The notes beneath the pieces are model-generated. The model was not told where the DNA came from. It ran no database searches and worked only from the letters and a program-made list of their open reading frames with translations. The translations under genes were made by a program, and so were the position numbers. Source: a phage. From it: 64,000 nucleotides of DNA. This document shows, piece by piece, positions 1 through 64,000 of the stretch (positions are counted from its first letter, which is position 1; each line of letters opens with the position of its first letter). The DNA lies in assembly GCA_020857175.1 (NCBI GenBank), contig GCA_020857175.1_3048.1; one strand, written 5' to 3'.

Positions 1-937
<937 letters not shown>

Positions 938-941
<4 letters not shown>

Positions 942-1168
942 TTATTTTTCTCAACCAATGATTGAATATAATCATGCAGGTCTTTAGATGCTTTACCCCA
1001 CTTATTTTGATATTCATTTTTAAGATTAGCACGTGATTGAGCTAATAAAACATCATTAGTTGGAGGTAAAGATTCTAATCGCTGAATCTGGCGTCCATAA
1101 ATCATTGCAGCCATCTCGGATTCATAAATCAATCCTTTGAGATGTTCAAATTGATGCCATGAAATCAT
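938..1168 (-). CDS. hypothetical protein, 76 aa
   Basis: ATG start; stop overlaps next start; compact early-gene array. Confidence 0.5.
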
Positions 1169-1464
1169 TTACATTTATCCTCTTTTAACTCTTGACGATA
1201 ATAACATATCATAGTTTTCTGATCATGTACATATCGTTTTACATCATTAAGCCAAATACGAAATTCCTGGGAATCTTCGAATGGCATACCGACCCAAGCT
1301 TTACCATCAATAACTTTAACTTGCCAAGATAATTTAGCTTCGTCATATGACTTTATTTGTACAGGCCAATTAGGATGAACTGTTTCTTTCTTTACTTCTA
1401 GAGGCTTTGTCGAACAACCAACTAGAAGACCAATAGATAATATTACTGCTGATAGTTTAATCAT
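1165..1464 (-). CDS. putative lipoprotein, 99 aa
   Basis: N-terminal signal peptide with lipobox-like LLVGCS; ATG start overlapping upstream stop. Confidence 0.55.
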   Translation of the reverse strand: MIKLSAVILSIGLLVGCSTKPLEVKKETVHPNWPVQIKSYDEAKLSWQVKVIDGKAWVGMPFEDSQEFRIWLNDVKRYVHDQKTMICYYRQELKEDKCK

Positions 1465-1814
1465 TTAGAAAGGTCCTGGATGTCTTCTGCGAACTTGTTG
1501 AAGGAGTTGTTGATTTGTTTTTCAACCAATCCTGGCTTATGAGCCACCACATCCGCCTTCTTTGCATCTTTGCGCAGTTTTTCATTTTCACGCTCAATAG
1601 CAGCAATTGCCTCACGATTTTTATTATTCATCGCATCAATATAATTATACTGAATTCGCAAATTATTTAATGCTAAGGCGTTTTCATTGGCCGTTTTTGT
1701 AATTTCAGTAACTGATGTTTCTAATCTTTCTACCTTATTTTTTAAAATAATAGATGTTCCGCCAAATGCTATTACAAGTAATAGCAATCCAGCTGTAAAA
1801 TTACTTACATGCAT
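1461..1814 (-). CDS. hypothetical membrane-anchored coiled-coil protein, 117 aa
   Basis: N-terminal hydrophobic helix then charged, coiled-coil-like sequence; ATG start. Confidence 0.5.
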   Translation of the reverse strand: MHVSNFTAGLLLLVIAFGGTSIILKNKVERLETSVTEITKTANENALALNNLRIQYNYIDAMNNKNREAIAAIERENEKLRKDAKKADVVAHKPGLVEKQINNSFNKFAEDIQDLSK

Positions 1815-2311
1815 AAAGTTTTAATAACCTCTATAATATCGTCTTGAGAAAGACCGTTAATTAAAATATGATGTTCAGCCGGAGATTTAGAAATTTTAAA
1901 GCACGCCGCAACATCTTCTGCCATATCCGATGCGCTACGATTTGGATTACTAATTCCAAGACGATGCTTTCCTGTCAAAGGATTAACGATGATATAGCAT
2001 TTGCAGCTATTGATATGAACATTAGGTTGAGTCTGATTAATAAACACTTCACAATCATACTTAGCGAGTTGATTTTCTAAAAAGACTTTCATCTCCTCAA
2101 CCGCATCAGGAAGCATATCACGGGCTTGCTCAAGACGACGATTTCGATATTCTTTAATGGTTGTTTTCCGCTTTACTTGCTTAGCTAAATCTTTCTTAAG
2201 ATCGGTGATATATCCAACTCGACGATTTCCTTTGAATACAGAAATCCCATCTGTAGTATCACCGTATGCTTCAACGACCATTTCAGTAGTAATGAGCTGC
2301 AAATCCATCAT
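1805..2311 (-). CDS. alc: Alc-like protein (host transcription unfolding/termination on C-containing DNA), 168 aa
   Basis: Position between pseT-region ORFs and rnlA as in T4; length about the same as T4 Alc (167 aa, from memory). Confidence 0.6.
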   Translation of the reverse strand: MMDLQLITTEMVVEAYGDTTDGISVFKGNRRVGYITDLKKDLAKQVKRKTTIKEYRNRRLEQARDMLPDAVEEMKVFLENQLAKYDCEVFINQTQPNVHINSCKCYIIVNPLTGKHRLGISNPNRSASDMAEDVAACFKISKSPAEHHILINGLSQDDIIEVIKTLCM

Positions 2312-2372
2312 AAAGTCCTCATGTTATGTCAGTAAGACTACTGTAACACAACACGAGGGACTTGTAAACAAC

Positions 2373-3960
<1,588 letters not shown>

Positions 3961-3987
3961 AATAAAATGGGCCTTGCGACCCACTCC

Positions 3988-5166
3988 TTAAAAGTATTTT
4001 TTAAAACTCATCATAACTTTATCATCAACATCATTATCAATCTGTGCAACAAGATAAGATGACAGTTCTACTTCTTGTGGCGCTGATTGAACATTATCAG
4101 AATTAAGATATTCACGAATCCAAGGATATGGATGTTTAACCGGAGCATCGGTAATTGGGCATGGAAGACCACACTGTTTCATACGAGATACAGTTAAGTA
4201 ATCAATAAAGCTCCACATGCTATTTGTATTTAATCCAGGAACATCGCCATCTTTAAATAAATGAACTGCCCAATCTTTTTCTTGGCGGTTAACTTCCATG
4301 AAAATATCAACTGCTTCTTGCTCGCACTCTTGAGCAATTTTAACCCATTGATCGCCATCAGTACCAGATTGAAGTTGACGAATAATATATTGTGTACCTT
4401 TAAGATGAAGCTGCTCATCACGTGCAATGAACTTCATAATCTTGGCATTACCTTCCATGATTTCCATGTTTTTATGGAAGTTAAAGGTACACGCAAAGGA
4501 TACATAAAAACGAATAGCTTCTAATGCATTAATAACGTGCAAACAGAGGTAAAGAGATTTCATTAGCTCACGCTTCCAATATGTCTCATGCTCAATAGCA
4601 TCTTCAATAACGTCTTCGTCTGCATTAATTTCTTTTTGGTATTCGATATCAGCTTTAGCGTTTTCCCAATAACGAGTTTTAATCAGAACATCATCATAAT
4701 AACGTCCAATGGATTCAGCACGTTTCATAATAGCTTCATCTAATACAATTTCATCAAATACCTTCGATGGATCAGTATAAAGATTTCGCATGATATGAGT
4801 ATATGAACGACTGTGAATAGTTTCACTAAAAGTCCATGTAGCAACCCATGTATCAAGGCTTGGGTCTGAAATTAATGACATAAGTACAGCAGATGGCGCG
4901 CGACCCTGAATGCTATCTAAAAGTGATTGATACTTCAAGTTGTTAGTAAAAATATTTTGCTGATACTGAGGAAGCTTATTAAACTGTGCAGAATCCATCA
5001 TCAAGTTTACTTCTTCAGGACGCCAGAAAAATGATAATTGCTTTTCGGTTAAATCTTCAAAAACTTTATGACGTTGAATATCATAACGCGCAATACCAAG
5101 ACCTGAACCAAAAAACATAGGTTCTTTTAAAACATCAACTGGATTTGTATTAAAAACTGTGCTCAT
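3988..5166 (-). CDS. nrdB: ribonucleotide reductase small subunit, 392 aa, uninterrupted (no intron)
   Basis: MSTVFNTNPVDVL..., di-iron ligand regions present; continuous ORF, so the T4 nrdB intron/I-TevIII is absent here. Confidence 0.95.
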   Translation of the reverse strand: MSTVFNTNPVDVLKEPMFFGSGLGIARYDIQRHKVFEDLTEKQLSFFWRPEEVNLMMDSAQFNKLPQYQQNIFTNNLKYQSLLDSIQGRAPSAVLMSLISDPSLDTWVATWTFSETIHSRSYTHIMRNLYTDPSKVFDEIVLDEAIMKRAESIGRYYDDVLIKTRYWENAKADIEYQKEINADEDVIEDAIEHETYWKRELMKSLYLCLHVINALEAIRFYVSFACTFNFHKNMEIMEGNAKIMKFIARDEQLHLKGTQYIIRQLQSGTDGDQWVKIAQECEQEAVDIFMEVNRQEKDWAVHLFKDGDVPGLNTNSMWSFIDYLTVSRMKQCGLPCPITDAPVKHPYPWIREYLNSDNVQSAPQEVELSSYLVAQIDNDVDDKVMMSFKKYF

Positions 5167-5217
5167 AAATTTTCCGCTTAGTTAATAGTTGGTGACTCGT
5201 CCGTGAGTCAAATTATA

Positions 5218-7482
5218 TCATAATTTACAGGATGAACAATCTTCAGCTTTTGGAGTTTCTATTTCATAATCATCAGTACCAGAACCGTCACGGGTATTAT
5301 GATAATAGAAATTTTTTCCGCCAAAATACCAGAAATACAAAAGGTCATCAATCATTATTGACATTGGAACCTTGCCTTTAGGGAAGATTTGGGGGTCATA
5401 GTATGTATTCGCCGAAGCTGATTGACAAACCCATTTCAGCATAATAGCTACCTGCGTAAGATAAGGTTTATTACCTTTCTTAGCTAATTTCCATGTATAG
5501 TCGTAAAGGTCTATGTTATGCTCAATATTGGGCACGACTTGATTAAAGGAGCCCTCTTTTGATTCTTTAACAGAGACTGGTCCACGTGGAGGCTCGATAC
5601 CGTTTGTACTGTTAGATACCTGACTGGACGATTCGCAAGGCATCAACGCGGATAAAGTAGAATTTCTAATTCCATGCTGTTTGAGTTCAGATCGAAGTTC
5701 GTCCCAATCACAAACGTATTTTGGAGCTGCGATTTGGTCAATCTTTTTATTGTACCAGTCGATAGGTAATTCGCCTCGAGACCAACGAGTGTCTGAATAA
5801 TATTCACAAGGTCCTTTTTCTTTGGCGAGCTTAATGGATGCTTTAATGAGTCCATACTGTAATCTCTCAAATAGTTCATGTGTTAAATCGTTAGCATCTT
5901 CATAAGAAGCAAAGTTACTTGCCAGCCAAGCTGCATAGTTAGTAACACCTACACCGAGGTTACGACGCTTTTTAGCTTTTTCTGCTTCAGGAACTGGATA
6001 TCCTTGGTAATCCAAAAGATTATCAAGAGCACGAACTTGAACTTCTGCCAATTCATTAATTTTATCTTGGTCTTGCCAGTCAAAATTATCTAGTACGAAT
6101 GCAGAGAGAGTACACAATCCAATTTCAGCATCAGGACTATTCACATCATTTGTTGGAATAGCAATTTCACAACACAAGTTACTCTGACGAATAGGCGCCT
6201 TTTCACGAATAAACGGAGTATAGTTATTCGTATTATCAATGAACTGCACATAAATCCTTGCGGTTCCTGAACGTTCAGTCATGAGCAATTCAAATAGTTC
6301 ACGGGCTTTAATACGCTTTTTACGAATATTAGGGTCTTTTTCTGCTGCTTCGTATAATTCACGGAAACGGTTTTGGTCTTTAAAATAAGAATAATAAAGT
6401 TCGCCACCCATTTCATGCGGACTGAACAAAGTAATGTAATCATTCTTTCCGAATCGTTCCATCATTAGGTCATTCAGTTGAACGCCATAATCCATATGAC
6501 GGATACGGTTTTCTTCTACGCCTTTGTTATTTTTCAAAACGAGAAGATTTTCAACTTCCAAATGCCAAATAGGATAATAAGCAGTAGCAGCGCCGCCACG
6601 AATTCCACCCTGTGAGCATGATTTAACTGCAGTCTGAAAATGTTTCCAAAAAGGAATAACACCAGTATGGCGTACTTCACCCATGCCAATCTTAGAACCT
6701 TCAGCACGAATCATACCAACGTTAATACCAATTCCAGCGCGTTTAGAGATATATTCAACAATTGAAGCGGAAGCCTTGTTGATAGACTTTAATGAATCAC
6801 CTGCCTCAATAACAACACATGAACTAAACTGTCGAGTCGGAGTACGACAACCAGCCATAATAGGAGTTGGTAATGAAATCTGTCGAGTAGATACTGCTTC
6901 ATAAAAACGAATAACGTGTTTTAATCTATCAACAGGTTCATCTTGATGCAAGGCCATTCCAATAGTCATAAATGCAAACTGTGGAGTTTCATAAATTTGA
7001 CCAGTGGTTTTATCTTTAACTAGATATTTTTCTTTTAATTGCATCGCCCCGGAATAAGTAAATTCCATATCCCGTTCGTGCTTAATTTTTGATTCTAAAA
7101 ATGTAATTTCTTCTGCTGAATATTTTGACAACAGTTCAGGGTCGTATTTACCTTCATTTACACAGTAAGAAATATGGTCAATAAATGAACGCGGTTCATA
7201 CTGCCCATAAACATGCTTACGAAGAGCGAACATTAGACAACGTGCAGCTACATATTGATAATCAGGCTCTTCAACCGAAATAGAATTCGCAGCGGCCTTA
7301 ATGACAATAGTCTGAATATCATCAGTTGTCATTCCATCACGGAGATAAGATTTAATATTTTCATATAATTCATAAGGATCTACTGATGTTCCCTCAGCTG
7401 CCCAAGATAAAACTTTAATAATTTTTTGTGGGTCAAAGCTCTGAGAAACACCACTACTTTTGATAACATTAATTAATTGCAT
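5218..7482 (-). CDS. nrdA: ribonucleotide reductase large subunit, 754 aa
   Basis: 754-aa ORF with class Ia RNR motifs and C-terminal CxxC tail; same length as T4 NrdA; 51-nt gap to nrdB (no mobE). Confidence 0.95.
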   Translation of the reverse strand: MQLINVIKSSGVSQSFDPQKIIKVLSWAAEGTSVDPYELYENIKSYLRDGMTTDDIQTIVIKAAANSISVEEPDYQYVAARCLMFALRKHVYGQYEPRSFIDHISYCVNEGKYDPELLSKYSAEEITFLESKIKHERDMEFTYSGAMQLKEKYLVKDKTTGQIYETPQFAFMTIGMALHQDEPVDRLKHVIRFYEAVSTRQISLPTPIMAGCRTPTRQFSSCVVIEAGDSLKSINKASASIVEYISKRAGIGINVGMIRAEGSKIGMGEVRHTGVIPFWKHFQTAVKSCSQGGIRGGAATAYYPIWHLEVENLLVLKNNKGVEENRIRHMDYGVQLNDLMMERFGKNDYITLFSPHEMGGELYYSYFKDQNRFRELYEAAEKDPNIRKKRIKARELFELLMTERSGTARIYVQFIDNTNNYTPFIREKAPIRQSNLCCEIAIPTNDVNSPDAEIGLCTLSAFVLDNFDWQDQDKINELAEVQVRALDNLLDYQGYPVPEAEKAKKRRNLGVGVTNYAAWLASNFASYEDANDLTHELFERLQYGLIKASIKLAKEKGPCEYYSDTRWSRGELPIDWYNKKIDQIAAPKYVCDWDELRSELKQHGIRNSTLSALMPCESSSQVSNSTNGIEPPRGPVSVKESKEGSFNQVVPNIEHNIDLYDYTWKLAKKGNKPYLTQVAIMLKWVCQSASANTYYDPQIFPKGKVPMSIMIDDLLYFWYFGGKNFYYHNTRDGSGTDDYEIETPKAEDCSSCKL

Positions 7483-7799
7483 AAGTCCTCAACTTGAAAA
7501 TCGTCTTTAAACAATCGGTTAACTATATGAGCTATTATATCACCATGACACGGCTTTGGTTTACATGTGCATCCTAGCCTCATTCCACGTAAAGGCTCTA
7601 AATGTGCTTTAGTTATTTCTCCGGATTTAATTCGACGTATAAAATCTTTTTTGAATAATTCAATGGCAGCCTCCCGGCTGCCAGCATCTTTACCGACGTA
7701 ATTTCCCCAAAATGTACCACGGTGAATATTAACATCAAAGTCGGATTTGTATTTATTCACTACCCGACATAGACGGCCCGCGCGGTGATAATTCGGCAT
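7473..7799 (-). CDS. hypothetical Cys-containing protein, 108 aa (nrdA-upstream ORF)
   Basis: ATG start; [11 protein letters not shown] motif; stop overlaps nrdA start. Confidence 0.5.
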
Positions 7800-8016
7800 A
7801 TTGTTTTTCCGTTAAAACAGTAATATCGTAGTAACAGTCAGAAGAAGTTTTAACTGTGGAAATTTTATTATCAAAATACTCACGAGTCATTTTATGAGTA
7901 TAATATTTTTTGCCATAAATGATAATAGGCTGATTTGGTCCTGGAACTTCTAACTCACTTGGGTTAGGAAGTGTAAAAAGAACTACACCAGAAGTATCTT
8001 TAAATCGTAAAATCAT
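7753..8016 (-). CDS. hypothetical protein, 87 aa
   Basis: ATG start; 47-nt overlap with downstream ORF. Confidence 0.45.
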
Positions 8017-8039
8017 AAATCCTCACAATTAAATTAAAA

Positions 8040-8351
8040 TTACACCGCCATTTTTCCTTTCAAGACGCCGTGGGACTGATAATCTTTGAGAACGAAATCT
8101 TTAGGCCTGAGTTTAAGAATGTATTCCAATTGTTCTTTAGTAGAAAGATAGCGGAATTTATAAGGCAATCCGCCTATTACCAGTTCACAAAGCTCTTTAG
8201 GTTCACGACGCAAAATTTCTTTACATTGTTCTACGTGATTCATATAGATATGAGTATTACCACCGGAAAATATCAAATCTCCCGGAATAAGATTACACAT
8301 CTTAGCTACAATATGAACTAACGTAGCATATGATGCAATATTAAATGGAAG
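8040..8351 (-). CDS. td: thymidylate synthase, exon 2 (103 codons)
   Basis: Begins LPFNIASYATLVH directly after intron 3' end ...CATAATG; with exon 1 gives 286 aa. Confidence 0.9.
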   Translation of the reverse strand, partial: LPFNIASYATLVHIVAKMCNLIPGDLIFSGGNTHIYMNHVEQCKEILRREPKELCELVIGGLPYKFRYLSTKEQLEYILKLRPKDFVLKDYQSHGVLKGKMAV

Positions 8352-9367
8352 CATTATGTTCAGATAAGGTCGTTAATCTTACCCCGGAATTATATCCAGC
8401 TGCATGTCACCATGCAGATCAGACTATATCTCCAACTTGTTAAAGCAAGTTGTCTATCGTTTCGAGTCACTTGACCCTACTCCCCAAAGGGATAGTCGTT
8501 AGGCATTTATGTAGAACCAATTCCATTTATCAGATTTTACACGATAAGTAACTAATCCAGACGAAATTTTAAAATGTCTAGCTGCATCTGCTGCACAATC
8601 AAAAATAACCCCATCACATGAAATCTTTTTAATATTACTAGGCTTTTTACCTTTCATCTTTTCTGATATTTTAGATTTAGTTATGTCTGAATGCTTATGA
8701 TTAAAGAATGAATTATTTTCACCTGAACGATTTCTGCATTTACTACAAGTATAAGCAGAAGTTTGTATGCGAACACCGCACTTACAAAACTTATGGGTTT
8801 CTGGATTCCAACGCCCGTTTTTACTTCCGGGTTTACTGTAAAGAGCTTTCCGACCATCAGGTCCAAGTTTAAGCATCTTAGCTTTAACAGTTTCAGAACG
8901 TTTCTTAATAATTTCTTCTTTTAATGGATGCGTAGAACATGTATCACCAAACGTTGCATCAGCAATATTGTATCCATTAATTTTAGAATTAAGCTCTTTA
9001 ATCCAAAAATTTTCTCGTTCAATAATCAAATCTTTCTCATATGGAATTTCTTCCAAAATAGAACATTCAAACACATTACCATGTTTGTTAAAAGACCTCT
9101 GAAGCTTTATAGAAGAATGGCATCCTTTTTCTAAATCTTTAAAATGCCTCTTCCATCTCTTTTCAAAATCTTTAGCACTTCCTACATATACTTTATTGTT
9201 TAAAGTATTTTTAATCTGATAAATTCCGCTTTTCATAAATACCTCTTTAAATATAGAAGTATTTATTAAAGGGCAGTCCTACAATTTAGCACGGGATTGT
9301 CTACTAGAGAGGTTCCCCGTTTAGATAGATTACAAGTATAAGTCACCTTATACTCAGGCCTCAATTA
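8352..9367 (-). ncRNA. group I self-splicing intron in td (1016 nt) carrying the I-TevI ORF
   Basis: Minus strand: exon ...TTGGGT | TAATTGAGGCCTGAGTATAAGGTGACTTATAC... intron ... CATAATG | CTTCC exon; matches the T4 td intron boundaries and length from memory. Confidence 0.9.
8499..9236 (-). mobile_element. I-TevI: intron-encoded GIY-YIG homing endonuclease I-TevI, 245 aa
   Basis: MKSGIYQIKNTLNNKVYVGSAKDFEKRWKRH... with zinc-finger linker and C-terminal DNA-binding region; matches I-TevI. Confidence 0.9.
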
Positions 9368-9916
9368 ACCCAAGAAAACATCTACTGATCGTTGATACCA
9401 CTGCAAATCCAAATAGCCATTACGCACATTAAACTGATAGAACATATGACAAGGAGGTAATGCCATTTGCTTAAGTTCTGCCGGATTCCATGCTGAAACA
9501 ATTTGACGCCTATCATTTGGCAGTTTTTTAATACGATCAATAACTTCTATAATTTGGTCTACACCGCCAAAATCACGCCACTGTTTTCCATAAATTGGAC
9601 CAAGTTCACCGCTATGGTATCCTAAATCTTTTGCTTGATTTTCGTAATTTTCATCCCAGACTGTTTTGCCTTGAATTAATGAATTATGTTGAATTAATCG
9701 CAAATCATTTACGTTAGTACTTCCTGATAAGAACCACAATAACTCAGAAATACATGCATTCCAGGCGAGCTTCTTAGTTGTTACTGCAGGAAAACCTTTA
9801 GTTAAATCCCAGCGTAATTTAGTACCGAACAAAGCAATTGTTCCTGTGCCCGTTCGGTCATCAGTTTCATAGCCATTTTCAAAAATGTCTTTAATTAAAT
9901 CTTGGTATTGTTTCAT
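9368..9916 (-). CDS. td: thymidylate synthase, exon 1 (183 codons)
   Basis: MKQYQDLIKDIFENGYETDDRTGTGT...; contains active-site PCH region; ends at 5' splice site GGGT. Confidence 0.9.
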
Positions 9917-9961
9917 TTAGTACCTTATATAAATTATAATACATTTTATGAAGCTAAATAA

Positions 9962-10309
9962 TCAATACGGTTTAGCATCAAATTTTCTCTCAATTTCAGG
10001 CGTGAAATATAATTCTTTACCGCGTTTGGAAAAGCGACCAATAATATGATAATTATTCTCATCAAACGTGATATTACCAATATCCATAGCTTTCAACCAA
10101 ATATCGATATTTCTATCCAGCTTTATGTCAAAATTCCAATACGGAGAACTATTACCGAAAATACTGCAAGCGGATTCAGTGAAACAACTGCTATAAATCT
10201 TGTCTTTAGGAACTACTAATTGATAGACACCTTTAATAAACTGAGGACCCTGCCACTTTGGCTGTTTCGCGTCTTCTTCTAATAGAATAGGGTAATAATT
10301 AAAATTCAT
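9962..10309 (-). CDS. hypothetical protein between td and frd, ~115 aa
   Basis: Track ORF starts with GTG at 10321; first ATG at 10309 (MNFNYYPILLEEDAK...); no recognisable motif. Confidence 0.45.
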   Translation of the reverse strand: MNFNYYPILLEEDAKQPKWQGPQFIKGVYQLVVPKDKIYSSCFTESACSIFGNSSPYWNFDIKLDRNIDIWLKAMDIGNITFDENNYHIIGRFSKRGKELYFTPEIERKFDAKPY

Positions 10310-10329
10310 ATTTTCCGCCACGTGTTATT

Positions 10330-11156
<827 letters not shown>

Positions 11157-11167
11157 ATTATTTTCCC

Positions 11168-11410
11168 CTAAACAGACTTTTTCACAATTTTCCAATCAGC
11201 TTTAAACTGATCGACGTCAGAGTGATAAATCCAAAATCCTGCGCTTTCACCGTCTTCATAAAGCGGACACCCATCACATTCATCTTCCCATCCCATGCCA
11301 CGTAAAAGGTGTTCAGCTTTTTCAACAAGTTCAGAATCTTTACCGATGATATTAAAATACCATTTACCTCTAACTTCTGAATCTTTGATGCTCTGGCGTT
11401 GTAATCTCAT
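11168..11410 (-). CDS. hypothetical protein, 80 aa
   Basis: ATG start; contains CDGC motif; early-gene array. Confidence 0.5.
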   Translation of the reverse strand: MRLQRQSIKDSEVRGKWYFNIIGKDSELVEKAEHLLRGMGWEDECDGCPLYEDGESAGFWIYHSDVDQFKADWKIVKKSV

Positions 11411-11519
11411 TTTATTCTCCTTAGCAAGCTTTAATCAAAAGATATAAACAAACCAACATAACTGCTGCCATAATATAAGGTGCTAACATTTTCTTTTCTC
11501 CATTAGTTTTGATAGGGTA

Positions 11520-11549
11520 ATAGTATCACACTACTACCCTGCTGTAAAC
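11520..11549 (-). promoter_or_regulatory. T4-type early promoter (GTTTAC -35, 18-nt spacer, TACTAT -10)
   Basis: Minus strand GTTTAC at 11549..11544 and TACTAT at 11525..11520. Confidence 0.45.
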
Positions 11550-11950
11550 TACTTTTTGAAAGTTTTTCGCAAAAGTTCAATGATTTCATCTACATTGTTT
11601 TCGTCAACAATGCAGTGAATTTTTGTTACGCCAGAAACCTTGTCTTTGACTTCATCTTCTTCAGAAGTCGGTTCTTTATACTCGCGGAAACAATAAAACT
11701 CTTCTTCACTAAGTTCAAAATAATCATCACCCATACCATCATCATTATAGATTTCGCCATTAGCACAAATGATTTCAGTTACATAATCAAAGCCATCTAA
11801 ACTTGATATTGATTTAACTTCAAACCAACCACCATTTTCTTGAATGATGCCAACCATATTAGCATTTGATGAACTAATATCAATGAAAGATTTAATACGG
11901 TGTGGATTTAACTCGTATTTTTTGCCGATTTCCATTTTGATTTTCCTCAT
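11549..11950 (-). CDS. hypothetical acidic protein, 133 aa
   Basis: ATG start; acidic C-terminal half. Confidence 0.5.
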   Translation of the reverse strand: MRKIKMEIGKKYELNPHRIKSFIDISSSNANMVGIIQENGGWFEVKSISSLDGFDYVTEIICANGEIYNDDGMGDDYFELSEEEFYCFREYKEPTSEEDEVKDKVSGVTKIHCIVDENNVDEIIELLRKTFKK

Positions 11951-11980
11951 TTTAATAGGGGCTTAATAGCCCCTTGATAA

Positions 11981-12208
11981 TTATTGTTCAATCAGTCCCA
12001 TGTAAAATTCTGCGTCTTCAGAATCCATGCCATCACAATATTCATTAGCCATAAAGCGGGTGAGGTCTTCAAGAGGACCTTCAATAACGATTTGAATACT
12101 CCAAAACTTAGAATCTTGTACGCTTGTGATACTAAGTTCAGGATAACGATTACGAATAATTTCTTCAATATATTCAAAATCAACGATGTCAATATCAACT
12201 TTAGCCAT
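11981..12208 (-). CDS. hypothetical protein, ~75 aa
   Basis: ATG at 12208 (MAKVDIDIV...) preceded by AAAGAGGAAA SD and lying downstream of the 12252..12281 promoter; longer track ORF starts upstream of that promoter. Confidence 0.5.
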
Positions 12209-12251
12209 ATTGTTTTCCTCTTTAATCATCAGCAGTATTGCCGATAGTTGT

Positions 12252-12281
12252 ATAGTACCATGGAAGAACAAGGATGTAAAC
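12252..12281 (-). promoter_or_regulatory. T4-type early promoter
   Basis: Minus strand GTTTAC (12281..12276), 18-nt spacer, TGGTACTAT extended -10 (12257..12252). Confidence 0.5.
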
Positions 12282-12300
12282 AGTTTTGTGAAAAATTTTT

Positions 12301-12330
12301 AAAATAAAAAAGGGGACCTCTAGGGTCCCC
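12301..12330 (-). terminator. rho-independent terminator downstream of gene 32
   Basis: GGGGACC-TCTAG-GGTCCCC hairpin (12312..12330) followed on minus strand by U-run (A-run 12301..12311 on plus). Confidence 0.6.
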
Positions 12331-12352
12331 AATTAATTAGTAATATAATCTA

Positions 12353-13261
12353 TTAAAGGTCATTCAAAAGGTCATCCAGGTCCGTGCCATCAGCACTAGA
12401 TGAACTGCCAGAGCTTGAGCTCATAAAATCATCTTCAGTTTTTGTATTGAAGTCATCAACATTGAATGCATCCAAATCATCAGCAACTTTATCAGCTTTC
12501 TTAGCAGCAGTTGCAGCGGCACCGCCCATCACAGCAGTTCCCATAACTTGACCGAATTTAGTGCTCAGTTCTTCAAATGATTTGAATTTATCTTTAGAAG
12601 TCATTTCAGAAAGGTCAACCATTTGTTCGAACAGTTCTTTCTGGAAAGATTCATCATCAATGTTTGGAATCGCAGATTGATTCAGGAATTTAGATTCGTC
12701 GTAGTTACTAAAACCAGAAACTTGTTTAACTTTCAGTACAAAGTTGGCACCTTCCCACGGGCAAGTTACATCAACCGGAGTTTCACCCATTTCAACATCA
12801 ACTGCAATCATTGCATTGATTTTATCCCAGATTTTCTTACCGAAACGATATTTAAATACTTTACCTTCGTTTTCTGGAGCAGCTGGGTCTTTTACAACAA
12901 GAATGTTAGCCCAGTAAGAAGTTTTACGTTTAACAAGACTGTACTCTTTATTGTCAGTGTGGTACAGATCATTTTTACTGATGTATTGACATACTGGGCA
13001 AGAATCGTAATCACCGTGGGTAGATGAACATGTTTCAATATACCATTTACCATTTTTCTTGAAACCGTGATTTACAAGAATTGCAAATGGTGCTTGTTCA
13101 TCATTTTTAGACGGAAGAAAACGAATTACTGCTTGACCGTTACCCGCATTGTCGAGTTTCAGTTTCCACTCGCCTTTATCTTCAGAAGAAAAACCACCTT
13201 TATTTCCAGCCAGTTTAGCCATTTGTGCAGCGAGTTCAGCAGTAGATTTACGTTTAAACAT
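12353..13261 (-). CDS. 32: single-stranded DNA-binding protein gp32, 302 aa
   Basis: [24 protein letters not shown]..., zinc-site Cys/His region, acidic Ser-rich C-terminus; matches T4 gp32. Confidence 0.95.
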
Positions 13262-13300
13262 TTTTATTTCCTTTTTAATTTAATTAACAGTTGGTGCTAT
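13262..13300 (-). promoter_or_regulatory. gene 32 5' leader: A/U-rich unstructured region (likely gp32 autoregulatory translational operator)
   Basis: Minus-strand leader ...TTAATTAAATTAAAAAGGAAATAAAAATG; T4 gp32 autoregulation via such a site is established knowledge. Confidence 0.4.
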
Positions 13301-13344
13301 GACGATGTATGACCTCATAGCTGGTCAGTGAGATAATTATAATC

Positions 13345-13360
13345 TATTTATAATAAGCAA
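13345..13360 (-). promoter_or_regulatory. late-promoter TATAAATA plus MotA-box-like TTGCTTA upstream of gene 32
   Basis: Minus strand TATAAATA = 13352..13345; adjacent ATTGCTTA at 13360..13354. Confidence 0.4.
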
Positions 13361-14014
13361 TTAATACTTGCAAGATTTCACAGTTTCAATGAAAACATTT
13401 TTAGCTTTCTGTGAATCAATATTTAAAATTTTTCTATAAGCTTTTAACTTTATAGAATAATTGTTCCAAACTAAATTATCAGTCTGTTCATCATGTTTAT
13501 CGATTATATTTAAAAACGAATCAAGCAAGATAAACGTCTCAAACGAAATTATGTTCGATTGCAGAAGTTTAAAAATATAACTTGACTGAACCTTTGGATT
13601 ATATTCAAAGATTTCTTTAAAAGCAGAAACTTCAACTTTTTTACTAAAATAATAAATGTTGCGAATATCTTCTTCAAACTTAAATTTAATTTGCTTTAAG
13701 CGTCCGATATATTCACGATAAAACACAAGTGCATCAGCGTCAGAGATGTCACCAATCCAAGCATCTTGGTTAGCAACCAAATTACTTATAAAGATTAAAG
13801 CAAGTTCCTTTAATTTATATTTTTCTGATAACTTCTGGAAAAAATACTTATCCCTTCGCTTTTGATAAGCGGCATCAGACACCCGCATGCACCAATTATA
13901 CTTAATTACATCATACTTTCCATTCATATGTTGTTTTATCATTAAGTATAATTTATAAACTGATTTACCATCAATGTATCTTTCACCACCAGCAGGCATG
14001 CGGAGTTTAATCAT
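13361..14014 (-). CDS. 59: helicase loader gp59, 217 aa
   Basis: Length and position match T4 gp59; ATG start; stop overlaps gene 33. Confidence 0.85.
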   Translation of the reverse strand: MIKLRMPAGGERYIDGKSVYKLYLMIKQHMNGKYDVIKYNWCMRVSDAAYQKRRDKYFFQKLSEKYKLKELALIFISNLVANQDAWIGDISDADALVFYREYIGRLKQIKFKFEEDIRNIYYFSKKVEVSAFKEIFEYNPKVQSSYIFKLLQSNIISFETFILLDSFLNIIDKHDEQTDNLVWNNYSIKLKAYRKILNIDSQKAKNVFIETVKSCKY

Positions 14015-14349
14015 AGCAGAAAATCTAATGTATTAGTTTTTTCACAACGAACAACAGAAGGACGTAAAAGATTTTCGTCAATGGCTTCTGACTGAATTTT
14101 TTCAATTATACCCGAAGGAATAAATTTAGCAAATTGAGTTTCAGGAATAGAGTTTTCTTCTAAGAATGCTGTTGTAGCTTCAAGATAACTCATTCCAAAC
14201 TCTTCTACCATTTTTTCAATAATAAATCCATTTTCTTGACGATCAAGAAGCTTTGCTATTTCATCCTTTTCTTTCTTGATTGAAAGTTCTTTTTCTGAAA
14301 GACCGGTCTCATCGACCGGACGAATGTCATTTAGAGAAAACTGTGTCAT
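14011..14349 (-). CDS. 33: late transcription co-activator gp33, 112 aa
   Basis: From ATG 14349: MTQFSLNDIRPVDETGLSEKE...; track start is TTG. Confidence 0.85.
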   Translation of the reverse strand: MTQFSLNDIRPVDETGLSEKELSIKKEKDEIAKLLDRQENGFIIEKMVEEFGMSYLEATTAFLEENSIPETQFAKFIPSGIIEKIQSEAIDENLLRPSVVRCEKTNTLDFLL

Positions 14350-14596
14350 AAAGTTCAACTACCTCTTCAGTTTCAGCTTCAAACACATCACGATTATCTT
14401 TATGATACAAAGCTAATAGACGATTAAACATCTTACCATCAACGCCAAGTTCATCTTTAGCACGAATTCGAATATCTTTAATCAGTTCATTATAACCGGA
14501 AATTTTCAGTTTATGATCAGATGCTTCTTTAATAAATTTAGCCAAGTCTTCGCCATGGATAGCTTCATCAAATTCAACCATTTCTTTTTTAGCCAT
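14327..14596 (-). CDS. dsbA: double-stranded DNA-binding protein DsbA, 89 aa
   Basis: 89-aa ORF between rnh and 33 as in T4. Confidence 0.8.
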   Translation of the reverse strand: MAKKEMVEFDEAIHGEDLAKFIKEASDHKLKISGYNELIKDIRIRAKDELGVDGKMFNRLLALYHKDNRDVFEAETEEVVELYDTVFSK

Positions 14597-14604
14597 TATT
14601 CACC

Positions 14605-15522
14605 TCAAAATTCATTAATGCTATTAGTTAATTTAGAAAGACCCGCTTTTACAAAATATGAATAAATTTTGCCACGCGGTGGTAATTTATATGAATTATA
14701 GTAATTCACAATGTTTGAAGCAATATTATCAGGAATATAATCAAAATCAATTAGAACTAAATTTTCTTTATAACGATTATACTCAGATTCTGAGAGAAGC
14801 ACCTTAGCTTGCTCACGGTCATTAGCAATAGCTTCAACGATTGAAGTTTTCATTGAAGGAGTTCGTTCACCTTCAACTCTGGTAAACCAAAAGTCAGATC
14901 GTACTTTAACTGAAGCAACGTTATCCTTTTTGTCACCCTTAAGAATTTTAGTCATACAATCAATTTCAGCAGAACCGCTTTTAATTTTAACCCATTTCTT
15001 GTGCATCGGTGACCATTGCTTAACATTTGGATATTTGTGAAGTTGAGTAAAGTCACCGTCCGATGAAATGATTAAAATCTTATGTCCTTCTAAAGAGAAC
15101 TTTTTAACAAGAACAGCAATGTGGTCATCTGCTTCATACTTATCAATATCCATAACAATGTATGGCATATAAGCTTTCAATTCATCTATAACTTTATGAC
15201 TGGATTCAAAATAACCTTCCCAGTCCCAAGTAGATTCTTCTCGTGCTTTTCCACGGTTTTTCTTGTAATAATACGCGAAATCACGACGCCAATATCCAGA
15301 TTTCGCGTTATCAATACACAGTACAATTTTAGTGTATCCAAGCGTTTTTGCTTTTTTGACATTAAACTTAATTGAGTTCAATATCAAATGACGAACCATT
15401 GATAAATTAATTTTTTCTTTATCTGGGAAGTTTACCAGAGCAGTTGAAAGAGCAATTTGACTAAAGTCAATAAAGCAAATTCCTTCTTTGTAATCTTCAT
15501 CCAGCATCATTTCTAAATCCAT
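14605..15522 (-). CDS. rnh: RNase H / 5'-3' flap exonuclease, 305 aa
   Basis: From ATG 15522: MDLEMMLDEDYKEGIC...; FEN-family acidic clusters; track start is TTG. Confidence 0.9.
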   Translation of the reverse strand: MDLEMMLDEDYKEGICFIDFSQIALSTALVNFPDKEKINLSMVRHLILNSIKFNVKKAKTLGYTKIVLCIDNAKSGYWRRDFAYYYKKNRGKAREESTWDWEGYFESSHKVIDELKAYMPYIVMDIDKYEADDHIAVLVKKFSLEGHKILIISSDGDFTQLHKYPNVKQWSPMHKKWVKIKSGSAEIDCMTKILKGDKKDNVASVKVRSDFWFTRVEGERTPSMKTSIVEAIANDREQAKVLLSESEYNRYKENLVLIDFDYIPDNIASNIVNYYNSYKLPPRGKIYSYFVKAGLSKLTNSINEF

Positions 15523-15584
15523 ATGAACCTCGTTCAATTAGTGAGATTTCTATTATATACTATCTAAATCTTAAAGTAAACAGG

Positions 15585-15592
15585 TATAAATA
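15585..15592 (+). promoter_or_regulatory. T4 late promoter (TATAAATA) for gene 34
   Basis: Exact TATAAATA about 35 nt upstream of the gene 34 ATG. Confidence 0.6.
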
Positions 15593-15626
15593 CTTATTAT
15601 TGAAAACACAATAGGAGCCCGGGAGA

Positions 15627-18600
15627 ATGGCCGAGATTAAAAGAAAGTTCAGAGCAGAAGATGGTCTGGACGCAGGTGGCGATAAAATAATCAACGTAGC
15701 TTTAGCTGATCGTACCGTAGGAACTGACGGTGTTAACGTTGATTACTTAATTCAAGAAAACACAGTTCAGCAATATGATCCAACTCGTGGATATTTAAAA
15801 GATTTTGTAATCATTTATAATAATCGTTTTTGGGCAGCAACGGATAATATTCCAAAACCTGCTGGAAATTTTAATAGAATTCGTTGGAAAGCATTACGTA
15901 CTGATGCCGTATATACAACCGTATCATCTGGACCATATCAATTAAAATCCGGAGAAGCAATTTCAGTAGATACATCAGTTGGCAATGACATTGAGTTTAC
16001 TTTACCACCTTCTCCGCTTGATGGAGAAACCGTAATAATTCAAGATATCGGTGGAAAACCTGGCATAAATCAGGTTAAAATAAATTCTTCAAATCAGAGT
16101 ATTGTCGTCAATTTTAGAGGTGAACAGGTACGTTCAGTTTTAATGACTCATCCAAAGTCACAGATGGTATTCATTTTTAATAATCGTTTGTGGCAAATGT
16201 ATATTGCTGATTATAGCAGAGAAGCTGCGATTGTTACTCCATCGACTGCATATCAAGCACAATCTAATGATTTTATCGTACGTAGATTTACTTCTGCTGC
16301 ACCAATTAATGTTAAACTTCCGAGATTTGCTAATCATGGCGATATTATTAATTTCGTTGATTTAGATAAACTGAATCCACTTTATCATACAATTGTTACT
16401 ACATACGATGAAACGACTTCAGTACAAGAAGTTGGAACTCATTCCATTGAAGGCCGTACATCGATTGACGGTTTCTTGATGTTTGACGATAATGAGAAAT
16501 TGTGGAGATTGTTTGACGGGGATAGTAAAGCACGTTTACGCATTATAACAACTAATTCAAATATTCGTCCAAATGAAGAAGTCATGGTATTTGGCGCGAA
16601 TAATGGAACAACCCAAACAATTGAACTTCAGCTTCCGACTGATATTTCTGTTGGTGATACTGTTAAAATTTCCATGAATTACATGAGAAAAGGACAAACA
16701 GTTAAAATCAAAGCTGCTGGTGAAGATAAAATTGCTTCTTCAGTTCAATTGCTGCAATTCCCAAAATGTTCAGAATATCCGCCTGAAGCTGAATGGGTAA
16801 CAGTTCAAGAATTAGTTTTTAATGGTGAAACTAATTATGTACCAGTTTTGCAACTTGCTTATATAGAAGATTCTGATGGAAAATACTGGGTTGTACAGCA
16901 AAACGTTCCAACAGTTGAAAGAGTCGATTCTTTAAATAATTCTACTAGAGCAAGATTAGGCGTAATTGCTTTAGCTACACAAGCTCAAGCAAATGCTGAT
17001 TTAGAAAATTCTCCGCAAAAAGAATTGGCAATTACTCCAGAAACGTTAGCTAATCGTACTGCTACTGAAACTCGCAGAGGTATTGCAAGAATAGCAACTA
17101 CTGCTCAAGTAAATCAGAACACCACATTCTCTTTTGCAGATGACCTTATCATCACTCCTAAAAAGCTGAATGAAAGAACTGCTACAGAAACTCGTAGAGG
17201 TGTCGCTGAAATTGCTACGCAGCAGGAAACTAATACAGGTACTGATGATACTACAATCATCACTCCTAAAAAGCTTCAAGCTCGTCAAGGTTCTGAATCA
17301 TTATCTGGTATTGTAACTTTTGTATCTACCGCAGGAGCTACTCCAGCTTCTAGTCGTGAATTAAATGGTACGAATGTTTATAATAAAAACACTAATAATT
17401 TAGTTGTTTCACCTAAAGCTTTGGATCAGTATAAAGCTACTCCAACGCAACAAGGCGCAGTAATTTTAGCAGTTGAAAGTGAAGTAATTGCTGGACAAAG
17501 CCAAGAAGGATGGGCAAATGCGGTTGTAACGCCAGAAACGTTACATAAAAAGACATCAACTGATGCAAGAATTGGTTTAATTGAAATTGCTACGCAAAGT
17601 GAAGTTAATACAGGAACTGATTATACTCGCGCAGTCACTCCTAAAACTTTAAATGACCGTAGAGCAACTGAAAGTTTAAGTGGTATAGCTGAAATTGCTA
17701 CGCAAGTTGAATTCGACGCAGGCGTCGACGATACTCGTATCTCTACACCATTAAAAATTAAAACCAGATTTAATAGTACTGATCGTACTTCTGTTGTTGC
17801 TCTATCTGGATTAGTTGAATCAGGAACTCTCTGGGACCATTATACCCTTAATATTCTTGAAGCAAATGAGACACAGCGTGGTACACTTCGTGTAGCTACA
17901 CAAGTTGAAGCTGCTGCAGGAACATTAGATAATGTTTTAATAACTCCTAAAAAGCTTTTAGGTACTAAATCTACCGAATCGCAAGAAGGTGTTATTAAAG
18001 TTGCAACTCAGTCTGAAACTGTGACTGGAACGTCAGCAAATACTGCTGTATCTCCAAAAAATTTAAAATGGATTGTGCAGAGTGAACCAACTTGGGCAGC
18101 AACTACTCTGATAAGAGGGTTTGTTAAAACTTCTTCTGGTTCATTAACGTTTGTTGGTAATGATACGGTAGGTTCAACACAGCCATTAGAATCATATGAG
18201 AAAAATGGTTATGCAGTATCACCATATGAATTAAATCGCGTATTAGCAAATTATTTGCCATTAAAAGCAAAAGCTGTAGATAGTAATTTATTAGATGGTC
18301 TAGATTCGCTCCAGTTCATTCGTAGGGACATTGCACAAACAGTTAATGGTTCACTAACCTTAACCCAACAAACGAATCTGGGTGCCCCTCTTGTATCATC
18401 TAGTACTGCTACATTCGGTGGATCAGTTTCAGCAAATAGTACATTAACTATTTCTAATACTGGAACGGCAACTCGTCTGATTTTTGAGAAAGGACCTCAA
18501 ACTGGAACAAACCCGGCTCAAACGATGACAGTCAGAGTGTGGGGAAATCAATTTAGCGGGGAATCAGACACAACACGTTCTACCGTATTTGAAGTTAGTG

Positions 18601-19499
18601 ATGAAACGTCTAGTCATTTTTATTCTCAGCGTAATAAAGCTGGAAATATAACATTTAATATCAACGGTACAGTAACACCGATAAATGTTAATGCTTCAGG
18701 AACATTGAATGCAAATGGTGTAGCAACATTTGGTAATTCAGTCACTGCAACTGGTGAAATTATTTCTCGAAGCGCAAATGCTTTCCGTGCTATTAACGGA
18801 AATTATGGTTTCATTGTTCGCAATGATGGATCAGTAACGAATTTTATGCTTACTGCATCGGGTGATCAGACTGGTGGATTTAATGGATTACGTCCTTTAG
18901 CTATTAATAATGCATCTGGCCAAGTAACGATTGGTGAAAGCTTAATCATTGCCAAAGGTGCTACTATAAATTCAGGCGGTTTGACTGTTAACTCGAGAAT
19001 TCGTTCTCAGGGCACTAAAACATCTGATTTATACACCCGCGCTCCAACATCTGATACTGTAGGATTCTGGTCAATTGATATTAACGATTCAGCCACTTAT
19101 AACCAGTTCCCGGGTTATTTTAAAATGGTTGAAAAAACTAATGAAGTGACTGGGCTTCCATACTTAGAACGTGGCGAAGAAGTTAAATCTCCTGGTACAT
19201 TGACTCAGTTTGGTAACACACTTGATTCGCTTTACCAAGATTGGATTACTTATCCAACGACCCCAGAAGCACGTACCACTCGCTGGACGCGTACATGGCA
19301 GAAAACTAAAAATTCTTGGTCAAGTTTTGTTCAGGTATTTGATGGAGGTAACCCTCCTCAACCTTCGGATATAGGAGCAATCCCATCTGATAATGGAATA
19401 ATAGGTAATCTTACTATTCGTGATTTCTTACGAATTGGTAATGTTCGCATTATTCCTGACCCAGTGAATAAAACTGTTAAATTTGAATGGGTTGAATAA
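15627..19499 (+). CDS. 34: long tail fibre proximal subunit gp34, 1290 aa
   Basis: Length (T4: 1289 aa), position and repeated ...ATETRRG(I/V)A(E/R)IAT... motifs. Confidence 0.9.
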   Translation: MAEIKRKFRAEDGLDAGGDKIINVALADRTVGTDGVNVDYLIQENTVQQYDPTRGYLKDFVIIYNNRFWAATDNIPKPAGNFNRIRWKALRTDAVYTTVSSGPYQLKSGEAISVDTSVGNDIEFTLPPSPLDGETVIIQDIGGKPGINQVKINSSNQSIVVNFRGEQVRSVLMTHPKSQMVFIFNNRLWQMYIADYSREAAIVTPSTAYQAQSNDFIVRRFTSAAPINVKLPRFANHGDIINFVDLDKLNPLYHTIVTTYDETTSVQEVGTHSIEGRTSIDGFLMFDDNEKLWRLFDGDSKARLRIITTNSNIRPNEEVMVFGANNGTTQTIELQLPTDISVGDTVKISMNYMRKGQTVKIKAAGEDKIASSVQLLQFPKCSEYPPEAEWVTVQELVFNGETNYVPVLQLAYIEDSDGKYWVVQQNVPTVERVDSLNNSTRARLGVIALATQAQANADLENSPQKELAITPETLANRTATETRRGIARIATTAQVNQNTTFSFADDLIITPKKLNERTATETRRGVAEIATQQETNTGTDDTTIITPKKLQARQGSESLSGIVTFVSTAGATPASSRELNGTNVYNKNTNNLVVSPKALDQYKATPTQQGAVILAVESEVIAGQSQEGWANAVVTPETLHKKTSTDARIGLIEIATQSEVNTGTDYTRAVTPKTLNDRRATESLSGIAEIATQVEFDAGVDDTRISTPLKIKTRFNSTDRTSVVALSGLVESGTLWDHYTLNILEANETQRGTLRVATQVEAAAGTLDNVLITPKKLLGTKSTESQEGVIKVATQSETVTGTSANTAVSPKNLKWIVQSEPTWAATTLIRGFVKTSSGSLTFVGNDTVGSTQPLESYEKNGYAVSPYELNRVLANYLPLKAKAVDSNLLDGLDSLQFIRRDIAQTVNGSLTLTQQTNLGAPLVSSSTATFGGSVSANSTLTISNTGTATRLIFEKGPQTGTNPAQTMTVRVWGNQFSGESDTTRSTVFEVSDETSSHFYSQRNKAGNITFNINGTVTPINVNASGTLNANGVATFGNSVTATGEIISRSANAFRAINGNYGFIVRNDGSVTNFMLTASGDQTGGFNGLRPLAINNASGQVTIGESLIIAKGATINSGGLTVNSRIRSQGTKTSDLYTRAPTSDTVGFWSIDINDSATYNQFPGYFKMVEKTNEVTGLPYLERGEEVKSPGTLTQFGNTLDSLYQDWITYPTTPEARTTRWTRTWQKTKNSWSSFVQVFDGGNPPQPSDIGAIPSDNGIIGNLTIRDFLRIGNVRIIPDPVNKTVKFEWVE

Positions 19500-19507
19500 G
19501 AGGTATT

Positions 19508-20623
19508 ATGGAAAAATTTATGGCAGAGTTTGGACAAGGATACGTCCAAACGCCATTTTTATCGGAAAGTAATTCAGTAAGATACAAAATAAGCATAGCG
19601 GGTTCTTGCCCGCTTTCTACTGCGGGGCCATATGTTAAATTTCAGGATAATCCCGTTGGAAATCAAACATTTAGTGCAGGTCTTCATTTAAGAGTTTTTG
19701 ACCCTTCTACGGGAGCATTAGTTGATAGCAAGTCATATGCTTTTTCTGCTTCAAACAATACAACATCTGCCGCTTTTGTCAGTTTCATGAATTCTTTGTC
19801 AAACAATAGACTTGTTGCTATATTAACTAGCGGAAAGGTTAATTTTCCTCCTGAAGTGGTATCTTGGTTAAGGGGAGCAGGAACTTCAGTTTTTCCATCA
19901 GATTCAGTATTGTCAAGATTTGACGTATCATATGCTGCTTTTTATACTTCTTCTAAAAGAGCTATTGCATTAGAGCATGTTAAACTAAGTAATAGAAAAA
20001 GCACAGATGATTATCAAACTATTTTAGATGTTGTATTTGATAGTTTAGAAGACGTCGGAGCGACAGGATTTCCAAAAAGAACTTATGAAAGTGTAGAGCA
20101 ATTCATGTCAGCAGTTGGTGGAACTAATAACGAAATTGCGCGATTGCCAACTTCAGCTGCTATAAGTAAACTTTCTGACTATAATTTAATTCCTGGTGAT
20201 GTTCTTTATCTTAAAGCACAGTTATATGCTGATGCTGATTTACTTGATCTTGGAACTACAAACATATCCATTCGTTTTTATGATGCATCAAATGGATATA
20301 TTTCCTCGACCCAAGCTGAGTTTACTGGGCAAGCTGGGTCTTGGGAATTAAAAGAAGACTATGTAGTTGTTCCAGAAAACGCCGTAGGATTTACGATATA
20401 TGCACAAAGAACTGCTCAAGCAGGTCAAGGCGGCATGAGAAATTTAAGTTTTTCTGAAGTATCAAGAAATGGCGGCATTTCAAAACCTGCCGAATTTGGC
20501 GTCAACGGTATTCGCGTTAATTATGTCTGTGAATCGGCTTCACCTCCAGATATAATGGTACTTCCTACACAAGCCTCTTCTAAAACTGGCAAAGTGTTTG
20601 GACAGGAATTTAGAGAAGTTTAA
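19508..20623 (+). CDS. 35: long tail fibre hinge connector gp35, 371 aa
   Basis: Position and length (T4 gp35 372 aa). Confidence 0.85.
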   Translation: MEKFMAEFGQGYVQTPFLSESNSVRYKISIAGSCPLSTAGPYVKFQDNPVGNQTFSAGLHLRVFDPSTGALVDSKSYAFSASNNTTSAAFVSFMNSLSNNRLVAILTSGKVNFPPEVVSWLRGAGTSVFPSDSVLSRFDVSYAAFYTSSKRAIALEHVKLSNRKSTDDYQTILDVVFDSLEDVGATGFPKRTYESVEQFMSAVGGTNNEIARLPTSAAISKLSDYNLIPGDVLYLKAQLYADADLLDLGTTNISIRFYDASNGYISSTQAEFTGQAGSWELKEDYVVVPENAVGFTIYAQRTAQAGQGGMRNLSFSEVSRNGGISKPAEFGVNGIRVNYVCESASPPDIMVLPTQASSKTGKVFGQEFREV

Positions 20624-20628
20624 ACTGA

Positions 20629-20655
20629 GGGAGCCTTCGGGTTCCCTTTTTCTTT
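20629..20655 (+). terminator. rho-independent terminator after gene 35
   Basis: GGGAGCC-TTCG-GGTTCCC hairpin then TTTTTCTTT. Confidence 0.55.
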
Positions 20656-20662
20656 ATAAATA
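20655..20662 (+). promoter_or_regulatory. T4 late promoter (TATAAATA) for gene 36
   Basis: Exact TATAAATA about 24 nt upstream of the gene 36 ATG. Confidence 0.6.
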
Positions 20663-20685
20663 ATATTAAAATAAAGGGGCATATA

Positions 20686-21336
20686 ATGGCTGATTTAAAA
20701 GTAGGTTCAACTGTGGGTGGATCTGTCATTTGGCATCAAGGAAATTTTCCATTGAATTCAGCCGGTGACGATGTACTCTACAAATCATTTAAAATATATT
20801 CAGAATATAATAAACCGCAGGCAGCTGATAACGATTTCGTTTCTAAAGCTAATGGTGGTACTTACGCCGGTCCAATTACTATTAATTACGGGGTAAATAG
20901 TTATCTTCAATTAAGTAATAATGAAACCCCTATCCGAATTCGTTCTGGTGGCGGCACTGGTAATACTCTTGTAGTTGGCGGCTCTTCCGGTGGTATTAGT
21001 TTTAGACCTGCAGGTAGTGAAATCACTACTGGACAAATTACTATTACGCCAGAAGGTTTGACAACATTTACCAGGGCTGTAACGGCTCCATCGGTAACTG
21101 TTACATCTACTCCTTCCGCAGCATCTGATGTTACTCGCAAAGATTATGTTGATGGAGCAATAAATACTGTTACAGCAAATGCAAACTCTAGGGTATTACG
21201 CTCTGGAGACACTATGACAGGAAATTTAACTGCGCCAAACCTTTTTTCACAGAATCCTGCATCTCAACCTTCACACGTTCCACGATTTGACCAAATCGTA
21301 ATTAAGGATTCTGTTCAAGATTTCGGCTATTATTAA
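20686..21336 (+). CDS. 36: long tail fibre distal connector gp36, 216 aa
   Basis: Position and length (T4 gp36 221 aa). Confidence 0.85.
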
Positions 21337-21344
21337 GAGGACTT

Positions 21345-24293
21345 ATGGCTACTTTAAAACAAATACAATTTAAAAGAAGCAAAACTGCAGGTCAACGTCC
21401 TGCTGCTTCAGTATTAGCCGAAGGTGAATTGGCTATAAACTTAAAAGATAAAACAATTTTCACAAAAGATGACTCAGGTAGTGTTATAGAATTAGGTTTA
21501 AAATATGGAGGAACTATAAATGGGTCTTTAGAGGTTACAAAAAATATAACTGGAACTTTAATTGGAAATTCTAGCACAGCTACTAAATTGCAAACACCTA
21601 GGAAAATTAATGGTATATCTTTTGATGGGTCAAAGGACATTACCTTAACTCCATCTGACATAAATGTCAATAGCACAACATTTATAAAAAATAATGGCGA
21701 ATTACCTACTGATGCTAATTTAGATACGTATGGGCCCATTGAAGAATATCTTGGTGTTTGGTCGAAATCTACTTCAACAAATGCGCAACCAGCAAATAAA
21801 TTCCCAGAAGAAAATGCCGTAGGTGTACTAGAAGTGTTTGTGACCGGCAAATTTGCTGGCACTCAGCGTTATACTGTAAGATCTGGTAACGTCTATATTC
21901 GTTCCTTATCTGCTAAATGGAATGGCGTCGATGGTCCATGGGGTGTGTGGCGTAATGTTCAAGCGTCAACTCGTCCACTTTCACAAACGATTGACCTTGA
22001 TAGCTTGGGAGAATTAGAACATTGTGGCTTATGGCGAAACAGTTCAAGCGCAATCGCATCATTTGATCGCCATTATCCAGAAGAAGGATCAGCCGCACAA
22101 GGATTTTTAGAAATATTTGAAGGTGGTTTATACACGAGAACTCAGCGTTATACTACCCGCATGGGTATGGTTTATACTCGTTGTCTCGCTGCTGCATGGG
22201 ATGCTAGTGCACCTAAGTGGGAGGAATGGAAGCAGGTTGGTCATGGCACACCAGCGACTTTCTATGATGGAGATCTGAATGATTTTAAAACTCCCGGGTT
22301 ATATAATATTTTAGACACTGATGCCGTTATTAACTGTCCTACAGGTGAAGGTTTGCCGACTGTTATTGTTGGTTTGCTGGAAGTTAAACAGCGTGCTTCT
22401 GGCGGTGCTATTTTCCAACGTTTCACTACCGCAGGAACGGGTGCAACTACTCGCGATCGTATTTTTGAGCGTGCATATACTGGTGGTGCGTGGGGTGCAT
22501 GGAACGAAGTATATACATCTTATTCTCTGCCAATTACTTTGGGTATGGGTGGTATTAAAGCTCAATTAGCGGAGTTAGATTGGCAAACCTTTGATTTTGT
22601 CCCTGGTAGTATGTTTAGTGTTCCTTTGAACAAAATAAAGAATATGCCAGCAAATATGGATTGGGGCACGATTGATAGAAACCTGGTTATGTTTTCTGTC
22701 GGTCCTAGCGAACATACCGGAACGGGTCGAACTGTTCAAGTGTGGAGCGGTACTGTATCTCAGGCGAACTATCGTTATTTCGTTGTTCGTATCGCTGGTA
22801 ATCCAGGAAGTAGGACTAATACTTGTCGTCGTGTTGTTCTTGAAGACGGATCACATACTTGGACTGCTCAACAAAACTTTAGGGGATTGCTGAATATCAC
22901 TGCTGCTGTTAATCTTGGTGCTAATCAGAAAATTTCACTTGCTCCAGGAGCATATATTCAAGCCCCTGCTAGCGGTTCTGGTTCTAATACTTACGCAAAT
23001 CAGAATACTACCATTGCGCCATTATATCAGGCTATTGACGATTCAAATAAAAACCAGTTTGCGCCAATTGTTAAACAGAAAAACACTGTAACAAATATTA
23101 CTATGGCTTCTGGTATGGATATTGCTAGTTCAGAATATCGTATCGTTGCTCAGGGTGATTTATCCGCTACTGGAACTACAGCCACTAAATTAGCTACATG
23201 GCGTTTCTTGCCGTCTGGCCGATTCATGTCACAAAGCCGAGTTTATGCTGGCGCAGCATTCTTGAACACTGATGGTAACATTGCTGGTTCAATCTGGAAG
23301 AAATACAACGATGCAACCAATTTAGATGCTGCCTTGAATACTCGCCTAGGTAAAGGCGGTGATACGATGACAGGTCGGTTAACAATCAATGCACCTAATG
23401 ATTCTATTGTATTATCAACAACTGCTAGTAATTCTTTGCATATTCGCGGTGACATAGACGGGACTGGTAACTGGTATATTGGCAAGGGTGGTGCTGATAA
23501 TTCGCTAGCATTTTATAGCTATGCTTCTCAGGCGGCAGTACATATCACAAACAATGGTGAGATTGCGTTAAACCCGCAAAATACCGCAATGGTTAACGTT
23601 AACCGTGACCGTGTACACATTAACGGTTCTGGATGGATTGCTAGACAACCGGGTGATTGGGGCAACCAATGGCGAGTAGAAGCTCCATTATTCGTTGATC
23701 ATGGTTATGTTGGTCAAGATAGTTATTATCCTATTCTTAAAGCAAGAAGCGTTATAACCAATCAAGGATATAGCACCGCTGTTGACTTTGGTATGCGTCG
23801 TATTCCATCACAGTGGGGGCAAGCAATCATTCGTGTCGGATCCACGGAGGCTTCTCCTGATGCTGGACACCCACAAGCTGTGTTTGAATTCCATCATGAT
23901 GGATTCTTTTATACACCAGGAAATGGTAGCTTTAGCGATGTGTATATTCGTTCTGACTCCCGTCTCAAGATTAATAAAGAAGAATTAGAATATGGAGCAG
24001 TCGAAAAAGTTTGCCGACTGAAAGTTTATATTTACGATAAAGTTAAGTCTATTAAAGACCGTAGTGTTATTAAACGTGAAGTTGGTATTATTGCTCAGGA
24101 CCTTGAAAAGGAATTACCGGAAGCTGTATCTAAAGTTGAAGTTGATGGATCTGATGTTCTGACAATTTCTAACTCTGCTGTGAATGCTCTTTTAATTAAG
24201 GCTATTCAGGAAATGAGTGAAGAAATTAAAGAATTGAAAACGCCTCTCTTTACTAAAATTGCTCGCAAAATTAGTAAATATTTTAAATTCTAA
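21345..24293 (+). CDS. 37: long tail fibre distal subunit gp37, 982 aa, with C-terminal intramolecular-chaperone-like domain
   Basis: Conserved N-terminus [20 protein letters not shown]; C-terminal ...[16 protein letters not shown]... resembles self-cleaving chaperone domains. Confidence 0.85.
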
Positions 24294-24326
24294 CAACAAG
24301 GGGGAAATGCCCCCTTTGGAGTATAA

Positions 24327-25112
<786 letters not shown>

Positions 25113-25144
25113 TTTTTGAATAAATATCCTTAAAAGGAGGGTCT

Positions 25145-25801
25145 ATGGCAGCACCTAGAATATCATTTTCGCCCTCTGATATTCTATTTGGTGTTCTAGA
25201 TCGCTTGTTCAAAGATAACGCTACCGGGAAAGTTCTTGCTTCCCGGGTAGCTGTCGTAATTCTTTTGTTTATGATGGCGATTGTTTGGTATAGGGGAGAT
25301 AGTTTCTTTGAGTACTATAAACAATCAAAGTATGAAACATACAGTGAAATTATTGAAAAGGAAAGAAATGCACGCTTTGAATCTGTCGCCCTGGAACAAC
25401 TCCAGATAGTTCACATATCATCTGAGGCAGACTTTAGTGCGGTGTATTCTTTCCGCCCTAAAAACTTAAACTATTTTGTCGATATTATAGCATATGAAGG
25501 AAAATTACCTTCAACAATAAGTGAAAAATCACTTGGAGGATATCCTGTTGATAAAACTATGGATGAATATGCAGTTCATTTAAATGGACGTCATTATTAT
25601 TCCAACTCAAAATTTGCTTTTTTACCAACTAAAAAGCCTACTCCCGAAATAAACTACATGTACAGTTGTCCATATTTTAATTTGGATAATATCTATGCTG
25701 GAACGATAACCATGTACTGGTATAGAAATGATCATATAAGTAATGACCGCCTTGAATCAATATGTTCTCAGGCGGCCAGAATATTAGGAAGGGCTAAATA
25801 A
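25145..25801 (+). CDS. t: holin T, 218 aa
   Basis: Single N-terminal TM segment plus large periplasmic domain; matches T4 T length and position; strong SD. Confidence 0.9.
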   Translation: MAAPRISFSPSDILFGVLDRLFKDNATGKVLASRVAVVILLFMMAIVWYRGDSFFEYYKQSKYETYSEIIEKERNARFESVALEQLQIVHISSEADFSAVYSFRPKNLNYFVDIIAYEGKLPSTISEKSLGGYPVDKTMDEYAVHLNGRHYYSNSKFAFLPTKKPTPEINYMYSCPYFNLDNIYAGTITMYWYRNDHISNDRLESICSQAARILGRAK

Positions 25802-26074
25802 TTATTTGTTCGTATACATCTCTAGATATCGATATACACCCTCAAAACCCTCGTTGAATTCGTCGATGAGGGTTTTCTTATCTTCTTGAGTTAATTCAGA
25901 AACAATTTTACGGAATGAATTCTGATTTAATTTTCTACCTTCATGCGTTACTCCAATCTCATTCAGAAATGCAATAAAATTAGCACGATTTTCAACAATA
26001 TCTTCTCTGGAAAATTTAATTAAAATAGACGCAACAGTAATAATTTCACGAACTGTATCAATATTTTTATTCAT
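25802..26074 (-). CDS. asiA: anti-sigma70 factor AsiA, 90 aa
   Basis: MNKNIDTVREIITVASILIKFSREDIVENRANFIAFLNEIGVTHEGRKLNQN... matches T4 AsiA. Confidence 0.9.
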   Translation of the reverse strand: MNKNIDTVREIITVASILIKFSREDIVENRANFIAFLNEIGVTHEGRKLNQNSFRKIVSELTQEDKKTLIDEFNEGFEGVYRYLEMYTNK

Positions 26075-26086
26075 TAACTATACCAC

Positions 26087-26239
26087 TCAATTAGTTGACT
26101 TTGTTATAATATCATCAGACGCTTGATTTGTAAACTGGTCTGTGTTATTTTCTTCAAAAATTTTTTCTACGAATTCCTTGAACGACTCACGTTCCTGAGC
26201 TACATTATGCTCGATTACATTTTCAAGATTATGACTCAT
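26087..26239 (-). CDS. hypothetical small acidic protein, 50 aa
   Basis: Found by manual translation (below the track's 60-aa cutoff); ATG overlaps upstream stop (ATGA). Confidence 0.4.
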   Translation of the reverse strand: MSHNLENVIEHNVAQERESFKEFVEKIFEENNTDQFTNQASDDIITKSTN

Positions 26240-26622
26240 TCGAAATAATCTTCAATTTCATAATCATGGACGTAAATCATTATAGTTTTTAATACATCAT
26301 CAATACTTTTTCCTGGAGCTGGAATTACGTAAAAATATCCTGCTTTTGAAAGGTCTTTATAAGTTCCAATCAAGAAATCATTATTCTCGAGATGTAATTC
26401 TTCAACTAATTCATTAACAATTGAGTGGTATAAATTTGGTAGAAACTTATATAGCTTTTCTAGAATATCAATTTTGATTGTGTATTGAACCACAGACTGA
26501 GAATCAATAATCATAGACCTTCCCTTATGTTTCTGTTTACGATTAGAATCTTTAAACGCTTTCTTCTTATCTTTATGAACAGAAGCTTTATTAAAATTAT
26601 GCTTTGCGACTAAATTGTTCAT
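26236..26622 (-). CDS. hypothetical basic protein, 128 aa
   Basis: ATG start; Lys-rich N-terminus. Confidence 0.5.
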   Translation of the reverse strand: MNNLVAKHNFNKASVHKDKKKAFKDSNRKQKHKGRSMIIDSQSVVQYTIKIDILEKLYKFLPNLYHSIVNELVEELHLENNDFLIGTYKDLSKAGYFYVIPAPGKSIDDVLKTIMIYVHDYEIEDYFE

Positions 26623-26815
26623 AGTGCTGAATTACCTCTCTTAAACATTTGCATGTGAATGAAAACTTTTTAGCTACACCACATTCAAATATATGTTCTC
26701 TTAAATCGCGCGTATCGGTATATCCCATCTCAACGATAAAATGCCGTATTAGATTTTTATCTTTATCATTGAGAGAATTAAAATAATCAGATTTTGAATT
26801 AATTTCCCTGGCCAA
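26597..26815 (-). CDS. hypothetical protein, 72 aa (start uncertain)
   Basis: Only TTG start available; CxxC-like FTCKC motif. Confidence 0.35.
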   Translation of the reverse strand: MAREINSKSDYFNSLNDKDKNLIRHFIVEMGYTDTRDLREHIFECGVAKKFSFTCKCLREVIQHYEQFSRKA

Positions 26816-27095
26816 ATTGAATCACCTTCAGTTGACGTTTTAATTCTTTTATCATTTCTTCGTTCATCGCAATATAAAGATCGCGTAAAGCAGGTTTTAG
26901 CATTCCATTTACTGGAGAACTAAATGGACATACATAATCTTTTCCTACAAGCTTTTTGGTAAATTCCATATCACAAAATTTAAATGCCGGCTCATTCGCA
27001 TAAATTCCCCAATTAGTTGACATCATTTTATTGGCATATTCCAGTGCCTGAATTTGATTCATAATTCCATCAATTTGAAACTTTTTAATATTCAT
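26799..27095 (-). CDS. hypothetical protein, 98 aa
   Basis: ATG start; in the T4 arn/motA.1 region; cannot assign. Confidence 0.5.
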   Translation of the reverse strand: MNIKKFQIDGIMNQIQALEYANKMMSTNWGIYANEPAFKFCDMEFTKKLVGKDYVCPFSSPVNGMLKPALRDLYIAMNEEMIKELKRQLKVIQFGQGN

Positions 27096-27556
27096 TAGTA
27101 AAGGTCCTCAGAGTAAAGTTCTTTTTCACTACCACCACGTTCAATACGTACTTGTCCAGCGTAAGTTGCAATAATCATTGCTTCTTCACGTGTCCAATAA
27201 TTACTGTATTGGTCAATAAACCCTTGGTCATCATCACAAACTTGTTGAGTAACTAATTGAGGTTTAACTACATCTAAAACTTCTGCCATATCTTTAGAAT
27301 AATGACGAGCACCTGGAATAACGAGAGTTCGTCCATCTTTTAATTTAAAACGGTTGGCTGCACAGACAATTCGTCGTTGATACTTTTGGTTTTCATCCCA
27401 ATACGCAGTCTGCCAACATATTTCAGGAACTTCATCTAAAACATTTTGTTCTGTATATTCACCACTGTAAGAAGCTAATTTAGCAGCCAGACTTTCCGGA
27501 GTCTCACGTAACAAAGCTTTATCTAACAGAGCTAAACGTTCTTTAAAAGTTTTCAT
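27095..27556 (-). CDS. hypothetical protein, 153 aa
   Basis: ATG start; stop/start overlap with neighbours. Confidence 0.5.
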
Positions 27557-27882
27557 TTAAACCATCCTTTAATACGTTGCCACAAAGTTTTCTGTTGAGC
27601 TTTGTTAACACCAATTGAGCAAATAACCGGTTGAGATTCCTGGAATTCTTTATAATCAGCAAGATAAATTTCGTAAGCTGCATCTGTAAAGGAACTTATC
27701 GCTGCCATAAAATTATTACGAATACCTACTGGAGCATCTTTACTTTCACGAATAATCATGTATTTACCAGTCTTAATCTTTACGATAGTTCCAAGATAAG
27801 CTCCATGATACCAGATGTCCCAACCCTCTTGAGTAGGTTCTGCACAACGACGAAGTTCATTGACAATTTCTAACTTGTTCAT
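27553..27882 (-). CDS. hypothetical protein, 109 aa
   Basis: ATG start immediately downstream of motA. Confidence 0.5.
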
Positions 27883-27892
27883 TATTTATTCC

Positions 27893-28528
27893 TCACAGTT
27901 CAGATGCTACAGTGATTACTGCTTCAATGTTTTCTGCCGAGCGTTTAATGTCAAGATACACATTACCGTTTTTAGCGATTTTACATGACATTCCGATGTC
28001 AGTAAATTTCTGAATATGATGTTCCATCATTTTGTATCCAAAAATTCGCATGTTTCCATTATTGTTAATTTCAAAATTGCGAATTCCGTGAGTGCGTTTT
28101 TCTAAAATAGCAAGATAGTTACTGCGGTAAGTTTCAACCTTTTTAAGAACAAATCCATTTTCATCTAAAAGTTTTAACATGAGGTCTTTATCTTCTTCCA
28201 TATCAGAAGTAATCTCACGAGCTTTACGAGTTGCTCGTTTTTTCAGTAGTTCCGGAGCATTTTCCTGCGCGTATAAAGTTGCTGCATTTGAAATAATATC
28301 TTGAGCTTCACCAGTAATGATTAATCCATCACCAGATTTCTCCACCAGGCCTTTTTTAATTAATACCCCAATATTACTATTAACTACTGCGTTACCTAAA
28401 TCTGGATGCACCTCACGAACTTCTGCAGCTGTAATGAAATCTTTCTTAGCAATAGTAATTAAAATCGCAGCAGTTTTTTCATTCAAAACATCGTTAGAAG
28501 CTTTGATGATGTAAGTTACTTTAGACAT
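27893..28528 (-). CDS. motA: middle-transcription activator MotA, 211 aa
   Basis: MSKVTYIIKASNDVLNEKTAAILITIAKKDFITAAEV... matches T4 MotA. Confidence 0.9.
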   Translation of the reverse strand: MSKVTYIIKASNDVLNEKTAAILITIAKKDFITAAEVREVHPDLGNAVVNSNIGVLIKKGLVEKSGDGLIITGEAQDIISNAATLYAQENAPELLKKRATRKAREITSDMEEDKDLMLKLLDENGFVLKKVETYRSNYLAILEKRTHGIRNFEINNNGNMRIFGYKMMEHHIQKFTDIGMSCKIAKNGNVYLDIKRSAENIEAVITVASEL

Positions 28529-28569
28529 TTTCTAATCTCCGTAATTCTGTATCAGTAGTTGATAGTTGT

Positions 28570-28599
28570 ATAGTACCACAGTATGCTTTGGTTGTAAAC
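28570..28599 (-). promoter_or_regulatory. T4-type early promoter upstream of motA
   Basis: Minus strand GTTTAC (28599..28594), 18-nt spacer, TGGTACTAT (28575..28570). Confidence 0.5.
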
Positions 28600-28613
28600 C
28601 GTTTTGTGAAAAA

Positions 28614-28651
28614 AATTTTAAAATAAAAAAAGGGAGAGCCGAGGCTCTCCC
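28614..28651 (-). terminator. rho-independent terminator downstream of gene 52
   Basis: GGGAGAGCC/GGCTCTCCC hairpin followed on minus strand by U-run. Confidence 0.55.
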
Positions 28652-28803
28652 TAAAAATTACTGCATGACTGTGATAACTGTCATGATAACACGTTGAATT
28701 CCGAACGCAAGAAGACCTCCTGCTACGGCTGGAACAACACCTAAACCCGCCAGTAAAATGCTACCGGATACTAATGCAGCGCTTGTAATACCTATGAATG
28801 GAC

Positions 28804-30132
28804 TCATTTGATTTCCTCTAAATCTTTGGTGTATTCTGTAACTACATCAGTAGTTTTCCAATATTCGTTTTCTTCTTTTTTAGCTTTAGCTTCTTCAGCA
28901 AGTTTCTTTGCTTCATCAGAAGTCATATGAAAAATATTCATTCCGACTAGTTTATCAACATAAGAAGAATACATCTCAATTTTAGAAAGTTCTTCGGTCA
29001 GTTCTTTACGAGTTTTACCCTGCACGACGATTTCACCTGAAATTACTTTCTTAATGAAATGTGCCTTGGCAAAAGCTAAACGAAAAGCTGATTCAGTTTC
29101 TTTGATTTTGTTATCAATTCGTTTTTGGACATAAGTTTTACGAACTTCAACGAAGTCTTTGATTAAATCAACTACGTTATCGTAAACTTGTAGTTTTCCT
29201 TTCTCATTAATAACCGTAATATTCTGAGAACGACGCTCAATCAACCCGAAGTCTTTCATAATTTTTGCGTGGCGTTCTTCTTCATTATCGCTCAAATAAT
29301 ATTCTTTACGGAATTTAACTTTAAAGCCAAAACCATGCTCACCACAAGCATCATCCCATGTAATGAAGCCTTTATCTTCAAGTGGGTCTAAGATTTTACT
29401 CACATAAGTTTCACGATCATACTTATACGGAATCTCAGTGATATGCATTTGAGTTCGTGAAGTAAACTTATATGTTCCACGAATTTCATATTGCCCATCA
29501 ATTTCAACGACTTCACCACGAAATTCTGGGAATTCTACCTTCGGTTTAGTTACTTTCTTTCCTTGAAGAGCTTGTAATACAGCTTTCTTGACAGAAGAAA
29601 CGCTATGAGGAAGAATGTAAGTTGCATAACCAGTTGCAATACCGGAAACACCATTAAGAAGAACAGTAGGAATAATAGGCAAATAGAAAGCAGGCGGAAT
29701 GTGTTCTTTATCTTGATGTACCGGAGCATATTCAGTATCTTTATATACGTTATAGAAATTTTTACTTACACGAGCAAAAATATAACGACTTGCCGCTGCT
29801 TTTTGAACGGTACGAGAACCAAAGTTTCCTTGACCATCTAACAGAGGAAAGTTATTGTTCCAAGTATTCGCCATCAAAGCACCTGCATCTTGTGCAGAGT
29901 TTTCGCCATGATGATATCCAAGGTCCGCTACACCACCTGCAATAGAAGCGAGTTTGTGAAACTTATCTTTATTTCCTCGCGCCAAATCAAGAGCTCGAGC
30001 AATAACAAATCGTTGAACTGGCTTAAATCCATCAATCATATTTGGAATAGCACGATTTTCAACCGTGTACATAGCATAAGCCAATGCTTCATTATCAATG
30101 ATACTTTTTAAATCGCGATTATTCAGTTGCAT
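28804..30132 (-). CDS. 52: DNA topoisomerase II medium subunit gp52 (GyrA-like), 442 aa
   Basis: 442 aa as in T4 gp52; GyrA/ParC N-terminal-domain-like sequence. Confidence 0.9.
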   Translation of the reverse strand: MQLNNRDLKSIIDNEALAYAMYTVENRAIPNMIDGFKPVQRFVIARALDLARGNKDKFHKLASIAGGVADLGYHHGENSAQDAGALMANTWNNNFPLLDGQGNFGSRTVQKAAASRYIFARVSKNFYNVYKDTEYAPVHQDKEHIPPAFYLPIIPTVLLNGVSGIATGYATYILPHSVSSVKKAVLQALQGKKVTKPKVEFPEFRGEVVEIDGQYEIRGTYKFTSRTQMHITEIPYKYDRETYVSKILDPLEDKGFITWDDACGEHGFGFKVKFRKEYYLSDNEEERHAKIMKDFGLIERRSQNITVINEKGKLQVYDNVVDLIKDFVEVRKTYVQKRIDNKIKETESAFRLAFAKAHFIKKVISGEIVVQGKTRKELTEELSKIEMYSSYVDKLVGMNIFHMTSDEAKKLAEEAKAKKEENEYWKTTDVVTEYTKDLEEIK

Positions 30133-30136
30133 AAAT

Positions 30137-30277
30137 TTACCATACTAGTGAATGTAGTGCCATAATAACATCAGAAATGAAAAGCACGACTTGAATTAAT
30201 CCGAACATTACTCCGTAATATAACGCTATCAATAAAATAGCAAGGGCTAATGAATAGCCCAAGATTTTCTTAATCAT
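30137..30277 (-). CDS. small hydrophobic protein, 46 aa (52.1-like)
   Basis: Manual translation MIKKILGYSLALAILLIALYYG...; overlaps gene 52 start and ac end. Confidence 0.4.
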   Translation of the reverse strand: MIKKILGYSLALAILLIALYYGVMFGLIQVVLFISDVIMALHSLVW

Positions 30278-30431
30278 CTTTAATCATCTTAAGTAAGCCA
30301 ACAGAAGTAGAAAGCACCCAAGCAATAAACAGAAAACTTAAGAATACTGAACCTGGGGTCCACACGCCTAAAAAGAAGCAAACCGAACAGACAATAGCCG
30401 TAATAAGTTCAATAAAAACCAGAATAACCAT
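30270..30431 (-). CDS. ac: small membrane protein Ac-like (acridine sensitivity), 53 aa
   Basis: Manual translation MVILVFIELITAIVCSVCFFLGVW...; position between 52 and stp as in T4. Confidence 0.55.
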   Translation of the reverse strand: MVILVFIELITAIVCSVCFFLGVWTPGSVFLSFLFIAWVLSTSVGLLKMIKDD

Positions 30432-30438
30432 GTTTTCC

Positions 30439-30519
30439 TCACTGGCGTCCGAAGACGCCTTTGGTTTTAAGATTGTTACGATAGAACTGCATCACATGTT
30501 CGTTATGAAAATTACTCAT
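30439..30519 (-). CDS. stp: Stp peptide (26 aa; anticodon-nuclease / EcoprrI modulator in T4)
   Basis: Manual translation [26 protein letters not shown], matching T4 Stp from memory; ATG overlaps ndd stop. Confidence 0.85.
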
Positions 30520-30977
30520 TAATATGCCTGTAAAACAAATTTAAAGTTATCAGCCAACATACGGTTCATTTCTTCAAGTGTTTGATACTCAGAATGATGA
30601 TTACGAGTAAACGCTAAAGCTAACTGTCCTTTTCCAAATCCTGTCGTCAGAGGTTTCATCTTAGAAGCAGGCAGATAAAATACTGTGTATGGAACATTAT
30701 TATTTGCAATAGTTCGTGAAAGCTGAGACCGACGTTGACGAATATGACTTAGAACTGCACTGAATCCTTGCTTAGAACGCTGATTACCTACATAAAATCG
30801 TGCAGACACACATGGATTACTAAATGGACGACCATCTAATTTACTCACTAAAAAGTAAAATCCAGGTTTAGACAAAATGTCTTTGTGCGGAGTTCCCAAA
30901 AACCACTCACCACCCTTGATTGTACCAATAACAGTAGCGCCCGCATTATTCAGATCAGTAACAGTCATATATTTCAT
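30519..30977 (-). CDS. ndd: nucleoid disruption protein Ndd, 152 aa
   Basis: Length and position (after stp) match T4 Ndd. Confidence 0.7.
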
Positions 30978-31037
30978 ATTAATTTCCTCTAAATTATTTT
31001 CTACTCCAAGGCCGCATGAATACGCGCGGCCATTAAA

Positions 31038-31253
31038 TTAATCGTCGCAGTCGACGCTCAATTCCCAAAACTCTTCTACAGTATAAGTTTCAGTATCATT
31101 TTCAATACAGAAACGTTCATTACTGTTATTTGCTAAAGTAGCATTAACTGCCGGTTTCTCGCTAGTGCTCTTAAGAGGTGAAATACGAATTAACTGATCA
31201 CCATTATCTAAACAGAAAATTTCACCAACTTTTACATCTTTAAAACTTTTCAT
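31038..31253 (-). CDS. hypothetical protein, 71 aa
   Basis: ATG start; acidic C-terminus. Confidence 0.45.
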   Translation of the reverse strand: MKSFKDVKVGEIFCLDNGDQLIRISPLKSTSEKPAVNATLANNSNERFCIENDTETYTVEEFWELSVDCDD

Positions 31254-31368
31254 AATTCACCTCAAGGAGTATAAAATCCGAATGCAGTTGTTGACCATCC
31301 CATCCAATGTGGAAAATTTGCACCAATGTAAAACATAAGAATATAAAACCAAATGTTTAGTAAATTCA

Positions 31369-31566
31369 TCATTTTACACCATTCCAAATTGTTTCAACTA
31401 CGGATTTTAAACCATTTTGATGAATATCCATTCCGACTACCGCCATCAAATAAATTCCAACTACAACTGAACCCAAGGCGAAAATCAGCATGAAAATGAA
31501 TAAAGCCGGAAAAATATTATCGAAAAACCATTCAATAAATGTAAAAACACTGCGTTTACGCTTCAT
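31369..31566 (-). CDS. small membrane protein, ~65 aa
   Basis: ATG at 31566 with GAGGAAAA SD; two hydrophobic segments; track start is TTG. Confidence 0.45.
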   Translation of the reverse strand: MKRKRSVFTFIEWFFDNIFPALFIFMLIFALGSVVVGIYLMAVVGMDIHQNGLKSVVETIWNGVK

Positions 31567-31573
31567 ATTTTCC

Positions 31574-31687
31574 TCACATAAATCCAAAGTAAGCGTTTAA
31601 TACATCAATCATTAAAACGATTGGGAATATACTCAAAACTATTAGTATTATAACTACATTCCATATAGCTTTAATAATCTTTTTCAT
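31574..31687 (-). CDS. small membrane peptide, 37 aa
   Basis: ATG at 31687 with GGAGGAACAGAAA SD downstream of the 31716..31745 promoter. Confidence 0.45.
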   Translation of the reverse strand: MKKIIKAIWNVVIILIVLSIFPIVLMIDVLNAYFGFM

Positions 31688-31715
31688 TTTCTGTTCCTCC
31701 GTAGTTGATAGGGTA

Positions 31716-31745
31716 ATAGTACCACGGAAGAACAGTCTTGTAAAC
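31716..31745 (-). promoter_or_regulatory. T4-type early promoter
   Basis: Minus strand GTTTAC (31745..31740), 18-nt spacer, TGGTACTAT (31721..31716). Confidence 0.5.
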
Positions 31746-31929
31746 AACTTTTTAAAAATATTCGTAATAAATGTGAATACCAACTACTACCGCTGAAACC
31801 TGTGCAACCCACCACGCGCAAGCAATAAGTACAGAATTCAAAATTTTCATAATAACCTCATTACAAAAGTAAATGTTAAACAAATTACTGGAATACTAAT
31901 TAACCAAACAAAACACCACCATAGTGAAC

Positions 31930-32193
31930 TCATAGCTCAATCTCAATGATTTCAAGATTATTTTCTTTAATAGCTTTCTTTAAATCATCGTAAATAAGAA
32001 CTTCCCAAGAATTGTTTAAATCACCATTCAACAAACGCTCTTGTTGCAATTTATCAGTAAGATATGGTTGATCTGATTCATATTTAGACAATCCCAATGA
32101 AATAAATGATGTTGCATCATCAATTTCAGAATATTGTACATAAACAAATTCACCTGTGATTTTATGTTTAACATAAAAGAATTTAAATTTCAT
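31930..32193 (-). CDS. hypothetical protein, 87 aa
   Basis: ATG with GGAGGAACAAAA SD, downstream of the 32221..32250 promoter. Confidence 0.5.
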   Translation of the reverse strand: MKFKFFYVKHKITGEFVYVQYSEIDDATSFISLGLSKYESDQPYLTDKLQQERLLNGDLNNSWEVLIYDDLKKAIKENNLEIIEIEL

Positions 32194-32220
32194 TTTTGTT
32201 CCTCCGTAGTTGATAGGGTA

Positions 32221-32250
32221 ATAGTACCACGGTCCTTGTGGTATGTAAAC
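32221..32250 (-). promoter_or_regulatory. T4-type early promoter (near-duplicate of the 31716 cassette)
   Basis: Minus strand GTTTAC (32250..32245), 18-nt spacer, TGGTACTAT (32226..32221); ~42 nt including the SD nearly identical to 31681..31722. Confidence 0.5.
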
Positions 32251-32268
32251 CGTTTTGTGAAAAAATTT

Positions 32269-32826
32269 TTAAATGGAAAGATACCATCCGTTGTAGTTGC
32301 TTTTTCTTACAACCTTACGAAGGTCTTCTCTGTCACCGATGAACTTCGGAGTGTACTGGATGACACCTGGATGAATTTCTTTAGTGTTGAATATAATTAT
32401 ACAGTCAGCGACTTGATGATTTAGAATGGGCCCTAGATTTATTCCAGAACCGTATGGATACTCTCCGCTGTGTCCTGTCGTTACTGAAATCCATCGAGAG
32501 TCAGTTTGGTGTGTTTTAACTTCTACCCGAAGCCCGCAGTATTTTGGATGTGCTAAAACATCCCATGCATATGTATACGGATCATCGACGTCTTCTTGAC
32601 CTTTGTTAACATACCCACTTAACCAATCTGCTACAACATACTCAGCATACACTGCAATACGACATCTTTCGATGACCTCAGCCTTATCCTGGTTTGGATT
32701 TTGTTTTAAAGAGTATCTCGCAGTATCAGCAATTTTGACCTTCATTTCACTAGTCAAATCACTGTTCGATAGGGTAAATGTCGGAATCTGAAATAGTCTC
32801 TGTAAACCCGGATTCGTTTTCTGCAT
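32269..32826 (-). CDS. denB: endonuclease IV DenB-like, 185 aa
   Basis: 185 aa as T4 DenB; position between ndd cluster and rIIB; SD AAAGGAAAG before ATG. Confidence 0.65.
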   Translation of the reverse strand: MQKTNPGLQRLFQIPTFTLSNSDLTSEMKVKIADTARYSLKQNPNQDKAEVIERCRIAVYAEYVVADWLSGYVNKGQEDVDDPYTYAWDVLAHPKYCGLRVEVKTHQTDSRWISVTTGHSGEYPYGSGINLGPILNHQVADCIIIFNTKEIHPGVIQYTPKFIGDREDLRKVVRKSNYNGWYLSI

Positions 32827-33088
32827 TTAGACTTTCCTTTTTACCACCGAGATAAGCGTTATATACTTTAAGAGTACCATAATAAATTCGGTCATTTTCA
32901 TCTAAAGACTCGAGGTCAAGTTCATCGAGCTCCTTTTTATCCATGACTATAACATCATTACAGTAAAGAAACCCAAGTTTTTCGTGACCAAACTCAAATT
33001 TATTACAGTACACAATATTAGCGTGATGATTTCCGTGCAGTTTAATCTCTTTTATGTCGGAATCGCCGATATTCATACAATAAATCAT
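32759..33088 (-). CDS. hypothetical acidic protein, 109 aa (3' end overlaps denB by 68 nt)
   Basis: ATG with AAGGAAAA SD. Confidence 0.45.
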   Translation of the reverse strand: MIYCMNIGDSDIKEIKLHGNHHANIVYCNKFEFGHEKLGFLYCNDVIVMDKKELDELDLESLDENDRIYYGTLKVYNAYLGGKKESLNAENESGFTETISDSDIYPIEQ

Positions 33089-33126
33089 AATTTTTCCTTA
33101 AAACAAAAGGGCCAAAGCCCTTTATT

Positions 33127-33321
33127 TTACTTGAATCGTGCAATTCTTTTCTCTAGACATTCAGCATAAGATTTCATTGAGATGAACTGTGAAAGCAGCA
33201 GTTCTTGCTCAACTGCACTAACTGTTAGAAACTTTGTGCTTTCTAAAAATTTGCTCAGTGCATTAATTTTGAGCATTAATTGATCGTATTCTTCTTTTAC
33301 TCGTGCTTGATAACCTAACAT
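33127..33321 (-). CDS. hypothetical protein, 64 aa
   Basis: ATG start; coiled-coil-like; flanked by stem-loops. Confidence 0.45.
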   Translation of the reverse strand: MLGYQARVKEEYDQLMLKINALSKFLESTKFLTVSAVEQELLLSQFISMKSYAECLEKRIARFK

Positions 33322-33349
33322 AATTTTCCTTAGTTAAGGGCCGAAGCCC

Positions 33350-34288
33350 TTATTTAAATTGTTCAGTAACGTCTTCAATTACTTCATACTGGCAGGTACG
33401 CATTTTAGCATCGTTGTAATCAATCGGAATTGATACTACATCGCGAGGATGAACTTTAACTTTTACAACTCGACTAGTTGAACCACCGAAGTGACGAATA
33501 TAAGATTTAGAACATACATGCAAACCGCGAGAACAAGTTTGTGTATCATCGTCATTTACGCGAGTACGCGGCATTTTAACTACTTTACCCGGACTGTTAT
33601 CAAAGGTATTTGAGTGACAGTCAAAGTAATTGCTGCGAACTACTTTCCAAGCATAGAAGTAACCATCTTCTGTAATTTCAATATCGTTTGCTACCAAGAA
33701 ATCAAAGAGTCGAGATACCGCTTTCTGGCTTGGGTTTTCCAGCAGATTTTCCAAGAACGGAAAATAAAATTCAAAGTTTTCGCCTTTTTCCATCGAATCA
33801 AGAATACGATCAACCAAACCAGACCGTAATTCAATATTTTGATAGAACAAGCTTCCACCTTCAATTCGAACATCGCCGGAAATATATTTTTCAACAGCGC
33901 GACGAACATTAATTTTTTGTGCCGCTTCTTCTAACTTATCTGCTACGAGCAGATTAAGAATTTCCTGGAAGTTTGAATGTGTATTAGGAGTTGCGTTATA
34001 AGTTACACCGTCAACAGTAATTGAAATGAATTTTTTAGATGCATTCCAAATAATGTCAGATTTAGCAACTGGAGCAATAACTGCATCGCTATTAACTTTA
34101 ACTGTAATATCACCACTAATAGTAACTTTAGGGCGTTTAGCTTCTTCGGCATTTTTCAAAACACGACGGATTGTGTCAACCGATACACCTTGCCAATCAG
34201 CCAATTCCTGTTGGGTATAATTACCGCTTGAATACAGTTTAACAATTTCAGCTTGTTCGTTTTTGGTCAGGCATTTAATATTGTACAT
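33350..34288 (-). CDS. rIIB: rIIB protein, 312 aa
   Basis: MYNIKCLTKNEQAEIVKLYSSGNYTQQELADWQGVSV... matches T4 rIIB. Confidence 0.9.
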   Translation of the reverse strand: MYNIKCLTKNEQAEIVKLYSSGNYTQQELADWQGVSVDTIRRVLKNAEEAKRPKVTISGDITVKVNSDAVIAPVAKSDIIWNASKKFISITVDGVTYNATPNTHSNFQEILNLLVADKLEEAAQKINVRRAVEKYISGDVRIEGGSLFYQNIELRSGLVDRILDSMEKGENFEFYFPFLENLLENPSQKAVSRLFDFLVANDIEITEDGYFYAWKVVRSNYFDCHSNTFDNSPGKVVKMPRTRVNDDDTQTCSRGLHVCSKSYIRHFGGSTSRVVKVKVHPRDVVSIPIDYNDAKMRTCQYEVIEDVTEQFK

Positions 34289-34299
34289 AATTTTCCTTA

Positions 34300-36477
34300 T
34301 TAGGCCGCAAGGGCCTTCATAGTTTTAGCGATTTGAGAAACTTCATCATCACTTAAAGAGTTGCGATAACCGATGAAGTCGGAAACAATGCGGAATTTCT
34401 TGGTAAACTCAGCAACCATTTTATCACTGTTTTTTGAAGCATTATTTGATAATACATCAAAAAGATTAGTTACTGTCCAGATGTCATGACCAATGGTATC
34501 TTTTCCACCATTAAAATATACACCGCGCAATGAACTAACTATATTAGCGAGTCGTGTATATTCTTCAGAAACTTCATCTGTACTGAAGTACTTCATCATA
34601 AAATCTAACTCAGGATACTTGATAATTTTATCAATATATCGTTGAGCTGAACTTGAATAACCTACGTACTTATCATAATCTACATCATCAAAAGCATCTA
34701 CATATAAATCACGCAAAGTTTCAAAAATACATTGGCACTGACCGAGTTCTTTTACCTTTTTCTGTAAAAGCGGACGAATAACATAAAATTCATTAATGCC
34801 AATAAGATTAGCCATACGAATCAAAATATTCATAGATGGATGACAAAGCGATGTAGTACCATCCATAGAGAAAATATCAGAACGATGCATATACGCTACA
34901 TAACCAGTAATTTCATCTGCTTCTGACGTAAGTGTAAATAGTTCCTCTTTTTCCCATCGCCCATCTTTAATTTCAAATTTAAATGCTGTAGCAGCTTTAG
35001 GACGAGGAGCTTTACTTTTAACTACCTTTGGAATATAACTTTTAACCAAAGCTTCAATTTCTGACAAATAATGAATGTTAACTTCATCACTTTCAAACAT
35101 TGCCATAATATCAGGTAGTAAATCAATCTGCGATTCTACTTCCGGATTAATAAACAGAAGACGCTCATTGTGATGAATATTTAAAGTGTTATTAAATTCA
35201 CTATCATCTAATGCACGTGCTAATCCACGGACAATATTAACACGATTTTTAATATTATCAATAACAATATTAATTTTTGTCATATTAATACCAAACAGAC
35301 GATAACTTGATGCAACGGCTGAAGTTTCATGACTTTGCTTAATGCGTTTCAGTCGAGGGTCAAGATTTACTTCGTACACAACTCCTGCATTGCATAACTT
35401 ACTGTCAGGTTCAAACATGCTCTGCATCTTTTTATATGACAGATTTTTAGTCGTGAATTTGACTGAATTACTAATCATATAATCTCGAGCAGAATAGCCC
35501 ATTTTCATTAACTCGCGATACGTATGGCGAGGAGATGTAGATTCTTTAAATCGTTTTACATCTTCATTAAATGCTTTCTCACTGAGTTCTTTAACTCGTT
35601 CAATGATATTTTTACGAGTGCGATCATCTAGTGAAAGAGCCTCACGAGATGGAGCAATATCAAGTGAACCCATTGGAAACTTAATGTAATTCACTTCATT
35701 GCGGATGCTTAACCAGTTACGGTCTCTAATAACACCATCGATAGGATAAACAATACCGCCATAGATAGCATATAATCCGCCGCGATCTGGCCAGTATCTT
35801 TCTGGATTTACACCGTAATAGTCATCAAAATCCGGAAAATAATCAATTTCGCGATCAAGACCATTAATAATAGCCAAATCTTTGAACGGTCGCATGATAT
35901 AAGAAACTTCATAAGCAAAGTTTCTAAAGTCTTTTTCTTCAACTGGAACTACGATTTCAATACCAGTTTTATCATCTGGACCCATTTCTTTTACGAATGT
36001 AGGTTTAATTTGTGGACCATCGCCATCCATGTAAGCTACATAACCACGAATTTCACCTTTATGATACGAAGTAATACTAAATGTATCAGTATAACTAAAC
36101 GGAGATTTAGAACCTAAACCAAATCCGCCAATGAAATCGTTAGATTCAGCCTTAGATGAACTGAAGTATGAATTATACAAACCAGGAGAATTATCATCAC
36201 CTTGAATATCAAAATCACTCATACCGGGACCAAAATCTCGGCAAACAAATCGTGGATCTAAACGTCCAGGAACTTGAATGATAAATTTTTCAGGATTTCC
36301 ATTGAGTGCATGGGCATCAATCATGTTAGTAATCAATTCACGGACTACTGCGCGAATTTTGTTTGTATACAAATCAGATGACAGAATTTTAAATACTTTA
36401 GGAGATGCTGTGATGCTAAATGCTTTTGATTTAGAACCATTACCAAGAATTGTTTCTTTTTCAGTGGTGATAATCAT
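34300..36477 (-). CDS. rIIA: rIIA protein, 725 aa
   Basis: 725 aa as in T4; N-terminal ATPase-like region; adjacent to rIIB. Confidence 0.9.
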
Positions 36478-36487
36478 AATTTCCTCA

Positions 36488-36691
36488 TTAATTCATATTA
36501 CGCTTAATAACTTCAGCAACTTCTAGTAGTTCATCTTTAGTTGCGGTGTCGGATTGAATTTTATCTCTAATATCTTTAAAGCGGTTTTTAAATTCTTCGG
36601 CTTCTCCCATATCGAAAAAGCGTTGAATGATTCTATATTCTCGATGAACTGCTTTATCAAAAAGTTCTAAATTTACTTTATATGATTTCAT
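36488..36691 (-). CDS. hypothetical protein, 67 aa (rIIA.1-like)
   Basis: ATG with GAGGA SD; between 39 and rIIA as T4 rIIA.1. Confidence 0.5.
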
Positions 36692-36716
36692 TCCAATATC
36701 CTCATTTGCCCAATTA

Positions 36717-36746
36717 ATTATACCACATCCTTGTGGTAAAGTAAAC
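36717..36746 (-). promoter_or_regulatory. T4-type early promoter
   Basis: Minus strand GTTTAC (36746..36741), 18-nt spacer, TGGTATAAT (36722..36717). Confidence 0.5.
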
Positions 36747-38563
36747 TACTGGCTCATCCATTCTTTACGAAGGTCAGCATTATCTCCCATGAGCATTTCA
36801 AAAAGCTCTTTCCAGTTCTCAGGAAGTTTAACAACATCATATACTGGGTTTTGAATCATCTCACGATATTCAGATTTTTCCAAAGAGCCAAGTCCTTTAA
36901 TATAACGGATGCTATGTTTAGGTAGAGCATCTTTAGCACTCTCATATTCAGCGACTGTATAAAACCATTCTTGTTTTTTACCGACCTGAGCGATGATTAC
37001 AGGAGTTTTGACAAAGCGAATTCTTCCTTGTTCAAACAGTTCTGGCCAATTACTAAAAAATCCGAGCAGAGAAGGATAAATGCTTCCTAAACCATCATGG
37101 TCAGCATCGGTCATAATAGCAATATTATGATAATTCAAGTTTTCAGCTTTTTCACCAAGAACTAATCCAGTGATTGCGCAAATATCAAACAGTTCTTTGT
37201 TTTTAAGCATATCAGCATATGACATACCCCAACTGTTGAGAACTTTACCGCGCAATGGATAACCACCATGAAGTTCTTTATCACGAACATCAATAAGATA
37301 TCCGATAGCAGAATCACCCTCAGTCAAGAAAAGAGTAGTGTCAGCATCTTTACCGCAAAGATTCGCTTTGATATGTTTATGAACCTTAGCTTTAGAAGCC
37401 TTTTTAGCTGCTTTAGTTTCTGCTGCTTTTTCTGCTGCTAATTTACGTGCTAAAGCAGCTTCAATAATCGGCATTAAAATTGCTTCATTATTTAGAATAG
37501 CGCGTGAAATCTTTTTAGCATCAAGTTGAATATGACTACGAATTTCACCAAAAGGAGAAGTAAGTCGTTCTTTAGTTTGAGAATCAAATCGCATGTTTTT
37601 CATATCACGAACAAACATAACGATAGTCAAACATTCTTTAACGCGCGCTTTAGTTACATCAATTTTGAACTTACGTTTGATTTGTGGAATAAGGTCTTCA
37701 CAAATATCATCCATAACACAGTCAATGTGATGGCCACCATTCTTAGTGTGAATGTTATTGACGTATGTTAATTGACGAAAACCATCCGGTGAACGACCAA
37801 CCGCAATAGAACAATTTTCTTGTTCTTGAACAATAGCATGCTCATCATATTGGCGTGCATATTTCTTAAAATTGCCCTGAACCTTTTTACCATTAAAGGT
37901 AAATTGAATATCAGGATAAACTACTGCAAGTGTCTGGAGACGATCTAGTGTAATGTCAAGATAAACTTGGGACAGCTCATTAGTTTCAAATGACATAAAA
38001 TCAGGAATGAAAGTAACACGAGTTCCTTTCCATTTTCCAGGAATAGTTTCCCACGATTTATTTTCCATGCCATTTGAACAACGAACTACAATATTATTTT
38101 GACCATCACCAGTTTCACCGACAAACATCACAGAAAAAATGTTTGTCAAACTAGAACCAACACCATTCATACCGCCAGTGACGCGTTCTTTATCATCACC
38201 GAAGTTACCACCTGCTTTTGGAATAGTCCATGCAGCAACAGGACCAGGAATTTCTTCACCGGTAGGTGTTTTAACCATTGCCTGTGGAATACCGCGACCG
38301 TTATCTTCAACTGTTACCTGATTATTTTTAATGGTAACATTAATTTTATTTGCGAATTTAAACTTAGTACGAATACCTTCATCGACTGAGTTATCGATAA
38401 TTTCATCAATAAGCTTAACAAGACCAGGTACATACTGAACACTTTCCCATTTACCAAACAGAAAGCGCTCATGCATTTCATTAGCAGAAGAGCCAATGTA
38501 CATGCCACTACGCTTTTTGATATGTTCAATATCGCTCAGAATTTTAATTTCATTCTTAATCAT
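36746..38563 (-). CDS. 39: DNA topoisomerase II large subunit, fused gp39+gp60 form (605 aa), no bypass element
   Basis: From ATG 38563: MIKNEIKILSDIEHIKKRSGMYIGS... (GyrB-like ATPase + Toprim) continuing into the gp60-equivalent C-terminus in one frame. Confidence 0.9.
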   Translation of the reverse strand: MIKNEIKILSDIEHIKKRSGMYIGSSANEMHERFLFGKWESVQYVPGLVKLIDEIIDNSVDEGIRTKFKFANKINVTIKNNQVTVEDNGRGIPQAMVKTPTGEEIPGPVAAWTIPKAGGNFGDDKERVTGGMNGVGSSLTNIFSVMFVGETGDGQNNIVVRCSNGMENKSWETIPGKWKGTRVTFIPDFMSFETNELSQVYLDITLDRLQTLAVVYPDIQFTFNGKKVQGNFKKYARQYDEHAIVQEQENCSIAVGRSPDGFRQLTYVNNIHTKNGGHHIDCVMDDICEDLIPQIKRKFKIDVTKARVKECLTIVMFVRDMKNMRFDSQTKERLTSPFGEIRSHIQLDAKKISRAILNNEAILMPIIEAALARKLAAEKAAETKAAKKASKAKVHKHIKANLCGKDADTTLFLTEGDSAIGYLIDVRDKELHGGYPLRGKVLNSWGMSYADMLKNKELFDICAITGLVLGEKAENLNYHNIAIMTDADHDGLGSIYPSLLGFFSNWPELFEQGRIRFVKTPVIIAQVGKKQEWFYTVAEYESAKDALPKHSIRYIKGLGSLEKSEYREMIQNPVYDVVKLPENWKELFEMLMGDNADLRKEWMSQ

Positions 38564-38590
38564 CACTTATCCTCGTTTGGTTTCGGGAAT

Positions 38591-38616
38591 ATTATACTCC
38601 GGCATTCATAAAGCTA
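38591..38616 (-). promoter_or_regulatory. candidate middle promoter upstream of gene 39
   Basis: Minus strand TAGCTTTA MotA-box-like element, then TATAAT about 12 nt downstream. Confidence 0.35.
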
Positions 38617-38632
38617 AAGGCCCGAAGGCCTT

Positions 38633-38893
38633 TTATTTAAAACGAATAGTTGAATCCTTAAAGAACAGCCCAGAACATACTGTTCCTTCTACTTTCTGCC
38701 CGGTAGGTCCAACAGCACGAAATCCAGTATGTTGGAAATCATTTTCAGAGCAACCGAACCAGTTATATCCAGTGATTTCAATATTCGTAAAACCACTTGA
38801 TGATAAAATTTTAGTTGCATTATCAGCATCAGTACATCCTACTAAAGATACTGCTAATACTAATGCTGCGATAGAACGATTAACATATTTCAT
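38633..38893 (-). CDS. putative lipoprotein, ~86 aa
   Basis: Signal peptide with lipobox LVGC; ATG at 38893 (track start is GTG). Confidence 0.5.
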   Translation of the reverse strand: MKYVNRSIAALVLAVSLVGCTDADNATKILSSSGFTNIEITGYNWFGCSENDFQHTGFRAVGPTGQKVEGTVCSGLFFKDSTIRFK

Positions 38894-38898
38894 AATTT

Positions 38899-39270
38899 TC
38901 ACTTAAATTTAATGGCTTGAAGAAGACTAATAATTCTCAAACGGCTTCTTTCATCTTTAACTGTAAAAGAAAGAGGGTCGCCAGATTTCATAGTAATAGT
39001 GCATTCAAAATCAAAGTTTTCTGTAACTTCTTCAAAGAAGTCAAATTCTTCATCATAAATTAGAACACTACTTTGCATACTATGAAGAGTTTTTCCATCA
39101 TTTCCAGTTGCTGTACCAATCATCGTAACATTACGACCTTTCATATCTTCAACGATAAATTCGCTTGTCGATATTACAACATTAATAGAACTATTTCTAT
39201 GAATAGCAGAAAATAGAAATTTCTTTTCTTCACCTTCACGAATACGATATTTCTTACCGATTTTAAACAT
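38899..39270 (-). CDS. hypothetical protein, 123 aa
   Basis: ATG start; no recognisable motif. Confidence 0.5.
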   Translation of the reverse strand: MFKIGKKYRIREGEEKKFLFSAIHRNSSINVVISTSEFIVEDMKGRNVTMIGTATGNDGKTLHSMQSSVLIYDEEFDFFEEVTENFDFECTITMKSGDPLSFTVKDERSRLRIISLLQAIKFK

Positions 39271-39272
39271 AA

Positions 39273-39449
39273 TTACCCTTTAAGTAAGTCGTAAAAACCA
39301 CCATTTACATGCTTAGGAGCAGAAGGCCGACGAGTAGACAAACGATGACATTTAGGGCAAACATCATTTTCTCGTTCAGAAATCTTTTTAATTTTTTCAT
39401 ATTCATGCCTACAGTCTTTAGATTGGCATTTATAATCATACATTGGCAT
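39273..39449 (-). CDS. small zinc-ribbon protein, 58 aa
   Basis: Manual translation MPMYDYKCQSKDCRHEYEK...CPKCHRL with two CxxC pairs; below track cutoff. Confidence 0.45.
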   Translation of the reverse strand: MPMYDYKCQSKDCRHEYEKIKKISERENDVCPKCHRLSTRRPSAPKHVNGGFYDLLKG

Positions 39450-39451
39450 AA

Positions 39452-39883
39452 TTATTCCTTAAAATGAGCTTTCAGCATCTGATACAAAGACCATGCTTGT
39501 TCATTATTTTCAATAGTAACTTTCATGACTGGGAATTCTGTGAAATCTTCTATTTGTTCTTGCTCTTTCTCTTTCTCTTCCTGCTCTTGCTCTTCAGCTG
39601 CCTGATATGGATTTTCCACTTCATCAAAGAACACAGCTTCACTCGTTGAAAGCCAGATAAAATCTTCATCCAAAATATCTTTACCAGAAGATAACGCCAA
39701 TTTTCCACTAGATGTCACAAGTTTAGTAGGACGACCAAGATAGTCAATATCTGTAACTCTAAAAGGTTCCATACCAAGACGTCGTGCATAAATTCCGTTT
39801 TCGGTATGGTCCTTGATAAAATCTTCTTGTGCTTGTTTATTTTTAAATTGATACCATTTATTAACTTCAAATTTAATAGCCAT
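39452..39883 (-). CDS. hypothetical acidic protein, 143 aa
   Basis: ATG start; E/Q-rich linker. Confidence 0.5.
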
Positions 39884-40098
39884 TAATAAGTTTCCTTCCA
39901 GTAAGTTGTGCCATCTTCAGTAATTTCACGAAATACACCGTAAATTGGTTGTTTATCACCAACCTTTTCATACACATAAACCGAAGTCAAGTGAGTAAAC
40001 TTAACGGTATGTTCTTTTTGAACTACTACCAAATCTGGATCGAATAATACATCTTCAAATTCGTCATTAGTGCAATTCTGAACAATTTTACGTTTCAT
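39883..40098 (-). CDS. hypothetical protein, 71 aa
   Basis: ATG start; stop/start overlap. Confidence 0.45.
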
Positions 40099-40111
40099 TA
40101 CAATTTCCTCA

Positions 40112-40381
40112 TTAATTGAACAGTGGAGCGATGCGTTTCAGAAGAGTAGCAGCACCTTTAGCGAATTTTACATCATGAAAAACAGTTTCTTCTTCCGTTA
40201 CAACACGAGCTTTAATGTTTTCACAATCCCAATTTTTGCGAACAATCTTCAAAAGCTGCAGTAAATCTTTACATTCAACAATATCGATAACACATCCACG
40301 AGAATCTTCCATTATCGCACGATAACCGTAAGCCATACCATAATCGTTGAAAGATTGCTCGATGATAATTAAGTTTTCCAT
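40112..40381 (-). CDS. hypothetical protein, ~89 aa
   Basis: ATG at 40381 with GGAGAA SD; track start is TTG. Confidence 0.45.
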   Translation of the reverse strand: MENLIIIEQSFNDYGMAYGYRAIMEDSRGCVIDIVECKDLLQLLKIVRKNWDCENIKARVVTEEETVFHDVKFAKGAATLLKRIAPLFN

Positions 40382-40488
40382 TTTATTCTCCAAGTTGTTT
40401 TCTGTATCAGTAGTTGATATTGATATAGTACCATAATCAACTACTGATGTATATAGTTTTATGAAAAAATTTTAAACTTTATGCAAAT

Positions 40489-40908
40489 TTATGCTAAAGC
40501 TGCTTCGCACCATTTTTTAATTTGGAATTCAGGAACGACCATGAACTGGCCTGCAAAAACAATATTGTAGAGCTTGACACCATCTTCTACCCAACGGTCC
40601 GAAATAAAACCAGCGACTTGATTCGTTGTCCATGGAGTTCCATCTGTTGCCGCCGCAATTGTGAATTTATGGTCTTTTACAACTAAAACTGAAGAACAAA
40701 GTTTCCATTTAAATGCGCTTTCTTCTGGCTCAATGAACTGACTTGAGACATAACCAATGTTACCATCAGCGTCACGAACTTTAACCTCGTTACGACCAAA
40801 AACTGGATCACTTACAGAAAGAACTTCAACCAGCTTTCCTGCAACTTTAGAACGAGAAGCAACGGATACATATACGTAATCACCAGTAGAGAGATTTACA
40901 ATATTCAT
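40489..40908 (-). CDS. hypothetical protein, paralog family copy A, 139 aa
   Basis: Shares SRSK(V/A)AG(K/R)LVEV and (I/F)(S/T)DRWVEDG..LYNIVF.G.F.VV motifs with the adjacent 157-aa ORF. Confidence 0.55.
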   Translation of the reverse strand: MNIVNLSTGDYVYVSVASRSKVAGKLVEVLSVSDPVFGRNEVKVRDADGNIGYVSSQFIEPEESAFKWKLCSSVLVVKDHKFTIAAATDGTPWTTNQVAGFISDRWVEDGVKLYNIVFAGQFMVVPEFQIKKWCEAALA

Positions 40909-40917
40909 AATAATTCC

Positions 40918-41391
40918 TTAAGCTTTACGAGGAGAAGCATAACGAGTGATTTCAGATTCTTCAACAACCCGGAAGTCACCTAAGAATACGATATTGTAGA
41001 GATTTTCACCATCTTCAACCCATCGGTCTGTGATGAAGCCGCACATCCTATCAGTTTTACTTGGACCAGCGAAATCATCAATATAATCGAATTCTTCATC
41101 AGTTACAAATTCAACGCCTTTACACAACGCCCATTTAAATTGTGCATTAGACTCAGTGGATTCAACTTCTTCAACAGAAGCAAAATGAGAGCTAACACGA
41201 GTTTCCAGAAATTTAGGACTTACGTAAGCGTACTGAGTTTCAGTTTTTCCAGAACTAGGAATGATTCGAACTTTAACTTCTTTAACACGACCAGTACCAT
41301 TAGTACGAAGTCCTACCACTTCAACTAGACGACCTGCAGCTTTAGAACGAGATGCAGACGATACACGCTTAATTTCACCGATAGTAATCAT
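40918..41391 (-). CDS. hypothetical protein, paralog family copy B, 157 aa
   Basis: Same motifs as copy A; ATG start. Confidence 0.55.
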   Translation of the reverse strand: MITIGEIKRVSSASRSKAAGRLVEVVGLRTNGTGRVKEVKVRIIPSSGKTETQYAYVSPKFLETRVSSHFASVEEVESTESNAQFKWALCKGVEFVTDEEFDYIDDFAGPSKTDRMCGFITDRWVEDGENLYNIVFLGDFRVVEESEITRYASPRKA

Positions 41392-41467
41392 AATTTTTCT
41401 CTCTTTGTTGTTAAGATTTATACTCCCTCCGCAGGACCATTATACTCTGGCCCCAAGAGTTTGTAAA

Positions 41468-41659
41468 CTAGCTTACACGAACATTAATCACTGCGCTGCG
41501 AGGAACTACAGAGTACTCTCCAGCATGAACTACGTTCAGAAGTTCAACACCATCTTCAATCCACTGATCAGTCACCCATCCACCCACAGGATTCGCGAAT
41601 GGACGATGAATATAAACTTGCCTTACACAGCAGATCAGTTGGATCTTCAGGTTTTTCAA
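41468..41659 (-). pseudogene. truncated third copy of the paralog family (C-terminal motif only)
   Basis: Encodes ...GGWVTDQWIEDGVELLNVVHAGEYSVVP, matching only the C-terminal motif of copies A/B; overlaps another ORF. Confidence 0.35.
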
Positions 41660-41906
41660 TTTCTGTCAATAGACTAAAATCTTTTTCATAAATAATAAGC
41701 GGTGATACCATTCCATAATAGTTTCTAATTTCAATATACATCATACCGATAAGAATTCCGCTATTAACACTAATAACAGTAAAAGGATATCCACCAGTTA
41801 AACCAAGAAGTTCACAAAACTTATTATGAGCTATATTAGACAGTACCGAAAAATTCTTAATTTCATCAAATTTTTTCAATTGATAAACAGCATTATTTTT
41901 AATCAT
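41568..41906 (-). CDS. hypothetical protein, 112 aa
   Basis: ATG start; 3' end overlaps the decayed paralog remnant. Confidence 0.45.
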   Translation of the reverse strand: MIKNNAVYQLKKFDEIKNFSVLSNIAHNKFCELLGLTGGYPFTVISVNSGILIGMMYIEIRNYYGMVSPLIIYEKDFSLLTEIEKPEDPTDLLCKASLYSSSIRESCGWMGD

Positions 41907-41916
41907 AATTTTCTCT

Positions 41917-42429
41917 TTAATCTAAGGTAATAAAGCCTTTTAATTCGGCATGCGATTTGCGAAACATTACTTGATGCCCACCAATGATAACTTGATCATC
42001 TGGAACTTCATAAATCGCAATGTACATTCCACGATCTTTTAAGTCTTCACGCTCTTCTCGGGTGAACCATCTCATCATATCATATTCACTAGCGAAAGCA
42101 AAATGATATAATGAAATAAGCCACAATGGAATATAATTTTCAAATTGTGAATAATCTTTATTCCATTTAGTTTTAATAGTATCATTAGCATTTTCAACTA
42201 ATAACTTATCATCGTGTGGAATAGGAATACTTTCATGGCTTTCATAATTATCGCTATGATGATGAAATGACGATGAATTAATACCGCAAAATTTTAGCCA
42301 AGTTCGAGTTTTCATAGAATCAAACCCACGATAAGGAGTTGATTGAACGCATAACTCTTGCCTAATTTTCACTATACCACTATCATCATTTAATGCGCTA
42401 AACGATGATTCAACACGATAAATTTTCAT
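41917..42429 (-). CDS. hypothetical protein, ~170 aa
   Basis: ATG at 42429 with GAGGATAA SD downstream of the 42457..42486 promoter; longer track ORF starts upstream of promoter. Confidence 0.5.
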   Translation of the reverse strand: MKIYRVESSFSALNDDSGIVKIRQELCVQSTPYRGFDSMKTRTWLKFCGINSSSFHHHSDNYESHESIPIPHDDKLLVENANDTIKTKWNKDYSQFENYIPLWLISLYHFAFASEYDMMRWFTREEREDLKDRGMYIAIYEVPDDQVIIGGHQVMFRKSHAELKGFITLD

Positions 42430-42456
42430 TTTATTATCCTCAGTAGCTATGGTGTT

Positions 42457-42486
42457 ATAGTACCACAACTAACCGAGGAAGTAAAC
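42457..42486 (-). promoter_or_regulatory. T4-type early promoter
   Basis: Minus strand GTTTAC (42486..42481), 18-nt spacer, TGGTACTAT (42462..42457). Confidence 0.5.
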
Positions 42487-42492
42487 AACTTT

Positions 42493-43176
42493 TTATCGTT
42501 TTGTTGGAAGAGACAAAGGATCGCACTCTTCCTCTGACGGAGCATCTTCAAGACCCATAGCATATCGCAAAGCATACTTCATCATCAGGATGTCTTTCGC
42601 ACAGTCATGAATAGAATCATGCGCAACGAATCCATCTAAAGTTCCTTTTGGAAGAGGACACGTGGTCATATCACGAACAAGGAGAAGTGCTTCAATTCTG
42701 GTACGAATATCACGCTGATTCCAAAATTTACAAGGTTCTAACTTAAATGTATCAAGCTCATTCTCGGAAACGCCGTTAAGACGTTGAATATCGCGAATGA
42801 GATCGACTAAAATTGGAAAATCAAACGACATTCCACGGCACCAGCCTTGAGATTTCCAAGGATCGATATTATGCGCATTGATGTAATCATTAAATTTTGC
42901 AATACCATCGATAGTGCTTACATCTTCATCTGATGGCGCAATATTTTTTCGAGCTTCAGGAGATTGATTCTTCCACCATTCGATAGTGCTTTTAGTAAAA
43001 AGACGATGTCCTTTTTGGCTTTTTAAATCAAATTTGATTTTAATGCCACGTGAAACTAATTCATCAAATGTTTCAACGACTTCTGGATTAGGGTCAAAAG
43101 CAATTACAGCCAAATCAATAACAGCTGCTTTTTCACCGCTTCCCATTGTTTCAAAATCTATAATAAAATCAAACAT
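42493..43176 (-). CDS. dexA: exonuclease A (DnaQ-like 3'-5' exonuclease), 227 aa
   Basis: N-terminal FDFIIDFETMG (DEDD exo I motif); 227 aa as T4 DexA. Confidence 0.85.
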   Translation of the reverse strand: MFDFIIDFETMGSGEKAAVIDLAVIAFDPNPEVVETFDELVSRGIKIKFDLKSQKGHRLFTKSTIEWWKNQSPEARKNIAPSDEDVSTIDGIAKFNDYINAHNIDPWKSQGWCRGMSFDFPILVDLIRDIQRLNGVSENELDTFKLEPCKFWNQRDIRTRIEALLLVRDMTTCPLPKGTLDGFVAHDSIHDCAKDILMMKYALRYAMGLEDAPSEEECDPLSLPTKR

Positions 43177-43418
43177 TAAATTTTCCTTGCTAAATCGCGA
43201 ATTTGACCTACAGTATAATCTTGGATATAAACTTTATTAATAGGCTCATCAATAAATTTTGCCATAGATTCAATATCTTTTTGTATCTCTTCAAGACTGT
43301 ATACTATCTTTAAAGCTTTTTCGCGAATAGTAATATTTTCAGGACTAGAATTTTCCTCAATGACAGCTTTAACATTTGTCATAAGAGATTTAAACTGATG
43401 CAAACTTAATTCAATCAT
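43176..43418 (-). CDS. hypothetical protein, ~80 aa (dexA.1-like)
   Basis: ATG at 43418 with AAGGCGG SD; track start is GTG; shares LEEI..D(I/L)...DY..G(Q/E)I pattern with next ORF. Confidence 0.45.
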   Translation of the reverse strand: MIELSLHQFKSLMTNVKAVIEENSSPENITIREKALKIVYSLEEIQKDIESMAKFIDEPINKVYIQDYTVGQIRDLARKI

Positions 43419-43671
43419 TAATAACCGCCTTATAAAGATGGCTAATTTCACCTAAAACATAATCACTGATTGTGATAGTTTTCACTTCACCACAAAAGAA
43501 TTCTAACGCAATTAAATCTCGTTCAATTTCTTCTAATTGAAGCATTAACTTGCCAGATTCAATTTTTACATTTCTACGATTTTTACTATAAGCTATTTCA
43601 TAAATTTCGCTCACTTTATCTTGAAGCAGATAAAACTGGTCTTTAGTTATTTCCACGAATAGCTTCCTCAA
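43411..43671 (-). CDS. hypothetical protein, ~86 aa (start uncertain)
   Basis: Only TTG/GTG starts available; paralogous to previous ORF. Confidence 0.4.
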   Translation of the reverse strand: MRKLFVEITKDQFYLLQDKVSEIYEIAYSKNRRNVKIESGKLMLQLEEIERDLIALEFFCGEVKTITISDYVLGEISHLYKAVIND

Positions 43672-43903
43672 ATTTAATTAGTAATTTACAGACACTTTCA
43701 TCTAGTGTAATTACCGTATCTGTATTACTGTGATATGATTGTTTTTCAATTCGTTTAATTGCTAATATAGTATCACTTATAAGATAAAGCTTATGAAGGA
43801 GCTCAGCTCCTGTTACCATAACATCGAGATTATCTTGCTTATTAGTATGCTTCCTTATACCATCTATTAGACGATTTAAATATTTTGAATTGATGTTAAT
43901 CAT
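43643..43903 (-). CDS. hypothetical protein, 86 aa
   Basis: ATG start immediately downstream of dda. Confidence 0.45.
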   Translation of the reverse strand: MININSKYLNRLIDGIRKHTNKQDNLDVMVTGAELLHKLYLISDTILAIKRIEKQSYHSNTDTVITLDESVCKLLIKFEEAIRGNN

Positions 43904-43909
43904 ATAGCC

Positions 43910-45229
43910 TCACACATAAAACACATCATAACGACCACGTGTTACACCAACGTAAAGAAGTTGTTGAGCTAATTCAGCATCTGCATAATGAATACAAGGC
44001 GTATAAATGAAAGCACGGTCTACAGACATACCCTGAGCTTTATGGAATGTTGATGCAGGAAGTGCTTTCACTTTACTGAACTGTGATTTAGCATCCCAAA
44101 AATCACTCCATGGAGCTTTTCCGCCTTTGTTCCAATTTTTATAAGTTTCTGCCGTTTTACCTAAAAATAGGTTAAACTTATATAGCTCTTCATCAGATGA
44201 AATTATTTTAATCTTTTCACGATAATATTCATCATCGCCATAAGTTTCTACTGTTAAATCCCAATGACGAATTAAGTATTCTCCAGGAACACCACGAGCT
44301 TTAACAAATGATGATGTATACTCTGCTTCTATAATACGAACTAATTGTCCGTTATTAAAAATAATTTCTGACACAGGCTTTCCATCAATTTTATATGTTT
44401 TAATTAATGGTTCCTGCATTACAATAATTTCACCGACAATAAAATCTTTATCAGTTTCAAAAATCTTTTTACGAATAATGCTATTTAACTTGTCAACAGA
44501 TTTATTCGTAAATGCCATTACGCGATTTTCAAACAAATCATCTAGTGATTTGACGATTGAAAAATAATTTACCATAAAATCACGTAAAGCTGCATCACCA
44601 GTAAATCCACGTACTCCATGCCCGTCAACAACTTTATCATAAATCCACTTACCGTTGCGAACATCAGTAGCTACATCAATAATAGGAGCATTACTGCGTT
44701 TAACTTCAGTAAGTTCACACTGATAAAAATCTTTGTGTGTAAAGAATGGACTGATATAAGCAGTATTTTCTCCTGGATCAACAGGTCTAATTTGCTTATT
44801 ATCACCTATTCCAATTATAGTACACCAAGGTGGAATAGTTGAAAGCAGAATTTTAAATAGCTTTCTATCATACATTGACACTTCGTCGCAGATTAATACC
44901 CTGCATTTAGCTAAATCTGGTACTTCCTTCTGTTCAAAAAGAACGTTTTCTTCATACGTAACTGGGTTAATTTTAAGAATACTGTGAATAGTACTCGCTT
45001 CTTTCCCCGACAGTTTTGAAAGAATCTTTTTAGCTGCATGTGTAGGAGCTGCCAAAATGATACCAGTTTCGCCTGTTGATATTAAAGCTTCAATGATGAA
45101 CTTAGTAAGAGTAGTCTTACCAGTACCAGCAGGTCCATTAATAGTTACATGATGTTTCTTTTCTTTAATAGCCCTCATAACGATGTTAAAGGCATTTTTC
45201 TGGCCTTCGGTCAAATCATCAAATGTCAT
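43910..45229 (-). CDS. dda: Dda SF1B DNA helicase, 439 aa
   Basis: Walker A GPAGTGKTT, DEVSM Walker B; 439 aa as T4 Dda. Confidence 0.95.
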   Translation of the reverse strand: MTFDDLTEGQKNAFNIVMRAIKEKKHHVTINGPAGTGKTTLTKFIIEALISTGETGIILAAPTHAAKKILSKLSGKEASTIHSILKINPVTYEENVLFEQKEVPDLAKCRVLICDEVSMYDRKLFKILLSTIPPWCTIIGIGDNKQIRPVDPGENTAYISPFFTHKDFYQCELTEVKRSNAPIIDVATDVRNGKWIYDKVVDGHGVRGFTGDAALRDFMVNYFSIVKSLDDLFENRVMAFTNKSVDKLNSIIRKKIFETDKDFIVGEIIVMQEPLIKTYKIDGKPVSEIIFNNGQLVRIIEAEYTSSFVKARGVPGEYLIRHWDLTVETYGDDEYYREKIKIISSDEELYKFNLFLGKTAETYKNWNKGGKAPWSDFWDAKSQFSKVKALPASTFHKAQGMSVDRAFIYTPCIHYADAELAQQLLYVGVTRGRYDVFYV

Positions 45230-45537
45230 CGTAAATTCCCTGCAATTGGTATACTAACAATACGCCCAGTATCTAAAATTCGCTGATATAATCTTTGTGT
45301 GTCTACGTCAGGCTTAACATGTTTAACTTCTATTTTATTAAACCAAAACTTGCGTGGAGTTTCAACTAATCTTGGAATTCCCTTACCTAAAGCTAATCGA
45401 TACTGCTCTTTAAGAGTAGTAAATACTTTATCAGCAATATTCCATTCAAAAAATACAGCAGGACGATGTTCATCAAGCGGAACTGGCGCCGTAAATCCGT
45501 CTTTGTCTCGGTAAACTATCGCATATACATAAACCAT
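45226..45537 (-). CDS. hypothetical protein, 103 aa (dda.1-like)
   Basis: ATG start; stop overlaps dda start. Confidence 0.5.
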   Translation of the reverse strand: MVYVYAIVYRDKDGFTAPVPLDEHRPAVFFEWNIADKVFTTLKEQYRLALGKGIPRLVETPRKFWFNKIEVKHVKPDVDTQRLYQRILDTGRIVSIPIAGNLR

Positions 45538-45538
45538 A

Positions 45539-46285
45539 TTATCCTCGGATAAGTTTAAAAATTGAACAATTTAGCGGATATCCTCTTTTCAGTTTAAGTT
45601 TATCAATAAAAGACAAGTTTTGATACCGCTCTACACCTTGAATAATTTTATCACACATATCATATTGCATTTCTGCCTCTGACAACTTTTTCACAATTTT
45701 CCAATCCGAGCCTTTAAGAAGAACGTTCAATTTAACAACTTCAGCGCCTTCTGCTATGTGAGAACCATCAATACGAGCTTTAAGTGCTATAATCCTTAGC
45801 TTAATGTCAGAGGTCTGTTTTGATTTAGAAAGCTGAGAAATGTGTTCAATTCGGTTTTCACGTTTTTTCTGTATAGCTTTAATTTGATTATAAGTCTTTT
45901 TGATTTTAGCCCATTTCTTTTCATCTAAATTTAGTTTATGAACTTTTTTCGCAGATGAACGACCAATTCGCAAAGCAAATAAATCACGCTTTTCAATCAA
46001 CTCCTCTAAAGTATAATCAGAACGAAATGTATTATACTTTTTCTTTACTGCAATAACATTCCCTTTAATGTATCCAACGTTATTATCAAAACGTTCTAAT
46101 GATAATTTCTCTCCTTCAATACGATTATCAAAAGGTTCTCCTGAATAGGCACAAACTTTTTGTTCTAAAATATTCTTAATATAATTGAAGTCTAAGTTAA
46201 AATCTTTAGAACGTCTTTTTGCAGATGCCTGAGTATGCTCTAGACGACGTTTAATTTTACGAATTTGGTTATTAGACAGCTTCAT
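45539..46285 (-). CDS. Srd-like protein (positional equivalent of T4 srd), 248 aa, with degenerate HNH-like N-terminal motif
   Basis: Position between dda.1 and modA; N-terminus CAYSGEPF...LSLERFDNNVGYIKGNVIAV resembles small HNH endonuclease motifs but lacks the zinc-binding Cys pairs. Confidence 0.5.
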   Translation of the reverse strand: MKLSNNQIRKIKRRLEHTQASAKRRSKDFNLDFNYIKNILEQKVCAYSGEPFDNRIEGEKLSLERFDNNVGYIKGNVIAVKKKYNTFRSDYTLEELIEKRDLFALRIGRSSAKKVHKLNLDEKKWAKIKKTYNQIKAIQKKRENRIEHISQLSKSKQTSDIKLRIIALKARIDGSHIAEGAEVVKLNVLLKGSDWKIVKKLSEAEMQYDMCDKIIQGVERYQNLSFIDKLKLKRGYPLNCSIFKLIRG

Positions 46286-46408
46286 ATTTTTCTCACATCT
46301 TACGGACGGTTAACTACTTATACTATAACATTTTTACCTTAACTTGTAAACAACTTTATGTAAAAATGCTTTAAAACTTTCATGGTATAATGAATCTAAG
46401 TCCTTCCA

Positions 46409-47011
46409 TTATAGATTAAATCCTTCAAAATCAAGAGTATAGATAGTGTATGTTGAATACTTTTTGTACTCATATCTATCTGCAATTCTAAATACACTTC
46501 CAGCTGGTATCATTACTTCTTGTTCATCTGAAACTAATTCCATATTACGATAACGATGGCTATCCGGAAACTTAAAGTTTGGATTGTATTCTTTACAACG
46601 TAGAGCTTTTATAGCATACTCCTGGAAATTGAATACCATAGGAGCTTTGAATTCAAAAATAACTTGTGTGTTATACTCTAAACCGGAAGCAAAATGTAGA
46701 GCTATATTTTTATCATATGAAGCTGATACGACTTTATCAAATGTAATAATATCAATTCCTTGATTTAATACTTGCTTAGTCTCAGCTGGAACACCTCTCC
46801 AAAGAGGTTTATCGTTTGGTTCCAAACGAGATTTGATTATTTCATTTAACCAAGTATGGTCATCTGGTTTATTAGTAATACAATGAATTAAAAGTTCAAT
46901 TTCAGATAAATTAAACCCTTCAGAAAGTAATTCTTCACGAATAGAAGCACGCACCGATGCATCCATTGATTTTATTTTAAAATCTTTTAGTTGCATTACT
47001 GAGTATTTCAT
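46409..47011 (-). CDS. modA: ADP-ribosyltransferase ModA, 200 aa
   Basis: R (LWRG), S-x-S (SAS), E-x-E (EQEVMIP) ART signature; 200 aa as T4 ModA. Confidence 0.8.
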   Translation of the reverse strand: MKYSVMQLKDFKIKSMDASVRASIREELLSEGFNLSEIELLIHCITNKPDDHTWLNEIIKSRLEPNDKPLWRGVPAETKQVLNQGIDIITFDKVVSASYDKNIALHFASGLEYNTQVIFEFKAPMVFNFQEYAIKALRCKEYNPNFKFPDSHRYRNMELVSDEQEVMIPAGSVFRIADRYEYKKYSTYTIYTLDFEGFNL

Positions 47012-47630
47012 TCAACTACCTCAATATCATAAACTTTAAATGTTCCAAATGAATCGTGTAATTTTTCTTTTGAAATAGAAGTTATTCTATACTTTCCAAT
47101 TGGAATCATCCATTCTTGTTCACGCACAATCATCATTAAGTTATCAGTACGCTCTGAATCTAGCCCATCAGTATCTTCATACGTGTACTTAAACTCAGTA
47201 TTAGGAGAAGAAAGTATAATATCGCTGATATGGTCAGAATAATTAAAAGCTTTATCAGTTTTTAAGCGAAATATTATTTCAGTGAAATACTCAACATAAG
47301 AAAAACCACATGCTGTGTGCAAACTAGTAGTAAATGAATCTACCCTATTCGTTGAAAACACTTCTCCAACTTGTAAATCTTTAATGAGTTCTTTTGTCGA
47401 TTTTGATATACCACGATATAACTGATAAGGTGATTTAGTTAAATGCTTTTTAACGATTTTATTCAACTGCCGATGAAGAGCTTCATTCTTTTTAGCTTCC
47501 ATACATTGCCAAAGAATTGACTGCTCAAAGTCAGTAAATTTTTCACAGACTTTTTATACATATCATATTGAAAATCAACGCTTTCAGCTTTTATAGATAA
47601 CTGTTCAACATCTGCAAGATTAATAATCAT
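47008..47630 (-). pseudogene. modB: ADP-ribosyltransferase ModB, reading frame interrupted by apparent single-base deletion near 47499
   Basis: SD-preceded ATG at 47630 opens a 52-codon frame; the ART-domain ORF (47008..47502; YRG, STS, EQEWMIP) is in another frame with no SD; restoring one G at tgg|gaa gives 207 aa, the T4 ModB length. Confidence 0.5.
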
Positions 47631-47656
47631 GATAGCCTCCGTATACTTCAGAAGCT

Positions 47657-47686
47657 ATCATATCATCGTTAGAAAGGAAAGTAAAC
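47657..47686 (-). promoter_or_regulatory. T4-type early promoter upstream of modB
   Basis: Minus strand GTTTAC (47686..47681), 18-nt spacer, TATGAT (47662..47657). Confidence 0.45.
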
Positions 47687-47697
47687 AACTTTTTGAA

Positions 47698-47880
47698 TTA
47701 TTTTGCCCAGGGAGCCCAAGGCGGAGGGTCAAGATGGTATGAAGCTAGTTCTTCTAGAAGAGCATCTGGGGCTTCAATTCCATAATTCTGTAATACTATA
47801 CGGTACTCTTTCTTATAATCACTAGAATCATTCTGGTTATTCGTAGAATGATTATCTTCTAACATCTCAAATAAATCCAT
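47698..47880 (-). CDS. hypothetical protein, 60 aa
   Basis: ATG start; Pro/Trp-rich C-terminus. Confidence 0.4.
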   Translation of the reverse strand: MDLFEMLEDNHSTNNQNDSSDYKKEYRIVLQNYGIEAPDALLEELASYHLDPPPWAPWAK

Positions 47881-47888
47881 ATTAATTC

Positions 47889-48360
47889 CTAGCGATAAAA
47901 ACCAAATTGACGATTAGTTTCAATAATCTTTCTTTCTTCTTCGGACATTCTCCAACGTAGTCCAACATCAAAATGAGCCCAGACCATCTTAACAAATGCA
48001 TTTATATCTTTAATATCTTCAATAATGAATGTTTTACTTTTAGAAGGTTGACTCACTAATTTAACTTTATCATCTTCAAACAGGTCAAAAAGACCATATT
48101 CATGAGCTCTTTTATAGCCTTTAATAGTTAAAGCTTCAGAAGAAGAAAACGGTGAATCTGTATTCTGCAAAATATCTTCAGTATGCTTTATAATTAGAAT
48201 AACATTTTCTGGATATTTTCTTTCTTTTATATCTTTAATTAAAAAATCCGGATTTTCTGCTAAAGGAATAATTAATGAGCATTTTTTTACCAAGAGTATT
48301 TACTGATTTACCTTCTTTAGACATGAATTCTACTGAATAATGTTTTGCTACTTCAATCAT
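47889..48360 (-). pseudogene. hypothetical gene (~158 codons) interrupted by frameshift at an A7 tract (plus-strand T7 at 48282..48288)
   Basis: ATG at 48360 opens a frame ([12 protein letters not shown]...GKK) that terminates shortly after the homopolymer; the long downstream frame (KKCSLIIPLAENPDF...) has only a TTG start. Confidence 0.4.
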
Positions 48361-48517
48361 GTGATTTCCTTTTGCCTACTAATGGACCATCGGGAATTTT
48401 GTTTTCCTGGATATATTTCTCATTTTCTTCCATCATTTTACTGCCAATTTTAAGAAGCAAATCCAGTGCTTCATTTGCTTTTGCTTTAGCCTCTTCTAAC
48501 GTTATATCTTTGTTCAT
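48353..48517 (-). CDS. hypothetical protein, 54 aa
   Basis: Manual translation [23 protein letters not shown]...; ATGA overlap with upstream stop. Confidence 0.4.
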
Positions 48518-48717
48518 GATTTATCACCATAGATGTCTCTCATCAATTTAAGCGCTGAGCGTTCTAATTTCTTTTCTTTCTCAGCACTAATCATTGATTT
48601 CATCCATTCTTCCGATTCGTTCTGCATTTCTTTATTTGCTTGTTCAACCCAACCATCATCAATATACATTGAGTTTGGTCTATTGAACCATTCAAGAATC
48701 TTCTTGGGAGCTTTCAT
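48514..48717 (-). CDS. hypothetical protein, 67 aa
   Basis: ATG start; charged, coiled-coil-like. Confidence 0.45.
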
Positions 48718-49177
48718 TTATTTTACCTAAAACAATAGTAGGAGCATCGTCAAATTTATGAATTTTTAGTAAATTTGGATTTAACTTATTCCATAAAGAG
48801 GTAATAAAATATGATAGCGCACTTTCGTCCGTAATTATAAATTTATTTCCTTTATCTATTTTCCAATCATATATTGAATCATATGAATAGAAGGATAACG
48901 GTTTATTATTATAATATGCTTCACTAACATCAATATAGTTAGATTTAGTAAATGCTTGAATTGCCATAAATGGAGAATTTTGTACAGTTTCAATAATTCC
49001 GATCTTTTTAAGTTTTATTTCAACATCTTCTGGAATTGGCATTGAAATAAAATCTTCTACTAGATACATGTTATTGTCATATCTTTTATCAATCATTACT
49101 GCTACAGTAATTGGAACATCTTTAGCAAACGACATGCTATTACTGCTAATATACATTTCAAACAAAATCGCTTCCAT
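48692..49177 (-). CDS. hypothetical protein, ~161 aa
   Basis: ATG at 49177 with GAGGAAAA SD; track start is TTG. Confidence 0.45.
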
Positions 49178-49185
49178 AATTTTCC

Positions 49186-49527
49186 TCAATCGCAAGATGT
49201 AGATGAACAACCAGAATCACAAGAACTTCCACATGAATCGCCCATCCATACATGAACAGGAACATTAGTATCATATGAATCAGAACTAGACTGTGTATTC
49301 TGTGCATTAGATGATGTAGTAGGTACTGACCAGCGCCAAGGATTTTTATAATATTCTTGGGCTTCTTCATAAGTCATAGTAACTGCTTCTACTGTTCCAT
49401 CTCCCATATAAACATACTCAACTACAGTTAAAGGAAGGTAGTCATTTGAAATAGGAACTACACCTTCTCCAGGAGCTGTAGAGAAAAAATCCGTAAAGAA
49501 ACTTTTAAACCAATTAAAGATAAACAT
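49186..49527 (-). CDS. hypothetical protein with hydrophobic N-terminus and Cys/Ser-rich C-terminus, 113 aa
   Basis: [15 protein letters not shown]... and C-terminal [17 protein letters not shown]. Confidence 0.45.
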
Positions 49528-49733
49528 TACAAAAAGCCTCTTTTGAATTCGACTTGCTTTTCACCATAATCATATCGAATCTCTGCATTAAATTCGACAG
49601 AACCATCTGCGTACATCATAAATGAATGCACAACAACTTCTGTAGACCATGGTTGCAATTCATATTTCTTCATTACATGTCGTGAAATGATAATATCTAA
49701 ATCTTCATTCGGTTTAATCCAACGATTTAACAT
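49527..49733 (-). CDS. hypothetical protein, 68 aa
   Basis: ATG with GAGGAGAG SD downstream of the 49760..49789 promoter. Confidence 0.5.
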   Translation of the reverse strand: MLNRWIKPNEDLDIIISRHVMKKYELQPWSTEVVVHSFMMYADGSVEFNAEIRYDYGEKQVEFKRGFL

Positions 49734-49759
49734 AGTGCTCTCCTCTATAAGATAATTCT

Positions 49760-49789
49760 ATTATACCATACTCATTTTGGAAAGTAAAC
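49760..49789 (-). promoter_or_regulatory. T4-type early promoter
   Basis: Minus strand GTTTAC (49789..49784), 18-nt spacer, TGGTATAAT (49765..49760). Confidence 0.5.
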
Positions 49790-49828
49790 CATTTAAATGA
49801 AAAAGGACTCCCGAAGGAGTCCTTGAAT

Positions 49829-50074
49829 TTATTCACCAGTTACTTTCCACAAATCTTCATTTGCAGCAATCCATTCAGTACGTTGATTTTCTTCATATAC
49901 TGTAGAATATGCTGCTTTTTCTGAAGGGAATGTCTGATAATGAGCACCAGAAATTTTGTGAACGTCAGAATAAAGAGGGAAAGCTACAGAAATTTCCTTT
50001 CCTTCAATTTTCTTATTTCCATCTAATTTCTGCTCAAATGTTTTAATATTAACATAACCGCGAGTACTAGCCAT
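49829..50074 (-). CDS. soc: small outer capsid protein Soc, 80 aa
   Basis: MASTRGYVNIKTFEQKLDGNKKIEGKEISVAFPLYSDVHKISGAHYQTF... matches T4 Soc. Confidence 0.9.
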   Translation of the reverse strand: MASTRGYVNIKTFEQKLDGNKKIEGKEISVAFPLYSDVHKISGAHYQTFPSEKAAYSTVYEENQRTEWIAANEDLWKVTGE

Positions 50075-50104
50075 GTAATTCTCCTTTTATTTAAATTACA
50101 TGAT

Positions 50105-50112
50105 TATTTATA
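50105..50112 (-). promoter_or_regulatory. T4 late promoter (TATAAATA) for soc
   Basis: Minus strand TATAAATA about 30 nt upstream of soc ATG. Confidence 0.5.
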
Positions 50113-50782
50113 CATCTTCTTTTCTGAATAAGTAAATTAAATTCTTAAGAGCTGAACTTGTTACATCATATTTTCCTTTAAGCGCCTTTACAACCGGGCC
50201 TGTTGCTGGTTTACCTAAAGAAACCCATAACTCATGTATTTCGCTTTTAAGCGGTTCATGCCAATGCGGCGCTTTTCTTTGCGCCCTTGAAGTTCCTTCT
50301 GAAATCTTTTTATTTCCGCCATTCGAATAAAACTTTTTCATTACTTCAGATTGCCGAGCTTTTCGTTCTGCTCTATTTTGGGCTATACGTTGTGAATTCT
50401 TCATCCGAGTTTTTGTTTCAGGATTGTTTAATCTAAGTTTATGTTCTAATCGTTGTTGCTCAGTCCATTTTCTTCCTTCTCCACCCTGACCACCAGGAGA
50501 AATATTAATGCAAGTATCTGGGTGTTTACGTTTTAATGCAGATATTAGCTCGCGTTCAACTTCATATGATTTTTCTCTAGAACCATGGCATTTTGACCAA
50601 CGTATTTTATAATTAAAACCATACTTACGATATATGTTCCATAGTATTTTGCCTGACCCCGGATATTTATCATCATATGGATTTACAATAAATGATTCAT
50701 GTTTCCCAGCGTACCAAAAGACGCCTTTCGGCGTCCTAACTTTTACGATATATGTTCTATAAAATTTTTGTTTAATACCCAT
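50108..50782 (-). mobile_element. segF: SegF-like GIY-YIG homing endonuclease gene, ~224 aa
   Basis: From ATG 50782: MGIKQKFYRTYIVKVRTPKGVFWYAGKH (GIY-x10-YIG-like), basic C-terminal region; lies between 56 and soc where T4 carries segF; overlaps gene 56 3' end. Confidence 0.6.
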
Positions 50783-51287
50783 TATCTTGACGTTCAAAAT
50801 TATGTTTATTTTTCAAATAATAAAGTTTAAAGATTTCTTCCGCATTCATTCCAAGGCCAGCAAACATATTTAATACGAAATGAAATATATCCACAAGCTC
50901 AAATTTAATTTCGAGCTGATCTTCTGGGGACATTTCATCAATGCGTTTTTCTTGCGCTTCAATATAACGTGCTTTCCATTTTTTCCAAACTGCCGATGCA
51001 TCTTTTTCACCACGTGACATTTCACCAAGAGAAGTCAGAAGTTCGCGGAATTCATCATCAATACAGTCTTTTTGTTCACGCATCCAAGAAACAACATCAC
51101 CGGCAGTTTCTAATTTATCTGGATGATAACAGTATTCGCGGTCATTTGCTAAACGAATCTGCAGAGATTTCTGCATGTCAAGCATTACCTGCAGCGGGTC
51201 TTTTTCATCACCGAGAATATCCCAGTATTCATTTTGAGCTTTATCAGCGCCTTCGATCAGTTGACTACATTCGTTAAAGTAAGCCAT
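50772..51287 (-). CDS. 56: dCTP/dCDP pyrophosphatase gp56, 171 aa
   Basis: From ATG 51287: MAYFNECSQLIEGADKAQNEYWDILGDEKDPLQVMLDMQ... matches T4 gp56; track start is TTG. Confidence 0.85.
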   Translation of the reverse strand: MAYFNECSQLIEGADKAQNEYWDILGDEKDPLQVMLDMQKSLQIRLANDREYCYHPDKLETAGDVVSWMREQKDCIDDEFRELLTSLGEMSRGEKDASAVWKKWKARYIEAQEKRIDEMSPEDQLEIKFELVDIFHFVLNMFAGLGMNAEEIFKLYYLKNKHNFERQDNGY

Positions 51288-51347
51288 TATTTTTCCTTTC
51301 AATTCATTAATAAGTTAAATAATTATATCATTTGAGTATGTAAGCAA

Positions 51348-52687
<1,340 letters not shown>

Positions 52688-52712
52688 TATATCATCCTCA
52701 GCAATTTATTTT

Positions 52713-52742
52713 ATAATACCATAACAAGCTGAGAAAGTAAAC
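52713..52742 (-). promoter_or_regulatory. T4-type early promoter driving the 186-aa ORF and dam
   Basis: Minus strand GTTTAC (52742..52737), 18-nt spacer, TGGTATTAT (52718..52713). Confidence 0.45.
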
Positions 52743-52786
52743 AAATTTATGAAATTTGTGATAAATATTAATTTAAAGGAGGACAT

Positions 52787-52987
52787 ATGGCACAAAAATT
52801 AATGGCACTTGTTAATGCCATAAAAGGTAATAAAAAACGTATAGCTTTTACTATTTCTGCTATGGTAGGAATTTTACTCTGGAACTTTATTTTATCACCA
52901 ATTGCAATTGCGCATGGTGTTAATATTCCAGTAGTTACTCTTGATACATTCGTAGATCTAGCATTTGCTTTAGTTGGGTTAATTTAA
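52787..52987 (+). CDS. small two-TM membrane protein, 66 aa, opposite strand to neighbours
   Basis: ATG preceded by AAAGGAGGA SD at ideal spacing; two hydrophobic helices; convergent with gene 61. Confidence 0.45.
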   Translation: MAQKLMALVNAIKGNKKRIAFTISAMVGILLWNFILSPIAIAHGVNIPVVTLDTFVDLAFALVGLI

Positions 52988-54012
52988 ATCTTGGCATATT
53001 TAGATAACCGCATTTTAGCCATTAACCCCTGGGCAATATTATTTTTCATATATTCCATAATTTGTTCAGGGGTTGCACCTTCCTTTCTAATCATATCATT
53101 AACATCTTTTGATTTCCAGGGAGATTTATCCCAAAACATAACCCTTTCTCCTGCATCAACTAATTTAGTCATTCGCTTGATAGTGTCAGGGTGACGAGGC
53201 TCATTATCTAAAACCCACACTCGTCTATCTTTAAATGGAACAACTTCTAGGTCTAATTGACCACCCGTAATAGCTATACCATTTTCAATAAAAAGTGAAT
53301 CTATAGGTCCTTCTAGAACATATACATCACCATCTTTAACTCGTTCGACTCCATATATTTTTGTTGCCTCAGGATAAGCTTTGATGGTGATATATTTTTG
53401 AGGAGCATCTTTCTTTAATGCACGTCCTTGAAAAGACTCAGCTTTTCCATTAGCATTATAAATTGGAATAACAAGACGAGGCTCAGAAATTTCCTTTTTG
53501 TATGTTCCCAGTGCTATGCTATTAACTAATTTAGGCCATTCGGTTGTAAACCAAAGATATTTCCATTTATCCTTTGGAATACAACGAGCTTTTACATATT
53601 TTATAATTGGATGGTCTTCCGCCAGTTTATCTAATCTAACACATGACGGAAGAGATTTAATTATTTTCTTCTCAGGATGTTTAGGAAGTTCTTTAGGTTT
53701 TTCTACTGGGCGACTTTTACCTTTTTCTTTTCTTATTTCAAAGATATACTCACGATATAAATCAGGTTCAAACTCCTTTAAATATATTCCGATTGGCGCA
53801 TGATAGTTACAGTTATAACAATGAATATTTCCTTCATTATTATCACCATAATACCATCCACGCGCTTTATTTTGGTCGGTTTTTGAATCTCCACAAACTG
53901 GGCATCTAAACCGTAATTTAAAAGTTGAACTATTATTTACTTGTGTGAATTTAGGTAAATGAGCTAATGCACGATATGCAAACTCATTATCAATCCAAGC
54001 TATTGATGACAT
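52984..54012 (-). CDS. 61: DNA primase gp61, 342 aa
   Basis: Zinc-ribbon CPVCGDSK...CYNC and Toprim region; 342 aa as T4 gp61. Confidence 0.9.
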   Translation of the reverse strand: MSSIAWIDNEFAYRALAHLPKFTQVNNSSTFKLRFRCPVCGDSKTDQNKARGWYYGDNNEGNIHCYNCNYHAPIGIYLKEFEPDLYREYIFEIRKEKGKSRPVEKPKELPKHPEKKIIKSLPSCVRLDKLAEDHPIIKYVKARCIPKDKWKYLWFTTEWPKLVNSIALGTYKKEISEPRLVIPIYNANGKAESFQGRALKKDAPQKYITIKAYPEATKIYGVERVKDGDVYVLEGPIDSLFIENGIAITGGQLDLEVVPFKDRRVWVLDNEPRHPDTIKRMTKLVDAGERVMFWDKSPWKSKDVNDMIRKEGATPEQIMEYMKNNIAQGLMAKMRLSKYAKI

Positions 54013-54015
54013 TCT

Positions 54016-54180
54016 TTACTCTTCTTTTTCTTTAGATTCCTCTTTTTTCTTTTTAGGAATCTGTTCAGGACCTTTATTTACTACAGCACCTGATGTTGTT
54101 CCAGTAGAGATATTTTCAGGATTACCACCTGAATCTCCAGCAACCATATCTTCTTTAATAAATTCTTTATATGTTTTCAT
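54016..54180 (-). CDS. hypothetical small protein, 54 aa (61.1-like)
   Basis: Manual translation MKTYKEFIKEDMVAGDSGGNPENIS...; immediately upstream of gene 61. Confidence 0.4.
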   Translation of the reverse strand: MKTYKEFIKEDMVAGDSGGNPENISTGTTSGAVVNKGPEQIPKKKKEESKEKEE

Positions 54181-54181
54181 A

Positions 54182-54538
54182 TTAACCTCTATTCATAAAA
54201 GCATTAAAAATTTGGTCATCAATAGATGGAATAGCAACCTTTTCGGCATCATTTAGCAAATCATTAATTTCATCAGATAGCATAACACATGTGCCTTTAT
54301 TTCCTGTAATTGTTACTGCACAATTACGAACGTTTTCTTTATTAAATTTTAGGTTAATATTTTCGTAATGAAAATCCTTTAATGCTGAATATATTTTTAA
54401 AATAAAATTGTCTTTTACTACAATAAACCCAACCTCACTATTAAAACGTGGTTCATGGAAACTGTAATAAACCTTTTCATCTATAAAATCGTATGAAATT
54501 TTTTCCATTTTTAAATATGAAAATTCAGAACTATACAT
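54182..54538 (-). CDS. hypothetical protein, 118 aa
   Basis: ATG start; 61-41 intergenic array. Confidence 0.5.
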   Translation of the reverse strand: MYSSEFSYLKMEKISYDFIDEKVYYSFHEPRFNSEVGFIVVKDNFILKIYSALKDFHYENINLKFNKENVRNCAVTITGNKGTCVMLSDEINDLLNDAEKVAIPSIDDQIFNAFMNRG

Positions 54539-54550
54539 ACTAACCTCTAA

Positions 54551-54844
54551 TTACTCACCTACCACTTCAGCGATGATATTTTTATTATTAAAGTTTTTAT
54601 CGCAATACAGAACATAATTATACTGCATTACACCACCAGATTTAAGTTGTTTTTGCACTTCAGCTTTCATTTCAGGACGATCACGTTCAACGATATTCAT
54701 AATATCCGCTTCAATTTGAATTTCAACTTCAGTCTGATCTGCAGTCATAGACCATTCGCACAAATCTTTGTCATAACCCGCCATAGCAGGCTGAGCAGCG
54801 CAAGAAGATAAAGCAAAAATTGCAGCAAAGATAAATTTTTTCAT
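54551..54844 (-). CDS. sp: periplasmic protein Sp (spackle)-like, 97 aa
   Basis: Signal peptide MKKFIFAAIFALSSCAAQPAMA; 97 aa and location as T4 sp (61.3), from memory. Confidence 0.6.
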   Translation of the reverse strand: MKKFIFAAIFALSSCAAQPAMAGYDKDLCEWSMTADQTEVEIQIEADIMNIVERDRPEMKAEVQKQLKSGGVMQYNYVLYCDKNFNNKNIIAEVVGE

Positions 54845-54904
54845 GATAATCTCCTCAGTAGTTTATGTTTATATAGTATCTCAATTTCCAATAAAAGTAA
54901 ACAG

Positions 54905-55162
54905 TTATTTTAAAACTTCTGCATAATCACATGTTACAAACTGTTTCTCTAACTTGGCGATTTTACGAAAGTATCTTTTGCATTGACGAATCTGTCGCTT
55001 TGTAGGGCGCACAGCAAACTTAATAAATTCCACTCGACCAAATGGAGGGCTTTCTTCTGCCGGAATATCTAATACTAATTCCCACGTATCTGCAATAAGT
55101 GCTTTGAATTGAGTATTTTTCCTGACATTATACGGAGTAGGTTTAAATAAAACGATATGCAT
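54905..55162 (-). CDS. hypothetical protein, ~85 aa (61.4-like)
   Basis: ATG at 55162 with GAGGATAA SD directly after dmd stop; longer track ORF starts with TTG. Confidence 0.45.
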   Translation of the reverse strand: MHIVLFKPTPYNVRKNTQFKALIADTWELVLDIPAEESPPFGRVEFIKFAVRPTKRQIRQCKRYFRKIAKLEKQFVTCDYAEVLK

Positions 55163-55163
55163 A

Positions 55164-55346
55164 TTATCCTCGGCAATCCACTTCACATACCTTCTTGTCA
55201 TCAATGAAAGCTTTAACTAGTGCTTTATTAACTTCAGCATATTGAGTAGTAGCCCATTGAACGTCATCTTTCATCATTGTGATCTCTTTAGTAAACATGC
55301 TTTCGTTCTTAAACCACCCCATAAAAACTACCTTTACCAATTCCAT
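55164..55346 (-). CDS. dmd: Dmd-like antitoxin (61.5), 60 aa
   Basis: 60 aa, first ORF downstream of gene 41 with GAGGAGA SD; size and position as T4 dmd. Confidence 0.55.
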   Translation of the reverse strand: MELVKVVFMGWFKNESMFTKEITMMKDDVQWATTQYAEVNKALVKAFIDDKKVCEVDCRG

Positions 55347-55375
55347 AACAATCTCCTCATTTAACCAACAAGACT

Positions 55376-55405
55376 ACTATACCATAGTCTTGTCAGCTTG
55401 TAAAC
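55376..55405 (-). promoter_or_regulatory. T4-type early promoter upstream of dmd
   Basis: Minus strand GTTTAC (55405..55400), 18-nt spacer, TGGTATAGT (55381..55376). Confidence 0.45.
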
Positions 55406-56832
55406 TAAAATTTTAATTCATTTGCCAAAGCATCTAACTGAGCTCGAGCGGATTCGTTTCTTTGATAGCGATTCTGTTCAGCCTGAATTTGCTGTGAACC
55501 TGCTACTTCGTTCACTTCAGTTGGAGTAGAATCTTGTTCAATTTCTACCCATTTCTGATTTCCTTTTTGAACACCCATCAAAAACTTATTCCATTTATTC
55601 TTATCACCGTATCGTGATTTGATTTGCTTAATGAGTTGTTGTTCAGCAGCTGCTAGCTCCTCGGTTTCAATGACCGCAAGCATAAAATCAGCTGTTGCTG
55701 GAAGACCGGCAGATTCTGCAATATCGCTCATGTTAACATCAGAAGAATCCCAAGCTTGTTTACCAACCTGTGCTGCAGTCCAAAGAACAGTTTCGGTTTC
55801 AACAGCAAGAGCACGTAATTCCTCTGCAATGGCTTTAACAGTTGTGTAACTATTTTCTGAGTAAACTCTAATGCGGCAAGATTTACAAATACCCAGATAG
55901 TCGACAATAATGATTGTTGGAACAAAATTCTTCTTGAGCTTTAATTCGTTTAAAAGCGAACGAAATGTATTAGCATCTGCTCCACCAGTAGGATACTGTT
56001 TAACTATTAAACGACCGAGAGTAGATTTCTCGCGCCATTTTTCCATTTTTCCTTTATACTCAGCGTAAGAAATATGCCCGTCATCAATGTCATCAAGAGA
56101 AACATCAAGCATATTAGCATCAATACGCTTAGCACAGACTTCTTCTGCCATTTCCATGGAAATGTAAAGAACATTATGTCCGAGCTGCAAATAATCTGCT
56201 GCCAATGAACACAGACCTAATGACTTACCGACGTTAACACCAGCCATTAAAACGTTCAGTGTTCCAGTTTCAGCTCCACCTTTAGTAATTTTATTTAGAA
56301 TTTTGAGTCTAAATGGAACCTTACGAGCTTTATTCATATAAGATAGCCAACGTGCTTCGTAGTCATCCATCCAATCATGACCAACGTAACTATCAAATGA
56401 AATTGATAATGCTTGGCGCATGATGTCAGGAATAGCACCTACATCTGGCATTTTCTTATTTCGTTTTTCCGGAGGAAGCTCAGCATTAGTTTGAATTTCA
56501 ATTATTTTAGACGTAGCATTAAACATCGCCCTTTGCTGAACATATTTTTCTGTTTCTTTTACTAACCAGCTATGGTCTTCTGGAGAATCGGCTAGTTTCG
56601 AAATAAGTGTTTTTACACCAGAATATTCTGTTTCAGTAAATGAACTATTTTCTAATGCAACATTTAACGCATTAATAGATGGAACGCTATGGTACTCATT
56701 AACATGAGATTTAATTAATTTGAATGTATTTTTAGCTGGACCACTTTCAAAATATTCTGAATCCATATATGGCCAAACTTTTGAAAAATAAGCTTGATCA
56801 AATATGAGATGGGAAAGAATAATTTCTACCAC
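55405..56832 (-). CDS. 41: replicative DNA helicase gp41 (DnaB family), 475 aa
   Basis: Walker A GVNVGKS and DnaB-like motifs; 475 aa; apparent GTG start with AAGGAG SD. Confidence 0.9.
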   Translation of the reverse strand: MVEIILSHLIFDQAYFSKVWPYMDSEYFESGPAKNTFKLIKSHVNEYHSVPSINALNVALENSSFTETEYSGVKTLISKLADSPEDHSWLVKETEKYVQQRAMFNATSKIIEIQTNAELPPEKRNKKMPDVGAIPDIMRQALSISFDSYVGHDWMDDYEARWLSYMNKARKVPFRLKILNKITKGGAETGTLNVLMAGVNVGKSLGLCSLAADYLQLGHNVLYISMEMAEEVCAKRIDANMLDVSLDDIDDGHISYAEYKGKMEKWREKSTLGRLIVKQYPTGGADANTFRSLLNELKLKKNFVPTIIIVDYLGICKSCRIRVYSENSYTTVKAIAEELRALAVETETVLWTAAQVGKQAWDSSDVNMSDIAESAGLPATADFMLAVIETEELAAAEQQLIKQIKSRYGDKNKWNKFLMGVQKGNQKWVEIEQDSTPTEVNEVAGSQQIQAEQNRYQRNESARAQLDALANELKF

Positions 56833-56841
56833 ACTTACTCC

Positions 56842-57186
56842 TTAAAAGAATTTAAACTTTTTCTTTGACCTTTTATTGAATGCATCTTGCAGTTGCATTG
56901 TAATACATTTTTCTACATGAGGAGCTAACTCAGCTTTTCTTTCTTGGTCAAGAACAGCAAAGTCCATTACAACCTTTCCATCAACCCAATCCAGTTTAGT
57001 TACATACACTATATGTGTAGAACCATCTTCTAGTTTAATGACAATCTCCTGGATAACATTTTCCATAGCGGATTTAATTATCTTAAGAGACTCATTAAAA
57101 AGACGTTCTTTTCTTTCTTCTTCCCCCTCCGAAGAGGGAGATTCATCGATAATTTCTAGATCTAAATCTAAATCATCTTTATTCAT
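56842..57186 (-). CDS. 40: gp40 head assembly protein, ~114 aa
   Basis: Between uvsX and 41 as in T4; ATG at 57186 just after uvsX stop (track start 57204 is GTG). Confidence 0.55.
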   Translation of the reverse strand: MNKDDLDLDLEIIDESPSSEGEEERKERLFNESLKIIKSAMENVIQEIVIKLEDGSTHIVYVTKLDWVDGKVVMDFAVLDQERKAELAPHVEKCITMQLQDAFNKRSKKKFKFF

Positions 57187-58354
57187 TAAATTCTTCCATA
57201 TCACTTAACTGTTCGAGGTCAGTTTCTAAATCAGCAGCTGATTTACTTTTACTTTCTGGAGATTTAAATTTTTCAACCTTTGAGTTAATCAATTCATCAA
57301 CTTCAGCTTCAACAATTTCATTACTATCAATAGCACCTAACTGATAAGCACGTTTAATAGCATCTCGGAATGGTTGATGCTTAAATAAAGGACCCCAGAA
57401 TGTAGTGCAGTTAGTATCTTTTGCACGCCAAGATTTTTCTTCGCGAATCATCTCGCCGGTTTCTTCATCAAGAAATTCACGAGCATACCAACCATTTTTA
57501 GGTTTTACCACAAATCCTAATTCTAGAGCCATATCTAACAATCCAGAATAAGGATCGATACCACCGTCAAATTTAACATCAATAAAGAATTTACTTTTTT
57601 CTTTAACGGTACGAGATTTTTCTACATTTAGAACAAATTGATACCCCTGAAGATCAGAACCATCTTTAATCTGACGCTTACCGATAATGAATACGGTATC
57701 AGCCGAATACATTACGCCTGTACCACCTGTCATCACGGTTTTACTAAACATTTCAATGGTTTCAATTGTATGGTTAACTGCAACACATGGAATATTTTTA
57801 ATGCTAAAATAAGGAGTAACAATACGGAATAATGACTTCAGTGATTTAGCACGAGTCATATCTGCCACAGATTTTTCATTCAAGGCATCTTCAGTTTCTT
57901 TCTTAGAAGCCATATTACCAATTGAATCGATGAATACAATAACTTTTTCACCACGCTCAATAGTTTCAAGCTGATTCACCATATCAATTTTCAGCTGTTC
58001 AACTGACTGGATTGGCGTATGAATTACTCGTTCTGGGTCAACTCCCATAGACTTAAGATAAGCCGGAGTGATACCAAACTCTGAGTCATAGAACAAACAG
58101 ATAGCATCAGGATACTTATTCAAATAAGCTGCTACCATTGTCAGTGACATATTAGATTTAAAATGTTTAGAAGGCCCTGCGAAAATAGTTAAACCAGACT
58201 GCATACCACCGTCCAACGCACCGCTAATTGCAATATTCAGCATTGGAATTTTAGTACGAACCACATCCTTTTCATTAAAGAACTTGCTTTTAGTAAGCTC
58301 TGCAGTCATTTTAGAAGTGGAAGCTTTAATCAAACGGGATTTTAAATCAGACAT
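57179..58354 (-). CDS. uvsX: RecA-like recombinase UvsX, 391 aa
   Basis: Walker A GPSKHFKS; 391 aa as T4 UvsX. Confidence 0.95.
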   Translation of the reverse strand: MSDLKSRLIKASTSKMTAELTKSKFFNEKDVVRTKIPMLNIAISGALDGGMQSGLTIFAGPSKHFKSNMSLTMVAAYLNKYPDAICLFYDSEFGITPAYLKSMGVDPERVIHTPIQSVEQLKIDMVNQLETIERGEKVIVFIDSIGNMASKKETEDALNEKSVADMTRAKSLKSLFRIVTPYFSIKNIPCVAVNHTIETIEMFSKTVMTGGTGVMYSADTVFIIGKRQIKDGSDLQGYQFVLNVEKSRTVKEKSKFFIDVKFDGGIDPYSGLLDMALELGFVVKPKNGWYAREFLDEETGEMIREEKSWRAKDTNCTTFWGPLFKHQPFRDAIKRAYQLGAIDSNEIVEAEVDELINSKVEKFKSPESKSKSAADLETDLEQLSDMEEFNE

Positions 58355-58470
58355 TATATTTTTCCATAGGCAGCATTATATTTTACTCATGCTTATAATA
58401 AAGGGTATTGTTATACCCAGAGTTTAACTACATCATATTTAATAATGAGATAATTATATCACCTTATCAT

Positions 58471-58584
58471 TTAGCATTTACTTTTTGATTTCTTACTTTC
58501 ATAAAGGTCATACAGATACAATCCAGCAAGACTAACTGCGGCAAATATTCCTAAGCCAGTAATGAATAATAAAGGTCCTAACAT
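58471..58584 (-). CDS. small hydrophobic peptide, 37 aa
   Basis: Manual translation MLGPLLFITGLGIFAAVSLAGLYLY...; between beta-gt homolog and uvsX. Confidence 0.3.
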   Translation of the reverse strand: MLGPLLFITGLGIFAAVSLAGLYLYDLYESKKSKSKC

Positions 58585-58596
58585 ATTAACCTCAAA

Positions 58597-59673
58597 TTAA
58601 GCGGTGATATCGAGAACGCGAAGAAGCTCTTCTTGCCATTCTGATTTTAAACTTTGATACTTAAATAGGGTTTGATGTTGTATTGTAATCAATTCCCGCC
58701 TCAAGCACTCATTGGTTTTTAACTCATTTACTAAAGTTTCAAAATCATTTTTATTCTTAACGTAGAATCTAGGGTCGTCAATAATAAGATGCTCGCTATC
58801 AAACTCTTCATCGATAAGCATCACAGCATCTGATGCCATGGCCTCCCAGACTCTAATTGTGATAAAATTATCATTGTAATCTTTATCACCAATGACTATA
58901 GTTGCTATCGCTTGGCTATTCGTGTCAATAACCAAATTTGATGCTATTTTTTGACTGAATGATGGAGCTACATTCCACGGAAATTTAGGATTTTTAAACT
59001 GTTTCTCTTTAATAGTTCCAAACATTTTAATATTTAAATTGGTATCAAAAAGAAATTCAACTATTTTAGACTCTCGTTGCCCACCTCTAAACGCGCCGCA
59101 GTACACAACGTCATATTTTTTAATAGTTTGATTCGCAGGTTTAAGTTTCTGTGAATGAATAAAATATCTATCTACAGGAAAGTAATCATACTCAAATTCT
59201 TTACCGTATCTTTCGGTTGTTTTCTTATGAGCCTTTTTAGCAATTTCTAGATTTCTGCCCTGAGATATTACTTTAAAGTCAGATGACACAAATAAGTCTT
59301 CATCTTTGTATTCACTTGAAAATTTCTTTCTGCGAACTACCGGAAGAACTTGCATAAATCCAAGACGGCCATCAGTAAAAATATAATAAATTTTACTTCT
59401 ATATTCAGCCATCAATTTATATGAATTTAAAACGATTGGATTTTTCTTTCCACCGAAGAAATTGATAGCGCCATTAATTACTATTAGTCTATCGTATGAA
59501 TTTATATCAGTTACTACATCAAATGATATAGTGTATTCAGTATTTCGCATTGAAATTATATCAACGGAATGCCCTAATTCAGTTAAAGACCTGCCTATTA
59601 AAATAGTTTCGGCTGATGATACTATTTTAAAATCACTCACAGTATTACTTAAATTTAGAATAGCTATTTTCAT
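58597..59673 (-). CDS. beta-glucosyltransferase-family DNA hmC glycosyltransferase (GT-B), 358 aa
   Basis: N-terminus MKIAILNLSNTV and C-terminus FITIRVWEAMASDAVMLIDEEFD resemble T4 beta-gt; middle diverged. Confidence 0.7.
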   Translation of the reverse strand: MKIAILNLSNTVSDFKIVSSAETILIGRSLTELGHSVDIISMRNTEYTISFDVVTDINSYDRLIVINGAINFFGGKKNPIVLNSYKLMAEYRSKIYYIFTDGRLGFMQVLPVVRRKKFSSEYKDEDLFVSSDFKVISQGRNLEIAKKAHKKTTERYGKEFEYDYFPVDRYFIHSQKLKPANQTIKKYDVVYCGAFRGGQRESKIVEFLFDTNLNIKMFGTIKEKQFKNPKFPWNVAPSFSQKIASNLVIDTNSQAIATIVIGDKDYNDNFITIRVWEAMASDAVMLIDEEFDSEHLIIDDPRFYVKNKNDFETLVNELKTNECLRRELITIQHQTLFKYQSLKSEWQEELLRVLDITA

Positions 59674-60521
59674 GATATTTCCGTAACTTCAACTTTGTGA
59701 ATAGCATTAAACTTATGAAATGCTTCTGATTTTTCTTTACGCGAAACGCACATGCGAAGAACCTTTAATGGCTCGTCTTCTTCACCCAACGATTTTCGTT
59801 TTTCAATATTAGAAGTTTTCCAACGAGCTTGCTCTGGAAACTCTCTATTGATTTGCTCAAGCGCTCTATTATGTTTAGAATTACTACGAATTGAACTACA
59901 CCCGCCAGGAGCTTGTGCTTTTCCAGATACAACTAGATATTTGAACAAGGCCAAATGCGGATAACCTTGATTAATTAAATTGAGAAATGCATACATATCT
60001 TCGCATAAATCAATTTTTCCATACCCAATTTGTTCTGTCGTAAGTTTTCCGAGGTCATACCATGTATTCGTGAATCCATATGAATTTTCACGATAATTAC
60101 CCCAAGATGAAGTAATTTTAAAAATTGGTAGACGAGCATGACCGTGATAATACCCGCAATCCATGGCATCTTCAACATATTGAATCAATTCATAGAACTG
60201 TTCACGAGTTAATTGATTAATTTTATCTACGCGCCGTTTATCGTCTCTCTTTCGTATTGAACTCATACGGATAGTAGTATCATCGTCAATCATCCAGATT
60301 CGTTGACCTGCATACATATCAGTAATTGCTTTACGAGTACCGGCAATTCCATTAACATCATCAGGAATAGTTACAATTTTAGCTCTAGACCCATAGGCAT
60401 CATAATAAGCTTTTTCTTCGTGTTCACGCACTATAATATGCGGTTCATAATCAGTCGGAAACATATCAAGGGCAGAAACTGCCCCGACACGTTGATAACT
60501 TGGAATTACGAATTGAATCAT
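59670..60521 (-). CDS. predicted GT-A-fold glycosyltransferase with DxD motif, ~283 aa
   Basis: QFVIPSYQR N-terminal strand and IWMIDDDTTIR DxD motif; ATG at 60521 (AGGTGA SD) overlaps gene 42 stop (ATGA); stop overlaps beta-gt start. Confidence 0.55.
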   Translation of the reverse strand: MIQFVIPSYQRVGAVSALDMFPTDYEPHIIVREHEEKAYYDAYGSRAKIVTIPDDVNGIAGTRKAITDMYAGQRIWMIDDDTTIRMSSIRKRDDKRRVDKINQLTREQFYELIQYVEDAMDCGYYHGHARLPIFKITSSWGNYRENSYGFTNTWYDLGKLTTEQIGYGKIDLCEDMYAFLNLINQGYPHLALFKYLVVSGKAQAPGGCSSIRSNSKHNRALEQINREFPEQARWKTSNIEKRKSLGEEDEPLKVLRMCVSRKEKSEAFHKFNAIHKVEVTEIS

Positions 60522-61258
60522 TTCCACTCACCTTTATAGTCTTTTTTCACAATATGAGTTTCGCCAGTATTCCACCAATGATCAACCAAATAAAAATGAC
60601 GAGAATATACATGAAGACTTCCAACATTCCATATAATAGAACCTGCTTTATACTGACGAGTTGAATCGCCTGCATTCAAATCAGATACTAATTTATCTAA
60701 TACGTATTTTTGCCATGCATAATCATTACGGAATCCGAAGACCACGTCATTTGAGCGCATGCTTACTACCGCATTGACTTTCTTATCACGAATCAAGTAC
60801 TGTACTGTATTAGTACACATGAAATCTGACATACCATCTTTATTGTAGTCAAACTGCATAGATGGACGAGTATAAATCATGATACCACGTCGAGAATCAG
60901 GATTTTGACCAAGTTCAGCTAAACACATATCATACTGGGCATAGTTATCTTCTGACCAAATAGCCCAACCATAATTCGAGTTAATTTCGCCTTTAGAAGA
61001 TGCTACCTGCTGCCAAATCTTTGGTGTTTCACCTGGAATATCTTTAACAAACAAACTCTTAGATTTATACCATTCAAGTTCACGCTGAATGTATTCATCA
61101 TTAAGAGCGCCAAAAATAAACGGTTCATCTGCTACAAATGATGCGCCAATAATTTCAATAGTTTTAACACCAGTTTTATCAACTACGAAATCTTTTTCTT
61201 TTAATGCAAGCCCCAAATGAAGACGGATTTCTTCAACTGTCATAGAGTCACTAATCAT
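60518..61258 (-). CDS. 42: dCMP hydroxymethylase gp42, 246 aa
   Basis: Thymidylate-synthase-like fold; 246 aa as T4 gp42. Confidence 0.9.
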   Translation of the reverse strand: MISDSMTVEEIRLHLGLALKEKDFVVDKTGVKTIEIIGASFVADEPFIFGALNDEYIQRELEWYKSKSLFVKDIPGETPKIWQQVASSKGEINSNYGWAIWSEDNYAQYDMCLAELGQNPDSRRGIMIYTRPSMQFDYNKDGMSDFMCTNTVQYLIRDKKVNAVVSMRSNDVVFGFRNDYAWQKYVLDKLVSDLNAGDSTRQYKAGSIIWNVGSLHVYSRHFYLVDHWWNTGETHIVKKDYKGEWK

Positions 61259-61265
61259 TTAAACC

Positions 61266-61415
61266 TCAATTGATACATTCATATTTAACTTGTAACAGTA
61301 ATAAACTCCAACCTAAAATAATAGTTGGAATCATAAGAGGAACCGTTACACTATAGTATATACTTATTATAATCATCAAGATTAAAAGCAACACTGCTAT
61401 AATTTTGCTTTTCAT
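61266..61415 (-). CDS. small membrane protein, 49 aa
   Basis: Manual translation MKSKIIAVLLLILMIIISIYYSV...; ATGA overlap with imm stop. Confidence 0.4.
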   Translation of the reverse strand: MKSKIIAVLLLILMIIISIYYSVTVPLMIPTIILGWSLLLLQVKYECIN

Positions 61416-61663
61416 TCCTTCTCTCTGATGATAATTACCTGATTTGGTTGTGCAGACTTTTTAGTTTCACCCGCAATTGACCAAATAAATGTAATAAACC
61501 AACCAATAATTGACCAGTTAAACAGTAAAGATGTGAAAAAGATTCCTACTGTCGATTTTGACCCACGCATCAAAGCAATAAACCATGGAAGCATGTATAT
61601 AATAATAGCCAACACGCCTGAAACTAAAACCATAAAAATTGAACCTGCTACTAAAGTTTCCAT
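61412..61663 (-). CDS. imm: superinfection immunity membrane protein Imm, 83 aa
   Basis: Two TM segments; 83 aa and position as T4 imm. Confidence 0.75.
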   Translation of the reverse strand: METLVAGSIFMVLVSGVLAIIIYMLPWFIALMRGSKSTVGIFFTSLLFNWSIIGWFITFIWSIAGETKKSAQPNQVIIIREKE

Positions 61664-61670
61664 GTTTTCC

Positions 61671-62051
61671 TCACTTAGTCAAATTTTTTACGCATGAATT
61701 ATAAGAATTCACTACATACTCCATCGGAGCATTTTTACCAGTACGCCATTGGTAATTATTAGCCCAATTAGCCCAAATTTCGGCGCAGTAGTTTTCAATT
61801 TTTTCTTCGTGTGTAATTACATCAGAATTACGATATGCTTGAGCAGATTCATCTGGACGAATAGCTTCGTCAAAATTCGCCTGCATTTGTTCGACTGTTT
61901 GCTTTGGAGCTTCTTTATAACACTTGACATTAGGATTATAAAATTTGCTTGAACAGTTTACAATTTTTCCTACATCAGACTGATTTACTACCGGTCCTTG
62001 AGCTACACAACCAGTAAGACCTAATGCAATAACCAAAATAGCGATTTTCAT
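61671..62051 (-). CDS. putative lipoprotein, 126 aa
   Basis: Signal peptide with lipobox LTGC; ATG start. Confidence 0.5.
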   Translation of the reverse strand: MKIAILVIALGLTGCVAQGPVVNQSDVGKIVNCSSKFYNPNVKCYKEAPKQTVEQMQANFDEAIRPDESAQAYRNSDVITHEEKIENYCAEIWANWANNYQWRTGKNAPMEYVVNSYNSCVKNLTK

Positions 62052-62061
62052 AATAATTTCC

Positions 62062-62298
62062 TCAAATGCAAGTAGTAATTACTCCAGTAGTGCTTATGCA
62101 GGTATTACCCATTTGCACACCTAAAGATCCATTTGTATTCACATGAAGATTATCATCAATTTTAACTGATATTTTACCATTAGTGTGAATAACGGTGCTA
62201 GATTCAATCACAGGTTGAGTATCATTTTCAACACTAACAAATGGAACTGCTGCTAATGCAACTAAACAAACTGCTAAGCATCCCATAACAATTTTCAT
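62062..62298 (-). CDS. small secreted protein, ~78 aa
   Basis: ATG at 62298 with GGAGAA SD; signal-peptide-like N-terminus; track start is TTG. Confidence 0.45.
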   Translation of the reverse strand: MKIVMGCLAVCLVALAAVPFVSVENDTQPVIESSTVIHTNGKISVKIDDNLHVNTNGSLGVQMGNTCISTTGVITTCI

Positions 62299-62335
62299 TT
62301 CATTCTCCAAATCCGTATCAGTAGTTGATAGTTGT

Positions 62336-62365
62336 ATAGTACCATGGAAGAACAGTCTTGTAAAC
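62336..62365 (-). promoter_or_regulatory. T4-type early promoter
   Basis: Minus strand GTTTAC (62365..62360), 18-nt spacer, TGGTACTAT (62341..62336). Confidence 0.5.
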
Positions 62366-62445
62366 AGTTTTGTGAAAATTTTTTAGGGAATTCTAAATGT
62401 CCAGAATCATCTGTTTTTCATAAGTATAGATTTATATTACTTGTA

Positions 62446-62468
62446 TGAAAAAGGGACCCGGAGGTCCC
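62446..62468 (-). terminator. rho-independent terminator downstream of gene 43
   Basis: GGGACC-CGGA-GGTCCC hairpin followed on minus strand by U-run. Confidence 0.55.
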
Positions 62469-62481
62469 TAGATTTATTCTA

Positions 62482-64000
62482 TCAGCCAAACAGGAAGTCT
62501 AACGAAGCTTTTTCTTCATAGTCCATACCAGCCGATTCACACATGCCCGCAAGCGGTTTAACAAACGATTTTTGGAACAAAGTTGAGTAGTCAATCCAAG
62601 ACAGTACGTCAGAACGAATTTCTTTTGGAAGTTCTGTACCCGACGGCCAAGCAATGCATTTGTCACCAAATGGATTTCCTTCACGCAATGGAAGAACCAT
62701 TACTTTATTTCCATCCAAAATTGGAGCTACACCTAAACCGCTAACAGCTCGACGATAAGTTAGCACACCGCGAATATGGAACGGGCATTTAAATCCTGGC
62801 CAACCTTTATCATCATATTTCGCTATATCGTTCGCAGTTTTTACTTCAGCAATAACTTTATAGTCAAGTTGACGATATTCTTTCTCGAAGTTCTTGTAGT
62901 ATTCTTGGACAGACTCTTCACCTTCTTGAAGAATACGACGAATACTTTCTTCGAGAGCTTCTTGGACCGCTTTAGGCGTTGAACTCTGCTGAGTTTCCAT
63001 ACCCATGATTTTTAGATGCGGTTCAGCAAATCGTTTATCTTCCATATCATAAACGTTCAGAGCATAACGCTTTTTCGCTTTCCAAAATCCACCAATACCC
63101 TTTGAACCAAGTGGAGGGCAAGAAATAGCTTCACGGTCCATATGCATCAGATGCTCGCGGTTATTCATATAATCACATAACTCACGATATGCAACATCAA
63201 TCATAGGTTCCATCTTTTTCTTACCGAACTGATTCATAAATTCAACCAAATCGTTCTGCTCTTTGAATCGGTCAAGACCAACTTTTTCAATAACTTTATC
63301 TACACAAACATATACCGAATCAGTATCACCTGCTGCGATGAAATCTTCGCCATTAGTTCCACATACTTTATTCAGATACTCATTAATTTTACGAGCAATC
63401 CACTGAATACCAACTTGGCCGAAAATTGTGATAGCAGTAGCATTTCGCAAATCATAGTAACGGAAATGAATATTACCAAGAGCACCATAAAGACTGTTAA
63501 TAAGAATTTTACGGTTCAGCTGATTTGTATTAGCAAGTGTAGCAGCTTTTTCACATTCCTCAATCAGACTATTGAGAACAGATTCAGTATAATTCGACAG
63601 TTCATTTAAGAAATCATCACTGAACTTAACATATCGTTCAACTTCTGGTTTAGTTGAACAAGACCCTGCGCCTTTCATAATAATCTTTTTAATAGCTTCG
63701 GCATTCATTTCTTCAGCGAACATTTTCTTTTTCCAGTCTTTACGCTGGAAAAATACTTTAGCGATTTCCTTTGGAATGATACCTTCTTGATGCTTATCAT
63801 ACATCCATCCATTCGGAGAACAAGAATATTCATCACTCGGTTTAGGAGCTGTTCCTGCAATATATTCATGAATTGGATGAACTTTAAACTGACCACGAAT
63901 AGTCTCAGGACTAATGTTAACCTGACGAATAATGCTCGGATACAGAGACGTCAAGTCAAAACTCATAATATATCGACGAGCAATTGGTTTAGGTTCAAAT
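62482..64000 (-). CDS. 43: DNA polymerase gp43, C-terminal ~505 codons; 5' end beyond window
   Basis: Frame open to window edge; ...FEPKPIARRYIMSFDLTSLYPSIIRQ (motif A), DTDS (motif C), C-terminal clamp tail ...ASLDFLFG. Confidence 0.9.
   Translation of the reverse strand, partial: FEPKPIARRYIMSFDLTSLYPSIIRQVNISPETIRGQFKVHPIHEYIAGTAPKPSDEYSCSPNGWMYDKHQEGIIPKEIAKVFFQRKDWKKKMFAEEMNAEAIKKIIMKGAGSCSTKPEVERYVKFSDDFLNELSNYTESVLNSLIEECEKAATLANTNQLNRKILINSLYGALGNIHFRYYDLRNATAITIFGQVGIQWIARKINEYLNKVCGTNGEDFIAAGDTDSVYVCVDKVIEKVGLDRFKEQNDLVEFMNQFGKKKMEPMIDVAYRELCDYMNNREHLMHMDREAISCPPLGSKGIGGFWKAKKRYALNVYDMEDKRFAEPHLKIMGMETQQSSTPKAVQEALEESIRRILQEGEESVQEYYKNFEKEYRQLDYKVIAEVKTANDIAKYDDKGWPGFKCPFHIRGVLTYRRAVSGLGVAPILDGNKVMVLPLREGNPFGDKCIAWPSGTELPKEIRSDVLSWIDYSTLFQKSFVKPLAGMCESAGMDYEEKASLDFLFG

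Follow-up and report, generated by a model that had tools for sequence, protein, structure and literature searches.

The motB, motB-like and motB.1 genes of a T4-like phage, with a one-base break in motB.1

MotB and its described relatives

The best studied relative of the locus analysed here is MotB of phage T4 (PF17613; PHROG 1671), a protein whose binding to DNA, whether unmodified or carrying glucosyl-hydroxymethyl-cytosine, is tight and not sequence-specific; H-NS and StpA co-purify with it, and it raises burst size about 2-fold (PMC6070864). T4 MotB also alters the DNase I footprint of H-NS and up-regulates 75 host genes, of which roughly one third belong to the H-NS regulon (PMC7827196). 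DNA binding, overexpression toxicity and the effect on H-NS are known for the T4 protein only (PMC6070864, PMC7827196). MotB and MotB.1 have the same C-terminal domain and different N-terminal domains (Patterson-West et al. 2021, PMC7827196), and a duplication probably gave rise to one of the two genes from the other; three classes of N-terminal domain have been recognized among MotB homologues, and RB69 carries two copies of motB, motB.1 and a 29-aa peptide made up of the C-terminal domain only (PMC7827196). The N-terminal domain of MotB.1 (T4 residues 1-82), described by Kim et al. 2025, is predicted to be LSm-like, and MotB.1 was without effect on the gene 41 reporter used by these authors (PMC12152347). 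The closest known systems also include the tandem Tudor and tandem KOW readers of chromatin and transcription (53BP1, the TTD of UHRF1, the SAWADEE domain of SHH1 and KOW6-7 of Spt5). DNA compaction driven by MotB has reportedly been described by Son et al. in 2021 (NAR), whose protein we take to be MotB.

The motB cluster of the window

The window (the whole 64-kb stretch of phage DNA that was analysed) belongs, judging from sequence identity, to an RB3/Sf22-type Tequatrovirus: positions 36000-46000 are 96-97% identical to Tequatrovirus genomes of that type (S1P5QW, FriedrichZschokke, ESh18, RB3/5/6/7/27). On its minus strand the genes run in the order dda, three small ORFs, dexA, motB.2, motB.1, motB, motB-like, an 89-aa ORF, cef, goF, 39.2, a 123-aa ORF, 39.1 and gene 39. 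This order is the same as in the annotated genomes of RB6 and S1P5QW and parallel to that of T4, and the cluster lies in the dispensable early region (dda-dexA-motB.2-motB.1-motB-...-cef-goF-39), where MotB-family genes of Tevenvirinae are placed between dexA/motB.2/motB.1 and cef/goF/39. A hidden Markov model of the C-terminal domain, run with filters off on the six-frame translation of the whole 64 kb, detected exactly three copies (E = 4.7e-40, 6e-40 and 3.7e-24); no fourth copy was found in that translation, where nothing else fell below E = 0.8. We hold it to be highly probable that the locus is the already described motB/motB-like/motB.1 early gene cluster of T4-like phages, encoding three proteins built around one C-terminal beta-barrel. 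By extension from T4 MotB, these would be small DNA-binding proteins with a common C-terminal domain. At the end of the gene order, the topoisomerase gene 39 (36746-38566, minus strand) is one unsplit ORF of 605 aa, as in RB3 and S1P5QW; the T4-specific gene 39/60 split is absent, and so is mobA.

A preliminary description of this DNA, made from the window alone, had reported two adjacent related ORFs of 139 and 157 aa within 40489-41659 and a third fragment bearing only their C-terminal motif at 41468-41659, overlapped by another ORF. All of these were recovered on the minus strand, the 139-aa and 157-aa ORFs at 40489-40908 and 40918-41391 and the overlapping frame as a 112-aa ORF at 41568-41906. 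Pairwise alignment of the three copies gave significant similarity for each pair. The two complete ORFs align end to end over both domains in BLASTP (40% identity, E = 1e-29), the alignment taking in the SRSK(V/A)AG(K/R)LVEV and DRWVEDG..LYNIVF motifs, and each of them is matched by the fragment over its final 32-42 residues (E = 1e-12 and 8e-10). These alignments and the restriction of the domain to three copies show that the observation is genuine, in the right place and well outside what chance would give. What had been read as an uncharacterised, fast-evolving locus is nonetheless the motB/motB.1 module. Papers of 2021 and 2025 had already described the paralogy and the sharing of domains in this module, so that the finding is already known; nor can its function be called unknown, T4 MotB having been studied experimentally (PMC6070864, PMC7827196).

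The 157-aa ORF (40918..41391, minus strand) is the motB orthologue, as indicated by its full-length match to Pfam PF17613 ('Modifier of transcription'; 8.5e-40, 136.7 bits, against a curated gathering score of 25 bits for membership), by synteny and by an AlphaFold2 model. It occupies the motB position of T4, RB6 and Aplg8, in the same slot downstream of motB.1, and belongs with T4 MotB to one family over its full length, with the same two-barrel architecture, a variable linker and the SRSKAAG, EVKVR, FKW and D-W-VEDG-LYN-VF motifs in common. Identity to T4 MotB is nevertheless only 45% (E = 1e-46), and the MotB of RB69 is closer (84%). Directly upstream of motB, at 41439..41467 on the minus strand, lies an early-promoter-like site (TTTACA, 17 nt, TATAAT) that agrees with the consensus at 11 of 12 positions, a consensus match only, and that is kept in the alignment with T4, ESh18 and Aplg8. 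Between this site and the motB ribosome-binding site, the window has a 4-nt insertion at 41427-41430 relative to S1P5QW, ESh18 and T4, a tandem duplication reading CTCC on the plus and GGAG on the minus strand.

The 139-aa ORF (40489..40908, minus strand) is a motB-like paralogue that matches both PF17613 (6.4e-20, 72.1 bits, cut-off 25) and phrog_1671 (9.8e-51). It is 37% identical to T4 MotB and 100% identical to RB6_010, and it keeps every invariant MotB position while lacking the acidic linker between the domains. Its start, preceded by an AAGGA ribosome-binding site, is separated from the stop codon of motB by 9 nt; given this short distance, the gene is probably co-transcribed with motB from the early-promoter-like site. 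T4 lacks this second, linker-less copy. RB69, on the other hand, has a tandem second motB copy beside motB and motB.1, as in the window, and the annotation of Aplg8 ties the 139-aa type to RB69ORF010c. The distribution of the gene is restricted: a tblastn search with the 139-aa ORF returned MotB-family matches in 778 phage records, only 208 of which contain an orthologue of at least 80% identity, the remainder, T4 included, having MotB itself only. The gap that separates the 139-aa gene from the 89-aa ORF contains, at about 40405-40447, an inverted repeat with perfect 13-bp arms (ATCAGTAGTTGAT, 17 nt, ATCAACTACTGAT, minus strand), which a terminator scan missed because no T-run follows the repeat.

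A different arrangement is seen in metagenomic T4-like contigs, where a single MotB gene combines a MotB-type N-terminal domain and linker with a C-terminal domain of the 139-aa type. Three of these fused genes (P0095, at L006 3001-3492, L007 2199-2690 and L008 37-528) have a T4-type N-terminal domain and one (P0036, at L009 1373-1894) has the N-terminal domain type of RB69 and the window. The switch between domains falls at the conserved FKWKL motif, and the fused gene is flanked by motB.1 on one side and the 89-aa ORF/cef on the other, a spot that holds two genes in the window. This sequence arrangement suggests recombination between tandem motB copies.

Two sets of neighbouring genes were also considered. 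MotB.2 (41917-42429, minus strand) was rejected as a family member: it matches neither PF17613 nor the C-terminal-domain HMM and belongs instead with PHROG 1106 and Pfam PF26820. The window MotB.2 itself has no Pfam match in the local copy of the database, related contigs carry PF26820 (Phage_T4_Y00F), and T4 MotB.2 has a weak match to the SRA (SET and RING associated) Pfam family, at E = 0.083 and well under the cut-off. Between dda and dexA, three small tandem ORFs on the minus strand (43176-43451, 43411-43671 and 43643-43903) match phrog_5263 (E = 9e-4, 1.6e-8 and 1.8e-5) and, like RB6_015-017, correspond to the dexA.1/dexA.2 type with one additional ORF; related contigs have two small dda-dexA genes, of 86 and 81 aa in L006, each of which matches Pfam PF26837. 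By their profile matches, these ORFs are a second tandem paralogue set adjoining the motB cluster.

Domain structure and proposed mechanism

The 157-aa MotB was modelled with AlphaFold2 from an alignment of 25 sequences (mean pLDDT 79), and the model comprises two all-beta domains (residues 1-62 and 85-152) on either side of a disordered acidic linker (residues 65-82), and the length of this linker is highly variable across MotB homologues. The C-terminal domain modelled alone reached a pLDDT of 94.8. The two-domain structure of MotB is thus seen in the 157-aa protein from its model and in the 139-aa protein from an alignment that covers both domains. A Foldseek search with the full-length model retrieved tandem-Tudor and tandem-KOW proteins (E ~4e-3, probability ~1.0), and a PDB sequence search with MotB gave no match at E <= 1. 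In earlier work the N-terminal domain was assigned to KOW and an OB-fold was suggested for the C-terminal domain from HHpred (PMC7827196). The model agrees with the former assignment, the N-terminal domain being an SH3/KOW-like barrel. The C-terminal domain, in contrast, looks like a Tudor/SH3-like barrel and not an OB-fold, which is a prediction of fold class and not a proof; the structural similarity to OB-fold proteins that a cold-shock-like domain (SCOPe b.40.4.5) calls for failed to appear. A Tudor/SH3-like C-terminal barrel would make MotB a tandem-barrel protein. The shared barrel spans about 50-75 residues around a D-x-W-[VI]-E-x-G-x-x-L-x-N-V-V core, with D, W, E, G, L, N, V and V invariant across the three protein classes.

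In the 157-aa MotB the common C-terminal domain is preceded by a barrel of the KOW/SH3-like kind and a disordered acidic linker, the 139-aa paralogue possesses both MotB barrels and no linker, and MotB.1 has an unrelated N-terminal barrel (predicted to be LSm-like, of the GoF/Frd.2 type) joined to the common C-terminal domain, with the extra base after codon 96 putting its two domains in separate frames. The analysis itself thus establishes the homology, the domain architecture, the synteny and the frameshift and, from the model, the fold class of the common domain; the mechanism that we propose goes further. By analogy with T4 MotB, which is 45% identical, the proteins of the cluster would be early and abundant and would bind DNA without sequence specificity, both that of the host and the glucosyl-hydroxymethyl-cytosine DNA of the phage. 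They would alter the seating of H-NS on DNA, part of the H-NS regulon would be de-repressed and burst size would be roughly doubled. For the 157-aa orthologue we infer DNA binding and H-NS antagonism from the T4 protein; the 139-aa paralogue, which keeps every invariant MotB position, probably has the same activity. The most economical reading of the common C-terminal barrel would have it act as a DNA- or partner-binding module mounted on different N-terminal domains.

The one-base break in motB.1

The third member of the cluster is motB.1, which lies directly upstream of motB as it does in T4 and which, in alignment with four relatives, occupies 439 nt of the window (41468..41906, minus strand), where a single inserted base interrupts its reading frame. 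The insertion (41618..41619) changes A to AA on the minus strand, or T to TT on the plus strand, after codon 96, the window reading GGCAAGTTT where relatives read GGCAGTTT; the extra base is unique to the window in alignment with ESh18, Aplg8 and T4, and also with respect to S1P5QW. Removal of one A yields a 145-aa MotB.1 that is 142/145 identical to that of RB6, aligns with residues 1-142 of T4 MotB.1 and matches phrog_2333 over residues 1-144 (1.7e-66) and phrog_1671 over residues 80-141. Because deleting this A restores MotB.1, the 112-aa ORF at 41568..41906 can be identified as the first 96 codons of motB.1, encoding the whole N-terminal domain and linker, followed by 16 out-of-frame residues and a stop. 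The 3' part (41468..41623, minus strand), in the +1 frame, encodes the MotB-type C-terminal domain (residues 95-145) and the stop codon; residues 95-145 of S1P5QW MotB.1 align to it by tblastn (41623-41471, 94% identity), and against PF17613 it scores 1.9e-08 and 34.8 bits (cut-off 25) at profile positions 119-153 only. It is this part, opened from a TTG as a 63-aa ORF (41468-41659, minus strand), that had been reported as the third fragment. The sequence as written encodes just the MotB.1 N-terminal domain and a 16-residue nonsense tail.

The repaired protein has the architecture of MotB.1 (PHROG 2333; 'Category 2' of Patterson-West et al. 2021; the LSm-like family of Kim et al. 2025), namely a distinct N-terminal domain and a MotB-type C-terminal domain, both the same as those of T4 MotB.1. 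The single uninterrupted frame of about 143-164 codons, on the other hand, is whole in T4 and split in the window into ORFs of 112 and 63 aa by an insertion found in no other record, and this one-base break is what is specific to the window. The gene is intact in ESh18, Aplg8, T4, RB6 and S1P5QW, and at least 80% of the length of MotB.1 is present in 343 phage records; in most of the other 426 matching records only the linker and C-terminal domain are aligned, presumably joined there to another N-terminal domain. The 82-residue N-terminal domain has no significant BLASTP similarity to MotB or to the GoF of the window, in agreement with the published view that the relationship is visible only at the level of profiles or structures.

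Two explanations of the break survive, with about equal odds, and we tentatively give each slightly less than an even chance. The first is a sequencing or assembly error, the actual phage having an intact 145-aa MotB.1 and nothing decayed; the second is a real and recent loss of function that leaves a truncated MotB.1 with only the LSm-like domain and a C-terminal part that is a very young pseudogene remnant. The rarity of the allele speaks for an error and against a real mutation. It occurs in none of the 128 phage records that match 121 nt around the site (best match 98.3%, with no full-length 100% match), and an exact 26-mer across the insertion is absent from IMG/VR. An error would also fit the near-identity to RB6 MotB.1 that removal of a single base restores, even though the site is merely A to AA and contains no long homopolymer. 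On the side of a real mutation stands the sequence as given, together with the fact that motB.1, modB and their neighbours in this region are non-essential in the laboratory. Amber and deletion mutants of T4 motB.1 plate and burst like the wild type, and the deletion mutant has the latent period of the wild type (PMC12152347); because T4 can do without motB.1, a phage with a real null allele would be viable, a point that also weighs against invoking an error.

The frames of other genes bear on both explanations. When 75 complete annotated coding sequences of S1P5QW were translated and compared with the window, two more genes proved to be split between frames. In modB (47011-47630, minus strand) a C has been lost (CC to C) at about 47551 with respect to S1P5QW, so that the frame changes at residue 27, residues 1-27 being read in one and residues 27-207 in a second; within the 101 nt that were compared, the deletion recurs in one other record, phage a15 (OQ067373.1), and is missing from 408 others. 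In the 156-aa gene downstream of modB (47892-48360, minus strand), T6 has become T7 at about 48288, an allele with no other carrier among 496 matching phage records. That 7 kb of the window should contain two further one-base frame breaks, each in a short homopolymer, favours an error, whereas the presence of the modB deletion in an independent record and the intact frames of the other genes compared across about 48 kb argue against one; that the modB break is found in a second phage favours real mutation. As a set, three short homopolymers in 7 kb that have each gained or lost one base fit errors and real null alleles in a dispensable region equally well.

Codon differences lend some support to a real loss of function, repaired motB.1 differing from ESh18/RB6 and S1P5QW by 3-4 non-synonymous and 1-2 synonymous codons, as opposed to 193 synonymous and 51 non-synonymous codon differences between the neighbouring genes and S1P5QW. 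These counts, however, are too small to indicate relaxed selection or to tell error from real mutation, the intact 157-aa motB itself having 3 synonymous and 3 non-synonymous differences, and the substitutions in repaired MotB.1 are not all private to it, because the best database MotB.1 differs by just 2 residues. The part of motB.1 downstream of the break is moreover perfectly conserved save for one base, and any decay must therefore be minimal.

A stronger version of real mutation, which we consider improbable, holds that all three breaks, in motB.1, in modB and in the gene that follows modB, were selected as this lineage shed dispensable early host-takeover proteins. If so, the proteins shed might, for instance, be costly to the phage on its host or be sensed by host defence. 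On this view motB.1 would have become a natural allele that separates the two domains, with the LSm-like domain left without the shared Tudor-like domain that would normally tether MotB.1 to DNA or to H-NS.

The preliminary description had instead proposed duplication and decay, and part of this stands: the genes do form a tandem paralogue family, and its third member is disrupted here. That member, however, is the conserved motB.1 and not an old eroded duplicate, and the ORF said to overlap the fragment is motB.1's own N-terminal part, set apart from it by one inserted base. We find very little room for an eroded third MotB copy that has lost its N-terminal half and been overprinted by an unrelated ORF. 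Within the window alone only the C-terminal motif is recognizable, and the 82 residues upstream have no BLASTP similarity to MotB, as such a copy would suggest. Yet the upstream ORF and the fragment are one continuous conserved gene in relatives, the N-terminal domain is a defined family in its own right (phrog_2333, described in PMC12152347), and the intact motB.1 orthologues refute the erosion of a duplicate. The same description had allowed that its reading would fail if the fragment belonged to a differently annotated gene, which is nearly what was found, the fragment being the C-terminal domain of MotB.1. Nor does the window have a counterpart to the free-standing 29-aa C-terminal-domain peptide of RB69 (PMC7827196), the isolated piece being a product of the frameshift. 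Programmed +1 ribosomal frameshifting, finally, is the least credible explanation: about 55 nt are common to both frames, and ribosomes that slipped by +1 after codon 96 would make the complete protein, but AAG GCA AGT TTA holds no slippery or hungry-codon motif, and the shift site has no conservation, because all relatives encode MotB.1 in a single frame.

The main value of this analysis lies in a correction, in that the locus is an ordinary motB/motB.1 module and not an uncharacterised, fast-decaying gene family; and the genome in the window may carry a natural null allele of motB.1.

Follow-up and report, generated by a model that had tools for sequence, protein, structure and literature searches.

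Residues 1-112 of the T4-type phage protein Srd almost certainly form a PacI-type beta-beta-alpha-metal domain of the His-Me finger (HNH) superfamily, as judged from profile comparisons and predicted models. In the first-pass annotation of the gene this domain had been described as a catalytically dead, domesticated HNH domain, but the residues that were lost are ligands of a structural zinc site and the domain is probably not a dead relic, considering the conservation of the catalytic positions in the sequences. Neither Srd nor the PacI-type His-Me finger is new. Genes at the srd position, or related ones, are named 'HNH endonuclease' in some database records, and one GenBank record uses 'putative HNH endonuclease' for a Srd homologue; in the literature searched no paper was found that joins Srd with HNH or PacI, or that treats an active site of Srd. 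The PacI-type assignment takes the place of a wrong functional label and amends the 'dead domain' reading. The protein of T4 is reported to attach to the catalytic, N-terminal half of RNase E (residues 1-598) and to raise the degradation of host mRNA (Qi et al. 2015, as cited in PMC13232886 and PMC4980113), and Srd is among the very few proteins that have been reported to bind and accelerate this half of the enzyme.

The srd locus and its distribution

The window, i.e. the whole stretch of 64,000 nucleotides that was analyzed (contig GCA_020857175.1_3048.1 of assembly GCA_020857175.1), belongs to a T4-type phage (Tequatrovirus). The gene is flanked by dda.1 (45226..45537) and modA (46409..47011), in the same gene order as in T4, and the features that could be mapped on and around it are collected in Table 1. 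Alignment with T4 Srd, one of the checks proposed in the first pass, showed 246 of the 248 residues to be identical (99%, two differences), and the protein matches PHROG 1400 'Srd' (phrog_1400) over residues 4-248 with an E value of 4e-108. Phage vB_EcoM_JB75 matches the stretch 45226-47011 at 99.9% identity, and 499 phage records span at least 80% of the same stretch and are near-identical there.

The domain is present in 1336 phage records. Srd homologues that bear the motif were found in T4-like phages of Escherichia, Klebsiella, Serratia, Cronobacter and Acinetobacter, and the position of srd near dda is fixed in those of Escherichia, Klebsiella, Acinetobacter and other T4-like phages, the Acinetobacter homologue being located a few genes away from dda. 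The homologue of the Cronobacter phage is shorter (172 aa) and has another gene neighbourhood. Given this broad and conserved presence, srd looks domesticated and not mobile. The proposal of domestication made in the first pass is borne out by the constancy of its locus among T4-like phages of many genera, by a C-terminal domain that is peculiar to Srd-like proteins and by the reported role in host takeover.

A consensus scan of the region recovered promoter-like sites in a number that is not above chance, so that the site listed in Table 1 is suggestive by its position alone. The record of phage JB75 carries a 'promoter' feature at the matching sequence, and the site would agree with srd having an early promoter to itself.

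Table 1. Position of srd, of the promoter-like site ahead of it and of the structural elements of the encoded protein within the window
Feature	Coordinates	Strand	Basis or remark
sigma70-type promoter-like site, TTTACA-17-TATAGT with extended -10 TG	46322..46350	-	consensus scan; 36 nt upstream of the srd ATG
srd coding sequence	45539..46285	-	248 codons and stop; ORF list, phrog_1400, identity with T4
PacI-type beta-beta-alpha-metal N-terminal domain (predicted), residues 1-112	45950..46285	-	profiles, predicted fold
Two N-terminal helices, residues 5-24 and 33-40, SA.RR.K.FNL motif	46166..46273	-	secondary structure, conservation, hhalign register
C45-A-Y-S48-G49, remnant of first CxxCG zinc knuckle, C45 alone kept	46139..46153	-	aligned to PacI CGYCG
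Strand beta-1, residues 61-65 (LSLER), ending in E64-R65	46091..46105	-	DSSP of models; PacI and 4H9D alignments
Omega-loop, residues 66-76, with D67, G71-Y72 and N76	46058..46090	-	PacI alignment
Strand beta-2 (77-81) and core helix (82-90)	46016..46057	-	models and alignments
Helix 93-112 after the beta-beta-alpha core, containing TLEEL	45950..46009	-	predicted model; segment of rpoD similarity
Helical C-terminal domain, residues 120-248	45542..45928	-	common to Srd-like proteins only

Some further observations concern neighbouring and other genes of the window. The product of dda.1 (minus strand) matches Pfam PF25693, 'Bacteriophage T4-like Y01A protein' (E 2.4e-23), and is called 'antitoxin' in one record. 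The modB gene is frameshifted relative to T4 around position 47550, where one G fewer follows a run of five A's (AAAAAGG in T4, AAAAAG here), and is represented by ORFs of 55 and 164 aa (47463..47630 and 47008..47502, both on the minus strand) as compared to the 207-aa ModB of T4; the gene may truly be a pseudogene, or the homopolymer may have been misread in sequencing. A single ORF of 606 aa on the minus strand (36746..38566) contains HATPase_c, DNA_gyraseB and TOPRIM_C domains. In T4 this topoisomerase subunit is divided between genes 39 and 60 and mobA lies close by, and in the present phage it appears to be unsplit.

Fold of the N-terminal half

Searches of Srd against Pfam, NCBIfam, PADLOC and, with the single sequence, the PDB yielded nothing useful, the Pfam HNH families did not match even at E 10, and four distant phage homologues were likewise without a match in Pfam. 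Residues 10-98 matched PHROG families described as 'endonuclease' (E 1.4e-18), 'HNH endonuclease' (E 9.6e-17) and 'endonuclease VII' (E 2.3e-7). When a profile of 41 diverse domain copies (profile A2) was searched against all PDB sequences, PacI was the best match (E 0.0017), followed by the canonical Gme HNH 4H9D (E 0.012), whose catalytic His (in 'MDH') was aligned to R65, and more weakly by two Cas9 HNH domains (E ~0.3). Three lipocalin matches in the PDB (E 0.05-0.9) were taken as chance. The search of the N-terminal residues that had been suggested in the first pass was in this way successful with the PHROG and PDB profiles, whereas Pfam remained silent. Comparison of profiles by hhalign connected the domain to residues 29-121 of PacI (probability 91.7%, E 7.8e-7). 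In the predicted models, as analyzed with DSSP, a two-stranded hairpin is followed by a helix and an omega-loop lies between the strands, the arrangement by which a His-Me finger is recognized, and the beta-beta-alpha core that structure prediction was expected to reveal is indeed there; PacI is the nearest solved structure, and N-terminal helices lie ahead of the finger.

Since the comparisons by profile, by profile-profile alignment and by fold all lead to PacI and other HNH enzymes, the resemblance to HNH enzymes is not due to chance. A mere coincidence of motifs, which the empty Pfam, NCBIfam, PADLOC and single-sequence PDB searches might have indicated, is refuted by the same convergence. 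The HNH-like motif that was originally noticed at residues 45-52 and 61-80 is real, as the profiles and the predicted fold indicate. The module to which it was likened (CxxCG...DRxD...GY...N...CxxCN) is that of the PacI type, from which the general-base His is normally absent.

PacI is a documented exception within the His-Me finger nucleases in that it operates without a catalytic histidine and employs a Tyr of the omega-loop as base or nucleophile (PMC5714182 and PMC4081073). Its single metal is liganded by one Asp and one Asn (PMC4081073), and a catalytic role is ascribed to Arg93, Tyr100 and His42 (PMC13139853). The signature of the enzyme is described as a 'DR' motif followed by a Tyr, together with CxxCN, and zinc is said to be necessary for cleavage (both from PMC11529989).

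The residue equivalences between Srd and PacI are based on sequence and profile alignment and on the predicted model. They place L-S-L-E64-R65-F-D-N-N-V-G71-Y72-I-K-G-N76 on L-G-V-D92-R93-S-D-S-F-E-G99-Y100-S-P-Q-N104 of PacI, and K81-K-K-Y84-N85-T-F-R88 on C109-F-I-C112-N113-R-I-K116. In the alignment E64-R65 are the equivalents of D92-R93, and of D-H in canonical HNH enzymes, Y72 is that of the catalytic Tyr100, N76 that of N104 (the structural Asn of HNH), N85 that of the metal ligand N113 and R88 that of K116. K81 and Y84 stand where PacI has C109 and C112. The replacement of the second Cys of the first pair by a Ser, reported in the first pass, was found as S48 in the alignment to the CxxC knuckle of PacI. 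Within the helices ahead of the finger R25 is invariant and K27 is aligned to PacI His42 by hhalign.

The domain thus possesses the two features that characterize the His-Me superfamily, an acidic residue with which strand 1 ends (E/D64) and an Asn or His metal ligand in the core helix (here N85), and in addition the DR-type motif (E64-R65) and the omega-loop Tyr (G71-Y72) of the PacI-like group. A general-base His as in canonical HNH domains is lacking at the end of strand 1, where R65 is found, and so are two further features of the PacI-like group, namely the Cys4 zinc sites (CxxC ... CxxCN) and the auxiliary catalytic His (His42), the latter being replaced by K27. PacI (PDB 3LDY/3M7K) has two Cys4 zinc sites, whereas the Srd domain has one cysteine, and the two are 16% identical; moreover, PacI carries His42 and is a stand-alone, homodimeric DNA restriction enzyme of 142 aa, whereas Srd carries K27 and an additional helical domain of 130 aa. 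PacI cuts DNA as a restriction enzyme, while the role reported for Srd is the stimulation of RNase E. The canonical HNH enzymes (Gme HNH 4H9D, Cas9 HNH, Hpy99I and T4 endonuclease VII) have a general-base His, whereas Srd has R65 and no CxxC pairs.

The boundary with the C-terminal domain lies near residues 112-120. This second domain consists of a long hairpin (helices 122-153 and 159-191), followed by helices 203-222, 226-233 and 242-247, and contains the conserved motif Y..II.GL.RFENLS...K..L..GLPL; fold comparison of the domain gave no specific fold assignment.

Catalytic residues and zinc ligands across the family

In 28 Srd-like proteins, with 22-71% identity to the window protein, E64, R65, Y72, N76 and N85 are invariant, as are C45, G71, G75 and R25. 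The family at large was found by exhaustive and profile searches, whereas a word-indexed homologue search with a 105-aa fragment retrieved only 4 fragments. An exhaustive search with residues 1-105 yielded 2353 cluster representatives (at 50% identity), and a query with the family profile yielded 3069 protein matches. Among the 120 of these matches that were listed one had any Pfam domain, and the few that were named were called 'hypothetical protein'. Residues were counted in 214 domain copies, taken from the closest 152 of the 2353 representatives. Within this set E/D64 was present in 98%, R65 in 97%, Y72 in 98%, N76 in 99% and N85 in 99% of the copies, and the complete catalytic set in 206 of the 214. 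The first cysteine, C45 (codon 46151..46153), was found in 98% of the copies and position 48 was Ser or Thr in 74%, but no copy had more than 2 of the 4 zinc cysteines. In Srd, C45 is the sole cysteine of the domain and the other three ligand positions are occupied by S48, K81 and Y84. Position 27 is a nearly invariant Lys in the Srd-like proteins and a Lys, Leu or Ile in the wider family, the register of the helix being less certain here. One protein (P0070) has a His in place of the omega-loop Tyr in both of its domain copies (ER...GH...N...N), a swap of one base for another that fits a catalytic, general-base role of the position.

Given that nearly all of these copies have the catalytic set and none has the four cysteines, Srd is not a degenerate outlier but is typical of a large branch of the PacI group that lacks the zinc site. 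It was correctly noted in the first pass that the cysteines after GY..N have been replaced, both zinc cysteines being gone with K81 and Y84 in their place, but this is not a sign of catalytic loss. The conclusion drawn at the time, that the domain is catalytically dead, is unsupported because the lost residues are the structural Cys4 zinc ligands, whereas the catalytic positions are kept down to 22% sequence identity. We consider it rather probable, on the basis of this conservation, that the active site has been kept for metal or phosphate chemistry. That Srd itself cleaves nucleic acid in vivo is a more tentative proposition, which the sequences allow but which we would not favour. The invariant residues could also serve the stability of the fold or binding instead of catalysis.

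The genomic context of the zinc-less relatives suggests that they behave like nucleases. A 201-aa protein (P0168), whose motif reads C..T, DR, GY, N, N and which lacks a Cys4 site, is encoded in a 1.6-kb insertion between two ORFs that hold complementary parts of a family-B DNA polymerase (PF00136 positions 14-91 and 112-364), the gene and three small ORFs being located between the polymerase halves (L006 2548..6906, and L007). The contigs concerned are of jumbo-phage size (up to 359 kb, the locus having been read from one of 325 kb). Because the polymerase gene is split around it, as is classically seen with free-standing homing endonucleases, P0168 looks like a homing-endonuclease insertion. 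Other relatives are found directly upstream of the DNA polymerase gene (gp79 of Klebsiella phage IME346) and between the neck genes gp13 and gp14 (gp085 of Acidovorax phage ACP17). Tandem copies of the domain are common: among the closest 152 representatives 59 have two copies and one has four (P0019, 852 aa), other multi-domain members including P0143 and P0049. In 56 of these 60 proteins no copy has lost any part of the catalytic set, as would be expected for the cutting of two strands, and they may be single-chain pseudo-dimers that are equivalent to the PacI homodimer.

In the 2017 classification of His-Me fingers by Jablonska et al. the PacI group ('group 20') comprises about 90 sequences, mostly from giant viruses (PMC5714182). 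Matches in BFVD included proteins of Pandoravirus and Klosneuvirus, a Medusavirus 'HNH endonuclease' and a Clandestinovirus 'Restriction endonuclease HNH', in agreement with this make-up. The PacI group is far larger than the ~90 members catalogued, comprising a large, Pfam-less and mostly zinc-less phage family. Within the window Srd is the only representative: when the 538 ORFs of 40 aa or more were scanned with the family HMM, Srd alone was recovered, and neither a paralogue of the domain nor a Mob-type HNH relative was found.

Possible function and competing explanations

The explanation to which we incline holds that Srd is a two-domain early protein, in which residues 1-112 would constitute a PacI-type nuclease domain and residues 120-248 a helical hairpin domain, and that the site in the former is functional. 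The N-terminal domain would present a working metal- and phosphate-binding site that engages the nucleic-acid backbone and possibly cleaves it, and the C-terminal helices would dock onto the N-terminal half of RNase E or else mediate dimerization. Together the two domains could deliver or prepare host transcripts for RNase E, resulting in a faster RNase E-dependent decay of host mRNA. Three of the parts, namely the functionality of the site, the nature of its substrate and the choice of the domain that binds RNase E, we infer. In the work of Qi and co-workers the destabilization of mRNA reportedly needed RNase E, as well as RppH for one substrate, and phage growth is said to have been lower after deletion of srd. 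This requirement for RNase E and RppH argues against Srd simply cutting those RNAs itself.

A stronger version, in which Srd is an active tyrosine-dependent nuclease or uses the metal site on RNA, such that the stimulation of RNase E depends on the site, seems possible but on balance rather unlikely. Docked on RNase E, Srd could then for instance hold host transcripts (or the cytosine-DNA of the host), distort them or introduce nicks, and pass them on to the enzyme. If so, Srd would be a phage-encoded nuclease subunit of the host degradosome and not a passive activator.

The main competitor of these readings takes the domain for the remnant of an HNH enzyme, domesticated and without catalytic activity, that solely acts as a nucleic-acid- or protein-binding scaffold within an activator of RNase E. 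It would explain the loss of the zinc site, with C45 left as the only one of four cysteines, and the presence of K27 instead of PacI His42. This Lys, like the need for zinc described for cleavage by PacI, speaks against activity. The scaffold reading would also be consistent with the known phenotype, which runs via RNase E, and with the literature searched, in which no report on a nuclease activity of Srd was found. Moreover, there are precedents for dead His-Me domains that bind nucleic acids, i.e. the MH1 domain of SMAD, which binds DNA, and the C-terminal domain of the yeast Tcd proteins, which binds tRNA. These known examples differ from Srd, however, as they have lost exactly the residues that Srd retains. 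[quoted passage not shown] SMAD MH1 and Enpp are without both the His and the Tyr (PMC5714182), so that SMAD MH1 is a precedent for a His-Me finger domesticated for nucleic-acid binding in which, unlike in Srd, the Tyr has gone. In Srd the losses are structural, the metal ligands, the Arg and the Tyr being invariant over deep divergence, and equally cysteine-less relatives occur in positions that are like those of homing endonucleases. Considering both sides, we regard the dead scaffold as an unlikely though still serious candidate.

The occurrence of family members in a split polymerase gene, beside a polymerase gene and between neck genes, together with the intact catalytic set of the Srd-like proteins, could be taken to mean that Srd is itself a free-standing homing endonuclease, i.e. 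a selfish mobile gene without a function in host takeover. This is very improbable in view of the fixed position near dda across T4-like phages (as described above for the 1336 records with the domain and the 499 near-identical ones), the conserved C-terminal domain, which only Srd-like proteins have in common, and the reported RNase E phenotype of the host.

A functional PacI-type site acting together with RNase E is the explanation we prefer. A functional, but not a structural, analogy exists with RapZ, an adaptor of RNase E, since RapZ and Srd are described as being among the few binders of the N-terminal half of RNase E that promote cleavage (PMC13232886). The fold of RapZ is unrelated to that of Srd and it presents one specific sRNA, whereas Srd acts broadly on host mRNAs. 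The finding that half of Srd is a PacI-type nuclease domain in which the catalytic constellation is preserved offers a concrete alternative to a dead scaffold, and the named targets for point mutation (E64, R65, Y72, N85 and K27) make the question of RNase E activation addressable with mutants.

Most database records name Srd 'anti-sigma factor'. The idea that it is an anti-sigma factor or a decoy of sigma70 or sigmaS can, besides this name and the annotations, be connected to a similarity between residues 89-118 of Srd and residues 569-598 of sigma70 (region 4.2), of which 13 out of 30 are identical (pairwise E 0.008). No Pfam sigma domain matches Srd even at E 10, however, and hhalign gave the profile of the Srd family a probability of 0.4% against RpoD, on which ground we rejected the 'similarity with rpoD' as evidence of homology. 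Such a role is highly improbable, and the label is unsupported, given the lack of profile support and the fact that the rpoD-like segment corresponds to the helix after the beta-beta-alpha core, where T.EEL is also found in members of the nuclease family other than Srd.

What the first reader, a model, noticed from the sequence alone, without database searches (positions are those of the whole stretch)
47008..47630. modB reading frame split by an apparent single-base deletion
An SD-preceded ATG at 47630 opens a frame encoding 52 aa (MIINLADVEQ...FFGNVW...). The ADP-ribosyltransferase domain (YRG, STS, EQEWMIP) follows in another frame as a 164-aa ORF with no SD of its own. Restoring one G at tgg|gaa (plus-strand CC run near 47499..47500) gives a continuous 207-aa protein, the length I recall for T4 ModB. 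So this is either a sequencing error, a genuine modB pseudogene, or frameshift-dependent expression.
Basis: seen in the sequence. Interest (0 to 1): 0.5.

Follow-up and report, generated by a model that had tools for sequence, protein, structure and literature searches.

The report
Frameshifted modB gene in T4-like phage
This T4-like phage carries a real one-base deletion that breaks its modB ADP-ribosyltransferase gene, an ordinary loss-of-function mutation in a dispensable gene that other T-even phages, including classic phage T2, have also broken.

Summary
The window is a Tequatrovirus. modB (minus strand, 47008..47630) has lost one base in the run at 47550..47556. It reads TAT AAA AAG TCT; the closest relatives read TAT AAA AAA GTC. 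The proposed tgg|gaa site at 47499/47500 is unchanged in relatives.

Restoring one A gives a 207-aa protein, 197/207 identical to T4 ModB. The catalytic R73, S99 and E171-x-E173 all lie in the downstream frame.

An assembly error is unlikely. A shorter, separate Logan contig from run SRR5368307 matches 20,168 bases of the window exactly, lesion included. A different phage, a15 (about 96-97% identical overall), carries the same allele.

modB is broken independently elsewhere:
- NiC89: A6 to A8 in the same run.
- Shinka: +T.
- A Logan contig: loss of one G.
- All seven T2/SV76 records: a 2-nt deletion.

The published T4 ModB-inactive mutant is viable.

Best reading: a replication-slippage null or hypomorphic allele. 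At most a trickle of native ModB would come from spontaneous -1 slippage on A_AAG. Programmed frameshifting and a functional short ModB are not supported. Low interest.

The parts
47657..47685 (-). Promoter-like site (TTTACT-17-TATGAT, with TG) directly upstream of modB
   Evidence: Consensus scan. Consensus match only; the Lutter phage record annotates a promoter under this match.
47622..47667 (-). 5' leader hairpin that pairs the modB SD (GGAGG 47640..47636) and ATG (47630..47628) with an arm overlapping the promoter -10
   Evidence: dG -20.8 kcal/mol, z = -5.4, 0 of 200 shuffles as stable. The sequence is invariant in T4, T2, NiC89, a15 and a Logan contig, so there is no covariation to test.
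47463..47630 (-). modB 5' ORF: codons 1-27 native (MIINLADVEQLSIKAESVDFQYDMYKK), then 28 out-of-frame codons and TGA; 55 aa
   Evidence: Annotated as a separate 'hypothetical protein' in phage a15.
47550..47556 (-). The lesion: coding strand T-AAAAA-G (A5 at 47555..47551, G at 47550), where the closest relatives have A6-G and T4 has A5-GG. One base is lost. After the deletion this is also the only place where a -1 slip (AAG to AAA) restores native ModB.
   Evidence: Alignments; frame analysis (TAA at 47556..47554 closes the -1 frame just upstream).
47008..47553 (-). modB 3' part (residues 27-207) in the -1 frame, carrying R73, S99 and E171-Q-E173. The mechanical ATG-to-stop ORF is 47008..47502 (164 aa, from Met44, no SD).
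   Evidence: (phrog_832, E = 3.7e-33).
46409..47011 (-). modA (200 aa), intact. Its ATG overlaps the modB stop (ATGA) and it has its own GAGG.
47889..48360 (-). modA.3 (Mrh paralogue), split by a second homopolymer frameshift (A6 to A7 on the coding strand; + strand T7 at 48282..48288) into 41-aa and 134-aa ORFs
   Evidence: The A7 allele is in 0 of 474 phage records but is present in the Logan contig.

Best explanation
This is a genuine frameshift allele of the T4-type early gene modB. modB encodes an arginine-specific ADP-ribosyltransferase that also 'RNAylates' ribosomal proteins.

Shown:
- One base of the run AAAAAA-G has been lost. This is the classic replication-slippage lesion at a homopolymer.
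- Ribosomes starting at the normal SD/ATG therefore read 27 native codons and 28 wrong ones, then stop at 47463.
- The catalytic part (residues 27-207) sits untranslated in the -1 frame.

Inferred:
- The phage is a ModB null or strong hypomorph.
- The only route to active enzyme is unprogrammed -1 slippage of tRNA-Lys on A_AAG (zero frame UAU AAA AAG UCU). That slip would recreate exactly the native 207-aa protein, probably at about a percent or less.
- Initiation at Met44 would give a protein lacking three N-terminal helices, including a motif kept by nearly the whole family, so it is unlikely to be active.
- Because modB is dispensable, such alleles persist and recur in T-even phages.
For: Position and nature of the lesion.

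The lesion is real in the DNA:
- A Logan contig of SRA run SRR5368307 (30,142 nt, so not the window's own 64-kb assembly) is 100.000% identical to window 37463..57630, including this lesion.
- Phage a15 has the identical allele. It comes from another laboratory and is about 96-97% identical to the window overall. Its paper describes short-read SKESA assemblies at more than 1000x.
- A frame-break scan against a15 and ACG-C40 finds no other broken recognised gene in 64 kb, although there are 72 A/T runs of 6 or more.

The site is a hot spot and the gene is expendable:
- NiC89 has A6 to A8 in the same run on a different haplotype.
- Shinka has +T at nt 33.
- An ERR14030477 contig has lost one G at nt 220.
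- All 7 T2/SV76 records have a 2-nt deletion at nt 405-406.
- T4 ModB(R73A,G74A) is viable, with a 4-fold smaller burst and a 20-min lysis delay (PMC10468400).

The catalytic residues and the need for the N-terminus:
- R73, G74, S99, Y115, E171 and E173 are invariant in 34 family members.
- The FxDxEQSxLWxC helix (residues 32-43) is kept by nearly all members, including most of the shortest.
- The AlphaFold2 model has pLDDT 93 and pTM 0.88, with helices at 5-14, 18-31 and 34-42.
- The model matches C3/Iota/VIP2-type ADP-ribosyltransferases.

Leakiness: A_AAG is the minimal -1 shift-prone site in E. coli (PMC5009743). Unprogrammed -1 suppression is about 1% in vivo (PMC10861913).
Against: - No read pile-ups could be inspected, and the platform of SRR5368307 is unknown.
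- The Logan contig may be built from the same reads as the window's record. It excludes an assembly slip but not a systematic homopolymer miscall.
- The same genome has a second homopolymer frameshift 730 nt away (modA.3). Together these are 2 of its 3 differences from ACG-C40 over 2.5 kb, a pattern that homopolymer-error-prone chemistry could also produce.
- The a15 paper's sequencing description is written for its engineered phage batches, not explicitly for the deposited wild type.
- Loss of function is inferred. No expression or activity data exist for this phage.
Confidence: 0.8

Rival explanations
1. Sequencing or consensus error: the phage really has A6 and an intact modB, and the homopolymer was under-called.
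For: - The lesion sits in a homopolymer.
- A second homopolymer frameshift (modA.3, A6 to A7) lies 730 nt away in the same genome and is seen in no other record.
- The platform of SRR5368307 is unknown.
- Two assemblies of the same reads would share a systematic error.
Against: - The identical allele is present in phage a15 from a different laboratory, assembled from deep short reads.
- The k-mer-based Logan contig is identical to the window over 20,168 bases, which argues for accurate reads.
- None of the other 70 or so A/T runs of 6 or more breaks a recognised gene.
- Two random run errors would lie within 735 nt of each other only about 3% of the time.
- Independent modB frameshifts at other, non-homopolymer sites exist in other phages.
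Confidence: 0.1
2. Adaptive 'savior indel' or frameshift-dependent expression: the deletion is selected because it throttles a toxic or defence-triggering enzyme. Low-level -1 slippage on A_AAG would supply just enough native ModB.
For: - The downstream frame is -1, and the slip AAG to AAA on UAU AAA AAG recreates exactly the native protein.
- A_AAG is the most shift-prone tetranucleotide in E. coli, and savior indels are documented in herpesvirus TK.
- Overexpressed ModB is lethal to the cell (PMC3014915).
- The run is hit in three phages (the window, a15 and NiC89), and modB is broken at least five independent times.
Against: - The configuration is rare: 1 of 398 records has the A5 allele, and 58 of a spread sample of 60 have the intact 624-nt gene.
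- The heptamer is U_AAA_AAG, not X_XXY_YYZ.
- There is no SD-like stimulator upstream. The only downstream hairpin overlaps the slip site itself and is weak (z = -2.05).
- The T2, Shinka and ERR14030477 lesions are not at slippery sites, so plain loss explains the pattern.
- ModB inactivation costs burst size in T4.
Confidence: 0.07
3. A shorter ModB started at the internal ATG (47502, Met44) is made and is functional, so the gene is effectively intact.
For: - The 164-aa ORF is open and contains R73, S99 and E171-x-E173.
- The upstream ORF ends 37 nt downstream of that ATG, so post-termination re-initiation is conceivable. This is inference from established knowledge of bacterial re-initiation.
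Against: - There is no SD before Met44.
- A nearer in-frame ATG of the dead frame (…KRMKLFIGS*) competes for re-initiation.
- Met44 lies after helices 5-14, 18-31 and 34-42 of a confident model.
- Residues 32-43 (FxDxEQSxLWxC) are kept by nearly all of 34 family members, including most of the naturally short ones, and several are conserved between the ModA and ModB paralogues.
- Relatives encode the full 207 aa.
Confidence: 0.03

Closest known systems
Bacteriophage T4 ModB (NP_049636, 207 aa; Pfam PF26816 Mod_ADP_RT)
   Same: - Same locus, between modA.2 and modA, with the modB stop overlapping the modA start.
- Same leader hairpin and SD.
- The restored product is 197/207 identical.
- R73, G74, S99 and E171-Q-E173 are present.
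   Different: The reading frame is broken after codon 27 by loss of one base, so the enzyme as encoded cannot be made by standard decoding.
modB of Escherichia phage a15 (OQ067373.1; one of the four WT phages deposited for SNIPR001)
   Same: Identical 623-nt modB with the same A5 allele, annotated there as two CDS.
   Different: - a15 is a different phage, about 96-97% identical over the window.
- Its modA.3 is intact.
- In the flanks the window is closer to ACG-C40 than to a15. The shared allele may therefore be recurrent or recombined in, rather than inherited with the genome.
modB of phage T2 / SV76 (e.g. LC348380, AP018813)
   Same: A naturally frameshifted modB in a well-growing T-even phage. 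It is annotated as a 142-aa ModB plus a 42-aa hypothetical protein.
   Different: The lesion differs: a 2-nt CA deletion at nt 405-406, not in a homopolymer. It keeps R73 and S99 but loses E171-x-E173.
Savior indels with compensatory frameshifting (herpes simplex thymidine kinase G-run) and dnaX A_AAA_AAG programmed -1 frameshifting
   Same: A homopolymer indel whose effect can be partly reversed by ribosomal slippage on the same run. The tRNA-Lys A_AAG slip is the one used by dnaX.
   Different: There is no evidence here of selection for the indel. The site is not a full X_XXY_YYZ heptamer, has no stimulatory SD or structure, and is not conserved.

Membership tests
T4 ModB / Mod_ADP_RT family (PF26816; phrog_832) | Sequence homology to T4 ModB over the full length | tested here: met
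   With one A restored, 197/207 residues are identical to T4 ModB. phrog_832 hit at E = 6.5e-42. A 207-aa cluster representative is 96% identical and carries PF26816.
T4 ModB / Mod_ADP_RT family (PF26816; phrog_832) | Conserved genomic position (modA.2 - modB - modA, overlapping stop/start) | tested here: met
   Same gene order as T4, ACG-C40 and a15.
T4 ModB / Mod_ADP_RT family (PF26816; phrog_832) | Uninterrupted reading frame of about 207 codons | tested here: not met
   The frame is broken after codon 27, giving a 55-aa ORF and a 164-aa ORF. By this test it is a pseudogene or frameshift allele of the family, not a standard member.
R-S-E clade ADP-ribosyltransferases (C3 / Iota / VIP2-like) | Catalytic Arg, Ser(-Thr-Ser-like) and Glu-x-Glu motifs | tested here: met
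   R73, S99 and E171-Q-E173 are invariant in a 34-member alignment and are encoded in the 3' frame.
R-S-E clade ADP-ribosyltransferases (C3 / Iota / VIP2-like) | ADP-ribosyltransferase fold | tested here: met
   The AlphaFold2 model of a 96%-identical ModB (pLDDT 93, pTM 0.88) matches Plx2A, Certhrax, Iota Ia, VIP2 and C3. Foldseek probability is 1.00, E about 5e-6, TM about 0.5.
R-S-E clade ADP-ribosyltransferases (C3 / Iota / VIP2-like) | NAD-dependent ADP-ribosylation (or RNAylation) activity in infected cells | not testable with these tools
   Needs biochemical assay. Activity is expected to be absent or trace because of the frameshift.
Programmed -1 ribosomal frameshift sites | Slippery heptamer X_XXY_YYZ in the zero frame | tested here: not met
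   The zero frame reads U_AAA_AAG. Only the A-site tetramer A_AAG is slippery, and the P-site tRNA would re-pair on UAA.
Programmed -1 ribosomal frameshift sites | Stimulatory element (internal SD upstream, or a structure 5-9 nt downstream) | tested here: inconclusive
   No GGAGG-like sequence lies upstream. The predicted hairpin includes the slip site itself and is only modestly better than shuffles (z = -2.05, 6 of 200 shuffles as stable).
Programmed -1 ribosomal frameshift sites | Conservation of the two-frame arrangement among relatives | tested here: not met
   The A5 allele is in 1 of 398 matching phage records. In a spread sample, 58 of 60 records have an uninterrupted 624-nt gene.

The most novel reading that the evidence does not exclude
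The repeated breaking of modB may be selected rather than neutral. The run at codons 26-27 is hit in three phages (the window, a15 and NiC89), and other sites are hit in T2, Shinka and an ERR14030477 contig. Frameshifting modB might let the phage escape a host response to ModB's ADP-ribosylation/RNAylation, or relieve self-toxicity. In the A-run alleles, about 1% -1 slippage on A_AAG would still supply a trickle of native enzyme, making this a phage 'savior indel'.
Probability: 0.08. Interest if true: 0.45.

Novelty: already known. Interest (0 to 1): 0.15.

Why it matters
It matters little for biology at large. This is a routine homopolymer frameshift in a dispensable accessory gene, and the identical allele already sits, undiscussed, in GenBank (phage a15).

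Three practical points follow:
- Annotators should call this a modB pseudogene or frameshift allele, not two genes.
- Natural ModB-deficient T-even phages exist. They include a15, which is one of the four wild-type phages the SNIPR001 paper deposited, and apparently every sequenced T2. They could serve as ready-made controls for work on ModB-dependent RNAylation.
- They also show that ModB's fitness contribution, measured in T4 on E. coli B, is not universal.

Tried and rejected
- **Pfam-A scan of the ORFs.** It gave no hits, because the local copy appears to lack PF26816. PHROGs was used instead.
- **PDB sequence search.** No solved ModB relative was found.
- **Scans of IMG/VR and JGI metagenomes for the A5 allele.** No matches. 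This is uninformative, because the A6 allele itself matches only 2 IMG/VR contigs.
- **First AlphaFold2 run with 4 sequences.** Unusable, pLDDT 38. It was repeated with 34 family members.
- **Lead: is the modB lesion in the 'T2 ymfE mutant' a defence-escape mutation?** Rejected. All 7 T2/SV76 records share it, and the PinQ/T2 escape paper does not mention modB.
- **Downstream RNA structure as a frameshift stimulator.** Not convincing.
- **Gap list against a15.** It produced about 100 non-triplet gaps. Nearly all were paired alignment artefacts in divergent genes or lay in intergenic runs. Only modA.3 remained as an isolated break in a coding sequence.
- **Literature searches.** Nothing was found for SRR5368307, for a truncated T2 modB, or for modB escape mutants. 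Tiemann et al. 2004 (PMC523198) is not held.
- **ECML-123-2.** Its modB is unannotated but carries only an in-frame 3-nt deletion, so it is not a frameshift.

Full report
**What is there.** The window is a T4-like phage (Tequatrovirus). An 851-nt stretch around the finding matches 521 phage records at 90-99.9% identity. On the minus strand, GGAGG (47640..47636) and an ATG (47630) open a 55-aa ORF that ends at 47463. A 164-aa ORF (47502..47008) follows in another frame and abuts modA (46409..47011). The 164-aa ORF and modA both hit PHROG 832, 'RNA polymerase ADP-ribosylase'. Gene order is that of T4: modA.3, modA.2, modB, modA, srd.

**Where the lesion is.** Aligning the window with the closest intact relative (ACG-C40) and with phage a15 shows a single gap inside a homopolymer. 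The window reads TAT AAA AAG TCT and ACG-C40 reads TAT AAA AAA GTC. T4 itself reads TAT AAA AAG GTC. One base of AAAAAA-G (or AAAAA-GG) has therefore been lost, at window 47550..47556. The nearest haplotypes all have A6, so A6 to A5 is the parsimonious event.
- Restoring one A gives a 207-aa protein that is 197/207 identical to T4 ModB.

**Real mutation or artefact.** Three lines argue for a real mutation.
- The exact 55-aa product is encoded on a Logan contig from SRA run SRR5368307. That contig is 30,142 nt long, so it is not the window's own 64-kb assembly. It is 100.000% identical to window 37463..57630.
- The same allele is in Escherichia phage a15 (OQ067373.1). It is the only one of 398 records matching a 70-nt probe that carries it. 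a15 is a different phage, about 96-97% identical across the window, and comes from another laboratory. Its paper describes SKESA assemblies of short reads at more than 1000x.
- A gap list against a15 and a tblastn frame-break scan with all ORFs of a15 and ACG-C40 found only one other broken recognised gene in the 64 kb, although there are 72 A/T runs of 6 or more.

That other break is modA.3, where A6 has become A7 (+ strand T7 at 48282..48288). It lies only 730 nt away, is private to this genome (0 of 474 records), and is also present in the Logan contig.

Caveat. Two random homopolymer errors would fall that close only about 3% of the time. Even so, the pair is the main reason I keep about 10% on a platform-specific miscall. 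I could not see reads or learn the sequencing platform.

**Shared descent or recurrence.** Over 46149..48669 the window differs from ACG-C40 at only three positions: the modB deletion, one SNP, and the modA.3 insertion. It differs from a15 at many more. The allele shared with a15 is therefore not simply inherited with the genome. It either recurred at a hot spot or moved by recombination on a tract of 900 nt or less.

**Consequences for expression.** The 3' part of modB is in the -1 frame relative to the start codon. That frame is closed by TAA (47556..47554) immediately before the run. Standard decoding therefore yields only the 55-aa peptide.
- A -1 slip of tRNA-Lys from AAG to AAA at this one spot would regenerate exactly the native protein.
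- A_AAG is the minimal -1 shift-prone sequence in E. coli (PMC5009743).
- Unprogrammed -1 suppression of frameshift mutants runs at about 1% in vivo (PMC10861913).
- The site is U_AAA_AAG rather than X_XXY_YYZ, and no internal SD lies upstream.
- The only downstream hairpin includes the slip site and is weak (z = -2.05).

I therefore infer a trickle of native ModB, not programmed frameshifting.

**Could a short ModB from Met44 work?**
- Met44 has no SD.
- A 34-member family alignment, including homologues at 23-38% identity, shows R73, G74, S99, Y115, E171 and E173 invariant.
- The motif FxDxEQSxLWxC (ModB residues 32-43) is retained by nearly all members, including most of the naturally short ones. 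Several N-terminal positions are also shared by the ModA and ModB paralogues.
- An AlphaFold2 model built on that alignment is confident (pLDDT 93, pTM 0.88). It places three helices at 5-14, 18-31 and 34-42.
- The whole model matches C3/Iota/VIP2/Certhrax-type ADP-ribosyltransferases.

A protein starting at Met44 would lack all three helices. I infer that the 164-aa ORF alone is not a working enzyme.

**Population context.** modB is intact in most relatives: 58 of a spread sample of 60 records have the 624-nt gene. It is nevertheless broken repeatedly and independently.

| Phage or contig | Lesion |
|---|---|
| Window phage and a15 | A6 to A5 in the run at codons 26-27 |
| NiC89 (LC620505, Japan) | A6 to A8 in the same run, on a different haplotype |
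| Shinka | +T at nt 33 |
| Logan contig from ERR14030477 | Loss of one G at nt 220 |
| All seven T2/SV76 records | 2-nt deletion at nt 405-406, removing the Glu-x-Glu motif |

That makes at least 10 of about 500 records, which is a lower bound.

**Published biology.** The literature fits a tolerated loss.
- Engineered T4 ModB(R73A,G74A) is viable, with a 4-fold smaller burst and a 20-min lysis delay (PMC10468400).
- Overexpressed ModB is lethal to the cell (PMC3014915).
- The T4 review cited notes that many early genes lie in genome regions not essential for infecting wild-type E. coli under laboratory conditions.

**Verdict.** This is a genuine replication-slippage frameshift allele (pseudogene or hypomorph) of a known, dispensable gene. 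The find is ordinary, and the identical allele is already public in a15.

The most novel reading still open is that recurrent modB loss is selected, with A-run alleles acting as leaky 'savior indels'. I give this about 8%.

**Limits of this analysis.**
- No read-level data were available.
- The census is incomplete.
- There are no expression or activity data.
- Identity by descent and recurrence could not be distinguished.

Noticed in passing
window 47889..48360 (run at 48282..48288): modA.3 (Mrh paralogue, PF24070/phrog_1234) is split by a +1 insertion, A6 to A7 on the coding strand, into 41-aa and 134-aa ORFs. The allele is in 0 of 474 phage records but is present in the Logan contig of SRR5368307. 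It is the second homopolymer frameshift within 730 nt of the modB lesion.
   Followed up: partly
L012 (PV958097.1), L015 (LC348380.1); also AP018813, NC_054931, OM339528 (SV76), PV648363, PV648364: Every phage T2/SV76 record carries a 2-nt (CA) deletion at modB nt 405-406. The gene is annotated as a 142-aa ModB plus a 42-aa hypothetical protein, and the E171-x-E173 motif is out of frame. T2 therefore looks like a natural ModB-deficient phage. I found no paper in the library noting this.
   Followed up: partly
L016/L018 (LC620505.1, phage NiC89) modB nt 76-83; L014 (MZ502379.1, Shinka) modB nt 33; L017 (Logan ERR14030477 contig) modB nt 220: Three further independent modB frameshifts: A6 to A8 in the same run as the window's lesion, +T in a TT doublet, and loss of one G in CGTGGT at codon 74.
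   Followed up: yes
window 47622..47667 (minus strand): A strong leader hairpin (dG -20.8 kcal/mol, z = -5.4) pairs the modB SD and AUG with an arm that overlaps the -10 of the proximal promoter-like site (47685..47657). Transcripts from that promoter would lack the 5' arm, leaving the SD free, while read-through transcripts could sequester it. This resembles the control described for some other T4 genes. The sequence is invariant in T4, T2, NiC89 and a15, so there is no covariation to test.
   Followed up: partly
public records under the match (e.g. MT526905, OL310488, MZ502379, LR215724): Many phage records label modA.2 or modA.3 as 'molybdenum ABC transporter, periplasmic molybdenum-binding protein ModA'. 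This looks like a propagated annotation error caused by confusion with the bacterial gene name modA.
   Followed up: no
L013 (OL631480.1, ECML-123-2): modB there has an in-frame 3-nt deletion (loss of E114) and is left unannotated, although the frame is open.
   Followed up: partly
window about 54182..54538 (L005 3093..3449): The gene in the position of 61.2/AdfA is 118 aa here, with only a weak AdfA Pfam hit, against 208 aa in a15. It may be a different allele or a truncated gene.
   Followed up: no

Follow-up and report, generated by a model that had tools for sequence, protein, structure and literature searches.

A T2/T6-type and a T4-type glucosyltransferase gene side by side in the gene 42-uvsX interval of a phage genome

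The interval between gene 42 and uvsX in a 64-kb stretch of phage DNA (contig GCA_020857175.1_3048.1, 64,000 nucleotides, hereafter the window) carries two adjacent glucosyltransferase genes, one encoding a T2/T6-type beta-glucosyl-HMC-alpha-glucosyltransferase (TAGT) and the other a divergent homolog of the T4 beta-glucosyltransferase (b-gt). This is probably an early-gene DNA-modification block of a Tequatrovirus phage, in which the T2/T6 and T4 solutions meet at one locus and serve a pathway with three glucosyl forms, its likely product being hmC DNA with alpha-glucosyl, gentiobiosyl and beta-glucosyl groups. The locus is not a new system, as the two enzymes come from textbook families whose sequences at this locus can be found in 12 or more public phage genomes.

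In the proposed pathway, for which the enzyme roles are taken from Petrov 2010 (PMC2993671) and NAR 2026 (PMC13216743), gp42 would make hm-dCMP, so that the phage DNA would contain hmC instead of C. An alpha-gt, whose gene would lie in another part of the genome and was observed only in near-identical phages, would place alpha-glucose onto most hmC after replication, the 283-aa TAGT would add a second glucose (beta-1,6) to alpha-glucosyl-hmC, yielding gentiobiosyl-hmC, and the 358-aa b-gt homolog would transfer beta-glucose onto the hmC out of reach of alpha-gt. Virion DNA would thereby carry all three forms, with bare hmC scarce or absent. In T2/T6 and in T4 delta-b-gt, about 25% of hmC is bare, and b-gt glucosylates completely (PMC13160076). 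The b-gt gene would have come in, or persisted, on a 1.3-kb segment joined within the last TAGT codons.

The original prediction had placed two adjacent glycosyltransferase genes between uvsX and gene 42, and the ORFs and Pfam matches agree with it, down to the coordinates (Table 1). It had also held that T4 has a single b-gt here, which comparison with T4 confirms, b-gt standing alone at the gene 42/uvsX locus of that phage. Window gene 42 is 99.9% identical at the nucleotide level to that of phage e11/2 and 95.7% to T4 gene 42, and the TAGT ORF spans 283 aa from its ATG, or 285 aa if started at an upstream GTG. Translational coupling of the latter to both neighbours had likewise been proposed: 4-bp ATGA overlaps join the gene 42 stop to the TAGT start and the TAGT stop to the b-gt homolog start, making co-translation probable, and the three genes are probably one expression unit with coupled translation. 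A consensus scan for promoters and terminators gave counts not above shuffle expectation, with one terminator-like hairpin worth noting, which may perhaps mark the end of this transcription unit.

Table 1. Features of the gene 42-uvsX interval and its flanks, in window coordinates
Feature	Position	Strand	Remarks
Gene 42, dCMP hydroxymethylase	60518..61258	-	246-aa ORF; PF00303, E 1e-15
T2/T6-type beta-glucosyl-HMC-alpha-glucosyltransferase (TAGT, GT-A fold)	59670..60521	-	283 aa
Divergent T4 beta-glucosyltransferase homolog (GT-B fold)	58597..59673	-	358 aa; PF09198, E 2e-61
Small hydrophobic ORF, 37 aa, accompanying the b-gt homolog	58471..58584	-	annotated in KMB26
1.3-kb segment: b-gt homolog, small ORF, new TAGT tail and part of the intergenic region	58396..59697	.	
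Terminator-like hairpin followed by a T-run, between uvsX and the small ORF	58403..58418	-	consensus scan
uvsX recombinase, downstream flank	57179..58354	-	391-aa ORF; KMB26 annotation: recombination protein

Judged by its matches, the 283-aa ORF is a resident gene and encodes T2/T6 beta-alpha-gt, an enzyme known for a long time. Its product matches the TAGT profile PF20691 over positions 2-205 of 205 (E 9.4e-10; 39.2 bits, gathering cutoff 27.5), its residues 1-276 equal the enzyme of phage e11/2 without a mismatch, and the T6 record can be aligned along its entire length. Moreover, 459 Tequatrovirus records annotated as beta-glucosyl-HMC-alpha-glucosyltransferase are 95-99% identical to it, and its nucleotide sequence is 99.9% identical to the TAGT of phages without any b-gt. 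The original prediction had pointed to GT-A hallmarks in this ORF and had suggested comparison with T2/T6 beta-alpha-gt; the quoted motifs are present, the DDD motif (D79-D80-D81), a DxD metal/nucleotide-sugar motif, is invariant in an alignment of 10 sequences, and the comparison leads to that very enzyme. Of an RB69-type arabinosyltransferase, which the prediction had also named for comparison, the Pfam results and the near-identity to the T2/T6 enzyme gave no sign. A sequence search of the PDB at E<=1 returned no solved TAGT structure, and the fold was therefore examined through a model, in which IQFVI forms the first beta-strand and which gives GT-A fold matches, so that a glycosyltransferase fold, the point on which the prediction had been made to depend, is supported at the level of the model. 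A novel GT-A enzyme, in turn, is ruled out by identity to the T2/T6 enzyme. The description of this ORF as an extra gene holds relative to T4 only, whereas in comparison with the closest relatives it is the b-gt homolog that is extra.

The known substrate of T2/T6 beta-alpha-gt is alpha-glucosyl-hmC, made by alpha-gt (PMC2993671; PMC13216743), and gentiobiosyl-hmdC has been found by HPLC/MS in related Tequatroviruses with alpha-gt and TAGT (PMC13390438). The idea of a cassette formed by the two genes and gene 42 accordingly survives in part: the module does imply a pattern other than that of T4, with a disaccharide made in two steps, but it is not self-contained, because alpha-gt, the source of the TAGT substrate, would be encoded outside the window. 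Within the 64 kb no alpha-gt was found, the gene normally being situated past the end of the window. Three phages with loci 98.6-99.9% identical to that of the window, namely KMB26 (99.9%), G2540 (98.6%) and G3F6, have a canonical alpha-gt in their annotation, and that of KMB26 is 100% identical to the alpha-gt of many Tequatroviruses; from these relatives we infer an alpha-gt in the genome of the window phage as well. G2540 has been stated to carry genes for all three transferases (PMC8056088), and in a survey all three types occurred in 1 of 753 phages, with KMB26 placed among those having alpha-GT and beta-GT (NAR 2026, PMC13216743). The three-transferase genotype is thus already in print, from 2021 and 2026; the G2540 and KMB26 papers list the genotype only, and the present analysis adds the junctions, the substitution pattern and the b-gt frameshift of G2540.

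The 358-aa protein is, by sequence, a full-length and divergent member of the T4 beta-glucosyltransferase family. It matches PF09198 (T4-Gluco-transf) with 207 bits (cutoff 27) over profile positions 1-166 of 167, and phmmer against the PDB matches it to chain 1bgt_A across both Rossmann-like domains (E 7.5e-124, 55% identity, query 1-355 on chain 1-350), with the D100A mutant structure 1NZD also among the matches. Conservation of both termini with divergence in the middle, as had been proposed for this protein, is not what the alignment gives: identity to T4 b-gt in successive 100-column blocks is 59/45/71/42%, so that pattern is not correct, the best-conserved part being residues ~196-300 and the C-terminus ranking among the least conserved. 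Residues E22, D100, R191, R195, Y261, R269 and E272 of T4 b-gt are kept in the alignment. Of these, Asp100 as catalytic base, along with Glu22, and Arg191, Arg195, Arg269 and Glu272 as UDP-binding residues are the ones reported in the structural papers of Morera and Lariviere. Substitutions relative to T4 comprise I101G, P104G, S189A and M240S, the first two turning the DIRLPF beside the catalytic Asp into DGRLGF.

Such changes raise the question of a b-gt homolog with altered specificity, for another sugar donor or for an acceptor other than bare hmC, which would produce a modification undescribed in T-even phages. Identity to T4 b-gt of only 55%, a long branch in an unbootstrapped NJ tree, the lineage-specific DGRLGF, the presence of S189A and M240S in the donor-binding loop and the enrichment of non-synonymous changes in this gene all point in that direction. 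We nevertheless regard this as very improbable, given that the catalytic and UDP-binding residues compared are kept save S189A, that M240S is common to CC31 and S16 and P104G is present in AB1I1T, and that neither the ORF list nor the KMB26 annotation has sugar-nucleotide biosynthesis genes adjoining the locus.

Variation within the gene bears on whether it is needed at all. Compared with the copy on a contig 97.5% identical to the window, the b-gt homolog differs by 16 non-synonymous and 6 synonymous changes. Its dN/dS is 0.67, while the neighbouring genes have values of 0.02-0.16 (Fisher p 6e-5), and 4 of these changes fall in the UDP-phosphate loop, a loop that also contains the position of T4 S189 (Ala here). 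Besides, the G2540 copy has one additional A in an A6 run, a frameshift that truncates the protein. Because of this non-synonymous excess, the changes in the UDP loop and the G2540 frameshift, the activity of the homolog could be weakened, altered or dispensable. Taken further, the same observations, with a 16:6 ratio near neutral expectation beside strongly constrained flanking genes and S189A in the UDP-binding loop, would make the b-gt homolog a redundant passenger under relaxed selection, leaving T2/T6-like DNA with alpha-glucosyl and gentiobiosyl hmC only. This seems unlikely, though it deserves some weight, since an unbroken ORF of 358 codons is found in 11 records as well as in L013, a diverged contig, the checked catalytic and UDP-binding residues other than S189 are retained in a protein that has diverged by 45% from its T4 counterpart, the coupling through ATGA is exact, and the counter-defence value of T4 b-gt has been demonstrated (PMC13216743; PMC13160076). 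The G2540 frameshift, for its part, is located in a homopolymer run and could reflect an error of sequencing.

On the TAGT side of the 1.3-kb segment, 99.94% identity to e11/2 begins at 59698, so the junction falls at TAGT codon 277, and on the uvsX side matches to other phages (97%) end near 58395. Of 604 matching records, 12 contain the region in full, and the known occurrence of the segment is confined to 12 phage records plus a single metagenomic contig, T6-type Tequatroviruses otherwise lacking it. At 99% identity or more, the b-gt homolog occurs in 11 phage records only, followed by T4-type b-gt at ~55%, and a set of 5.8 billion proteins yielded no relatives between 96% and 55%, which is why we consider the donor lineage unsampled. 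The small ORF recurs in G2540, KMB26 and L013, and its first 48 nt match the region 3' of T4 b-gt at 39/48 positions (score 44, shuffle maximum 29). We also considered whether its 3' end had arisen from that of TAGT by duplication and divergence, which would have marked an insertion, and rejected this because the local alignment scored 15 where shuffled sequences gave a mean of 17.5. A simple deletion or insertion relative to e11/2 is unsupported as well, since the uvsX-proximal flank is ~84% identical to e11/2, yet 97% to other T6-type phages. Mosaic recombination is part of the history of the locus, and its junctions point to two or more entries of b-gt into the Tequatrovirus 42-uvsX interval, one replacing TAGT in T4 and one adding b-gt behind TAGT here.

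Outside this genus, the order 42-TAGT-b-gt-uvsX is the standard layout in CC31 (Enterobacter, Karamvirus) and S16 (Salmonella, Gelderlandvirus), which share with the window a 358-aa b-gt and the 4-bp TAGT/b-gt overlap; identity to the window is 44-45% for b-gt and 65% for TAGT, and the small ORF found 3' of the S16 b-gt is unrelated in sequence to that of the window. CC31 and S16 are reported to be without alpha-gt (PMC2993671), unlike the relatives of the window phage. The two enzymes might work as a pair, as is presumed in CC31/S16, converting beta-glucosyl-hmC into a beta-linked diglucoside beside the alpha-gt/TAGT route or in its place. The shared layout in phages without alpha-gt fits such a pairing, as does the clustering of TAGT sequences by phage lineage and not by partner gene, the Mineola TAGT being 71% identical to the b-gt-partnered TAGT of CC31/S16 and 63.5% to that of Tequatrovirus; linkage specificity was also left undecided in the NAR 2026 discussion (PMC13216743). 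We still find it quite unlikely here, as the window TAGT is a T6-type allele, hardly distinguishable from that of phages lacking b-gt, and alpha-glucosyl-hmC is the known substrate of T6-type TAGT (PMC13216743; PMC2993671). Klebsiella phages, taken together, have alpha-gt matches.

Under the preferred three-glucosyl-form pathway, a T6-type phage with an added b-gt is predicted to close the gap of ~25% bare hmC. Since this gap sensitises T2/T6-type phages to hmC-specific defences, the genotype matters for host range; some of the isolates carrying it were gathered with phage therapy in view. We give a slim probability to the combination of the b-gt homolog, a T6-type TAGT and alpha-gt producing an undescribed T-even hmC pattern, be it full mixed coverage, a beta-linked diglucoside or an altered sugar or acceptor due to the substitutions beside the catalytic Asp and in the donor loop; if true, DNA modified in this way might escape at once the defences specific for alpha-glucosyl groups (Brig1), those specific for bare hmC (Brig3, McrBC) and perhaps further ones. 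The locus also offers a natural test case for whether TAGT discriminates the anomeric linkage of the first glucose.

Like T4 b-gt, the 358-aa homolog is encoded between gene 42 and uvsX, with a homologous small-ORF start 3' of both genes, but 45% of its residues are changed, it is 7 aa longer, a length shared with CC31/S16, and no segA homing endonuclease gene adjoins it. In T4, the b-gt segment replaced TAGT, of whose 3' end only 25 nt remain, whereas in the window b-gt and TAGT stand together. Like T2/T6 beta-alpha-gt, the window TAGT has an ATGA overlap with gene 42, the GT-A fold and the DDD motif; unlike the T2/T6/e11/2 enzymes, its last 4 residues (PIAVD tail) give way to 7 residues (KVEVTEIS) at the recombination junction, and its stop overlaps the b-gt start, while that of T2/T6-type TAGT faces the uvsX intergenic region. 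What is unusual about the window is the rare, already reported pairing of T4-type and T2/T6-type enzymes in one phage.

The locus is part of a block of T-even early genes on the minus strand, as recognized by ORF calling and from the annotation of the Tequatrovirus KMB26, with a G+C content of 30-37% that is even over its whole length. Two adjacent transferase genes do lie between uvsX and gene 42 (dCMP hydroxymethylase), and the coordinates and motifs originally predicted for both ORFs were correct. ATGA overlaps join the stop of gene 42 to the start of the 283-aa ORF and the stop of the latter to the start of the 358-aa ORF, and co-expression of these three genes is probable. The 49-aa membrane-like ORF is annotated in the Tequatroviruses e11/2 and G2540 and unannotated in the near-identical KMB26 record; its version in the Logan metagenomic contig SRR32122129_529 (L013) matches Pfam PF26865.

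Features of the locus in transcription order
Feature	Window position	Strand	Remark
gene 43 (DNA polymerase), then imm.1/imm and small ORFs		minus	first in transcription order
49-aa ORF	61266-61415	minus	between imm and gene 42
gene 42	60518-61258	minus	
283-aa ORF (TAGT)	59670-60521	minus	
358-aa ORF (b-gt homolog)	58597-59673	minus	
37-aa hydrophobic ORF, MLGPLLFITGLGIFAAVSLAGLYLYDLYESKKSKSKC	58471-58584	minus	3' of the b-gt homolog
uvsX	57179-58354	minus	last in listed order

The 283-aa protein matches Pfam PF20691 (TET-associated glycosyltransferase, TAGT) above the gathering score, and the T6 gene aligns with it throughout. Since its residues 1-276 are identical to the e11/2 protein annotated as beta-glucosyl-HMC-alpha-glucosyltransferase, and 95-99% identical versions occur in 459 phage records, including RB3 and many T2/T6-like phages, it is the known T2/T6 enzyme rather than a new one. 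A sequence search for a solved structure of this protein detected none, and its invariant D79-D80-D81, after a beta-strand, agrees with the published AF3-based placement of T6 TAGT in the GT-A superfamily near GT2 (PMC13216743); the predicted glycosyltransferase fold of the 283-aa ORF holds up. In the T6 record MH550421 (L005:2138-2980, minus), the TAGT (ggt) frame running from the gene 42 overlap stops at codon 10 (MIQFVIPSY-stop) and a shorter 261-aa ORF is annotated from a downstream start; in the T6 stock that was sequenced, the enzyme forming gentiobiosyl groups may contain a nonsense mutation.

By its sequence, the 358-aa protein is a member of the known T4 beta-glucosyltransferase family, matching Pfam PF09198 with 207 bits and aligning over its full length with the T4 enzyme of known structure (1BGT family; 55% identity, E 7.5e-124). 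It keeps E22, N70, D100, G188, R191, R195, Y261, R269 and E272 (T4 numbering), of which we take D100 to be the catalytic base and the arginines and E272 to bind UDP, and it differs at I101G, P104G, S189A and M240S; the D100A mutant entry 1NZD among its PDB matches fits this role of D100. The protein had been described as conserved at both termini and diverged in the middle, but blockwise identities to T4 b-gt of 59, 45, 71 and 42% place the conserved core in the donor-binding domain. In a rough neighbor-joining tree without bootstraps, it forms with a 96%-identical relative (P0001) a long branch, which has the T4/AB1I1T group as its sister and falls outside the CC31/S16 group, and a collection of 5.8 billion proteins contained none with an identity to it between 55% and 96%.

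The original prediction regarded the 283-aa ORF as the extra gene, but the unusual one is the b-gt homolog, since the whole 3-kb region is present in only 12 of 604 matching phage records; a typical T6-type record spans 1758 bp versus 3001 for the region. These 12 records are partly non-independent: several are near-identical phages that a single study isolated from wastewater, and PM123 and PM136 are derivatives bred in the laboratory (PMC8614997). Independent sources comprise German wastewater (CHD and G3 isolates), German manure (G2540), Slovak wastewater (KMB26), the UPWr_E2 isolate and the Logan contig. Relative to e11/2, TAGT codons 1-276 and gene 42 fall in a stretch of 99.94% identity that begins at 59698 and extends rightwards; on the other side of 59698 all similarity is lost, and it resumes only in the intergenic region next to uvsX. 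At this junction, PIAVD-stop at the end of TAGT is replaced by KVEVTEIS-stop, the new stop overlapping the b-gt ATG. Because the match to T6-type phages ends there, and that on the uvsX side (97% to EC101 and DalCa) at about 58395, the lineage-specific segment measures about 1.3 kb (58396-59697), carrying the b-gt homolog and the small ORF.

T4 has, as expected, a single b-gt between gene 42 and uvsX, followed by segA. The sequence downstream of T4 b-gt starts with a homolog of the small ORF (39/48 nt, L004:~4104-4150), a shorter version left unannotated in the T4 record, and 25 nt directly upstream of segA (L004:4194-4218) match the last codons and stop of T6-type TAGT at 24 positions, both well above shuffles. 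These two matches suggest that in T4 a b-gt-plus-small-ORF segment replaced the TAGT body of a T6-like ancestor. In the window lineage TAGT is intact, and a different b-gt allele, 55% identical to that of T4, was attached after its codon 276. Thus, b-gt seems to have entered the gene 42-uvsX interval at least twice.

The Logan contig is colinear with the window (97.5% identity over 4.7 kb), its b-gt homolog being intact with 96% amino acid identity. Between the two versions (58597-59673 and L013:2432-3508), 16 non-synonymous and 6 synonymous differences give a dN/dS of 0.67, compared with 0.06 for gene 42, 0.02 for uvsX and 0.16 for TAGT (Fisher p 5.6e-5 for the N:S counts). The b-gt homolog has a dS of 0.028 versus 0.09-0.12 in its neighbors and more non-synonymous changes, four replacements (window A194S, G197A, Q199K, I204M) clustering in the donor-phosphate loop. 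The segment could have spread between lineages more recently than its flanks diverged and could be evolving nearly neutrally or adaptively. The G2540 b-gt homolog (MK327936, L006:2501-3578) is nucleotide-identical to that of the window except for an extra A in an A6 run at position 722, which breaks the gene into ORFs of 249 and 80 aa and represents either true inactivation or an error in sequencing the homopolymer; the +1 A in an A4 run that splits TAGT in the Logan contig (L013:1583-2435) could be a sequencing artefact. These substitutions and frameshifts are compatible both with relaxed constraint on a redundant b-gt homolog and with its rapid adaptive change in an arms race.

In these families, gp42 produces hm-dCMP, hmC receives an alpha-linked glucose from alpha-gt, gentiobiosyl-hmC arises when the T2/T6 enzyme attaches a second glucose, and T4 b-gt beta-glucosylates the hmC that remains (PMC13216743, PMC2993671). 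Tequatroviruses with alpha-gt and TAGT contain hmdC, alpha-glc-hmdC and gentiobiosyl-hmdC and no beta form (PMC13390438). About 25% of hmC is bare in T2, T6 and T4 delta-b-gt, and the hmC glycosylase Brig3 restricts these phages, whereas b-gt alone glucosylates completely (PMC13160076); b-gt also reduces alpha-glucosylation and contributes to evasion of Brig1 (PMC13216743). In a T6-type phage that gained b-gt, hmC would bear alpha-glucosyl, beta-glucosyl and gentiobiosyl groups, and little of it would be bare. The window TAGT could extend beta-glucosyl-hmC as well. TAGT of Mineola (Jiaodavirus) is 71% identical to the b-gt-partnered TAGT of CC31 (Karamvirus) and S16 (Gelderlandvirus) and 63.5% to that of Tequatroviruses (L014:2501-3337 against L007:1168-2004 and window 59670-60521), and alpha-gt homologs occur in Klebsiella phages as a group. 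If Mineola has alpha-gt, TAGT sequences apparently group with the phage lineage and not with the anomeric type of their partner, which leaves room for such extension.

No alpha-gt lies within the 64-kb window, because the window ends in gene 43; KMB26 has a canonical one about 13 kb off, with 100% identity to the alpha-gt of many Tequatroviruses, and G3F6 and G2540 carry alpha-gt too. G2540 was credited with all three transferases in 2021 (PMC8056088), and a 2026 NAR study reported all three types in "only 1" of 753 phages and listed KMB26 as one of six phages with alpha-GT plus beta-GT (PMC13216743), both papers without analysis of the locus or DNA chemistry. The predicted cassette for a non-T4 hmC modification is partly supported. 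Both genes come from known families, and the three-transferase genotype and the gene arrangement are already published. TAGT also adjoins b-gt in Serratia SP1 and AB1I1T, the two are annotated side by side in many further records, and Petrov et al. described the b-gt and beta-alpha-gt combination of CC31 in 2010 (PMC2993671). CC31 and S16 have exactly the window order 42-TAGT-b-gt(358 aa)-uvsX with the same 4-bp TAGT/b-gt overlap. The identity of their proteins to those of the window is only 44-45% for b-gt and 65% for TAGT.
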